The notes beneath the pieces were generated by a model that made no database searches, was not told where the DNA came from, and was given only the letters and a program-made list of their open reading frames with translations. A DNA stretch of 64,000 nucleotides from Eledone cirrhosa (Eukaryota), in NCBI GenBank assembly GCA_964016885.1, contig OZ024743.1, positions 52,824,001-52,888,000 on the forward strand, in the 5' to 3' direction. The position numbers and the translations under genes were made by a program. Shown here piece after piece: positions 1 through 64,000 of this stretch (within the stretch, counting starts at the first letter, position 1; the number at the start of each line of letters is the position of its first letter).

Positions 1-105
1 AAGGGTGGATGGAAGTGATGGAAGAGTGAAAGGGTGGATGGAAGTGATGGAAGGGTGAAAGGGTGGATGGAAGTGCTGGAAGGGTGAAAGGGTGGATGGA
101 AGTGA
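1..105. repeat. 29-bp minisatellite (AAGGGTGGATGGAAGTGATGGAAGGGTGA), about 3.5 units, cut by the window edge
   Basis: Direct tandem units visible in the sequence. Confidence 0.9.
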
Positions 106-579
106 AAGATGGAAACAAAAATATAACATGGCGGGAGACGAAAAAAAAACGAAAAGAAAAAAGAAATAATAATTTTTAAAAAGTCAAAAGCATCAATAAA
201 AAGCAACATTATTAACTTTTATAACTTTGAGTGCGTGTTTATATTATCATATAATAGACATCACACCACCCGGTCTGTTTTTACCTTTTCTACACCTCAG
301 TGTCCTTCTTTATCTACATGTTGAACCACAATCCTTATTCTCTTCTATTTTACTATTTCTCTCCTTTAGTTAAGCCCTTGTACTCTCTATATTTGTGTAA
401 TTTGTCTAAAGGTATAACTTGTCTCTGTTTTGTTATGTGCCTGGACATGGAATGAATGGTATCGACCTTAACCCACCAAAACCGTAGAGATCTGTCTGTC
501 TTTCTGTTGTTTTTTCCATTGTCTTTATCCGGTGCGCTCCCTATTTTGAATTTATATATAATTAGTTGATTCAGTCTGT

Positions 580-1040
580 ATGTGTGTACATAGGTCTAAA
601 TTAACGTCTAGGGGGTTAATATTGTTGAGGTTGGTGGATATAGTAATTGTTAAGCCTAGGCTGTTGAAGGTAGTAATCAGTTTTTTTCTAAATGTGTTGA
701 GGTCATGGCCACTTTTATGACTGGATAGTGCCAGACTGTCATCACGATATAGGTCTTATGGAAGTCAGGGAATTTCTTATGTAGTGTATCTAAGATAAAA
801 AAGTCCACCAAATCACATATATCATCACTGTCAAATGATCCCATCGGGACATCAAATAGGTCGTTGTTAGTGGATTTCTTTCTCCAGGGGTCGTCTTTAT
901 TAAAGAGGAGGGTTTTTCTGCTGTGGGATATTACTAATTGATCTAACTCATCTATATTGGTCAAATTGCTAGCGAATTCAAGGCTTTTCAAGTAAAATCC
1001 TGGATATCGAAGGGTAAAAGTCAACTATATCAAAGTGTTA
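580..1040 (-). pseudogene. Degenerate Penelope-like element reverse transcriptase fragment
   Basis: ORF 677-1024 reads FDVPMGSFDSDDICDLVDFFIL (PLE RT motif 4 region). A shifted frame gives DLYRDDSLAL (catalytic YRDD, ~722-755) and then FRKKLITTFNSLGLTITISTNLNNINPLDVNLDL, which matches the KIVNFLDVTLNLNTG segment of the 16.8-kb PLE. Confidence 0.85.
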
Positions 1041-1202
1041 TTCAGTGAATATCTGGTGGTACCTATATGAGCACTCGATGTACAGACAGAATGTATATGA
1101 TAAAAAACAAAACATGTTCTTATTGTGTATCGTCCTGCTACGCGAGTATTGCGTATACACAATAAAACATAAATACAAATAAACGAAACTTCACCATTTT
1201 GC

Positions 1203-1288
<86 letters not shown>

Positions 1289-1293
<5 letters not shown>

Positions 1294-1490
1294 TAAAATA
1301 ACAGATTAAAGTTTAAGCAAAGAATCGATGCTTTCACCCTTAACGGGATCTTCTGAAACTAAAAAAGTCAATCTGCGAATGCAGAATTAAATATTTCAAA
1401 AAACGTTGCAACCGGAGGAAGACAGGGAGACGATACTTTGGTTCGTGGAAACGTTCCCCGGCAAAGAACGGGAAAAAACGAAAAAAAGCC
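1289..1490 (-). repeat. Dispersed non-coding repeat family adjacent to (TA)n; other copies at ~10360-10512, ~22950-23050 and ~49978-50115
   Basis: Shared blocks such as GATCTTCTGAAACTAAAAAA...GACGATACTTTGGTTCG and CGAGCCCTCTTTGGATTTTAGTCTTCA. Confidence 0.75.
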
Positions 1491-3516
<2,026 letters not shown>

Positions 3517-4208
3517 CATATATACATATATATGTATATGAGAGTGAGGAAGAATCGACCTTCCATTATTGGACTGGTACTTTATTTATCAACCTTGAAA
3601 CGATGAAAAGTAAAGTTGGTTTCGGCAAGTTTTGAACTCCGAACTCTGAGACCCGGAACACATAATGTAAAACATTCGAATTCACTGCCATTTATCATCT
3701 ACAAAGCTCTACTAATAATTTTGCCTAATTCACAGCTATATAGCAACCATACAGGTCACTACATTCATTACCACTATTACTCTATTATATTTCAAAACAA
3801 TGTCCAACCAATGCGAATCACAACGAAATAAATGAGAATCTTTTTTCTATAGTTTAGAAATCCTGACACGACATCAAACGACATTGAATAGAAAAGAAAA
3901 TGAATAGAAAAACGAGACGAAACCAAGATTTGATCAAAGCAGACGACATTTTTTTGTTTTTTGTTGGTCCAACAAAAGGAAGATAACTAGTTGTTATCTG
4001 GCGAGATATTTATTCAAATGTTCATGATTATATATTATAGTCTTATTTTCCATTGTTATCTTTGATTTCCGTTATTTTGAACCCGGTTGAACTCCACCGG
4101 AGTATTTTATTTCCAGATTTTTCTATTTTTTCTCCCTGTTTTGTTTCAAAGAGAGGCACTCATTGTCCTCATTCCCTACCTAAAATTGATTAGGCTCGCA
4201 TACTTTAC

Positions 4209-4292
<84 letters not shown>

Positions 4293-4334
4293 TGTATACA
4301 TACACACACACACACATATATATATATATGCAAA

Positions 4335-4421
<87 letters not shown>

Positions 4422-4849
4422 AGCGTGTGTATGTGTGTGGTGTTCTGTGTTGTGTGAACAGCTAATGCAATGATACGACAGTGCATGCTGAAAGTAAAAC
4501 GTGTCCGTCACCTGGTTTCCATTCTTATTTGGAACAATGTCTGTTATAGACATTAGAACAATGACTCTTATGATTGGTTAAGTTATAATGGCATCCTTTA
4601 GCTTGACACAGAAACTGGACTACATGTTATCCTGTGAGGAAAAATGTGGAACGTGCCCGTGTATAGGTCAGAAAGAATTCTCTCTGACTGGAGATGGAAG
4701 CTAAAATGTATTGAATTGAACAAAAAAACAAAACAAATATATATATATGAAATGAAATTTGCAGCTGGCCTCCTATAAAGTTACATGTCATAGAAAGTTT
4801 CTTAGGTGTTTCAATGATTGGGACTCAAGTCCTATCATGTTGATGTTGT

Positions 4850-5070
4850 TACAGCTCCCACTTATGTAGGTTTAGCTGGCCTGCCACGAGGTTGAATCTC
4901 ATAGGGTTCTCGGGCGTTTTTGCGAATAGAGGTCCTCAGTCCTATCAGGAAAAGCAACGCGAATTGAAGTGTTCTGTTCAAGTACACAATGCACTGCTCA
5001 GTTCAGGAATCGAATCCACGATCCTGTGATCGTGAGTCCAACACCCTAACCACTAGGTCACCTGCCTTCA
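4850..5070 (-). mobile_element. tRNA-derived SINE, family 2 (also 49262-49504)
   Basis: The minus strand has A-box-like (TGACCTAGTGG) and B-box-like (GATTCGATTCC) motifs; the body is shared with the 49.3-kb copy. Confidence 0.7.
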
Positions 5071-5221
5071 CGAAAGGTTTTACCTCGCAGTGATATTGTG
5101 TTCTACTTATTTTAATAGGACTACTGTAACATTGGCATCCGAGACACCAATTACCTCCGTAGTATCCCTGGGGATTATGTTAGGAATGCATGTATCGACG
5201 GAATACTCAACCACATACAAT

Positions 5222-5405
5222 ATAATTGTTTCTACTTTTGGCACAAGGCCAAAATTACCCAGTACATTACTGGTACTTTATTTTATCGACCCCGTAAGGA
5301 TGAAAGGCAAAGTTAATCTCGACGGGATTTGAACTCAAATCGTAAAGGAACATAACTCTATGCGTCAAAGCATGGTGGCCAACCTTCTACCGATACTACC
5401 AATCC
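5222..5405 (-). mobile_element. tRNA-derived SINE, family 1
   Basis: A box TGGxAGTATCGG, B box GAGTTCAAATCCC, core GCCTTTCATCCTTACGGGGTCGATAAAATAAAGTACCAG, 3' end GTAGAAACAATTA(TT). More than ten copies in the window. Confidence 0.85.
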
Positions 5406-5551
5406 ACATACAATATAATACAACATAAATTGTATCTATAAATTAAAGGTCCAGTGTAGGCAGATACTATGCTACATTGATTTTCCCCGAGGTTTACTTT
5501 AAGGGTGCAAAGTATCTGTGGAGCCCTAAATCACTTGCAATACAAAGGTTT

Positions 5552-5698
5552 CAACAATTTTTGGGGAGGGGAAGTCGATTAAATCGAGCCCAGTGCATTA
5601 CTAGTACTTTATTTTATCGACCCCGTAAGGATGAAAGACAAAGTTAACCTCGGTACGATTTGAACTCAGAACGAGGCATGGTGTCTGACGCTCTACTG
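5552..5698 (-). mobile_element. tRNA-derived SINE, family 1 variant
   Basis: Same core and B box with an alternative 3' segment (GATTTAATCGACTTCCCC). Confidence 0.75.
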
Positions 5699-6197
5699 AA
5701 ACTGGAGCAGCCTGTGCCTCCCTAAATAATGTTAAGAGTACGAATGTCTACGGAATACCCAGCCATGTATGCTATATAATTCACTGTTTATTGAACAGCT
5801 TGAATTCCCGAGAACGTCTTTATCTAATTCCACTAATTGGTGTGCGGCCCTACTGGAGCACTGTCATCATATTTTTATTCATGTGCACGTGTGGAGAGTT
5901 AGAAGAGTAAAGTTGGAAGTCTTGTAAAAAGGATCGTGGGTGAGTGTGTGTATCTGTGTATGTGTATGTGTGAGTGTATGTGTGTGTACGTATGTGTGAA
6001 TGTATGAGTGGGCGGCGTGAGTGTGTGAGTGTGTGTATGTATGTGTGTGTATATATATATATGAATGAGTGTGTGTGTATGTGTGTATATTTATATATAT
6101 ATATATATGAGTGTGTGTGTATATATATATATGAATGAGTGTGTGTGTATGTGTGTATATTTATATATATATATATATATGAGTGAGTGTGTGTATG

Positions 6198-6286
<89 letters not shown>

Positions 6287-6484
6287 GAGTGAGTGTGTGT
6301 GTGTGTGTATGTGTGTATATTTATATATATATATATATGAGTGAGTGCGTGTGTATGTATGTGTATATATATATATATGAGTGTGTGTATGTATGTGTGT
6401 GTATGTGTGTATATATATATATATGAGTGAGTGCGTGTGTATGTATGTGTATATATATATATGAGTGTGTGTATGTGTGTGTGT

Positions 6485-6563
<79 letters not shown>

Positions 6564-6765
6564 TGTGTGTATGTATGGTAGGAGGCGCCATTATGATAAC
6601 TGTAATGTCAACATTAACTACGATGACCAAGGGCGTTCTAGTGACAGCTTGCTTAATTTCCGCTCATTACACACACACACACACTTTAATATCATCCACA
6701 CACGCACACCTAGTAATCCTACCACCACCACCATCACTGCTAGAACCCAAATCACCATCACCACC

Positions 6766-6818
<53 letters not shown>

Positions 6819-7839
6819 ATATAAATAGTACCATTGAATAACCACTGTTATAGACACCATATATATTTCTGTGGGTACTTAGTACCTACTGGAATATTTA
6901 TATCATTTATTTGTATTCTCCTTTTATGTAGAGAAAAAAATGTTGTATCGTGCTGCTATTTCTAGTAACTAGGACGGGGCAGTAACGCCTACAATTATCT
7001 TGTCAGCCCATAAATCAATCCCATCTTTGCTGTTGTTTATTCCTTCGGACCAAACAATTATATCTACGTATCTCACATTAGCACTCATGATCTCTAACTG
7101 TTGAACTTAATTCTAAGTACATTACCTTATTACTCCTACACTCCTTGAAATCTTATTTTCTTCTTATTATTATTATGATCATCTCAATGTATCCCTAATT
7201 TTATCCATCATGTTATCTCTATTTACCATGCATATTTTATTATTTTATTACTTTTATTGTCTCTATTATTGTTCTTATTATTGTCTTATTTATACACTAT
7301 TTGTTACTAATGTTGTGAAAACTAAACCCCCATGATTCGAACTAACAATCCCGACTTTTAGAATAGGCCACCTAAAACCTTTAAATACCGAATCTCCAAC
7401 TTCACTTAATACCACATAAAACCCATATATCTCTATGCACCCGCTCTATCATTTTCACTAAGTTGATACAACGAAAATACTTATCTATCAAACTATAAAT
7501 CAATCTCCGATTTATTGCTAGTGTTCTTTTAGACCTACAGCACACGTATACACCTCATAATTACTCCTAAATCCTGACTCCAAGTACATTTTATCAGTTA
7601 TCTCTTCACCAACTTAATACTAAATCTAATGTACCATATAGCAGTTTTCACATGTCAATTTCATACATCTGTATTATATCAGTTCGTTTAATATGCTAGA
7701 TTTATCATTATACTCTATTTCTTACTTATATTGATGTTATTAAACTATTCAGTATCTAGTTATTTTATTATTGATATTATTGTTCTGGTTTAGTACCACT
7801 CCTCTATAAAAGCCATGCCTCGAGTATCTTCCTCACTTT

Positions 7840-8160
7840 CGCACGCTCTGATGAAAGGACTGGTTATAAACAAAGTATTGGAGATCGAGTGACGCAACAC
7901 CAAGCGAATAGCGAACTCTAGACCTACCAGATCAAAGAAACAATTGTCAGCAATTGTATAGCGAACCATGTCACTCTTCTTTCTTGAATTATTATTACTC
8001 CAAGTATAAACTACATAGAAATCACCGCGAACTCGCAGCATCACTATGGAAACGTCTTGTTGAGTCAAACTAAGCCACACGTTAATACCATCCACAACAC
8101 GGATTACTCTAACTGGACTACATCTAAGTGGACTACCTATAACGATAACCTGTTATCCCG
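7840..8160 (+). repeat. Dispersed repeat ending in (TA)n; diverged copy on the minus strand at ~53680-54005
   Basis: Shared AACGTCTTGTTGAGTCAAAC...ACCTATAACGATA...TGTTATCC terminus. Confidence 0.65.
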
Positions 8161-8162
8161 TA

Positions 8163-8214
<52 letters not shown>

Positions 8215-8659
8215 GACAGGGGGGGGGGGGAAATGGCTTCACTTGTGCTTTCAACAAATTTATTTTCTTCACAAAATCCAAAAAGAATTTTTTTCGTGAT
8301 TAGAAAAAAATTTTTTCTTAAAAAAAATTATTTTATAAATTAAGTTGTTGGGTCTTAGGAGTTCTTGGTTAACGAAGGAGGTATTGTTTCGTTTTTAGAA
8401 CGACCTTTCACGCTGAGGTGCGCTTGTCAAACTGATGTGTATGTGGTGTGTTGTTCTATATATAGGGATTTAACATATAGTTTCTCTCTTACTGCTTCCC
8501 CGCTCTCTCTGTTTCTCTCACCTTCTTTCGCCCCCTCTGTCAGTTACACTTTCTCTCGACTGACCGCTTCCTCGCACTTCCACTCACTCACTCTCTGTTT
8601 CTCCCCTTCTCACTTCCTCCCGTTTGGCTAACAGCGGGCCTCTCTTCTTGCTTACATCT

Positions 8660-9092
<433 letters not shown>

Positions 9093-9591
9093 GGTTACGT
9101 AAGGAAGAAACATTGTAAGCCAATAAAAATCTTTTGATGTTGTAGACGCTCTTGTGTTCTTTTTCATATATACGGCTCTGCTCCAAAGCATAGAGCTAAT
9201 TATTATGCTGCCAATACCTTAATGGGACACGGGTATACAATACCTAGCTCCTATTAACCTAAGTATTTATATATATATATATATATATCTGCAGAGGCAT
9301 TGGGAGTATTTCTGAATTTGAGGAGAGATGTGAGGGGGACCAAATTTGGACAATTTAGTTGTAGTGATTAGTTTAGCTCTCTGCACTCTAAATTGGTCAG
9401 AAAACTTGGATATGTGATAAACATAACATGTACATAAATTGTAGCGTATATACAAATAGATGTGTTTTGGTAGTTTGGGGAGAAAATATATTTATTAGAG
9501 GGGGACATGCCCCCTCCCTTCCACCGCTACTGTTTATATCGAGCTTCTTTGGTAAGAAACTGGTATTATACCAAATTCATTCATCTCCTAT

Positions 9592-9662
<71 letters not shown>

Positions 9663-9670
<8 letters not shown>

Positions 9671-10224
9671 TAAAAAAATAATGAATAAAACAATGAAACA
9701 GTTCCTTATATTAAACAAAAAAAGTTCATTATTTAACGATCGTTTCTAGGATATATATGTGTTAGAATTGGCATGCATATTCAACAGATCTATGTACAAA
9801 ATTATACAAAATTATACAAACTATCAAAATTAAATATACATACCAAACACATATATATGCCGTCTTCAGAAATAATTGTTTCTGAAGACGGCATATATAT
9901 GTGTTTGGTATGTATATTTAATTTTGATAGTTTGTATAATTTTGTATAATTTTGTACATAGATCTGTTGAATATGCATGCCAATTCTAACACATATATAT
10001 CCTAGAAACGATCGTTAAATAATGAACTTTTTTTGTTTAATATAAGGAACTGTTTCATTGTTTTATTCATTATTTTTTTAATATTTTATCTTGACTCTGT
10101 ATTCCGTTTATCTTTCACCGAAAGTGATTTTTCATTGCATCTCTTCTTTCCACGATATCCGGATTACATTGAGTTCTTCATACGGATTGGACACTACCGT
10201 AAACTCTTGGTAGATTTATCTACA
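9663..10224 (+). mobile_element. Foldback hammerhead element: ~212-bp inverted arms with no loop (axis 9875/9876) plus an unpaired 3' tail
   Basis: 9663-9875 is the reverse complement of 9876-10089. The 3' end ACACTACCGTAAACTCTTGGTAGATTTATCTACA recurs alone in (TA)n at 13132-13165. Confidence 0.9.
9875..10023 (+). ncRNA. Type I hammerhead ribozyme with a very long stem II (mirror copy on the minus strand at ~9728-9876)
   Basis: ATTGTTT-CTGAAGA-cGG.ATATATATGTGTT...AACACATATATATCC-ta-GAAA-CGATCG-TT-AAATAAT: stem I, stem II and a palindromic stem III are all present. Confidence 0.8.
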
Positions 10225-10515
10225 TATATATATATATATACATATACAGTGTACCCCCGGCATTCGCGGTCCCGGTTATTCGCGGTATTTTCTTTAGAAC
10301 TTAACTGATATTTGTTCGTGGAAACCACCGCATATTTTTATGGCTTTTTTCGTGGCAATATAACCTTATATAACCTGCTTTCAACCTTAACGCGATCTTC
10401 TGAAACTAAAAAAATCAATCTGTGAACGCAGATGTAAATATTTTGAAAAACGTTGCAACCGCAGGAAAACAGGAAGACGATACTTTGGTTCGAAAAGACG
10501 TTCCCTGGCGTAAGA

Positions 10516-10546
<31 letters not shown>

Positions 10547-10714
10547 ATATATACATATATATACACACACTATATATACATATATACACACACTTATCCC
10601 GTCATAATGACGTAATGCAGACAACCAGGCATACAGACAGATATTATAAGGGTGCAACGTTATATCTATGTATCTATCTAAAAAGAGAAAGACTAAGAGT
10701 TATAGAGAGATATC

Positions 10715-10890
10715 GCTAAATCGCCTAATTCGGTCCCTAGCGCATTGAAAATTTGAAATTTTTTTGCTCAAAACACTCACAAGGACCATAAGTATTACAT
10801 GTGTAAAGTTTGAAAACAATCGGTTGGGCGGTTCTCGAGTTTTAGTGAATTGGACAGACAGACATACATTCTCTGTTTTAGATATATAGA
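10715..10890 (+). mobile_element. Putative non-autonomous Helitron/Helentron-like (Lep1/DINE-type) 3' portion
   Basis: AAAGTTTGAAAACAATCGGTTGGGCGGTTCTCGAG followed by (GACA)n and TTTTAGATATATAGA, an end layout typical of such elements; recognised by resemblance only. Confidence 0.45.
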
Positions 10891-10937
10891 TAATTACAGT
10901 TGGTGGGGTGAGGAACTAACGATAGGGTGAGGTGGGG

Positions 10938-11126
10938 ATAATAATTGTTTCTACATTTGGCACAAGGCCAGCAATTATCCCAGTGAATTACTGGTACTTT
11001 ATTTTATCGACCCCGTAAGGATGAAAGGCAAAGTTAACGTCGGCAGGATTTGAATTCAGACCATAAAGGGCCGTAACTTTTTGCTGCAAAACATGACGTC
11101 CGACCCTCTACCGATACTGCCAATCC
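10938..11126 (-). mobile_element. tRNA-derived SINE, family 1
   Basis: Full head, core and (ATT)n tail. Confidence 0.85.
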
Positions 11127-11812
11127 ACTGCCCTGGGGATAATAATGGTGCTGGGAAGGGGTACAAGATGAAATCTGGGGTCTATGATAAAACGTTGGAT
11201 CTTGTCTAACGCCCAATCCTTTGGGATTTTAAAATTTGAGATAGAAATAAAGAAATAAATATTTGACATTTCAGGCGAACTTTTAAAATATTTAAAATTT
11301 CTTCGTACCTCTCTCCTCTCCTCAATTTTTGTACCCCTTCTCTCTATGCTCCCTTTCTCTCTTCTCTCTGTACCCCCTCTCTCTATCGTAACCCTCTCAT
11401 GTTCTTTATTTCTTATACCCACACACACATTGCACACAAACACTTAACATACACACATACACACTCACACACTGCATACAAACACACATCACACTGACAC
11501 ATTACATGTATATATACACACTGACACATTACATGTTCATATATACACTGACACATTACATGTGTATTTACACTCATTACAAATACGAAAACACATTGCA
11601 CACATATACGAATACATATTATACCCACACACATATATGAATACATATTATACCTACACACAGATTGTGACATTTTAAAATGCTGTTCTTTCAATTTATA
11701 AAGATTGTAAATATAATTACATATACAAACAAAAATATATTTATTCCCTTCAAACGGAATGTAATTATATATATACAGAATCTGGCAAATTTTGTTTATA
11801 TTCAGCAAACAC

Positions 11813-11906
<94 letters not shown>

Positions 11907-11970
11907 ACACCCACACACACACAACACGCGCGCGCGCACACACGCACGCGCACACACAGACACACACACA

Positions 11971-12044
<74 letters not shown>

Positions 12045-12045
<1 letters not shown>

Positions 12046-12370
12046 TATATTCAATGATATTAAATAATCAGATAAAATACAAAGTTTGTTTTATAAATAG
12101 AGACATACCCATGAAAATCAAACCTTATCGGTTGGAACTATCCAGTGAATTTCCAACCGATAAGGTATGATTTTCATGGGTATGTCTCTATTTATAACAC
12201 AAACTTTGTATTTTGTATTTTATCTGATGAAAGCGTATCAATGTGTCTTGGTACCCGTGAAATATATATAATAAAATAAATATGGTTTTACTCCAGTAAA
12301 CTGTTGAGCGCTCTTTTATAAACATTTATATTTGTTGGACTTCCAACAAATTAAATACCCATTCTACTTA
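12045..12370 (+). mobile_element. Short 3'-end derivative of the 15-19 kb PLE family, with an inverted 5' arm and a hammerhead
   Basis: Hairpin 12069-12137 / 12152-12226. HHR TATTTTAT-CTGATGA-..GTATCAA tgtgtc TTGGTAC..-GAAA-TATATA-TA-ATAAAATA at 12216-12278. Confidence 0.85.
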
Positions 12371-12648
12371 TATATATATATATATATTAGAATTCTATAA
12401 GAATATAACATCAGTGATCTCAGTAGACAGGTGGAAGTAGTTAGCCTTGATAAGCATCAATAAATGCAAAACAAGGCCTTGTCGGCTTATCTCCCCTTGT
12501 TTGCTGAGATTAAAGTAAGTGAGTTTGTCACTACTCTAAAACAATAGCATACGGTCTTCAAAATGCTTTTAATTAAGCATAAAGTGTATTGCAAAATACA
12601 TTATATATACATTCATATATATATTGCTATTTCAGAGCTCCAATTCTA

Positions 12649-12700
<52 letters not shown>

Positions 12701-12703
<3 letters not shown>

Positions 12704-12905
12704 TAGTAACACAACAGTTTGTTCACCATACAGAGAACAATTGTTTCACTTTAGCGAATCCTCAGCTCGTAGCTGAGGATCCGCTAAGGTGAAACAATTG
12801 TTCTCGGTATGCTGAACTAACTGTTGTGTAACCACTTCTACCTAACTCGTCCCATGGACTGAGTGCTCTACCACTACGGATATTACCTTCCAGTGTTCTA
12901 CCACT
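12701..12905 (+). mobile_element. Foldback hammerhead element (~65-bp arms, apex ~12767-12770) in (TA)n
   Basis: CGTAG-CTGAGGA-tCC gctaa GGt-GAAA-CAATTG-TT-CTCG at 12768-12806, mirrored on the minus strand. Confidence 0.85.
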
Positions 12906-13084
12906 ATATATATATATGTATAAAAAACATGGGAAGAAAGAGTAATACTGCGTGGTTGCACATGGGTTACATATTATAAAATTAGTCCCTCATCAGTGAT
13001 TTGCCAACCATCATTGGTATTTCATCGCATTAAAAATCATATACCTCAGGTTGGTGCGAGCAATAACTAAAATAAGCTATTGGG

Positions 13085-13135
<51 letters not shown>

Positions 13136-13161
13136 TACCGTAAACTCTTGGTAGATTTATC

Positions 13162-13232
<71 letters not shown>

Positions 13233-13551
13233 CGTTAGTAGTGGGATTCTTTCTTTCTCACATCTCATTCACGTCGAACGGTCTGTTTTCTGACCGCTCA
13301 TTAAATTCACCCAGCTTATGCTGATCGGATAACCATCATGTTGCTTGCTTTTTTCCTACCTTCGGTTTGCTTTTCCTTCTTGTTGTTTACTTGTCTCACT
13401 CGCTTTACGCGATTCACTTGTCCCAATAGCTAATTTTAGTTATTGCTCGCACTAACCTGAGGTATATGATTTTTAATGCGATGAAATACCAATGATGGTT
13501 GGCAAATCACTGATGAAGACTAATTTTATAATATGTAACCCATGTGCAACC

Positions 13552-13729
13552 AAGGTTTCAGGACCCTAGACAATATTAACATATGTCTAGTCATCGGACA
13601 GAGGGGTTATCTAGACGTTAACATTGTCTAGGGTCCTGAAACCTTTGGTAATGGATTAGTTATATATTGTGTTGTTCACTCTCTAATCTAATTAGATAGC
13701 TCTGTTTTATGCATAGAGCACTCTTTTTT

Positions 13730-13733
<4 letters not shown>
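13552..13733 (+). mobile_element. Hammerhead element family 'GAAACCTTTGGTA' with a 5' inversion; other copies at 20696-20986, 53425-53572 and 57751-58002
   Basis: Inverted arms 13552-13580 / 13617-13645; CCGATGA core on the minus strand at 13591-13597; shared tail ending ...CATAGAGCACTC. Confidence 0.8.
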
Positions 13734-13769
<36 letters not shown>

Positions 13770-13775
<6 letters not shown>

Positions 13776-14150
13776 GCAAGTTTGAAGAATTATTCGATAA
13801 AATATACCCAGTCTTTCTTCACCCTAGTCCGTAGAAATCAACTAGATAAATAATCATTTAAACGGAGCTATAAGTTTAAAATGTAGCTGTTCCTCGCGGA
13901 AAATAGTCTGTATCATTTATCTATTATTTCTTCGAAGTTACATTTTAAACTTATAGCTCCGTTTAAATGATTATTTATCTAGTTGATTTCTACGGACTAG
14001 GGTGAAGAAAGACTGGGTATATTTTATCGAATAATTCTTCAAACTTGCAATTTTATATATAGCTCTGATTAATAATCATTTGCTTAATTACATTTTTAAT
14101 TGAGCCACACCGTGAAAGGTAGCCATACATGTATCTGTGACTGTCTAAAT
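13770..14150 (+). mobile_element. Foldback element in (TA)n: arms 13770-13886 / 13938-14053 plus an unpaired tail
   Basis: Near-perfect ~115-bp inverted repeat; a diverged relative lies at ~32210-32330. Confidence 0.85.
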
Positions 14151-14184
14151 ATATACATATATATATATATACATATATCCCTAT

Positions 14185-14404
14185 CGGCTTAATACGGGAT
14201 GTTTGTTTACAAACACACCGAGCATTATAATAAATGTTCGGTGAATCCATACGTACATATATATATATATGTGCATGTATCTATATGTATATACATACTA
14301 CTGTACGTCTGTATACATATATGTATGTACGTGTACACACTTATGTTTAAGTAACAGCCGTACTAAGAGTGGGAAATGAAATTTCGTTTCATTTTTTCCG
14401 TTTA
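14185..14404 (+). mobile_element. Solo terminal repeat of the retrozyme-like element at 1491 and 33975 (shorter piece at ~26070-26138)
   Basis: Begins CGGCTTAAT and ends CATTTTTTCCGTTTA, matching the repeated part of the larger copies. Confidence 0.8.
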
Positions 14405-14412
14405 TATATATA

Positions 14413-14567
<155 letters not shown>

Positions 14568-15076
14568 CAATAGAAACCAGTTGTAAATCCACTAAACTTT
14601 AATCAGTTTGAAGGAAAAGATAACTTAATGTTCTGCAGCTTTTGAATCTCTGATGTTCAAAACATGTAATGGCTCCTTGTTGAGTGTTGGACCGCCGTCA
14701 GTTTCAGCGATGAGTGTTCCAGTTGTTCGACCAACGCCTGCTCAGACTTTCACATGCGAGTGACTGAGCATTCCACAGACCCGTGTACCGTTAACATGAA
14801 GATTAAGCAAGACACAGTGTGTGACATAGCTGATCCTTTGAATTACAGATACAACTCATTTTTGCCAACTGAGAGAACTGGAACAATGTGGTATAAAATG
14901 TCTTGCCTAAAGATACAAAACATCACCAAATATTGAATTGAAGTCGTGACGATCGTGATCCGAACGTCTTAACCAGGCACCTACTGCTCTCAATTGTGCA
15001 TGGTCAACCGACGAGAAAGTGTCGTATATGTGTGTCCGTTGTAACAGTTACATTCATGAAGCTTACAACTTTCATG

Positions 15077-15151
<75 letters not shown>

Positions 15152-16818
15152 TAGAAGTTGTATTTAATTTGTTGGAAGTCCGACAAACATAAATGTTTAT
15201 AACTGATTTAGAGCACTCAACAAGTTACTGGAGTAAATATTCAATGATATTAAATAAATGGAAACTATATTTATAAAACCATATTTATTTTATTATATAT
15301 ATTTCAAGGACAACCAAAAAAACATTTGTACGCTTTCATCAGATAAAATACAAAGTTTGTTTTATAAATAGAGACGTACCCATGAAAATCATACCTTATC
15401 GGTTGGAAATTGAGTGGATAGTGGAAATATATTAGGGATTATTCAAACTTATGTTTGAATATGTAAATAATTGAAACACAACCGTTTATTTAAATGACAC
15501 TGGAGAAAGAGAGAGAAGAAAGAGAGAGAGAAAAAATATTAATATTACGAGAGAGATAGAGAGAAGAAATTAACAAGAGGATGAATAGAACTCATGTAAC
15601 GTTAATATGGAGGAATACATTTTAAGTATATATCTACTAATGGTACGTATATTTACGATTATTTAGTTGTAAAAATTCTTTTCTAATATAATATTTACTG
15701 TTATAAGTAGATAGAAAAATAAATAGATATATATATAGAAAAATAAATATATATAAAATTAGATAGAAAAATATATGGAAAAATAAATAGATAGAAAAAT
15801 AGATAGATAGAAAAATAAATAGAAAAATAAATAGGAAAATAAAAAATAAATCAATAAATAGATAAATAGATAAATGGATAGATGGGTATATCGTGTTATA
15901 GATAATTATTTTAATGAGTTATGAGGGATATTGGTTTATATTTAATGTAAGTAATTAAGTTAACTGAGTTAATAAGAATATTTATATTTATATATTTTAA
16001 ATTGGGAAGATACGGAAAAAAACTCCAGTTTGGTTTATTTATTCGTTAGTATGAGACTATTTTGTCAAAATAAGTTTAAATGTTAAAGATGTAAATGTTG
16101 AAAGATATATTTAGCCTGAATTAGTTAATGGTTATAAATCTAATAAAGATATTAAAAAATATAAAAAATTCGGGAACATTTAAAAAAAATAATTTATAAG
16201 AGATAAGTAAATTTAAAAAAAATAATAAGTAATTTTTAAAAATAAGTAATTTTAAAATATATGAAAAATTTAAGAAGAAAAAAAAAGTAAAAAAATAAAA
16301 TTAAAGAATAAAAAAATAAAAAATTAAAAATTAAAAATAAAGAATTAAAAATTTTTTTTAAATATTAACATTAAAGTTAAAATTAAAAATTAAAATTAAA
16401 AAATTAAAAAATTAGGATCATATATGTATATATTTTAAGAAATTTTAAGAAGTGAAATTATAGCAAATATTATAGATATGATTTAGAGATAATATATTAA
16501 AACAGAGTGGATAAGATTGTTATGGAAATAAGTAGAAATATTATAAGTGTAATTATAATTTATATATAGTTCTAAACGTTGAATTTACTATTATGTTTAC
16601 AAGAACTAAATAAATTCGTCCGTACATTAATAGAGTTCTTACATTTAAGTATAAAGAAAATTTCCTCAACACACAATTTGCAAAATCTAGATAAAGCTGT
16701 GTTTCGGTAGGCTTTTGAAATTATTTCCCAAGTTAAAGAATAGTCCATATTTTTGGATTTTAAGTTCCATATCAGGTTTGATAGAGAAGTTGAAGATTTT
16801 TTATCAAGTTTTCGGAAA

Positions 16819-17992
16819 TCTCGTGATGATATGCTTTTAATTGAAAATCATAGTAAATGGGAAATTAATAGAAAAAGAAAATCAATAATACAATTTTTCA
16901 ATAGCTACAATCTTAAGTTAGAAATAGAGAATAACTATAAAATTGTTAACTTTTTAGACGTAACATTAAACCTTAACACAGGGCTCTACTATCCATTCCA
17001 TAAAATTAATGAGAATCTAAACTATGTAAGTTTTAACTCTAATCATTCTAGATCTATCAAGAACACTATTGTAAATTCTATCCAACAACGTATTTCACGC
17101 ATCTCCGCTAATAAAAACATTTTTGACGATAAGGCAGAATATTATAATGAAGCTTTAAATAGAGCAGGTTATATAAATAAGATTAAATACATCGACAACA
17201 GTGATAAGGAAAATAACCCTACTATTAATTATAATTACAATAACAAATCTAACTTAAACTCTAAAACTAATAGAAGAAATAGAACTAGAAATATAATTTG
17301 CTACTCACCCCCATTCTCATTAAGCGTTAAAACACCTTTAGCAAAGCTATTCTTTAAAGCACTAGATAAATGTTTTCCAAAAGCCCATAGATACCACTCA
17401 ATCTTTAACAGACATACAATAAAACTATCTTACTCTACTACTATGAACATAGCACAAAATATAAATAGAATCAATAATAAAAATTCAACCCATAACCAAA
17501 ATAGCAGTAATATCTCTAGCAATATCCAACATAATAGTACCGTTTCGAATAACATCAACTCCGCTAAATGTAACTGTAGAATTAAATCTAACTGTCCTTT
17601 AAAAAATAAGTGCTTAGATAAGGACGTGGTCAACAAAATGCACAGGCAAAACCAGTGATAATATATTTAACTATGTAGGTTCAACTTCTACAGACTTTAA
17701 AAGTCATTGGAATAATCACAAGTGCTCTTTCCGAAAACTTGATAAAAAATCTTCAACTTCTTTATCAAACCTGATATGGAACTTAAAATCCAAAAATATG
17801 GACTATTCTTTAACTTGGGAAATAATTTCAAAAGCCTACCGAAACACAGCTTTATCTAGATTTTGCAAATTGTGTGTTGAAGAAATTTTCTTTATACTTA
17901 AATGTAAGAACTCTATTAATGTACGGACGAATTTATTTAGTTCTTGTAAACATCGCCTAAATTCAACATTTAGAACTATATATAAATTATAA
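16819..17992 (+). pseudogene. PLE RT (from xRDD) + thumb + CxCx5C linker + GIY-YIG endonuclease, one frameshift at ~17636
   Basis: SRDDMLLI..KIVNFLDVTLNLNTG..SNH..YNEALNRAGY..YSPPFS..IFNRHTIKLSYS..CNCRIKSNCPLKNKC; then +1 frame FNYVGSTSTDFKSHWNNHKCSF..SLSNLIWNLK..WEII..CKLCVEE..SSCKHR. Resembles Naiad/Chlamys-type PLEs (inference). Confidence 0.9.
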
Positions 17993-18256
17993 TTACACTT
18001 ATAATATTTCTACTTATTTCCATAACAATCTTATCCATTCTGTTTTAAAATATTATCTCTAAATCATATCTATAATATTTGCTATAATTTCACTTCTTAA
18101 AATTTCTTAAAATATATACATATATGATCCTAACTTTTAAATTTTTTAATTTAAATTTTAATTTTAATTTTAATTTTAACTTTAATTTTAATATTTTTAA
18201 AGTTTTTTTAATTCTTTATTTTTTTTTATTTTTTTTTATTTATTTATTTTTTTAAA

Positions 18257-18288
<32 letters not shown>

Positions 18289-19323
18289 TTTTTTTTATTT
18301 TTTTAATTTTTTTTAAATTTTTTTATTTTTTATTTTCTATTTATTTATTTATTTATTTATTTTTTTTTACTTTTTATTTTTTATTTCTTAAATTTTTCAT
18401 ATATTTTAAAATTACTTTTTAAAAATTACTTATTTTTAAAAAAATTACTTAAACTATTTAAAAAAAATTTTCCCGTATTTTTTATATTTTTTAATAACAT
18501 TTTTTAATATATTTTATTAGATTTATAACCATTAACTAATTCAGGCTAAATATATCTTTCAACATTTACATCTTTAACATTTATACTTATTTTGACAAAA
18601 TAGTCTCATACTAACGAATAAATAAACCAAACTGGAGTTTTTTTCCGTATCTTCCCAATTTAAAATATATAAATATAAATATTCTTATTAACTCAGTTAA
18701 CTTAATTACTTACATTAAATATAAACCAATATCCCTCATAACTCATTAAAATAATTATCTATAACACGATATACCCATCTATCCATTTATCTATCTATTT
18801 ATCTATTTATCTATTTATTGATTTATTTTTTATTTTCCTATTTATTTTTCTATTTATTTTTCTATCTATCTATTTTTCTATCTATTTATTTTTCCATATA
18901 TTTTTCTATCTAATTTTATATATATTTATTTTTCTATATATATATATCTATTTATTTTTCTATCTACTTTTAACAGTAAATAATATATTAGAAAAGAATT
19001 TTTACAACTAAATAATCGTAAATATACGTACCATTAGTAGATATATACTTAAAATGTATTCCCCCATATTAATGTTACATGAGTTCTATTCATCATCTTG
19101 TTAATTTCTTCTCTCTATCTCTCTCGTAATATTAATATTTTTTCTCTCTCTCTTTCTTCTCTCTCTTTCTCCAGTGTCATTTAAATAAACGGTTGTGTTT
19201 CAATTATTTACATATTCAAACATAAGTTTGAATAATCCCTAATATATTTCCACTATCCACTCAATTTCCAACCGATAAGGTATGATTTTCATGGGTACGT
19301 CTCTATTTATAAAACAAACTTTG

Positions 19324-19388
19324 TATTTTATCTGATGAAAGCGTACAAATGTTTTTTTGGTTGTCCTTGAAATATATATAATAAAATA
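19324..19388 (+). ncRNA. Type I hammerhead ribozyme in the PLE pseudo-LTR (mirror copy at 15286-15350, minus strand)
   Basis: TATTTTAT-CTGATGA-AAG...CTT-GAAA-TATATA-TA-ATAAAATA with a perfect 8-bp stem I. Confidence 0.85.
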
Positions 19389-19522
19389 AATATGGTTTTA
19401 TAAATATAGTTTCCATTTATTTAATATCATTGAATATTTACTCCAGTAACTTGTTGAGTGCTCTAAATCAGTTATAAACATTTATGTTTGTCGGACTTCC
19501 AACAAATTAAATACAACTTCTA

Positions 19523-19561
<39 letters not shown>

Positions 19562-19564
<3 letters not shown>

Positions 19565-19715
19565 AACGAGTAGGAGTCCGACGGCTGAGCTCAAGCCGTT
19601 TCGACGGCCAAATCTAGAGTAAAGATTTAGTCCAGATTTAGCCGTCGAAACGGCCTGAGCTCAGCCGTCGGGGTCCTACTTGTTCTTATTACCCACTCTA
19701 CCACCCCAAGTATTG
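19562..19715 (+). mobile_element. Foldback of the 3' half of the 24.6-kb hammerhead family (third piece at ~50340-50432)
   Basis: Arms 19562-19614 / 19632-19686 contain TAGCCGTC-GAAA-CGGC.TGAGCTCA.GCCG-TC-GGGGTC. Confidence 0.85.
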
Positions 19716-19788
19716 AGATAAATAAACATGAAAGTTGTAGTTTCCATTTATTTAATATCATTGAATTATTATCATTGTATATATATAT

Positions 19789-19838
<50 letters not shown>

Positions 19839-19849
19839 ATATATATATA

Positions 19850-20118
19850 GAATACACAGGAATCAAAGCTATGTTCAAAGCATTTATTCGCTTACAATTG
19901 TTTCATCCAAACCGAGGCGTGCAGTCTTCGGACCATTTGTCAATGTTTGTACACATACATATAACTGCTCTGTAGAACAACTGATGTTATTACATTGAGC
20001 TATTTATCTTACTGGTAATAAGGTAATAAGAAATTACTGACTTTCACTCTTTAGGGTTTAAAATATATATAACTATAAACAGTTTTAGTATATACATAAC
20101 CATAAATACTATCCTTAA

Positions 20119-20122
<4 letters not shown>
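19850..20122 (+). mobile_element. Second copy of the 2196-3423 family with a simple 5' inversion
   Basis: 19850-19955 is antisense to ~3154-3259; 19960-20122 matches 3260-3423. Confidence 0.85.
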
Positions 20123-20146
<24 letters not shown>

Positions 20147-20152
<6 letters not shown>

Positions 20153-20332
20153 GTTTCTACTTTTGGGCACAAGGCCAGCAATTACCCAGTGCATTACTCG
20201 TACTTTATTTTATCGACCACTTAAGGATGAAAGGCAAAGTTAACCTCGGCGGGATTTGAACTCAAAATGGCAAAGGCCGTAACTCTATGCGTCAAAGCAT
20301 GGCGTCCGACCCTCTAACGATACTGCCAATCC
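20147..20332 (-). mobile_element. tRNA-derived SINE, family 1
   Basis: Full-length head, core and tail. Confidence 0.85.
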
Positions 20333-20695
20333 AACAATTTGGTTTTGTAGATCTAGTAAGTTCTCTGTTAACTTCGGTGGGGAGATTTTTTAAAGATTCC
20401 TGATTGACTTTCCTGGAGCACTTTCTCGCATTCGTCGGTGGTGATTGTCAAACTGATTTTAGGTTGTGTTGTGATGTGTGACTCTATATATAAGAGATTT
20501 GGGTGTGTCTGGGGGGATGGGTTAATGAGGGTGGGAGTGAAGGAGTGTTGATGAAGATTTAAAGGAATTAAAGCATATGTATACACACAAGAGCTGAAAT
20601 AAAATAGTGAATGGTAAAAGCATGATAATTGATTGAGAGTGGAAGTTGGAGGTGTTGAGTTGTTTAAGGAGTGTTTTAGAAAGGGCCTACATATA

Positions 20696-20986
20696 TATTT
20701 AATTAGAAAGTGAACAACACAAAATATAACTACTCCATTACCAAAGGTTTCTGGATACAGACGATAATAATATACGTCTGGATCGGTCGTCAGACAGATG
20801 TTATAGATAAAAGATATGAAATGAGATTTAAAATCTGTTTTATAACAGATTTTATTATCGTCTGTGATCCAGAAACCTTTGGTAAAGGAGTAGTTATATT
20901 TTGTGTTGTTCACTTTCTAATTAAATACCTGTGTTTTATACATAGGGCACTCTTTTTCCCTTTGCCTTTCCTTCGGAATTACCTCA
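20696..20986 (+). mobile_element. Foldback hammerhead element (arms 20696-20774 / 20852-20927); complete HHR on the minus strand at 20734-20798
   Basis: Minus strand reads TCTGT-CTGACGA-ccGATcCAGACG...CGTCTGtATCca-GAAA-CC ttt GG-TA-ATGGA. Confidence 0.8.
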
Positions 20987-21012
20987 TATATATATATATA
21001 TATATATTACCT

Positions 21013-21063
<51 letters not shown>

Positions 21064-21966
21064 AACTTTGGATAGAGGAAGGCGCCTCTGTCCACTTTTT
21101 TCACCTTGAAGGGTAAATTCCCCATTTTTTCTCGGCTATTAATGATCGAGCGTTGTTACAGATATTTCTGTGTTTGGGACGCTCACATTCTAAAATTTGA
21201 CAATTCACAAGGTTTCCGCACACATATATTGGTAAGTAGACCAACTCTACCTGACAGCCACTGTCTTCTAATGCATAATTTCTACACTCATAATGCAATA
21301 CACTTGCACCACATATGACAAAAACACCACACACAACACCAGTAAAACAAACACCACCACCACCACCACCACCACCATGAAGTAACAGCCTCTCCTCTCT
21401 TCCACAACACCGCTACATCTTATATCACACTACTCATGTAATTAGTTTCCAATCCTTTCATTTCTTAATCGGCTTCAACACAAAACTAGAGAGATGGACA
21501 CTCTCCCAACACTCTCGCTTACTCTCTTCTCACTAAACTTTCATCACTGCTTTCGTCCTCGCTCTCACCTCACCACACTCCCCGTTCCACCCTCACCTCA
21601 CCACACTCCCCGTGACACTCTCACCTCACCACACTCCCCGTGACACTCTCACCACAGCTTTTGTCCCACTCTCACCTCACCACCTCGCCATACTCCCCAT
21701 ACCGGCCGCCACTAGACATCTTCTCCCCCCCCCCCTGTTCAAGCCACTCTCCCCTCACCACACTCCGCACGCCACCCCAGTTCTCCTCACCACCTCACCA
21801 CACTCCCCAATATTGTTCACCACTAGACATCTCCTCCACCACCCCTGTCCAAGCTACTCTCTGTTTCTACAGTTGGTCATTTTAATTGTGTTGTAATCTT
21901 CAGTCTGTAATCTTCTTAAAACACTTTCAACACAATCCACTAATTTATTCTTCCCCATTCCTTCGA

Positions 21967-23350
<1,384 letters not shown>

Positions 23351-23636
23351 TGTTATATTTGGGGAGGGTCATATTTGCGTAATATTGCCAGAATTAATAA
23401 CAGAACACACTCACTGTTTGGTTGGTTTTCGCTTCTCGCTGTCTTTTATATATATATATCTGCGATCTAACTTACTCGGTCCTCAATGTTGCCATTGACT
23501 GACCGGCGGTCAAAAATAATACAGATACAATATAGACAAACACATATATATATAGTTTACATAATTTACATAAATCTTTCGTTGCACATCTGCAACATCG
23601 TCAGTGGTGTTATATTCATTGTTCCTCCTGTTGTGT

Positions 23637-23703
23637 TGTATGTCTACGCCATTTTTTTTTTGTGTTCAGTCTGAACACAAAAAAAAAATGGCGTAGACAT
23701 ACA
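23637..23703. repeat. Perfect hairpin, 33-bp arms with a 1-nt loop
   Basis: TGTATGTCTACGCCAT10GTGTTCAG-T-CTGAACACA10TGGCGTAGACATACA. Confidence 0.95.
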
Positions 23704-24614
23704 TACGTACCCCCTCTCCCCCCTCCCCCTCCCCTAGTCTTTGATAGATTTGGCGGACTCCGCCCTTTATAGCAGTTGGCTTAGACCCCGGATACTTGCC
23801 CCCTTTTTCCGACCGCTCCCACTATTCTCTGTGCCCTCTATATTTCTTAGTGGCACTTATGCCTTATTTTTTCGTTTCAGTATTTCTTGCTTCGCTTTTC
23901 TTCTGGGCGGGGTGGATTCTGAATTTATTTCTCCGTATTCTACCTTTATTTCGTACGAACTTTCATGTAGCTTGTTTTAGATCTTTTAGAGTTAGCATTA
24001 GTATATATTTTTCTCGGGACTCAGAATTATTATCTCGTACAAGTTCACTTTGCTGCACTGGGTCGTTGCTGGCCCGGGATGGAAACCTTTATTGTTTATT
24101 TCGTGGTAGTCTCTTTAGTATTTTGGCCCCTTTTGTTGACCAGTCACCGTATCATTTACGTACTTATACCTCTTAAAAGGGTCCTTGCCTATCCGTCCCA
24201 CCAAGTTCTTTTACTTATTTCCTTATTTATTTATTTATTTATTTATTTACTTCTTTCTTTCTTTATTTATTTTATTCTCGCCTAACAATAGCCTGACACC
24301 TAGGTCGTAGAATTTAATTTACTTTACTTTTTTCTTTACACTTATTTGCTTTTCTTCACTCTCAGTATTTTTTCTTTCCTATTTCTACCCCCCATTGTTC
24401 TACCTACCGTTCCGACTTCCTCCCCCTCCCCCTCCCCTGTATCTTCTTTGACCTCATGCCCAGCTGTAGCTGGCACTACCAACGCTTGATTGGGTCCACT
24501 CCACCCCCTCCCCTCTTTCTCCTACTGGCAGGTTTAGCCACCATCTCCCCTACTAATTTGCAACCACAGAATTACTACTGATTTTTGACAATCACTTTGA
24601 CCATATATGGAATT

Positions 24615-24708
24615 ACCCCTTGAGAAGATCGGCTATTTAAATACCAGGATAAATGTTCATTTAGTCCAGAATTAGCCGTCGAAACGGCTTGAGCTCAGCT
24701 GTCGGGGT
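24615..24708 (+). ncRNA. Type I hammerhead ribozyme with a U3-A8 variant core
   Basis: ACCCC-TTGAGAA-GAtCGGCTA...TAGCCGTC-GAAA-CGGC ttgagctca GCTG-TC-GGGGT: all three stems pair and the cleavage triplet is GUC. Confidence 0.8.
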
Positions 24709-24718
24709 CTTACTGGTT

Positions 24719-24791
<73 letters not shown>

Positions 24792-25204
24792 ATATATTTA
24801 AAAAAACAATGCAAATGTACATAGTATGTATTTTGTGTGTGTATGTGTGTGTGTGTGAGAGTGTGTATGTGTGTGTGTGTAAAGAGAAAGAGAGAGAGAG
24901 AGATGGGGATAAGAGAGGGGTGTGTGTGTTTTTACAATTATTGTTTTTCAATTTAAGATATTTTAATCAACAAATAGTAGATGCCAGTGAATGTTAAGCC
25001 AACATGGCGTCCAGACACAGTTTCATACGTTACGGTCGTCTGCCACAGTTACAGTCTTCACAATCTACATGTGTGCATGTAGGGATGTATCCATACATGT
25101 TATGTATGTACGTATGTATGTATTTGTGTATCTATGTATGCATGCATGCATATATGCATGTATATATATATATATATAAAAATTAGAATTGGAGCTCTGA
25201 AATA

Positions 25205-26450
<1,246 letters not shown>

Positions 26451-26629
26451 ACAATATTTTAGAATTCAATTCCATTTCCATCTTCTCTGCATTTTATTTC
26501 ATTATATTTCTGGAACGTTCGTAGTTAATTAACAGCCTTCTTCTTAATTACATAATTACATATTTGTAAGTGCTGTCATCACATGCCGCTGTTGGAAGGT
26601 CTAGGCAAATCCAGTACATTTACTATTGT

Positions 26630-27200
26630 GGATTGGTAGTATCGGTAGAGGGTCGGACGCCATGCTCTCCAGCATAGTTACGTCCCTTTAGGATCTGAGT
26701 TCAAATCCCGGCGAGGTTGACTTTGCCTTTCATCCTTACGGGGTCGATAAAATAAAGTACCAGTAATGCACTGGGTAATTGCTGGCCTTGTGCCTAAAGT
26801 AGAAACAATTATTATTGACTTTCCTCCTTCCCACAATTGCTGGCCTTGTGCCTAAGTTAGAAACCATTATTGGCAGTATCGGTAGAGGGTCGGGCGCCAT
26901 GCTTTGACGCATAGAGTTACGGCCCTTTACATACTGACTTTAAATCCCACCGAGGTTAACTTTCCCTTTCATCCTTACGGAGTCGATAAAATATAGTACC
27001 AGTAATGCACTGGGTAATTGCTGGCCTTGTGCCAAAAGTAGAAACAATTATTATTATTATTACAACTACAATTTATGTTGTATTATATTGTGAGTGCGGT
27101 GGATTGACTGTGTCTGTAGAGCGCCGGACAACATGCTTTGCGGCATATAGTTACGATCCTTTACGTTCTGAGTTCAAATCCCGCTGAGGTTAGTCATCCT
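26630..27200 (+). mobile_element. Cluster of tandem SINE family 1 copies (26630-26815, 26870-27061, partial 27100-27200)
   Basis: Repeated head, core and tail in the same orientation. Confidence 0.85.
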
Positions 27201-27587
27201 TGGTTTGGTTTGGTCCCGTTACTCCTGTTGGAGTTGTAGGGACGCCGTATTGACATATGGCGCTTCTTTGGATCCAGTATAGTAGATTTCTTCCAGAGAC
27301 AGATAGAAAGTGAGAGATAGGAAATGAGAGAGAGATATAGAGGAAGAATCAAGCCCAGTATTAGACTCTGACCACTGGTGTTGTTATGGCAAGCTTTATA
27401 TGTTCATTCTGTCATTACAACAACAGAGTTCCAATGAGCTGTTGATTCCAGAGTCGGGCCAGATCAATACAGATCGAAACTTGAGCTGATCAATAGCGAA
27501 ACGCACGTCACCAATCAATAAACGTAATGAAGGCTTAACAAATCGTCTTTGTATTATTATTTATTATATATACATACATACATACAT

Positions 27588-27692
<105 letters not shown>

Positions 27693-28297
27693 TTGAAGGA
27701 TGTGTAACTCTGATATACAGATTATTTATTATTAAGATGTATAAACTTGACAACTATTATCATCTTATATTCTCTCAACTAATCACATTTGATTATATTT
27801 CTCTATCCCGTTTTCTCCCCCCATATTTATAATATTTTTATTTGACAAAATCGGGTTTTTTACATTGTGTTTTCCCTTCTAATACTTGCTTATATTTTTT
27901 TTATATATTCTCTATATATTTTTTATATATATATTTTTTTATCTTTATTCTTATTTTCACTCTTATCCTCCTTTATATTTTACCTTATTCTTACTTTTAT
28001 ACCTTATTATAGTGTAATCTTCCCCATGCCTTATTATACATTATTAATTATAGATTATTATTATTACTCTTATTCCATTTTTAATTACCTCATGTACTCT
28101 CTCCTCCGTTATATATATATTGTATGCCCTTTGTATGTGTGTAGCCTCTGCACACCCTCTGCACCCTACTATCGACGCCACCTCATCTATGGCTCCACTA
28201 ACCACTCGACAGCTAGTAAACAAGGACCCACACCCCACCCTCCCGCACCAAAATTATACTTATCGACCACTGCTTTTGCTCTTTACTCTCTTTACTC

Positions 28298-28549
<252 letters not shown>

Positions 28550-28564
28550 CATATATATATAAGC

Positions 28565-28916
28565 AAAGAGATATTTAATTTGTTGGTTATTCAACAAATT
28601 TATTTATAACAGATTCGAAGCACTCTACAGATTTTCTGGACTATAATATCAATGATATTAATAAATGGAAACTATATTTATAAAACTATATTTATTTTAT
28701 TAAGTATATTTCAACCTCATTCTAAATTTTTCTTTCACTATCCAAACTGAGCCTGAACCGATAAGGTCTGGTTTCTTGGGTATGTCAACATTTATAAAAC
28801 AAATTTAGTATTTTATCTGATCAGAACGTACCAAAATTTTGGTACCCTTGAAATATATATAATACAATAAATATGGTTTTATAAATATAGTTTCCATTTA
28901 TTAATATCATTGATAT
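28565..28916 (+). mobile_element. Diverged inverted derivative of the PLE pseudo-LTR family; hammerhead with a mutated core (CTGATCA) at ~28809-28868
   Basis: Inverted repeat ~28643-28713 / 28848-28916; stem II GTACCAAAATTTTGGTAC. Confidence 0.75.
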
Positions 28917-29862
28917 ATATATATATATATTTGTATCTGTGATGATGCCCCATAACATTGGATTTTATTTTCATGCATATAGTACGAATATATCTGTGCA
29001 AATGTGCACGTGTGTGAGTGCGTGTGTGAGTGTGTACACACGTGTCTGCGTGTGTGTGAGTGTGTACACACGTGTCTGCGTGTGTGTGAGTGTGTACACA
29101 CGTGCGCGTGTGTGTGTGTGTGTGTTAGTGTGTACACACGTGCGTGTGTGTACACGTGTGTGTGTGTGAGTGTGTGCACACGTGTGTCTGTGTGTGCACG
29201 TGTGTGTGTGTGTGCGTGTGTGAGTGTGTATGTGTGTGCACGTGTGTGTGTGTGTGTGTGTGCATGTGTGTGTGTGTGAGTGTGCGTGAGAGAACCTCAG
29301 TGTATGTATGGTGAATGAACGACAATGCAGCAAAAGACAATAGATTCACAACACCACCATCACCATCACCTACACCAGCACAACTAGCAGCGCCACCAAC
29401 GAAAGAATGGAGGAACAAAAGAAAGAAAGGAAGAAAGATTGCGAGAACGAAATGAAGAAGGAAGGAAAGAAAGGAAGACAGGACGAAAGGAAGGAAAGAA
29501 TGAAGTAGGCAAGAAATGAGTATGCCATAAGGTTTTGCAAGTGAAACCATCTTCAGTACACATGCACCGTACAATCAAACAACCGTATTGTTGTTTTACA
29601 ACTGTCTTGAAGTATCGTATTTCTTCAATAAGACTTTTAACATTCCATCATATTTAGAGATAGGGTGGGTGGTGGTGGTGGGTTATTTGGTCACTGGACC
29701 CGCTAAAACAAACAGTCAAATCCACCCTCCAAAGTTAAAGTCTATCTGGAATCCTTATCAAACTGGATTTTATCCTGCTTTCATATGACATGGCACGAGG
29801 AGTAAGTGGAGTGAAATATGGATGAGTGAGTATCTGACTGATAAAAGGACAAGTCAGTCAAT

Positions 29863-30175
29863 CATATCGGTGGCCTCCCCACAGTCCCGGCGGACAGAAT
29901 GGAGAAGGCGTTCCCCCGGAGGACGGCAAGAGAGACGCGCTGGAAAAGCCATTCCAGCTCGAGAGGCTCACACCTGCGGCTGGCCAGCTCAGCACCTATA
30001 GTGGTGAGTAGGGAGGTAGCCCTAGGACCGAGGACACCAGAAGTCTACACTGTCAAGGGCACGACCGCAAACCTGTCGGAGAGTGACCGGTATTTGAAGA
30101 GTTTGGCCTCCACAGCCCGACGTGCAGCAGAACCTGGGTTAGTCGCAGACTGCACCAGGTTGCGGCTAGGAAAAT
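29863..30175 (-). pseudogene. C-terminal restriction-like endonuclease region of a CRE-clade non-LTR retrotransposon
   Basis: GSAARRAVEAKLFKYRSLSDRFAVVPLTV*TSGVLGPRATSLLTTIGAELASRRCEPLELEWLFQRVSLAVLRGNAFSI matches the AA..AE..K..KY...F.P...ET.G..G...QR.S.A..RGNA pattern, with one in-frame stop. Confidence 0.75.
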
Positions 30176-30357
30176 GGATTAGACGCCATTCCTTACAAAT
30201 AGTGAGGCCTCTACTTGCTCTCGTCACTTGCTAAAAACAACAGCCAAATTCCTCTGCCCTACATCCTCAGACTTTTAAGATTAATGTTAAAGTTATGGCA
30301 TTAAGAACCTAGAGGCTCATCATGCGGTGTTAAGCCACTGATAATAAAATACTCCCC

Positions 30358-30725
30358 CTGGATAGGGTGTGAGTCCCTCTCAAGGTTAATCTCCAACTGG
30401 TGGTGGTGGTGGTGGTGGTGGTGGTGGTGGTGGTGGTGGTGGTGGTGGATAGGGCGTGAGTCCCTCTCAAGGTTAATCTCCGACTGGTGGTGGTGGTGGT
30501 GGTGGTGGTGGTGGTGGTGGTGGTGGTGGATAGGGCGTGAGTCCCTCTCAAGGTTAATCTCCGACTGGTGGTGGTGGTGGCGGCAGTGGTGGATAGGGCG
30601 TGAGTCCCTCTCAAGGTTAATCTCCGACTGATAGTGGTGGTGGTGGTGGTGGTGGTGGCGGCAGTGGTGGATAGGGCGTGAGTCCCTCTCAAGGTTACTC
30701 GCCAACTGGTGGCGGCGGCGGCGGT
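30358..30725. repeat. Minisatellite: conserved ~38-bp unit (five copies) separated by variable (TGG)n
   Basis: GGATAGGGCGTGAGTCCCTCTCAAGGTTAATCTCCGACT repeated. Confidence 0.9.
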
Positions 30726-31124
30726 AAGAATTCCTTCATTACTCAACAGCTAAACTATCATATTTCTTCAATAGATTTTACCATTTCATAGAACGAGGGA
30801 GGTTTCTACATGATCGTGTGACCTGCTAAAAACACCAACTACATTCTCAAACTGATCAGGTTTTGTCTTAGGCCCAGGGACTCATGAGTCCAGAGTTTCC
30901 CCTGTGTCATGTAGCATTATGTGACTGTCAGTACAAGAGTAGGTATATTCAAAATGGAGACCTCGACCAAATACTTACAACAGAGTGGACTGCCCTAAAG
31001 ACACCAGATGTTGGTGTTCAACCGGGTGACCCTTAAGTCTACCATCCATGTAGGCCACAACCATATTTAAACTCAGAACGGGAAAAGTTGGAACATATAA
31101 GGTATGTGAGGGTTGTGGTCTTGG

Positions 31125-31675
31125 GGTTGATGATGGTAGTGATGATGATGGTGGTGATGGTGGTGGGGTGGTGATGGTGGTGATGGTGGTGATGAACATG
31201 ATGTTGATGGTAGTGATGGTGGGGTTGGTGGTGGCGGTGATGGTGGTGATGGTGGTGATGGTGGGTGTGATGGTGGGTGTGATGGTAGTGATGGTTGTGA
31301 TAGTGGTGGTGATGGTAGTGATGGTGGTGATGGTGGCGATGGTGGTGATGGTGGGTGTGATGGTGATGGTGGTGGGTGTGGTGGTGATGGTGTTGATGGT
31401 AGTGATGGTAGTGATAGTGGTGGTGATGGTAGTGATGGTGGTGATGGTGGTGATGGTGGTAATGGTGGGTGTGATGGTGATGGTGGTGATGGCAGTGATG
31501 GTAGTGATAGTGGTGGTGATGGTGATGGTGGTGATGGCAGTGATGGTAGTGATAGTGGTGGTGATGGTGATCAGGATGACAGTAGTGATGGTGGTAGTGA
31601 TGGTAGTGTTGGTAGTGATGGTGGTAGTGATGGTGGTAGTGATGGTGGTAGTGATGGTGATGATGATGGTAGAGA
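31125..31675. repeat. Degenerate (GTG/ATG) trinucleotide repeat
   Basis: Directly visible; the V/M-rich ORF is an artefact. Confidence 0.9.
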
Positions 31676-32024
31676 TGTTATTTTACATTAAATTTCGTTT
31701 TTATTATTTTTTTCTTTGAATCTTTCATTTATTTATTTATTTCTAACTTTTCAAGAAAATTTATCAATGAGAAATTGTGTCTGAAGTTTTCCCATAACCT
31801 TGCTTTCTACCATCCTAGACATTCCTTAGACACCCCCCCCCCTTCTCACATATATTCATGTGTGTGTGTATGTACATATGTGTGTATGTATATATGTGTG
31901 TATGTATATATGTGTTTATTTACGTGTGTATGTACATATGTGTGTATGTATATATGTGTGTATGTATATATGTGTTTTCGGCGTGACTCAAAGTAACAAG
32001 ACTCACTATTTTGCCTTAATAAAA

Positions 32025-32066
<42 letters not shown>

Positions 32067-32151
32067 TATACCAATGAAGGTTGGAAGATCACTGATGAAG
32101 GACTAAATTTATTCATATGTAACCCATTTGCAACCACGCAGCACGTCTTGT

Positions 32152-32186
<35 letters not shown>

Positions 32187-32338
32187 ATTATGAATGTGAA
32201 GAACAAACAATCAAAATTTACCTAATTTTTTTCTCGTAGTCCAGAAAGAATTAAATAAATAAATAATCAATTAATCCGAGTTAAATATAGTTAGAAGTGG
32301 GAAGAAAAAAATAGACAAAATTTACTCATATATATACA

Positions 32339-32548
32339 TAGTAAAAAGGAAAATGCTGACAAAATTTTCCCAGTGAAAAATAGTTTAATTAGGAATAAGT
32401 ATAAATTAGTGATTTATTAGTTAGTATTCAGTTTTAGTTTTCTAAAACTGAATACTAACTAATACTTATTACTAATTTATACTTATTCCTAATTAAACTA
32501 TTTTTCACTGGAAAAAGTTTGTCAGCATTTTTTTTTCCGTTTTACTAA
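32339..32548. repeat. AT-rich foldback (~100-bp arms, 4-nt loop at 32438-32441)
   Basis: ...TTAGTTAGTATTCAGTTTTAG tttt CTAAAACTGAATACTAACTAA...; starts at a TA tract. Confidence 0.85.
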
Positions 32549-32670
32549 TATATCACAACTCGTGTGTCACCTCTATTTTTTTAAAAATATATATATATAT
32601 GTATTCTTTGCTTAAACTTTAATATGTTATTTTATAACCTAATATATCCCTTCCATATACTGTACCGATT

Positions 32671-32734
<64 letters not shown>

Positions 32735-32738
<4 letters not shown>

Positions 32739-33090
32739 GAGCCTCGGTTCATGAAATTAATTTGTTCGTGAAGGCCGCCGTTCGTCACCCGAAACAATTT
32801 TTCCTATAAGAAATGTTGAGAGAGAAATACAGCGAGAGAGAGAGAGAGAGGGGGGGGGGGGGAGAGAGACTGCGTGTGAAAGACAGATAGTTCACCATAG
32901 TAACTAACTACACAGCAAGTGACGCTTTCCCGCCGATACTCCCAGCTTGTCACCAACCGTTGCTGCAGACTTGCGTATTCGTTATTCGAGACACCATTCG
33001 TTACTTGAGACGTTTTCTGTTCGGAAAAATTGTTTGTGAATCGTTTTTTTTTTTCGTGATAACAGGCATTCGTGAACCGAAGTTCCCCTA
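32735..33090. mobile_element. Tc1/pogo (Tigger-like) MITE
   Basis: Imperfect TIRs AGTGGAGCCTCGGTTCATGA / TCGTGAACCGAAGTTCCCCT with TA flanks. Confidence 0.65.
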
Positions 33091-33459
33091 TATATCTATC
33101 TATGTAGTTCCTGTCTGTTTGTTGTTTGTTCACGAACTCCTCCTATGGTTTTGGAGGGTTCCCCGGGGGCACAAACCCCCGCTGAAAATTTTTTTCCCTT
33201 CGATTTACATGAAATTTAAACCATAGGTAAATGACAAGATATGATGCCCATTCACAAAATTTCAGCAAATTTCAATAATAATAAGACACTCTAATGGAGT
33301 TTTTCTCCATAAATTATATCACCGATTTAAAATCAATCATCATTTTCTTACAAAAATAATTGTTTCTACTTTTGGCACAAGGCCAGCAATAACCCAGTGT
33401 ATTACTGGTACTTTACTGGTAATGTGTGAAACGCAGCAAGGCGCGGGTAATTCCGCTAG

Positions 33460-33462
<3 letters not shown>
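33091..33462 (-). mobile_element. Putative non-autonomous Helitron-like (Lep1-type) element interrupted by a SINE tail (33355-33420)
   Basis: The minus strand starts TACTAGCGGAATTACCCGCGCCTTGCTGCG and ends ACAAACAACAAACAGACAG...ATATATAG. Confidence 0.45.
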
Positions 33463-33529
<67 letters not shown>

Positions 33530-33934
33530 CAGAGGTATGAGCTGTAACTACATTATAAGACCATGGTCCACTATCATTGAAATAGCAAAGAACCCTCCTA
33601 TGAAAACCTATATAGAGGTGAATTGTAACATCAACAACATTATAGAACTAGGGCTCATTATTATTAAAACACTAAAGAAATCTCCTATGCGATAAGTCCC
33701 GTCAGGGGCCGTCTAAGTCCCGTCAGAGACCGGCTAATTCCAGTACTGAACACCCCGTGGTATTTCATTCTTTTTAATGAATGAAGTTTCTTGCTGGGTG
33801 GGTGGGTGAATGGATGAATGAAGGAAGATTGGCTGGATAGATGGAGGGATGGAGGGATGGAGGGATGGATGAACAGATGATGGATAGTTGAGTGGACAAA
33901 TGGATGGATGGAGGGATGAATAGACGGATAGATA

Positions 33935-33974
<40 letters not shown>

Positions 33975-33979
<5 letters not shown>

Positions 33980-34663
33980 GGAATAGAATGAAACGAAATT
34001 TCATTTCTCACTCTTAGTACGGCACTTACTTAAATGTAAGTGTGTATGTATGTATACGTACATACGTATATGTATACAGACGTACAGTAGTATGTATATA
34101 TATATACATACATGCACACACATATATATATATATATGCACGTATCGGTTTACCGAACATTTATTATAATGCTCAGTTTGTTTGTTTGTAAACAAACAAA
34201 CAGCCTGAATTACGCCGTACAGTGTCTAGGCAACCACGTCACCTTTTTGTTCAACACTGACACAGGAACGATGTACTAGTCTCAAGCCTACTAGCTATCG
34301 TCAGCATCGTACACCCTCCTGCCAGACGGTTGAACGTCTGAAAGTATATACTTTCCTTATGCATATTAACGGCTGAGCAGCCTAATTTGCATATCGAGTG
34401 AGTTCAGTCGGCCGGGCACACCGAAAACGATAAATGGAATAGAATGAAACGAAATTTCATTTTTCACTCTTAGTACGGCACTTACTTAAATGTAAGTATG
34501 TATGTATGTATACGTACATACATATATGTATACAGACGTACAGTAGTATGTATATATATACATACATGCACACACATATATATATGCACGTATCGGTTTA
34601 CCGAACATTTATAATAATGCTCGGTTTGTTTGTTTGTAAACAAACAAACAGCCTGAATTATGC
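33975..34663 (-). mobile_element. Second copy of the direct-repeat hammerhead (retrozyme-like) element; HHR at 34268-34310
   Basis: 33975-34216 is repeated at 34431-34663 (period ~456 bp). Minus strand reads ACGATG-CTGACGA-tAGCT agta GGCTt-GAGA-CTAG-TA-CATCGT. Confidence 0.8.
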
Positions 34664-34688
34664 GCGCGAGAGAGAGAGAGAGAGAGAG

Positions 34689-34746
<58 letters not shown>

Positions 34747-34976
34747 ATTTCTATTTATTTGCCACGAGGGCACAAAAGAAGGGGACAAATACACAGTGGG
34801 GGAGTTTACATAAATCGAGTAAAGAAAAAGGAATAACAATAATAATATAATAATAAAAAGTCCTCAAAAGGCAGGGGGCGTGTTCGGGATTGCACATACC
34901 CCCGAAAAGTGTGCAACTCTTTTCGCGGGGGAAGCCCAGAGAGGAGGCGCTCCCCCTTTCCTCTTCACTTCTTCAC

Positions 34977-37900
34977 CTACAGAATAATGTAGAGAGAAGG
35001 CCCATTTACACGAGCCATTCTCGCTTCTTTCACCCACCTTTCATAAAACTGTCTGGGGCCAAGCACTTCTCTCTCCATCCTGACCCTTCTTCAGAAGTGG
35101 TATCGGAAGAAGTAAACCAGGTGATGGCCGGAGAGAAAGTCACCCGACCTCAGACCTTTCAGGCGCATCCACCACACAACCTCTTTCATCATGGCTATTA
35201 CGCACAGAAAGACCGCCTCTGCTTCGTTTCTGAAGGGAGGCGGCGGCTTGATGTTCACCACAGACTCGGCGGTTAATCGAATCGGCGCCACACGCGACAG
35301 CAGTCGTTCGACGTAGCCCCACAGATCGGCAACGCCCGGGCAGTGTACCAGTGCATGCGCAACGGTTTCCTCGTCGCGCACGCATCTGGGACAGATCTTT
35401 TTCGCTGGATCCCTGCCCGGGCGCCCGTGTCTGTAGAGCTTTTCTCGAACGGGCAGAGCCCCCCGGTAACACTGCCAGGCTAGGGACCTCTGGAAGTTGT
35501 CCATGGGTCCCGGGCCGAAAGCTCTACCGAACAGGCTGGCCAGTTCGTCCTCCTCCATGCCTAGCGACTCTCCAAGGGTGTCGTCGCCCCTGCTAGCCAC
35601 CAGCCCTCTATAGAATGTCGAGGTGGATTCTCCACTGACAGTCGGCTCCGCTTGCCAGATAGCCGTGAGCGCCTGGGCACACTCGGTGTGCCAGTTGCCC
35701 AGTTTTCTCGGTCTTTGCTTCACCCAGGATTGCAGCTCGGTGAGCGAGACGAGCTGTGGGAAGGCTCGCCTCACAAACGGGGCCCACACCGGCTGACCGG
35801 TGAGGAATACCTGTAGATGCCGTAGCCTCAATGCGTGCCTACGCATCAACATCCACGGCATACCCAGCCCTCCTTTCGAAGGGTGCTGGCAGCAGATGGA
35901 TCTCCTCACCATGGGAGGCCGCTTCTTCCAGAGGAACTGGAAGAGCATGCGTTCCATGATGGTGATCTTTTCCTTGGGGCAAGGCACGACGGTCAGGCGG
36001 TAGCAGATGACGGACGCTATGTAAGCGTTCGTCACCTCCGCCCGACCTTTCAGTGATAGTTTGCACTTGGCCCACTTCTGGGTCAGCGCAAACACCCTGC
36101 TCGTCACCTCGCTCCAATTCTTCTCCACCTGGAGATCCGGTCCGAACCAGACCCCGAGCAGCTTCACCGGGCCCTCCGTCCACCGCCCGACGACACCGTC
36201 TAACGGCATCGGTTTGCCTCTCCACGTTCCGAGTTGCAAACCGACTGACTTGTCCCGGTTCAGCCTAGCCCCCGTCAGCCTTTCGTATTCCTCCAGTAGG
36301 GTGGCGATCGCCCCGATTTCCGAGGCGTCCGCCACCATTACTGTTACGTCGTCGGCATAGGCCGAGACCGCTTTGTGCAATCCCGGTTCCAGGGGTATGC
36401 CCCGCAGCAACTCCAACTTCCGCAGCAGTGGCTCGAGAGTCAATACGTACAGAAGGGAGGAGAGGGGGCACCCCTGTCTGATGGACCGGGTGATTTGAAA
36501 CGGCTCCGAGAGGTAGCCGTTTACTTTAATCCTAGAGTAGATGTTGCCACTGTGCATGGCAGAAATCCAGCCCCTGAAAACAAGTCCGAAGCCCGCCGCC
36601 GCTAGCACCGCATCCAGGTAACCATGGTCGACCCTATCGAACGCCTTAGATTGATCCAAGTTGATCAGGGCCCCACCAAAGCCGGGTTCGTTGCCAACCC
36701 TCTCTATGATGTATCGCATGAGCTGGAGGTTGTCGTGAATGGACCTGGACGGGATAGCGCATGTCTGCGCGTCTCCCACCAAACCACCCACCACAAGCGC
36801 CAACCTCTTCGCCAACACCTTGGCCAAAATCTGTAACTCTGCATTCAGCAGAGTTATGGGCCTGAAGTTACTTCAGTCGTCCCCCTTGCTCTCGTCCTTC
36901 CTCACTAGCGTGACCACGCCCTTGGTCACAGAACAGGGAATTCTCCCGTTCTGTTGCCAGTTGCAATAGACAGCCTCGAGGAGTTCGGAGAACAAGACCG
37001 GCATAGCTAAATAAAGTTCGTATGGTAGACCATCGAGACCCGGAGATTTGCGTCTGCTGCATTGGCTGAGCGCTTCCCCGATTTCAGTGGCTGTGATTGG
37101 CCTTTCGCAGCACTCCGCTTCGCCGCTCGAAAGACGCGGTAGACCGTCGAGGTATGGACCGAAATCCACATCCCCGTCCGGCCCCCCGCCCCCTCCAAAC
37201 AGTCGAGCAAAGTGCCTTTGAAAGGCCTCGCACATCCGCTCAGGTTCAAGGATCACCCGTCCATCCTGGTCTCGCAAAGACCGAATGGTGGATTTAATCC
37301 CACTCTTGGCTTCTGTCACGCGGGCCCAGCTAACAGCTTTGGTCCCCTCGTTTCCTAAAGCACGTATTTTACTTCGGACAACGCAGCCTTCGTGCTTCGC
37401 GTCAAAGAACTGGCTCAACGCCGTTCTCGCCGCTAACACTCTGGCTACGTCTCCGCTCCTAATCGCCTCTTCTAGTTTATCTGTTAACTCCCTTTCCTTC
37501 CTATTTCTATTCGCCGCTAGTTCCTTACTGTAACCTATCGAACTTACTCTAATCTCTCTCTTTAGAGATACCCACCACCTACTGTTGACAATCGCTCCCG
37601 TCAACCGCATCTTAACTAAGCTACTAATCCGGTTCCTGTAATCTTTCTTTGCCGGCAAGGACAAGTTCATCTTCCAGTAACCGGGACCCTGTCTATGCGT
37701 TCTATCAAGGTTGACCACGCAGGTCACTAATTTGTGATCTGAATAGCCAACCATGATCAATTCTGGACAACTAAATACGTCCCTATCCTTACTCCTAACC
37801 AAAAACCTATCTAGGTACGATCTAGATTGTCCACTGCGGTTTGCCCAGGTCCAGGTTGGCGCAGTTGGACAATCTAGTCGAAATCTATCGACCAGGTCGA

Positions 37901-38411
37901 ATCGATCGAGTAACCCATTGAGGCTGCTACACCCCCCTCTATCGGGACATGCCCCTGCATAGTCCCAACGCGCATCTAGGATTCCATTCCAGTCCCCCAC
38001 TAAAAGCAGGGAACGCGACGTTCCTAGAAAAGTCTCCAGACGCTGGAAGAAGTCGGCTCTTTCAGCCCCGAAGGGGGCATAAAGACCGACCAGTCTGAAA
38101 GCCCCGCCTTCACCGCCTCCGACGTCCAGCACCAGTATTCGACCCCCCGGGTCCGAGTGAACAATCTGTACGTCGAGAGCCAGACGTTTATCCAGCAGTA
38201 CGGCAACTACCCCCCCCCCCCCGCCTCCGGGTTGACAGAGAGATGCGTGCATCTCAAAGTCATCGAAGGCGGGAGCCAGCTGTCGCACGCTGCTGATCCG
38301 ACTCTCGCAAACAACCATCACATCTATACTTCGTGACCTGAGGTCACTTAGTAGCTTTGCTTGCTGCCAAGCTGAGCCCAGGCCACGCGCGTTCAAACAG
38401 CCAACTCTCAA
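34977..38411 (-). pseudogene. Tx1 ORF2 (APE endonuclease + RT + C-terminal zinc finger), copy A, with two in-frame TGA stops (36873-36875 and 35091-35093)
   Basis: LNARGL, GDWN, SYLDRF, SDH; KSPGLDG, FRPITLLN, LDQSKAFDRV, IRQGCPLS, AYADD; CPRC..ETVAHALVHC. The stops correspond to TTA (Leu) and GGA (Gly) in copy B. Confidence 0.92.
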
Positions 38412-38416
38412 TTGAT

Positions 38417-40234
38417 CTATTTTGGTGTTGAAAGTGAAGAAAGAAAAGCACTTACCTCTCCGGGTTGTGTAATTTCCATGGCGTCAGGTGTGTTGGGTGG
38501 AGGGATGTTTTGTGGTGGTGTGGGGGTGCCCGAGTGTGGTTGGGTTGGGGTGTTTGGAGTTGTGTCAGGGAGAGAGGAGGTTATGGGGAAATCTTTCAAG
38601 AGGACGCGATTTAACGGTTTTAAACAGGGGGGGCTCACGTCCTGTCTAAATTGTTCTTTTAAGGAACGATAAAGGTCCAGAGGGACCTTTATCATTTTTA
38701 AATGGGTGAAGTTCTCTGATGAGATAAAGTTTGGCCCTTCGGTCTGCACCATAGGGTTATTGTTTATTAATTTAACCAGTTTTTTGTTTTCTTTATTTAT
38801 ATATGTGTATTGCAATGTCTTTTTTTGTGATGCTGTCAATGTTTCGGAGAGGGGAGGCGCAGATTTATTTTTGTTTGTTGAGGGTGGGGTGTTTTTTATT
38901 GGAGTTGGTGTTTGTGTGTGGGTTATTTGTGGTGTGCTGGGTGTGTGCTTTCTTTTTTTTCTTTTAACTTGTCTGAAGGCTTCTCCTCCTTCTTCTTCAG
39001 AAGTTGGGGGAAACTCTTCAGCGCTAGGTGGGAGGGACGTCGTGTCTGGTTGTTTTTTTTTTGCGGGAGGGGTAGATTTGTTGCTGTTTTTTTTATTATT
39101 TGTTTGGAATGCGTTTTGTGGTGGTGGTGGTGCTGTTTGTGTCGTGCTTGTGGTTGGTAATGGTGGTGATGGTGTTTGTGTTGGTGATGGTGGTGGTGAT
39201 TTTTGTGTCGAGCTTGTGTTTGCTGCTGGTGGTGGTGATGTGCTTGGTGGTGTTTGTATTTTGTTTGCTGTGTGTGGTATTAGTGTATTTTTGGAGGTGG
39301 GTGGTGTTGGTGTACTGTTTGTGGTGGGTGTGGGCAATAGTCCTTTTTGGGGGACACGTTTCGGGCAGTTAGCCTTAATGTGTCCCCTTTCCATGCATAA
39401 ATAGCATGCTGGTCTTCTCCCCTCTACAATTATATCTATTGGGGTGAGCTCATCCAGCCAGATGCGATCCGGGATTTGTGCTATTCTTTCGGGCCTCATT
39501 TGGACTAGTAGGTCGAGGCCCATTCCCAGGAACGCATCTCCGGATGCCTTCCCCATTGACAGCACTGTGTCCTCGCCCATGTCTATGAAGCCAGTAATAG
39601 CCCACCAGAAGTCCATTGTGGGCAGCATTGTTTGTATTTTTACTCTCTGTGTTCTTCTACCCATGTAGGAGGGATAGAAGCTGTATGTTGTCGATGAGAG
39701 TGGGCTTATGGAAAGCTCCTCCGCCGTTTCCTTGTCTTTTGTTAGGACCGAAATGCTGCCATAGAGTCGGTCCTTTCGTATGAAGAGAATATTCTTCATA
39801 TAGTCTTTTAGGACCAACTCTATCTCCATTTGGCTGGGCTGTGCTGGCTTTCTTGTTTGGTTTAGGATTGTTCTGAAGAGAACTGTGTTCTCTGTTCTCG
39901 CTTTCTTGAATTCTGGGGGGGAGTTAATGGAAAACATTCCATTCTCCCCCAAAACAATGTGTTTCTTTGCTTCGGCCAGTTTTTCTCTGGCGGCCGTTAG
40001 GTCAATTGGTGTGTATGTAATGGATTGTTTTGTTTTCTGGGCGAAAGTTGCCCTGTCGTTATTTGTATTATTTTCTGTTTGTTTGTTTTCCGTTTGCTCA
40101 TTTTCCTTAACATTTGTTTTTTCATTTTCTTTGTTTGTTTCGTTGTCTAATTTTGTTGTAATTATTTTTTGTTCTTCAGACTTGGGGGGCGTGGCAGAGC
40201 TAATGGCAGACATGTCTGCCATCTTTTCCGCCAT
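38417..40234 (-). CDS. Tx1 ORF1, copy A, intact (nucleic-acid-binding protein)
   Basis: ~605-aa open frame from the first ATG (MAEKMADM); CYLCMERGHIKANC is a CX2CX4HX4C knuckle; Pro/Thr-rich tail. Confidence 0.88.
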   Translation of the reverse strand: MAEKMADMSAISSATPPKSEEQKIITTKLDNETNKENEKTNVKENEQTENKQTENNTNNDRATFAQKTKQSITYTPIDLTAAREKLAEAKKHIVLGENGMFSINSPPEFKKARTENTVLFRTILNQTRKPAQPSQMEIELVLKDYMKNILFIRKDRLYGSISVLTKDKETAEELSISPLSSTTYSFYPSYMGRRTQRVKIQTMLPTMDFWWAITGFIDMGEDTVLSMGKASGDAFLGMGLDLLVQMRPERIAQIPDRIWLDELTPIDIIVEGRRPACYLCMERGHIKANCPKRVPQKGLLPTPTTNSTPTPPTSKNTLIPHTANKIQTPPSTSPPPAANTSSTQKSPPPSPTQTPSPPLPTTSTTQTAPPPPQNAFQTNNKKNSNKSTPPAKKKQPDTTSLPPSAEEFPPTSEEEGGEAFRQVKRKKRKHTPSTPQITHTQTPTPIKNTPPSTNKNKSAPPLSETLTASQKKTLQYTYINKENKKLVKLINNNPMVQTEGPNFISSENFTHLKMIKVPLDLYRSLKEQFRQDVSPPCLKPLNRVLLKDFPITSSLPDTTPNTPTQPHSGTPTPPQNIPPPNTPDAMEITQPGEVSAFLSSLSTPK

Positions 40235-40681
40235 GCTGCCAAGAAAGAAATTTTTCGGCAAAAATAGATATTTATTTTACCCCCTAAAAAGGGGGTAAAT
40301 GCAAAAATGTTTCCCTAAAAAACAGGGGTTAGTGTTCCAAATGTGTTGCACTGAAAAATTTATCCGGTACTTACAATAGTAAGGGTAAATCCCGATGGAA
40401 TAGCAGAGCCGATGTGAAGCGTGTCTTACTCTATCAAGATAGATAGATAAATTTCTATTTATTTGCCACGAGGGCACAAAAGAAGGGGACATTTACACAG
40501 TGGGGGAGTTTACATAAATCGAGTAAAGAAAAAAGGAATAACAATAATAATATAACAATAAAAAGTCCTCAAAAGGGAGGGGGCGTGTTGGGGATTGCAC
40601 ATACCCCCGAAAAGTGTGCAACTCTTTTCGCGGGGGAAGCCCAGAGAGGAGGCGCTCCCCCTTTCCTCTTCACTTCTTCAC

Positions 40682-43600
40682 CTACAGAACAATGTAGAGA
40701 GAAGGCCCATTTACACGGGCCATTCTCGCTTCTTTCACCCACCTTTCATAAAACTGTCTGGGACCAAGCACTTCTCTCTCCATCCTGATTCTTCTTCCGA
40801 AGTGGTATCGGAAGAAGTAAACCAGGTGATGGCCGGAGAGAAAGTCACCCGACCTCAGACCTTTCAGGCGCGTCCACCACACAACCTCTTTCATCATGGC
40901 TATTACGCACAGAAAGACCGCCTCTGCTTCATTTCTGAAGGGAGGAGGCGGCTTGATGTTCACCACAGACTCGGCGGTTAATCGAATCGGCGCCACACGC
41001 GACAGCAGTCGTTCGACGTAGCCCCACAGATCGGCAACGCCCGGGCAGTGTACCAGTGCATGCGCAACGGTTTCCTCGTCGCGCACGCATCTGGGACAGA
41101 TCTTTTTCGCGGGATCCCTGCCCGGGCGCCCGTGTCTGTAGAGCTTTTCTCGAACGGGCAGAGCCCCCCGGTAACACTGCCAGGCTAGGGACCTCTGGAA
41201 GTTGTCCATGGGTCCCGGGCCGAAAGTTCTACCGAACAGGCTGGCCAGTTCGTCCTCCTCCATGCCTAGCGACTCTCCAAGGGTGTCGTCGCCCCTGCTA
41301 GCCACCAACCCTCTATAGAATGTCGAGGTGGATTCTCCACTGACAGTCCGGTCCGCTTGCCAGATAGCCGTGAGCGCCTGGGCACACTCGGTGTGCCAGT
41401 TGCCCAGTTTTCTCGGTCTTTGCTTCACCCAGGATTGCAGTTCGGTGAGCGAGACGAGCTGTGGGAAGGCTCGCCTCACAAACGGGGCCCACACCGGCTG
41501 ACCGTTGAGGAATACCTGTAGATGCCGTAGCCTCAATACGTGCCTACGCATCAACAGCCACGGCATACCCAGCCCTCCTTTCGAAGGGTGCTGGCAGCAG
41601 ATGGATCTCCTCACCATGGGAGGCCGCTTCTTCCAGAGGAACTGGAAGAGCATGCGTTCCATGATGGTGAGCTTTTCCTTGGGGCAAGGCACGACGGTCA
41701 GGCGGTAGTAGATGACGGACGCTATGTAAGCGTTCGTCACCTCCGCCCGACCTTTCAGTGATAGTTTGCACTTGGCCCACTTCTGGGTCAGCGCAAACAC
41801 CCTGCTCGTCACCTCGCCCCAATTCTTCTCCACCTGGAGGTCCGGTCCGAACCAGACCCCGAGCAGCTTCACCGGGCCCTCCGTCCACCGCCCGACGACA
41901 CCGTCTAACGGCATCGGTTTGCCCCTCCACGTTCCGAGTTGCAAACCGACTGACTTGTCCTGGTTCAGCTTAGCCCCCGTCAGCCTTTCGTATTCCTCCA
42001 GTAGGGTGGCGATCGCCCCGATTTCCGAGGCGTCCGCCACCATTACTGTTACGTCGTCGGCATAGGCCGAGACCGCTTTGTGCAATCCCGGTTCCAGGGG
42101 TATGCCCCGCAGCAACTCCAACTTCCGCAGCAGTGGCTCGAGAGTCAATACGTACAGAAGGGAGGAGAGGGGGCACCCCTGTCTGATGGATCGGGTGATT
42201 TGAAACGGCTCCGAGAGGTAGCCGTTTACTTTAATCCTAGAGTAGATGTTGCCACTGTGCATGGCAGAAATCCAGCCCCTGAAAACGGGTCCGAAGCCCG
42301 CCGCCGCTAGCACCGCATCCAGGTAACCATGGTCGACCCTATCGAACGCCTTAGATTGATCCAAGTTGATCAGGGCCCCACCAAAGCCGGGTTCGTAGCC
42401 AACCCTCTCTATGATGTATCGCATGAGGTGGAGGTTGTCGTGAATGGACCTGGACGGGATAGCGCATGTCTGCGCGTCTCCCACCAAACCAACCACCACA
42501 AGCGCCAACCTCTTCGCCAACACCTTGGCCAAAATCTGTAACTCTGCATTCAGCAGAGTTATGGGCCTAAAGTTACTTAAGTCGTCCCCCTTGCTCTCGT
42601 CCTTCCTCACTAGCGTGACCACGCCCTTGGTCACAGAACAGGGAATTCTCCCGTTCTGTTGCCAGTTGCAATAGACAGCCTCGAGGAGTTCGGAGAACAA
42701 GACCGGCATAGCTAAATAAAGTTCGTATGGTAGACCATCGAGACCCGGGGATTTGCGTCTGCTGCATTGGCTGAGCGCTTCCTCGATTTCAGTGGCTGTG
42801 ATTGGCCTTTCGCAGCACTCCGCTTCGCCGCTCGAAAGACGCGGTAGACCGTCGAGGTATGGACCGAAGTCCACATCCCCGTCCGGCCCCCCGCCACCTC
42901 CGAACAGTCGAGCAAAGTGCCTTTGAAAGGTCTCGCACATTCGCTCAGGTTCAAGGATCACCCGTCCATCCTGGTCTCGCAAAGACCGAATGGTGGATTT
43001 AATCCCACTCTTGGCTTCTGTCACGCGGGCCCAGCTAACAGCTTTGGTCCCCTCGTTTCCTAAAGCACGTATTTTACTTCGGACAACGCAGCCTTCGTGC
43101 TTCGCGTCAAAGAACTGGCTCAATGCCGTTCTCGTCGCTAACACTCTGGCTACGTCTCCGCTCCTAATCGCCTCTTCTAGTTTATCTGTTAACTCCCTTT
43201 CCCTCCTATTTCTATTCGCCGCTAGTTCCTTACTGTAACCTATCGAACTTACTCTAATCTCTCTCTTTAGAGATATCCACCACCTACTGTTGACGATTGC
43301 TCCCGTCAACCGCATCTTAACTAAGCTACTAATCCGGTTTCTGTAATCTTTCTTTGTCGGTAAGGACAAGTTCATCTTCCAGTAACCGGGACCCTGTCTA
43401 TGCGTTCTATCAAGGTTGACCACGCAGGTCACTAATTTGTGATCTGAATAGCCAACCATGATCAGTTCTGGACAACTAAATACGTCCCTATCCTTACTCC
43501 TAACCAAAAACCTATCTAGGTACGATCTAGATTGTCCACTGCGGTTTGCCCAGGTCCAGGTTGGCGCAGTTGGACAATCTAGTCGAAATCTATCGACCAG

Positions 43601-44114
43601 GTCGAATCGATCGAGTAACCCCTTGAGGCTGCTACACCCCCCTCTATCGGGACATGCCCCTGCATAGTCCCAACGCGCATCTAGGATTCCATTCCAGTCC
43701 CCCACTAAAAGCAGGGAACGCGACGTTCCTAGAAAAGTCTCCAGACGTTGGAAGAAGTCGGCTCTTTCCGCCCCGAAGGGAGCATAAAGACCGACCAGTC
43801 TGAAAGCCCCGCCTTCACCGCCTCCGACGTCCAGCACCAGTAATCGACCCCCCGGGTCCGAGTGAACAATCTGTACGTCGAGAGTCAGACGTTTATCCAG
43901 CAGTACGGCAACTCCCCCCCCCCCCGCCTCCGGGTTCACAGAGAGATGCGTGCATCTCAAAGTCATCGAAGGCGGGCGCCAGCTGTCTCACGCTGCTGAT
44001 CCGACTCTCGCAAACAACCATCACATCTATACTTTGTGACCTGAGGTCACTTAGAAGCTTTGCTTGCTTCCAAGCTGAGCCCAGGCCACGCGCGTTCAAA
44101 CAGCCAACTCTCAA
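40682..44114 (-). CDS. Tx1 ORF2, copy B; open except for one frameshift at the poly-C tract (~43913-43926)
   Basis: ORFs 43893-44114 and 40682-43966 join at the homopolymer, and all APE and RT motifs are intact. Confidence 0.88.
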
Positions 44115-44119
44115 TTGAT

Positions 44120-45956
44120 CTATTTTGGTGTTGAAAGTGAAGAAAGAAAAGCACTTACCTCTCCGGGTTGCGTAATTTCCATGGCATCAGGTGTGTTGGG
44201 TGGAGGGATGTTTTGTGGTGGTGTGGGGGTACACGTGTGTGGTGGGGTTGGGGTATTTGGAGTTGTGTCAGGGAGAGGGGCGGTTATGGGGAAATCTTTC
44301 AAGAGGACGCGATTCAACGGTTTTAAACAGGGGGGGGCTCACGTCCCGTCTAAATTGTTCTTTTAAGGAACGATAAAGGTCCAGAGGGACCTTTATCATT
44401 TTTAAATGGGTGAAGTTCTCTGTTGAGATAAAGTTTGGCCCTTCGGTCTGCACCATAGGGTTATTGTTTATTAATTTAACCAGTTTTTTGTTTTCTTTAT
44501 TTATATATGTGTATTGCAACGTCTTTTTTTGTGATGCTGTCAATGTTTCGGAGAGGGGAGGCGCAGATTTATTTTTGTTTGTTGAGGGTGGGGTGTTTTT
44601 GATTGGAGTTGGTGTTTGTGTGTGGGTTATTTGTGGTGTGCTGGGTGTGTGTTTTCTTTTTTTTCTTTTAACTTGTCTGAAGGCTTCTCCTCCTTCTTCT
44701 TCAGAAGTTGGGGGAAATTCTTCAGCGCTAGGTGGGAGGGACGTGTTGTGTGGTTGTTTCTTTTTTGCGGGAGGGGTAGATTTGTTACTGTTTTTTTTAT
44801 TATTTGTTTGGAATGGGTTTTGTGGTGGTGGTGGTGGTAATGTTTGTGTCGTGCTTGTGGTTGGTGATGGTGGTGGTGATGTTTGTGTTGTGGTTGGTGG
44901 TGGTGATTTTTGTGTCGTGCTTGTGTTTGGTGCTGGTGGTGGTGATGTTTGTGTTGTGTTTGTGGTTGGTGGTGTCTGTATTTTGTTTGCTGTGTGTGGT
45001 ATTAGTGTATTTTTGGAGGTGGGTGGTGCTGGTGTACTGTTTGTGGTGGGTGTGGGCAATAGTCCTTTTTGGGGGATACGTTTCGGGCAGTTAGCCTTAA
45101 CGTGTCCCCTTTCCATGCATAAATAGCATGCTGGTCTTCTCCCCTCTACAATTATGTCTATTGGGGTAAGGTCATCCAGCCAGATGCGATCCGGGATTTG
45201 TGCTATTCTTTCGGGCCTCATTTGCACTAGTATGTCGAGGCCCATTCCCAGGAACGCATCTCCAGTTGCCTTCCCCATTGACAGCATAGTGTCTTCGCCC
45301 ATATCAATGAAGCCAGCAATAGCCCACCAGAAGTCCATTGTGGGCAGCATTGTTTTTACTTTTACTCTCTGTGTTCTTCTACCCATGTAGGAGGGATAGA
45401 AGCTATATGTTGTCGACGAGAGTGGGCTTAGGGAAAGCTTCTCCGCCGTTTCTTTGTCTCTTGTTAGGACCGAAATGCTGCCATAGAGTCGGTCCTTTCG
45501 TATGAAGAGAATATTCTTCATATAGTCTTTTAGGACTAACTCTATTTCCATTTGGCTGGGCTGTGCTGGCTTTCTTGTCTGGTTCAGTATAGTTCTGTAT
45601 AGAACTGTGTTTTCTGCTCTGGCTTTCTTGAATTCTGGGGGGGAGTTAATGGAAAACATTCCGTTCTCCCCCAAAACAATGTGTTTCTTTGCTTCGGCCA
45701 GTTTTTCTCTGGCGGCAGTTAGGTCAATTGGTGTGTATGTAATGGATTGTTTTGTTTTCTGGGCGAAAGTTGCCCTGTCGTTATTTGTATTATTTTCTGT
45801 TTGTTTGTTTTCTGTTTGCTCATTTTCCTTAACATTTGTTTTTTCATTTTGTTTGTTTGTTTCAATGTCTAATTTTGTTGTAATTATTTTTTGTTCTTCA
45901 GACTTGGGGGGCGTGGCAGAGCTAATGGCAGACATGTCTGCCATCTTTTCCGCCAT
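44120..45956 (-). CDS. Tx1 ORF1, copy B; frameshift in the G8 run (~44330-44337) near the 3' end
   Basis: Homologous to copy A, which has G7 here; knuckle CYLCMERGHVKANC. Confidence 0.85.
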
Positions 45957-46631
45957 GCTGCCAAGAAAGAAATTTTTCGGCAAAAATAGATATTTATTTT
46001 ACCCCCTAAAAAGGGGGTAAATGCAAAAATGTTTCCCTAAATAACAGGGGTTAGTGTTCCAAATGTGTTGCACTAAAAAATTTATCCGGTACTTACAATA
46101 GTAAGGGTAAATCCCGATGGAATAGCGGAGCCGATGCGAAGCGTGTCTTACTCTATCAAGATAGATAGATAGATAGATAGATGGGTTAATGGGTGACAGA
46201 TAGAGTGGAACCATTATACAATTAACTAGAAAAAACTGAGGCTTTTTTATTTCATGAATTAGCTGCTTAAATGGATGGAAGATAAAAGTGGAAGTTTTGT
46301 ACCTCATGAACTGAAGCCAGAGAAATCACTTGGTCCACAGAAACTAGGGTAACTGTTGCTAACTTAGAATATCTAAGCTGGGATATATATCGTCAAACAT
46401 TGCAATTAGTTTTAATGCACGAGTATACATTCAACAAGAGATTTGCTTTCATCATTTCAACTTTGCTCGGTTTAAGAAACAATAGCTAAAATAAGGAACA
46501 GTGAAAATGTTAAACAGTCAACCATAATTTGGTGTTAATGTCTTGTTAATGTTTCACTGGTGTCACTACAACATTGACGCCGGGTTTTATCGGGTTGGCT
46601 ATAATTGCCCTTAATGTATGCTCTGGGATTA

Positions 46632-47027
46632 TTGTATGTGTATGTCTATGTATGTGTAGTGATGTGTGTCAGTGTGTCTATGTATGTGTATGTGTAGTGT
46701 TGTGTGTCAGTCTGTGTATGTCTATGTATGTGTAGTTTTGTGTGTCAGTGTGTCTATGTATGTGTATGTGTAGTGTTGTGTGTCAGTGTGTGTATGTCTA
46801 TGTATGTGTAGTGATGTGTGTCAGTGTGTGTATGTCTATGTATGTGTAGTGATGTGTGTCAGTGTGTGCATGTCTATGTATGTGTAGTTTTGTGTGTCAG
46901 TGTGCCTATGTATGTGTATGTGCAGTGTTGTGTGTCAGTGTGTCTATGTATGTGTACTTTTATATGTCAGTGTGTGTATGTATGTGTAATGTTGTGTGTC
47001 AGTGTCTATGTACGTGTAGTTTTGTGT

Positions 47028-47067
<40 letters not shown>

Positions 47068-47308
47068 TTGTGTGTCAGTGTGTGTATGTATGTGTACTTT
47101 TGTGTGTCAGTGTGTGTATGTATGTGTACTTTTGTGTGTCAGTGTGTGTACGTGTGTATGTGTACTTTTGTGTGTCAGTGTGTATGTGTGTATGTGTGTA
47201 CGTATGTACGTGTGTCAGTGTGTGAGTGTGTGTCAGTGTGTGTATGTGTGTACGTGTGCACGTGTGTACGTGTGTATGTGTGTCAGTGTGCGTATGTGTG
47301 TATGTGTG
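46632..47308. repeat. TG-rich degenerate minisatellite (TGTGTGTCAGTGTG core)
   Basis: Directly visible. Confidence 0.9.
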
Positions 47309-47479
47309 ATGGTATTTGTCTCATCGAACGCGTAATATACAAGTGCGTTTTTATTTATCTATGAACATGTCTATGCGTGTATGTGTATATATACACACAA
47401 GTACACCCACCCACATATACATACACACACACACATATATATGCATACTTATACACACCAAAAAAAATATATATATGTG

Positions 47480-47527
<48 letters not shown>

Positions 47528-47601
47528 CACACATATATATACACACACACACGCACACACACACATATACATACACACACGCATGCACACACACACATAT
47601 A

Positions 47602-48506
47602 TGAGGTGTGTCAGAAAAGTTCCAGGACTGATGTCACAAAGGATTTATTTCAAACCCAAACTTCACACTAAGAGTTTTCTCCTTCAAAGTAATCCCCCTG
47701 GAGTCTAATGCAGTTTTCCATCCTTTTCTGCCACGCTTGCATGCACTCCTGGAAGGATTCTTCCGGGATCCTCCGCAGTTCCGTCGCCACGGCCTTTTTG
47801 ATGTCGTCCACGTCTTCAAAACGGGTCCCCTCCGAGTCATACTCGAAGATCCATGACTCATCACCGGTGATGACTGTCCCTAGCAAGTCTGGTTCGGTTT
47901 CAAGACGCTCGAGGATGTCCTGGCACACTTGCATGCATCGAACCTTCTGGTCATCGTTCAGCAGTTTTGGCACCATCTTCGCGCAGACTTTCCGCATGTC
48001 CAAATCTTCAGTGAGAATCTTCCAGACGCTGTCCCGATTCATGCCCAGCTCATTTGCCATCAGTTGAACAGTCAGCCGACGATCGCTACGCACCATCTGC
48101 CTGACGCGCTCAACGTGGATCTCAGTCCTGGTTGTTGAGGGCCTTCCGCTCCTGGGGTCATCTTCCACGTCCTCGCGTCCTTCTTTAAACCTTTTGCACC
48201 ACTCAAAAACACGTGAACGTGTCTCCATACACTTGCTGCAGCAATCCCAGTGCTTCTGACGGAATTTTACCCAACTGTACCAGACACTTCAAGTTTGTTC
48301 GTTGCTCTGTGGTCATTGCTTGACGACCTAAAACAGAGGACATGTATATAAAATTATGAAGAAAAAGGTTTGATCGCTGCAGAGAGCTAATATTACAGTT
48401 ACATACTCCAGGGGATTACTTTGAAGGAGAAAACTCTTAGTGTGAAGTTTGAGTTTGAAATAAATCTTTTGTGACGTCAGTCCTGGAACTTTTCTGACAC
48501 ACCTCG
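47602..48506 (-). mobile_element. Internally deleted mariner transposon with ~103-bp TIRs and TA target duplication
   Basis: TIRs 47602-47704 / 48405-48506. The transposase starts at ATG 48316 (MTTEQRTNLK) and includes VFEWCKRFKEGREDVEDDPRSGRP, KMVPKLL and TGDESW, then jumps to GTRF..WQKRMENCI..GDYFE; HDNA and YSPDLAPxD are missing. Confidence 0.93.
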
Positions 48507-48905
48507 TATATATATATATATATGCATATATAGTAACTGAAGCACACAGACGTGTCTATTCACACGAACTGACATTAACAAATGGTTCATTTACCTAAAA
48601 TACTCAGAATATCATTAGTTTCACACGCATCCGTTGAACAAACAAACTGACGTTATCAGGATTCAACGGGACGCTTCCTTCTCTTGACGGTTGCCATCGA
48701 GACCGCCGCTGTCGACGTTTCTCCTGACTGACGTTTTCCTCTGCAAAATCTGGAGGAAGGACCTCCATCAGTTGGGTTGGCTGATGCAACAAATGTCACT
48801 GGCTATTCACTCTACACCAACGTTGTTCCACCCTTTTACCCCTGTGAAACCCTTGAAATAGTTTCATGTCTCAGGAAATTCCTACATAGAAATTATTATA
48901 TACCT

Positions 48906-49230
48906 TTGGCAGTATCGGTAGAGGGTCGGACGCCTTGCTTTCTAGCATAGAGTTACGGCCCTTGCCATTCTCAGTTCAAATCTGCGTTTTCGAAGTTAAC
49001 TTCGCCTTTCATCCTTACGGGGTAAATAAAGTACCAGTAATGTACTGGGATGATTGCTGGCCTTGTGCCAAAAGTAGAAACAATTATTAATATATATCTT
49101 CGCGGTTAACTTTGCCTTTCATCCTTATGGGGTCGATAAAATAAAGTACCAGTAACGTATGGGGTCGATTTAATCGACTTTCTCCTTCCCCAAAATTACT
49201 GGTCTTGTGCCTATAGTAGAAATCATTATA
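48906..49230 (+). mobile_element. SINE family 1 copy followed by a partial variant copy
   Basis: Head, core and tail, then a second core. Confidence 0.8.
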
Positions 49231-49877
49231 AATATCTATCTTAATATGTGTGTGTGTGTGTGACAGCTCACACCTATGCAGGTTTAGCTGGCCTCCTCCA
49301 AGGTATATCTCGTTGGAGGTGTCTTGGGTGATTTAATGATAGGGACCTCAGTCCTATCATCTCATTTCTACAGCTGAGTAAACTGGGGCAATGTGAAGTA
49401 AAGAGTCTTGCTCAAGGAAACAACACATCACCCGGTCCGAGAATTGAACTCACAACCTTTCGATTGCAAGGCCAATGCTCTAACCACTGAGCCATGTGCC
49501 TTCACTATCTATCTTAATATAAGAGGTTGAAGCTTTTATTATAACAACCAAAGAATTTCCAATATGTCGTACGTGTAAAGTAGAATTACGAATATAACAT
49601 TAAACAGAAATTACTAAAAATACATTAACTTATTTATTGCCGTTTTTCGCAGAACCCCTAGCGACCTCTTGCGGGATCTTAAAGTTCTGATGAACACCAG
49701 TTGCGAAAAGAAGCTATACACCAATGATTTCGCCATCCTGTCCGCGGAGTGCAGGTGAGATACCCAGCCAAAGGCTTCACGGTCCTATATTGACCAATAT
49801 CTCCAGAATGTAAGAGAGATCAAAATTGTGACCTACTCTTCAGGCACATGTATGAACATAAATAAACTATATGTATG

Positions 49878-49978
<101 letters not shown>

Positions 49979-50174
49979 CGTTAAGGGTGAAAGCACCGAT
50001 TCTTTGCTAAAATTTTAATCTGTTATTTTAATAAATATTTGCTCTAGGGTTCTTATATATTTGATATATGTTTATCCTTATCGAGCCCTCTTTGGATTTT
50101 AGTCTTCATATTTATTATATATATATATATATAGAGAGAGAAAGAGTCTCTGTGTGTGTGTGTATATCTATCTA

Positions 50175-50215
<41 letters not shown>

Positions 50216-50219
50216 TTAT

Positions 50220-50269
<50 letters not shown>

Positions 50270-50814
50270 ACACACATATATATATATATATAGCGAAGGA
50301 AATGTGGTAAGGAACCAGGTGGACCATAACGCACCAAAGTACTCAATACTTAGGGTAGTAGAGTGGGTAATATTAGTACAGAATTAGCCGTCGAAACGGC
50401 TTGAGCTCAGCCGTCGGGGTCTTACTTACTCCTATATATATATATATATATAGTTGAATAAATGGACAGAGAACAAAAAACAGAGAGGCAGTACAAATGA
50501 TATGGTTTTTAGTTTCACGCTTGAGAACATCCATATTGAACTACTCTTCTCTACACTAATTGCCCGCGACCTTCTTTTCAATGTCTTCCCTCTCTTTGTT
50601 TTTACCTCTAACATGTCATCTTTCCTGTTTGTTCAGGCGTTCCTCTTTTGATATTTTTTCTCTTTCTCCATTGTGATCATGTCTCTATTTGTACTCCCGA
50701 AGAAGGGCTTAAGACCGACACGTCCAACTTTCTTTCCTCTTTCCAATAAAAAGCCTGAAACTAATAACACTTTTTCTACCTCTGTTTATTGTCTCCTTCA
50801 ACTCTCTCTCTCTC

Positions 50815-50875
<61 letters not shown>

Positions 50876-50924
50876 ATATATATATATATATATAAAGAGA
50901 GAGAGAGAGTCAGAGAGAGAGAGA

Positions 50925-50990
<66 letters not shown>

Positions 50991-51341
50991 GATATTGGAA
51001 ATAGCACGGAAAATATATTTTTCTTTTTTTTTCCATTCTTTGATTCGTCAAAGTGACATTATTGAAAAAATGAGAGGAACAATTCTTTAAAAAAAAAGAG
51101 TTTTATAAAGTATATAAAGTATATAAAGTATATAAAGTATATAAAGTATATAAAGTATTACCGGTTTCGATGTATTACTAAAATTCAACTTATCAAATGT
51201 TGAGTATTACAATTGAAAAGAATTAATAAGGATTAAAAACTAAAAATTAAAGATTTAAAAGTGTTGAGACAAGTTTTTTTTCATCTTCCTTGTTGAGAAG
51301 GATACTGGAAAAATGAACTCTTATGTGGGGAGAGAAAGATG

Positions 51342-51398
<57 letters not shown>

Positions 51399-51449
51399 TA
51401 CACACACACAAACGAGCGCGCGCGCGCACACAAACACACACACACACAT

Positions 51450-51482
<33 letters not shown>

Positions 51483-51505
51483 CACGCACACACGCACACA
51501 CAAAC

Positions 51506-51538
<33 letters not shown>

Positions 51539-51547
51539 AACACACAA

Positions 51548-51589
<42 letters not shown>

Positions 51590-51745
51590 ACACACACACA
51601 CATACATATATATAATATAAAAGCGTAATAAATCTTTTTGAAATTTTATTAAAAGACACATTTATCCAGCGGAACTCCCTAAATTTAATTCCAAGATCCC
51701 TAGGAGATCTTTTAGCAAACATTACGCTAAAGTTTCATAATAGTT

Positions 51746-51819
<74 letters not shown>

Positions 51820-51878
51820 CATATTTATACATGTAAACACACACATACATACACACAGACAGAGATATATATATGCAT

Positions 51879-51931
<53 letters not shown>

Positions 51932-51991
51932 TATCTTATATATGTATATATATCCTATGCAAGCATGGAAAATGGACGTTAAACGGTATCA

Positions 51992-52064
<73 letters not shown>

Positions 52065-52113
52065 CTTGAATGTTTGGTTGGTAGAGTCCATAACACCAAT
52101 CAAACCCCTTTTA

Positions 52114-52162
52114 TAGCTCTGACGAATCCTACGGTTACGTAAGGAAGAAACATTGTAAGCCA
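52114..52162 (+). ncRNA. Type I hammerhead ribozyme (same family as 28353)
   Basis: GCT-CTGACGA-aTCCTACG gtta CGTAaGGAa-GAAA-CATTG-TA-AGC; differs from the 28.3-kb copy only at the variable N7 position. Confidence 0.85.
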
Positions 52163-52199
52163 ATCTTTTGATGTTGTAGACGCTCTTGTGTTCTTTATC

Positions 52200-52230
<31 letters not shown>

Positions 52231-52275
52231 AATGTTTATTGTTCAACATTCACAATGCTACTTACTCACGAGGGA

Positions 52276-53032
52276 CACACTGTCACACTGTCACACTGTT
52301 ACACTGTTACACTGTTACACTGTCATACTGTCATACTGTCACACTGTCACACTGTCACAGTGCCACACTGCCACACAGTCACACTGTCACACTGACACAC
52401 GGCCGCACTGTCACACTGCCACACTGTCACACTGTCACACTGTCACACTGACACACTGTCACACTGCCACACTGTCACAATGTCACACTGCCACACTATC
52501 ACACTATCACCCTTCCACACTGCCACACTCTCACACTGCTACGCTTCCACACTGTCACACTGTCACACTGCCACACTGTGACACTGCCACGCTGTCACAC
52601 TGTGCCACTACCATACTGCCACACTGTCACACTGTAACACTGCCACACTGTCACACTGTCACACTGCCACAATGTCACACTGTCACACTGCCACACTGTC
52701 ACACTGTCACACTGTCACACTGTCACACTGTCACACTGCGACACTGTCACATTGTCACACTGCCACACTGTCACACTGTCACACTACCACACTGTCACAC
52801 TGTCACACTTCCACACTGTCACACTGCCACACTGTCACACTGTCACACTGCGACATTGTCACACTGCCACACTGTCACACTGTCATACTGTCACACTGCC
52901 ACACTGCCACACTGTCACACTGTCACACTGCGACACTGCGACACTGCCACACTGTCACACTGCGACACTGTCACACTGCCACACTGCCACATTGTCATAC
53001 TGTCACACTGCCACACTACCACACTGTCACAC
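52276..53032. repeat. 8-bp satellite (ACACTGTC/ACACTGCC)n directly after the gene's stop codon
   Basis: Directly visible; the HCHT-repeat ORFs are artefacts. Confidence 0.95.
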
Positions 53033-53037
53033 AGTTT

Positions 53038-53285
53038 CTAATCTTTACATCCTAGAAAGTTCTTGCTTATAGATCCATGTTGAAAATATTGGTTTTTTGA
53101 CGACCTTAGCGCTGTTGTGAAGAAGTTGTTTCCATGAATTATGTATAGCTGGACTCTATCAACAAACATGGAATCGATGTCTCGAAGGCTGCTTAAAAAC
53201 CCACTTGGTTTTGCATTCGGAATTAGAGAACAGCCCTGTCTTCGTAACCATTTTGAACATCTCACAGCTTGGACGGCATTAGTTC
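53038..53285 (-). CDS. Terminal exon of the mucin-hemopexin gene (blade 4 and C-terminal Cys)
   Basis: Acceptor CTACTTCTCCAG, phase 1; TNAVQAVRC..LRDIDSMFVDRVQLYIIHGNNFF..SISKNFLGCKD*. Confidence 0.85.
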
Positions 53286-54397
53286 CTGGAGAAGTAGATA
53301 GATAGATATATAAATAAATATACACACACATATATATACATACACACACACACACGCGCGCGCACACACACACATCTATATATATATATTATTTAATTAC
53401 ATAATAAACAACACAAAATAATTATTGGGCTGGACATTTCTGTAAGAATCGTCTAGTCTCTTGAAACCTTTGGTAATGGAATAATTATATTGTCTTGTTT
53501 ATTATGTAATTAAATAGCTCTGTATTGTACATAGAGCACTCTTCTTTCCTTTACCTTTTCTACAGAAATACTTAACACATTAACCCCCCCCCCCACACAC
53601 ACACACACGCACGCACGCGCACACACACACGCACGCACGCGCACACACACACACACATATAAATATATATATATATATAGGATAACAAAATATCGTTATA
53701 GGTAATCCAGTTAGAGGTTGTGAATACTTCTTATTATGGATAGTTTTAGCGTACGGCGTTGTTTGACTCAACAAGACGTTTACGTAGAGGAGGAGTTTAT
53801 GATTTCACTTGTATTCCTATGTAAGTTTATCTTGGAGTAATAGAATTGAAAAAGTGGAGAATAACATGGTCAACAGTACAAAAAAAGGGGTCTAACAATT
53901 GTCTAACAATTGTTTCACTGATAAAGATGTCTAAAAATTGCTGAACACTAGAAGCAGTGCCACTCAATTTTAAATACGATGTTAGCTCTATCAGATCTTC
54001 AGAAACTGTTGATTGAAAATATATGTAACCGGCAAATTTACAAATTCAAATTACATCATCAATAATAATATTAATAATAAAGATATAGAGAGAAAAAAGA
54101 AGAGGAGATAGATACAGTAAAGAAAGAAAGGAAAAGAAAAAGAAAAAAGAAGGAAAAAGAAAAAGAGAAAGAGAAAAAATAAGAAAAAGGAGAAATTATT
54201 ACAGAGAAAAAAAATATATATAAAGAGATTTTTAATTATTTTTAATTATGCTTGTCTCTCCTCTATCTCTGATCATTCTCTATATATTTTCTTCTCTTTA
54301 TATATATATTTTTAATCAGTGCTAATTGATTATAATTTATATTATATATACATGTCAATGAAGTTTACATGATGTAACATATTGTTGCTACATGAGT

Positions 54398-54712
54398 TAC
54401 AGGTGTATATACCTGTGTATATACAGGTATATCCACCTGTATATATACCTGTGTATACACACGTATATATACCTGTATATATCAGGTATATACACAGGTA
54501 TGTACACCTGTATATACACGTGTATATACCTGTGTATATACAGGTATATATACCTGTGTAAACACAGGTATATATACCTGTATATACAGGTATATATACC
54601 TGTATATACACAGGTATATATACCTATAAATACAGGTGTATATACCTGTATACACAGGTGTATACACCTGTATATACCTGTGTATATACAGGTGTATATA
54701 CCTGTATATATA
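54398..54712. repeat. Intronic minisatellite built from TATACAGG / CCTGTATA self-complementary units
   Basis: Directly visible. Confidence 0.85.
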
Positions 54713-55116
54713 GTGTACGTCTACTTTATGTAAAATAACAAAATAAAGGAACAAGATTGATTTATATTGAAACAATTTTATATGAATGGGTCCCTTTTTG
54801 TAGACTTCTTCAAAATCGTAGTCTCACACCAACTGGGTCACCTGACCCCGTCTCTGACCTTGCATTAGTGCGCGTGTGTGTAGGACACTTCCCGTCCTTC
54901 TAAAAAGAATACGTTTTATGAAGACACAACCTAAGTCTCAGCGGTCCTGAAAAGGGTCAAAGGCATTGTATTTATATTCCTCCCACCAGTCTCAGTGGCC
55001 CTAAAAAGTTATCATTAGCACTATCTTACTCTCCTTCCATGGCCACTGCCATTCCCACTATGACTAAACAGTAAATGTAAAACCGACACAGTTAACCTCC
55101 CTATCTTATTATTTGA

Positions 55117-56564
55117 ATTGGCAGTATCGGTAGCGGGTTGGACATGCTTTCCAGCATAGTTACGTCCCTTTACGATTTGAGTTCAAATCCCGCCGAGGTT
55201 AGCTTTGTCTTTCATCCTTACGGTGTCGATAAAATAAAGTACCAGTAATGCACTGGGTAATTGCTGGCCTTGTTCCAAAAGTAGAAACAATTATTACTGA
55301 TTTTATTGATTTAAACCAAAGATTCCCCCCTCCCCCAACTTTTTATACCATCGATCCCTTCGAGAAATCTTTGACCCTTTTATCGATCCCAGACATGTAC
55401 AAAATAAATCAGTAAGCTTTTTTTAATGGGATAGAATTTATTCAATCTACAAAATCTGAGAATGTCATGAAAGGCCATTGACATAAATAATTGAGCAATA
55501 TCTTATAACAACAAAACACTACTAAAGGGAACAGAAAAGGAAGAAAAAAAAAGAAAGAAGGATGAAGCGGTGAAAGAAAGAGGGGGGGGGGGGGGTAGTC
55601 ACTACACTCCAGTCTGAGTGGTGCCTCATATGAAATAAAGTATCAATAAAGACTAATTATATATAAAACAGAAACCTGTTTAAGTTGTATTGTATTTTAT
55701 TGTATTTGGTTAGTAAAGTGGTTAGAGTATGGAACAAATGCTTAGAAGGATTTATTCCGACTTATACTGAGTTCAAATCCCGCCGAAGTCAACTTTACTT
55801 TTCAGCCTTCTGAGATCGATAAACTAAAGTACACATCGAATTACCGGGTCGATTTAATAGATTTTCTTCCCCTCCTCACCCCGCAAAAAGATTCAGGCCT
55901 TGAGCCAAAACTGGGTATTATTGTCGATTGGCTGTATCGGTAGAGGGTCGGACGCTATGCTTTGCAGCAAAGATTTACCGCCCTCTATGGTGTGAGTTCA
56001 AATCCCGCCAAAGTTAACTTTGCCTTTCATCCTTACGGGGTCGATAAAATAAAGTACCAGTAATACACTGGGATGATTGCTGGCCTGTGCCATAAGTAGA
56101 AACAATTATTTTATGTACTTTCATTTCTTATACAAATGGTTTTGGCGCTCTCTGATTTGATCTTTCATAAGATTCGATCTCAGTTCAATCAAATATCAAC
56201 GTTCTCGACAACAGCGCTACTAAACTAACCGTTATGGGCCTATAACTCATGAGGTTGTCGTAGGGGTGCCATATTGACCTATGGAGTTTCTAGGGTACTT
56301 TTAAACCTTGCGGAGCCCATCCCCTCTCCAGATCTGAATTTACCAGATTTCTTCCAGAGAAGACTAAAGAGTGGGAGAAAGGAAGTGAGAAAGAGATGTA
56401 GAAAAAGAATCGACTCCAGTACTAGACTGGTACATTTTCATCGACCTCAAATGGATGAAAGGCAAAGTTCACCATAGTGGGATTTGAACTCAGAGAGCAG
56501 AGAGTCGGAACGAATACTGCAAACATTCTAACCGACGTTCTAACAACTCTACCAATTTACCGCC
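55117..56564. mobile_element. Intronic SINE family 1 cluster (55117-55295 +, ~55715-55920 +, 55927-56109 +, 56408-56564 -)
   Basis: Recurrent B box and core. Confidence 0.8.
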
Positions 56565-56613
56565 TAAACTAACCGTTATAATGCCTTACAAAAATATCAA
56601 AATCAGATGTTAC

Positions 56614-56770
56614 CGTTGAATAAGTAAAGAGTTCGCCTCCTGGTGTGAACGTAAGCAGCAGTTACCTGCCCTTGTATGGCGAATCCGAATTCTTCCGTTA
56701 TATTCTTAGGGTAGTTTCGATCGATACAGAACCTACCACGACATTTCCGGTACCTCCAAATATGGTCACC
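56614..56770 (-). CDS. Internal hemopexin-repeat exon (not in the ORF track)
   Basis: Acceptor TTTCTTTTAG, donor GTAAC; GDHIWRYRKCRGRFCIDRNYPKNITEEFGFAIQGQVTAAYVHTRRRTLYLFNG; phase 0 in, phase 1 out. Confidence 0.9.
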
Positions 56771-57522
56771 CTAAAAGAAATAAAAAGAATACATTTTTGC
56801 TACATAAAATGACGTAATATAACTGCGATGTTTCTTGGTACTGTTGTTGTTTAGTCCAATGTCAGCCGAGGTCCAGGAGACCAACAATCTATTGTTAGGA
56901 ATAAATATTTCTTACGAATAAAAAAGAAAATTTTGTACATGGCTGAATTCAATAAATGTAATCCTAGTTTTTCGAATAACATTCGATTCATTTGCAATTA
57001 TGCAAACAAGCCTCAATTTTATAGCCATGTCAGTAGAATGAACCCTTCATTCTTGCTCTTGTGTTGGCATGTGCGTATTTTGCATAATATGTAAATTAGA
57101 ATGGCTATTTTAGTTTAGTTCAAGTTTGTATTTAACATAAATATGTGACTACTGTAAATTCTCTTGGAAGGCGGAAGCATAAAATTACTTGTTTTCTGAA
57201 TAACGATATAAATATACGATTCCCAACCCGGGAGCACATTATGTCCTCAAGACACTATATTTGACGTTGATTCAGTCTACTCACCTGGCAAAAATGAGTT
57301 ATACCTGTAATTCAAGGGATCAGCCTTGTCACACATTGTATCACGCCGAATGTCTGTGAAATGCTCAGCCACTTACGTGTTAATTTCAGGAAGAGACACT
57401 TCAATTGATGAAATCAGCTGGAGCACTCATCATCGAAAACGACGGAGGTCCAACATTAATATTTATAGAATACACATCAATGCATACGCCAATGAGGATG
57501 TAAGTTGTAGAGAAATGTTTAC

Positions 57523-57683
57523 CTGAAACAAATATGTCCTGAACCATTTCTGTTTCCTGCCAAACTCCAAAGACACCGCTGCCGTGATGTTTTCTGGACT
57601 TCTTGGAAACATTCCAGATACCAGTGAACTATTTCTCTGTTTGGTTGGTAAGTAACACAGGGAGAACCAATGGACTAAGTCTC
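57523..57683 (-). CDS. Internal hemopexin-repeat exon
   Basis: Acceptor TTTTCTATCCAG, donor GTAAAC; DLVHWFSL..SLVSGMFPRSPENITAAVSL..RTYLFQ; phase 1 in, phase 0 out. Confidence 0.87.
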
Positions 57684-57713
57684 CTGGATAGAAAACAGTC
57701 AAGACATGTGTGA

Positions 57714-58206
<493 letters not shown>

Positions 58207-58236
58207 AACAAATAAATAACTGAGTACGGAACTCAC

Positions 58237-61200
58237 CACTGAAGATATATAGAATACGACTGGGGTCAACAAATGTAGCATCGGCGGATATGAAACATAC
58301 AGTGTTACTGGAATTTCCGTTTACTTCCGAAGATGGATGAGCTGTTGTTGTTGTTGTTGTGGTGGTGGTGGTGGTGGTGGTGGTGGTGGTGGTGTCTGCA
58401 AGAGGCACTACTACATCAGTAGACTGAGGTGTTTGTACGTCCCACGGATATACCGTCTGTTTTTGACCAATCATATCAGTTGTGACTTGCCAATTAACCC
58501 CATTATTTCGATTTGACTGAGCTTGATCCAAGTTTTTAACGGGTACCAAGAATGACATGAGAGTCGAACTTCTTTGTTCTGGCATTTGTAAACTCTCTTT
58601 CACAACTGAAATATTTGTTAGTGAGATTTGAACGTTCGTTGAACCGGTTCGAAATTCATTTTCCGATTCAGGACCAAGCGTCTCTGTTTCCAGTAGACTT
58701 CGTTTGACCCGCTTCAAGTAGCTGCGTTCAAACTTCTGTGGGTTCCCGTTCTCTACTGGGGTGTTAGATTTCCTCAAGAGCTCTGTTTTCTTACCAATTT
58801 TACCACGAGGCCACAACTGTGAGTTGTGTTTATTCCCCTTACGAAGCAGTCTGGACAGCGTTCGTTTGTTCCCCAAGACGTTCGTTTGTTCCCCAGCGTT
58901 CGTTTGTTCCCCATTATATTTCTGTATCTTTGCGATACGTTTCTGTGTGGTGGGTGTTTGATACGAACTCATCACTTGTACGTCTGCAACTGTGTGTGAG
59001 TTGTATGCCGTCTTTTGCTTATCTGGTCGATGGTTGGAGTTTTCCAGGGAAGTTTTACTGGACAAATGTAACACATAGGAAACATTTTGGTCCTTAAAAC
59101 TAGTTATGATAGTACTATTGGTGATGTTACTATTGTTGGTATTAATGATGGTTAGTGAGTTAGTGCGGCTGTCACTGGCGTTGGTTGTGTTAGTAAGGTT
59201 GCTCTTATTGTTAGTGATGGTCGTAGTATTTGTGGTGTTATTGGCGGTGCTAATGAGTTTGTTGGTAATGTTTATGCTAGAAGCACTTTTGTTAAGGGCG
59301 ATGCTCTTAGTGGTGTTAAGGGCATTGGTAGTGGTGGTGGTGGTAGGGCTAACAGCACTGATGGTGGTGGTAGTGGTGGTTTTAGAGGCGTTGTTGATGT
59401 CAGCTGTGTTGTTGGTGTTGGTAATATTCGTGTTTGGAGTATTGTTGGTGACGTTGGTGTGATTGTTAATAATACCAGTGTTGTTAGTGCCATGTGTCGT
59501 GGTGATGGTTGGGGAGTTAACGGTGACAGTAGTAGTGGAGAAAATGGTGTTGGACTTTGGTTTTCCCAAAGCTGCAGTTCTATTTGTGGTTGTTGTTCTA
59601 GCTGCTGTTGACGCCATCATCGTGCTCTTCCACTTCGTTTGAAGCTTAGTCTTTATAGTTTCTGCTGTGGGTACTATCGTGGGTCCTACTATGGGTCCTT
59701 CTGTAGGTCCTGCTGCATGTATTAGTGTAGGTCTTGCTGTAGGTACTATTGAGGACACTATTATGGTTGCTCCTGTGAGTAATATTGTGGGTTCTACTGT
59801 AGGTACTATTGTAGGTGGTACTGTAGGTGATATTGTGGGTGGTACTGTAGGTATTGCTGTAGGTGGTACTGTAGGTGGTACTGTAGCTACTATTGTGGGT
59901 GGTACTGTAGGTGATATTGTGGGTGGTACTGTAGGTATTGCTGTGGGTGGTACTGTAGCTACTATTGTGGGTGGTACTGTAGCTACTATTGTGGGTGGTA
60001 CTGTAGGTATTGCTGTAGGTGGTACTGTAGCTACTATTGTGGGTGGTACTGTAGGTATTGCTGTAGGTGGTACTGTAGGTATTGCTGTAGGTGGTACTGT
60101 AGCTACTATTGTGGGTGGTACTGTAGCTACTATTGTGGGTGGTACTGTAGGTGATATTGTGGGTGGTACTGTAGGTATTGCTGTGGGTGGTACTGTAGCT
60201 ACTATTGTGGGTGGTACTGTAGGTACTATTGTAGGTGGTACTGTAGGTAATGCTGTAGGTGGTACTGTAGGTATTGCTGTAGGTGGTACTGTAGGTACTA
60301 TTGTAGGTGGTACTGTAGGTAATGCTGTAGGTGGTACTGTAGGTATTGCTGTAGGTGGTACTGTAGGTACTATTGTAGGTGGTACTGTAGGTACTATTGT
60401 AGGTGGTACTGTAGGTACTATTGTAGGTGGTACTGTAGGTACTATTGTGGGTGGTACTGTAGGTAATGCTGTAGGTGGTACTGTAGGTATTGCTGTAGGT
60501 GGTACTGTAGGTATTGCTGTAGGTGGTACTGTAGGTATTGCTGTAGGTGGTACTGTAGGTATTGCTGTAGGTGGTACTGTAGCTACTATTGTGGGTGGTA
60601 CTGTAGCTACTATTGTAGGTGGTACTGTAGGTATTGCTGTAGGTGGTACTGTAGGTACTATTGTGGGTGGCACTGTAGGTATTGCTGTGGGTGGTACTGT
60701 AGGTACTATTGTAGGTGGTACTGTAGGTATTGCTGTAGGTGGTACTGTAGGTACTATTGTGGGTGGTACTGTAGGTACTATTGTAGGTGGTACTGTAGGT
60801 AATGCTGTGGGTGGTACTGTAGGTACTATTGTAGATCCTGCTGTGTGTAATGCTGTGAGTTCTTCTGTGGAAAATATTGTGGTTTCTGCTGAGGTCACCG
60901 TTTTAGGTCCTTCTGTTGGTGCCATTGTGGTTCCTGCTGTGGGTAATATTGACGGTTCTGCTGTAGGTCCCTCTTTGAGTGCTATTGGGTGTCCTGCTCC
61001 GTTAAACAGGGCCTGAAAAGATGTGTTTCTAAGGGATATCTGTTGATTCCTGAAAGTTGCATCTTCAACAATAGACATTCTCGGAAGTGGAATCTTAGCA
61101 GTGGGTCCCGGGACCTTAGAAGGTGCTGATTGCAGGGGTCCCGGGACCTTAGAAGGTGCTGTTTGCAGGGGTCCCGGGACCTTAGAAGGTGCTGTTTGCA

Positions 61201-63426
61201 GGTTGACATAAGTCTGGAATGTAGAAATGTCGGGTCGTAATAGGGTGTGTGTTAAGGGAAGAAACCTAGAAATGGTTGGATGGTTTATAAATATCGAATG
61301 TGCTCGGGTGGTGTGTGCTGTTAATATTGCTGTTGGTGACGTTGGTGGTGGTGTTTTGGGTGGTGTCTGTGGTGGTGGTGGTGTTTGGGGTGGTCCCTGT
61401 GGTGGGGGTGGTGTTTGGGGTGGTGTCTGTGGTGGTGGTGGTGTTTGTGGTGGTGGTGGTGTTTGTGGTGGTGGTGGTGTTTGTGGTGGTGGTGTTTGTG
61501 ATGGTGGTGGTGTTTGTGGTGGTGGTGGTGTTTGTGGTTGTGGTGTTTGTGGTGTTTGTGGTGGTGGTGGTGGTGGTGGTGGTGTTTGTGGTGGTGGTGT
61601 TTGTGGTGGTGGTGTTTGTGATGGTGGTGGTGTTTGTGGTGGTGGTGGTGTTTGTGGTTGTGGTGTTTGTGGTGTTTGTGGTGGTGGTGGTGGTGTTTGT
61701 GGTGGTGGTGTTTGTGATGGTGGTGGTGTTTGTGGTGGTGGTGGTGTTTGTGGTTGTGGTGTTTGTGGTGTTTGTGGTGGTGGTGGTGGTGGTGTTTGTG
61801 GTGGTGGTGTTTGTGGTTGTGGTGTTTGTGGTGTTTGTGGTGGTGGTGGTGGTGGTGTTTGTGGTGGTGGTGTTTGTGGTTGTGGTGTTTGTGGTGTTTG
61901 TGGTGGTGGTGGTGGTGGTGTTTGTGGTGGTGGTGTTTGTGGAGATGTTTGTGATGGTGGTGGTGTTTGTGGGGTAGGTGATGTTGCTAGAGGTGTTTGT
62001 GGGGGTGGAGGATGTGATGCTCGCGGCAATGGTAGTGGTACTGTAGGTAAAGACATCACCTCCATGACAGTATTCTGTCTCGTGGTTGTCAACTGGCCTT
62101 GAATAAATCGTGTTGTTGATGATGATGGTGATATTGGCGGCGACGGTAGTGGTGATGATGGCAGTTGTGGTGGTGGCTGTGGTGGTGGTGGTGATGTTGC
62201 TGCTGGTGTAGGTAGTGGTGGTGGCTGTGGTGGTGGTGGTGATGTTGCTGCTGGTGTAGGTAGTGGTGGTGATGGTGGTGTAGGTAGTGGTGGTGGCTGT
62301 GGTGGTGGTGGTGATGTTGCAGCTGGTGTAGGTAGTGGTGGTGGTGGTGGTGGTGATGATGTTGCAGCTGGTGTAGGTAGTGGTGGTGGTGGTGGTGATG
62401 TTGCAGCTGGTGTAGGTAGTGGTGGTGGTGGTGGTGGTGGTGTTGGTGGTGGTGATGTTGCAGCTGGTCTAGGTAGTGGTGGTGCTGGTGGTGTTGGTGG
62501 TGGTGATGTTGCAGCTGGTGTAGGTAGTGGTGGTGGTGGTGGTGGTGGTGTTGGTGGTGGTGATGTTGCAGCTGGTGTAGGTAGTGGTGGTGGTGGTGGT
62601 GATGTTGCAGCTGGTGTAGGTAGTGGTGGTGGTGGTGGTGGTGGTGGTGTTGGTGGTGGTGATGTTGCAGCTGGTGTAGGTGGTGGTGGTGGTGGTGATG
62701 TTGCAGCTGGTGTAGGTAGTGGTGGTGGTGGTGATGTTGCAGCTGGTGTAGGTAGTGGTGGTGGTGACGTAATTTTTGCCAACGAAGACTCAGTCAATAT
62801 ACGGTCGTTTCCCTCCGACTCTGGGGGCCAAACATAATCCTTTGATGGGTGAGACTGGGAAGAAGTCTGTGTTTGACCTCCCGATCCAGGGATCACATTC
62901 GGGTTACCAAAGGTCACAGTCTCGAATGGTACTCTATGTGTTTCTGCTACTGTTGTTGTCATTACTGATGTTGCTGTTGCTGTTGTTGTTGCTTTTGCCG
63001 TTGTTTCTGTTGTTGCCGTTGTTGTTGTTGTTGTTGTTGTTGTTCTGGCAGTGTTGATTAGTCTTGTTGAGTTTGGTTTCGTAGATACATTTGATATGAC
63101 ACCTGTAGTCAGATGGATTGACTTGGTCACGTGTGATTTATGTTCGATCCCCCGTGTTATTGGTTTGATCACGTGAGTCCGTCTGGTCACGGGTTCTGTT
63201 GGTCTTGTCACGTGATTTCTATCCGTTTTAGATCTAATCACATGTGTTTTTTTGAACACGTGTGTTGTTTGTCTGGCCATGTCTGTTTCCGATTCGGTTA
63301 CATCTGTTGTGGTGGGTCTTAGTCTGTCTGGTAAGGTCGGTGATGACGGGAGTGATGACGACGACGACGGTGGCGTTCGGAAGAAGAAAAATGGACGTCT
63401 GGGAAATATTCCTCCCTTACCCACAC
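58237..63426 (-). CDS. Giant 5,190-bp exon: Pro/Thr-rich mucin-like region ending in the first hemopexin blade
   Basis: Open frame of 1,730 codons including non-repetitive segments; acceptor CACCTCTACCACTAG and donor GTGAGT, phase 1 at both ends; repeats [16 protein letters not shown] and TVPPT(I/A)(V/I)P; ends [22 protein letters not shown]. Confidence 0.9.
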
Positions 63427-63886
63427 CTAGTGGTAGAGGTGAATGGTGAGATATTTACTAATAAAATATAATTCAAAAAATAGTAAAATATACTTCTAGA
63501 AAAATATACATATGGTTTTTGTTTTAGAAATTCTGAAATACTCTTCCAGAAACAGAGTACTGGAAATAATAAAATATAGTTCTAGAAATTTGGAAGCAGG
63601 GTTCTAGAATTCAATTTTTCTTTCTAAAAATAGTAACATAAGGTACTAGAAATACTAAAATATGATTCTAGAACTAGAAATAACAAAAGACAGTGCTAGA
63701 ATGATTAAAATATAATTTTGAAATAATAAATTTGATGTAAGAAATGTTAAAACTAAGTTTTTAGTGATATTAGATTGTATTCTATAAATACAGATATATA
63801 ACTCTAGAAAAACATTTTTAGAAATACCATGACTCTAAAATTGAATGTTTCTAGTGATATTAAAATACAAAGATATAAAAGTAAAA

Positions 63887-64000
63887 ATAATTGTTTCTAC
63901 TTTTAGCACAAGGCCAGCAATTAACCAGTGTATTACTGGTACTTTATTTTATCGACCCCGTAAGGATGAAAGGCAAAGTTAACCTCGACGGGATTTGAAC
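63887..64000 (-). mobile_element. SINE family 1, cut by the window edge
   Basis: Tail, core and B box present. Confidence 0.85.

What the first reader, a model, noticed from the sequence alone, without database searches (positions are those of the whole stretch)
53038..63426. Hidden gene: ~1,700-aa mucin-like stalk fused to a four-bladed hemopexin domain (giant-hinge MMP or lubricin analogue)
Seen: four exons with canonical GT-AG sites and matching phases (1-1, 1-0, 0-1, 1-stop). They give C..DA.F....LY.FSG, ITAA....TYLFQG..WRY...YPK.I, VTAA....LYLFNG and IDS....LYIIHG...FLGC, with Cys at both ends of the domain. Known: MMPs have a catalytic domain, a short Pro-rich hinge and hemopexin, commonly with a phase-1 intron at the Gly of LYG; vertebrate PRG4/lubricin has mucin plus hemopexin. 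The giant exon begins by completing an NGT codon (Gly if the upstream exon ends in G). Inference: an MMP with a hinge far longer than usual, or a convergent lubricant/mucus protein.
Basis: partly seen in the sequence, partly recalled or inferred. Interest (0 to 1): 0.75.

Follow-up and report, generated by a model that had tools for sequence, protein, structure and literature searches.

The report
Matrix metalloproteinase with giant mucin hinge
This animal genome (likely an octopod) holds a matrix-metalloproteinase gene whose normally short linker is an open 1,709-codon proline/threonine-rich stretch, likely a sugar-coated mucin stalk that would hold the cutting domain far from its binding domain; no RNA yet shows that the full-length form is made.

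Summary
Just beyond the window, on the same strand, lie two Peptidase_M10 exons with an intact zinc motif and Met-turn, plus two upstream exons, one with a cysteine switch. Eight GT-AG exons join in frame: 2,119 codons, no internal stop. The hinge is 1,709 residues (53% Pro/Thr/Ser, no Cys), about 27 times the MMP-9 linker. It is not a chance frame: 917 non-repeat codons hold 0 stops against 107 in the other two frames, and every repeat recurrence is in frame. The C-terminus scores as hemopexin; a 51%-identical protein from another source runs across two of the junctions and models as an MMP hemopexin propeller. Paralogues in this genome use the same hinge exon at 27-210 residues. A furin-type RVKR site lies 134 residues before the propeller (5% chance level). 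Open: no RNA run, internal splice-like sites could give shorter forms, and the signal-peptide and first pro-domain exons were not securely found. Verdict: an extreme new variant of a known kind.

The parts
63427..64000 (-). 3' part of the 1,681-nt intron that leads to the rest of the gene, which lies beyond the window (numbering continued; G000:C4 = number + 52,824,000): zinc-motif/Met-turn exon 65257-65108 (phase 1-1), catalytic exon 66289-66064 (0-1), exon 80013-79913 (1-0), cysteine-switch exon 88562-88437 (1-1), and an unconfirmed candidate first exon 103602-103420
58237..63426 (-). Giant exon, 5,190 nt, phase 1-1: 1,709-residue hinge plus the start of hemopexin blade 1 with the first Cys
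62135..62740 (-). Repeat block A (PTPAATS plus Pro runs, 11 cores)
61331..61969 (-). Repeat block B (QTP plus Pro runs; 39 QTP in the hinge)
59795..60820 (-). Repeat block C (8-codon TVPPT-type unit, about 42 copies)
59000..59600 (-). Asn/Thr-rich unique stretch holding most of the 26 N-glycosylation sequons (approximate limits)
58700..58711 (-). Furin-type RVKR site in a basic stretch, 134 residues before the hemopexin Cys
   Evidence: chance level 261 of 5,000 shuffles
57523..57683 (-). Hemopexin exon 2, phase 1-0
56614..56770 (-). Hemopexin exon 3, phase 0-1
53038..53285 (-). Hemopexin exon 4 with closing Cys and stop codon; no membrane or GPI tail
52235..52240 (-). First AATAAA after the stop; candidate poly(A) signal
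   Evidence: inference

Best explanation
This is a single-copy matrix-metalloproteinase gene with intact catalytic motifs whose hinge exon has expanded to 1,709 Pro/Thr/Ser-rich codons, and its product is likely a secreted enzyme in which a glycosylated, mucin-like stalk separates the catalytic head from the hemopexin propeller. Shown: exon structure, open frame, zinc motif, Met-turn, variant cysteine switch, hemopexin homology, repeats kept in frame. Inferred: secretion as a zymogen (signal exon not securely found); dense O-glycosylation of the 467 Ser/Thr and N-glycosylation of the Asn-rich stretch; an extended stalk of up to roughly 0.4-0.6 micrometre. Working model: it acts like the MMP-9 O-glycosylated linker scaled up about 27-fold. 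The propeller binds matrix or a cell-surface partner, and the hydrated stalk both lodges the enzyme in a glycan-rich layer (mucus, jelly or loose matrix) and lets the head cut at a distance from the anchor. A share of molecules (my estimate 40%) would be cut by a furin-type convertase at RVKR, releasing a protease-tipped mucin and a separate propeller fragment of 342 residues. The hinge most likely grew by in-frame tandem expansion inside an ancestral hinge exon that was already repeat-prone.
For: M10 exons adjacent and in phase. Eight exons give 2,119 codons without an internal stop. 0 stops in 917 non-repeat codons against 107 off-frame. All exact 15-mer recurrences in the three repeat blocks are at multiples of 3 (405 of 405, 473 of 473, 864 of 864), while a nearby look-alike CCA/ACA satellite has 141 of 2,150 out of frame. 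A second allele seen in 2 of 3 DNA runs of one sample differs by a 21-nt, in-frame deletion and 3 substitutions, none a stop (one event, 1-in-3 chance). P0063 aligns at 51% over 176 residues without gaps across two exon junctions, matches only this locus in the genome, passes Pfam Hemopexin and its model's best matches are MMP-2, MMP-1, vitronectin and MMP-13 hemopexin domains. In 4 of 15 other MMP loci where the hinge exon could be resolved it has the same layout at 27, 39, 127 and about 210 residues, the last two with Thr-rich tandem repeats. MMP-9 linker function from passages of PMC3980597, PMC6627178, PMC2886829.
Against: The exon with pro-domain helices 1-2 was not found in 113 kb upstream, and the signal-peptide exon is only a candidate. 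The cysteine switch departs from PRCGxPD and the residues before it are diverged. A strong donor-like site lies 6 nt inside the giant exon, and in-phase acceptor-like sites lie at 62820, 62040, 60864, 58395 and 58323, so shorter spliced forms are possible. P0063 stops short of the hinge, so conservation of the long hinge in another species is not shown. The fold test used the orthologue, with an alignment made of MMP sequences, so it leans towards hemopexin; confidence was moderate (pLDDT 68, pTM 0.52, TM about 0.4). T-poor satellites in this genome give frames of 587-959 codons by themselves, so the repeat blocks alone prove nothing. Glycosylation, cleavage, tissue and substrate are untested.
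Confidence: 0.7

Rival explanations
1. An ordinary-sized MMP is the main product: internal splice sites remove most of the giant exon, and the full-length form is minor or tissue-restricted.
For: Donor-like site at 63420 and four more in-phase donor-like sites at 59058-58794; in-phase acceptor-like sites including 58395 and 58323, which would leave hinges of about 35 and 11 residues. Paralogues manage with 27-39 residues.
Against: An unused 5-kb stretch should collect stops: 0 in 917 unique codons against about 53 per off-frame; repeats stay in frame. The acceptor at 63426 scores 6.2 on a simple tract score, above all 190 in-phase internal AGs (best 5.6).
Confidence: 0.15
2. A lubricin-like lubricant: mucin plus hemopexin working without proteolysis, either because the giant exon is transcribed apart from the catalytic exons or because the head is shed or inactive.
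For: Mucin-like stalk followed by a hemopexin domain is the lubricin layout (PMC13067954 passages); stalk is Pro/Thr-rich without Cys.
Against: Catalytic exons are adjacent, in phase and keep all three His, the Glu and the Met-turn; no somatomedin-B match upstream; the same exon layout holds in MMP paralogues. Cleavage at RVKR would leave the stalk on the protease, not on the propeller.
Confidence: 0.07
3. A decaying gene: the 5' pro-domain exon is lost, and the hinge is swelling by unselected slippage.
For: First pro-domain exon not found; diverged residues before the switch.
Against: No stop or frameshift in 2,119 codons, canonical splice sites at all eight exons, paired Cys shared with the orthologue, in-frame allele.
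Confidence: 0.06

Closest known systems
MMP-9 (gelatinase B) with its O-glycosylated (OG) linker
   Same: Catalytic M10 domain joined to a hemopexin domain by a Pro-rich linker; in MMP-9 it is 64 residues with 22 Pro and about 12-14 O-glycans and sets domain spacing, receptor and TIMP binding (PMC3980597, PMC6627178 passages).
   Different: Hinge here is 1,709 residues in three repeat blocks plus unique, Asn-rich and basic stretches, with an internal RVKR; no fibronectin-II inserts in the spliced catalytic domain; not an MMP-9 orthologue on any evidence here.
Argonauta hians collagenase-3-like GAB1608138.1 (P0003) and the C19 and C22b paralogues of this genome
   Same: Group together on the catalytic-domain tree (support 83/85, not starred). 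P0003, C19 and this gene share an extra Cys four residues before the first zinc His and another after the Met-turn; C19 shares the exon layout.
   Different: P0003 is closer to C22b (100/99) than to this gene, has a 125-residue hinge and Gln in place of the catalytic Glu; C19 has a 127-residue hinge.
Lubricin / PRG4
   Same: Central Pro/Thr-rich repeat region followed by a C-terminal hemopexin domain; 1,404 residues (PMC13067954 passages).
   Different: N-terminus here is an MMP pro-catalytic unit, not somatomedin B; repeat units differ from KEPAPTTP.
Drosophila Mmp2
   Same: Invertebrate MMP with a longer than usual hinge (about 200 residues; recalled, not confirmed by any search).
   Different: Predicted GPI-anchored and furin-activated at the pro-domain (PMC5353688 passages); here no tail after the closing Cys and the RxKR site is in the hinge.

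Membership tests
Matrix metalloproteinases (M10A, PF00413) | Zinc motif HExxHxxGxxH with catalytic Glu | tested here: met
   HEFGHSLGLMH in the exon at 65257-65108, beyond the window; PF00413 over cut-off
Matrix metalloproteinases (M10A, PF00413) | Met-turn after the zinc motif | tested here: met
   Met aligns with that of MMP-12 and MMP-20 chains
Matrix metalloproteinases (M10A, PF00413) | Structural Zn/Ca-binding segment of the catalytic domain | tested here: met
   PF00413 E 1.9e-21 for the exon at 66289-66064; 40-44% identity to P0003 and P0004 over the domain
Matrix metalloproteinases (M10A, PF00413) | Cysteine switch PRCGxPD | tested here: met
   Variant RKCGVPD; relatives P0003, C19 and C22b also lack the leading Pro-Arg form (KRCG)
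Matrix metalloproteinases (M10A, PF00413) | Complete helical pro-domain (PF01471-like) | tested here: inconclusive
   Exon for helices 1-2 not found in 113 kb upstream; searches for a 40-codon diverged exon are weak
Matrix metalloproteinases (M10A, PF00413) | Signal peptide | tested here: inconclusive
   Candidate exon at 103602-103420 with moderate hydropathy (peak 2.15 over 11 residues), not joinable as it stands; no signal-peptide predictor available
Matrix metalloproteinases (M10A, PF00413) | Four-bladed hemopexin domain closed by terminal Cys pair | tested here: met
   Profile E 4e-13 against shuffles; orthologue passes PF00045 and models onto MMP hemopexin domains; the spliced sequence itself was not folded
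Matrix metalloproteinases (M10A, PF00413) | Zinc-dependent, TIMP-inhibitable proteolysis | not testable with these tools
   needs an assay
Lubricin / PRG4 | N-terminal somatomedin-B domains | tested here: not met
   5 PF01033 matches in the genome, none upstream of this gene nearby; the nearest is about 295 kb downstream (lower-bound search)
Lubricin / PRG4 | Central mucin region of KEPAPTTP-type repeats | tested here: not met
   Pro/Thr-rich repeats are present but of other units
Lubricin / PRG4 | C-terminal hemopexin domain | tested here: met
Membrane-type / GPI-anchored MMPs | Hydrophobic tail after the hemopexin domain | tested here: not met
   Stop two codons after the closing Cys; no downstream exon matching the hydrophobic tail of P0063 in the window
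Mucin-type glycoproteins (PTS domain) | Long tandem-repeat region rich in Pro, Thr, Ser | tested here: met
   52.8% PTS over 1,709 residues, no Cys
Mucin-type glycoproteins (PTS domain) | Dense O-glycosylation | not testable with these tools
   inferred from composition only

The most novel reading that the evidence does not exclude
A mucin-protease chimera made as a convertase-processed polyprotein: cleavage at the hinge RVKR site yields an active MMP head carried on a roughly 1,575-residue glycosylated mucin tail that anchors it in mucus or jelly, plus a free hemopexin module with its own role; the enzyme belongs to a cephalopod MMP group whose extra Cys pair staples the S1' specificity loop.
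Probability: 0.3. Interest if true: 0.7.

Novelty: new variant of a known kind. Interest (0 to 1): 0.5.

Why it matters
The MMP hinge is usually a few tens of residues, and MMP-9's 64-residue linker is the textbook long case. A natural MMP with a 1,709-residue hinge would show that catalytic and hemopexin domains can be kept up to hundreds of nanometres apart, or be separated by a convertase, and still be selected for. That bears on whether the two domains must cooperate on one substrate. One genome offers a graded series (27, 39, 127, about 210 and 1,709 residues) in the same exon, which makes hinge length testable. It also shows a gene type that annotation can miss, since the exon looks like satellite DNA.

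Tried and rejected
No RNA holder listed; the three runs found cover introns and exons alike with no spliced joints, so they behave as DNA of one sample, possibly the source of the assembly. This is no evidence on expression. Homologue search with hinge residues 1440-1729: none of 1,659 candidates scored. Search for MMP domains in proteins of 1,323-3,775 residues: none of 71 candidates scored, weak by the tool's own note. Atlas search with the 3' end of the giant exon: no usable hit; with P0063 hemopexin clusters at 0.87-0.88, a lead only. Of 3 hits to exon 4 among 1.84 billion representatives, P0064 (fish sialoadhesin-like) and P0065 (insect repeat protein) were dropped as repeat-inflated chance matches. 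Pro-domain exon candidates near 80,650 (end of a minisatellite, no acceptor) and near 103,020 (no fitting donor) were rejected. The 2.8-kb CCA/ACA repeat at 106,570-103,780 was considered as an N-terminal mucin exon and set aside: its Pro/Thr frame slips twice and ends in a stop. A further exon for a membrane tail was not found. Hinge exons of 11 of 15 other MMP loci could not be resolved within the DNA fetched; two plant/rotifer rows (P0051, P0054) were left out of the tree because the motif search missed them. Earlier findings: none near or in this genome; the 8 listed concern other hemopexin or MMP-like proteins of microbes and viruses.

Full report
Setting. The window is G000:C4:52824001-52888000 of a 3.0-Gb animal genome. 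Its nearest named relative in my searches is an Argonauta hians protein, so an octopod is likely; this is inference. Coordinates above 64,000 continue the window numbering.

Observation. The minus strand holds an open frame of 1,762 codons at 63454-58166. The exon inside it runs from an AG at 63426 to a GT after 58237, 5,190 nt. Three further exons follow at 57683-57523, 56770-56614 and 53285-53038.

What lies upstream. A genome search with PF00413 gave 26 matches, two of them 1.1 and 2.1 kb past the window end on the same strand. They are exons at 66289-66064 and 65257-65108, both over the Pfam cut-off. Comparison with homologues found two more exons, at 80013-79913 and 88562-88437. The latter carries a variant cysteine switch and matches the C19 paralogue's exon in phase and end codons. 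Joined in a script, the eight exons give 2,119 codons including the stop, with no internal stop. The exon for the first pro-domain helices was not found in 113 kb. A candidate ATG exon with a weak signal-like stretch lies at 103602-103420 but has the wrong phase to join directly. The 5' end is therefore open.

Is the giant exon coding? This needs care, because T-poor satellites in this genome give frames of 587-959 codons in all three phases. The hinge, however, has 917 non-repeat codons in three stretches, with 0 stops in frame and 107 in the other two frames; shuffles left a frame open in 0, 3 and 0 of 2,000 trials. In the three repeat blocks all 1,742 exact 15-mer recurrences are spaced by multiples of three, while the satellite 40 kb upstream has 141 of 2,150 out of frame. 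Contigs of three DNA runs of one sample cover 58390-59640; one matches the assembly, two show an allele with a 21-nt in-frame deletion and three substitutions (Pro to Arg, Asn to Ser, one silent). That is a single event and weak support. Against this, donor-like and acceptor-like sites inside the exon could give shorter forms, and no RNA could be examined.

The C-terminus. Pfam barely sees the separate exons (1 of 4, E 0.15). The spliced 210 residues score 35.4 bits on a profile of 41 MMP tails; best shuffle 3.0. A search of 1.84 billion representatives with exon 4 gave 3 hits, one real: P0063, an unnamed 239-residue protein from a 975-nt contig. It aligns at 51% over 176 residues without gaps across two of the junctions, which independently supports those joins, and it matches only this locus in the genome. 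It passes PF00045. Its model (pLDDT 68, pTM 0.52) matches MMP-2, MMP-1, vitronectin and MMP-13 hemopexin domains best; the alignment used was made of MMP sequences, so this test leans that way. P0063 has a hydrophobic tail that this gene lacks and does not reach the hinge.

How unusual is the hinge? It is 1,709 residues, 25.5% Pro, 20.3% Thr, 7.0% Ser, without Cys, with 26 N-sequons. Of 62 homologues fetched (mostly fish), 38 could be measured: 36 have 31 residues or fewer, P0003 has 125, and one fish model with an apparent foreign insert has 431. Of 15 other MMP loci in this genome, 4 were resolved: 27, 39, 127 and about 210 residues, each in one exon that starts in phase 1 and also begins blade 1; the two longer ones are Thr-rich tandem repeats. 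So the giant exon is the usual hinge exon, expanded. MMP-9's linker is 64 residues (PMC3980597, passages); a moth MMP has 35 (PMC3675644, passages).

Extra features. One RX[K/R]R site, RVKR, lies at hinge residues 1572-1575 in a basic stretch; shuffles give such a site in 261 of 5,000 trials, so it is suggestive only. The consensus is the one cited for furin activation of fly MMPs (PMC5353688, passages). The pro-domain junction has only a KR pair. The catalytic domain has an extra Cys four residues before the first zinc His and another after the Met-turn, shared with C19 and P0003. From memory these positions line the S1' pocket and loop, so a disulfide there would shape specificity; untested.

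Mechanism. Most likely a secreted zymogen whose glycosylated stalk spaces head and propeller and lodges the enzyme in a hydrated matrix, as MMP-9's OG domain does on a small scale: flexible, setting domain distance and receptor or TIMP binding (PMC6627178 and PMC2886829, passages). At 0.25-0.36 nm per residue (recalled values) the stalk would span 430-615 nm. Convertase cleavage would split off the propeller with 134 hinge residues. Rivals: a short spliced form dominates (0.15), a non-proteolytic lubricant (0.07), a decaying gene (0.06).

Novelty. Seven full-text searches listed no paper describing a cephalopod MMP with a mucin-like hinge or any MMP hinge of this size; I saw listings and abstract starts, and passages of PMC10755359, which had nothing on it. 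The library lacks most subscription journals, and my search for long MMP proteins was weak. No supplements were read. Every part is of a known kind; the scale of the hinge and the internal convertase-type site are new. Verdict: new variant of a known kind, interest 0.5.

Noticed in passing
G000:C4 about 52,927,780-52,930,570 (continued numbering 103780-106570), minus strand: A 2.8-kb CCA/ACA mosaic repeat open in all three frames (890-959 codons) just upstream of the candidate first exon; reads as Pro/Thr with two frame slips. Probably non-coding, but it resembles the hinge repeats.
   Followed up: partly
window 35091-40276 and 40682-45998, minus strand: Two tandem non-LTR retrotransposon copies with endonuclease and reverse-transcriptase frames; the second has a 1,101-codon frame, the first is interrupted.
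   Followed up: partly
window 47668-48288, minus strand: A 206-codon frame with an HTH_32 match, likely a Tc1/mariner-type transposase remnant (family name from memory).
   Followed up: no
G000:C28 about 89,765,100-89,765,800 (L035), minus strand: Another MMP paralogue has a hinge exon of about 210 residues made mostly of a perfect 4-residue Thr/Pro repeat.
   Followed up: partly
G000:C19 about 6,667,530-6,667,970 (L021), plus strand: The C19 MMP has a 127-residue hinge with Lys/Thr/Pro repeats and shares the extra catalytic-domain Cys pair.
   Followed up: partly
P0003 (Argonauta hians GAB1608138.1) and G000:C22 about 2,519,000-2,555,400: P0003 has Gln instead of the catalytic Glu, so it is probably an inactive MMP; its counterpart here (C22b) showed no zinc-motif exon in the 39 kb fetched downstream.
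   Followed up: partly
G000:C28:124,501,957 and C28:135,434,352; C1569:11,024; C21:35,075,520: Two C28 MMP loci have identical zinc-motif exons in opposite orientation, with near copies on C1569 and C21: a recent duplication or an assembly duplicate.
   Followed up: no
window about 58860-58915: A short three-copy repeat in the giant exon whose third copy is read in another frame; the 21-nt allele deletion falls here.
   Followed up: partly
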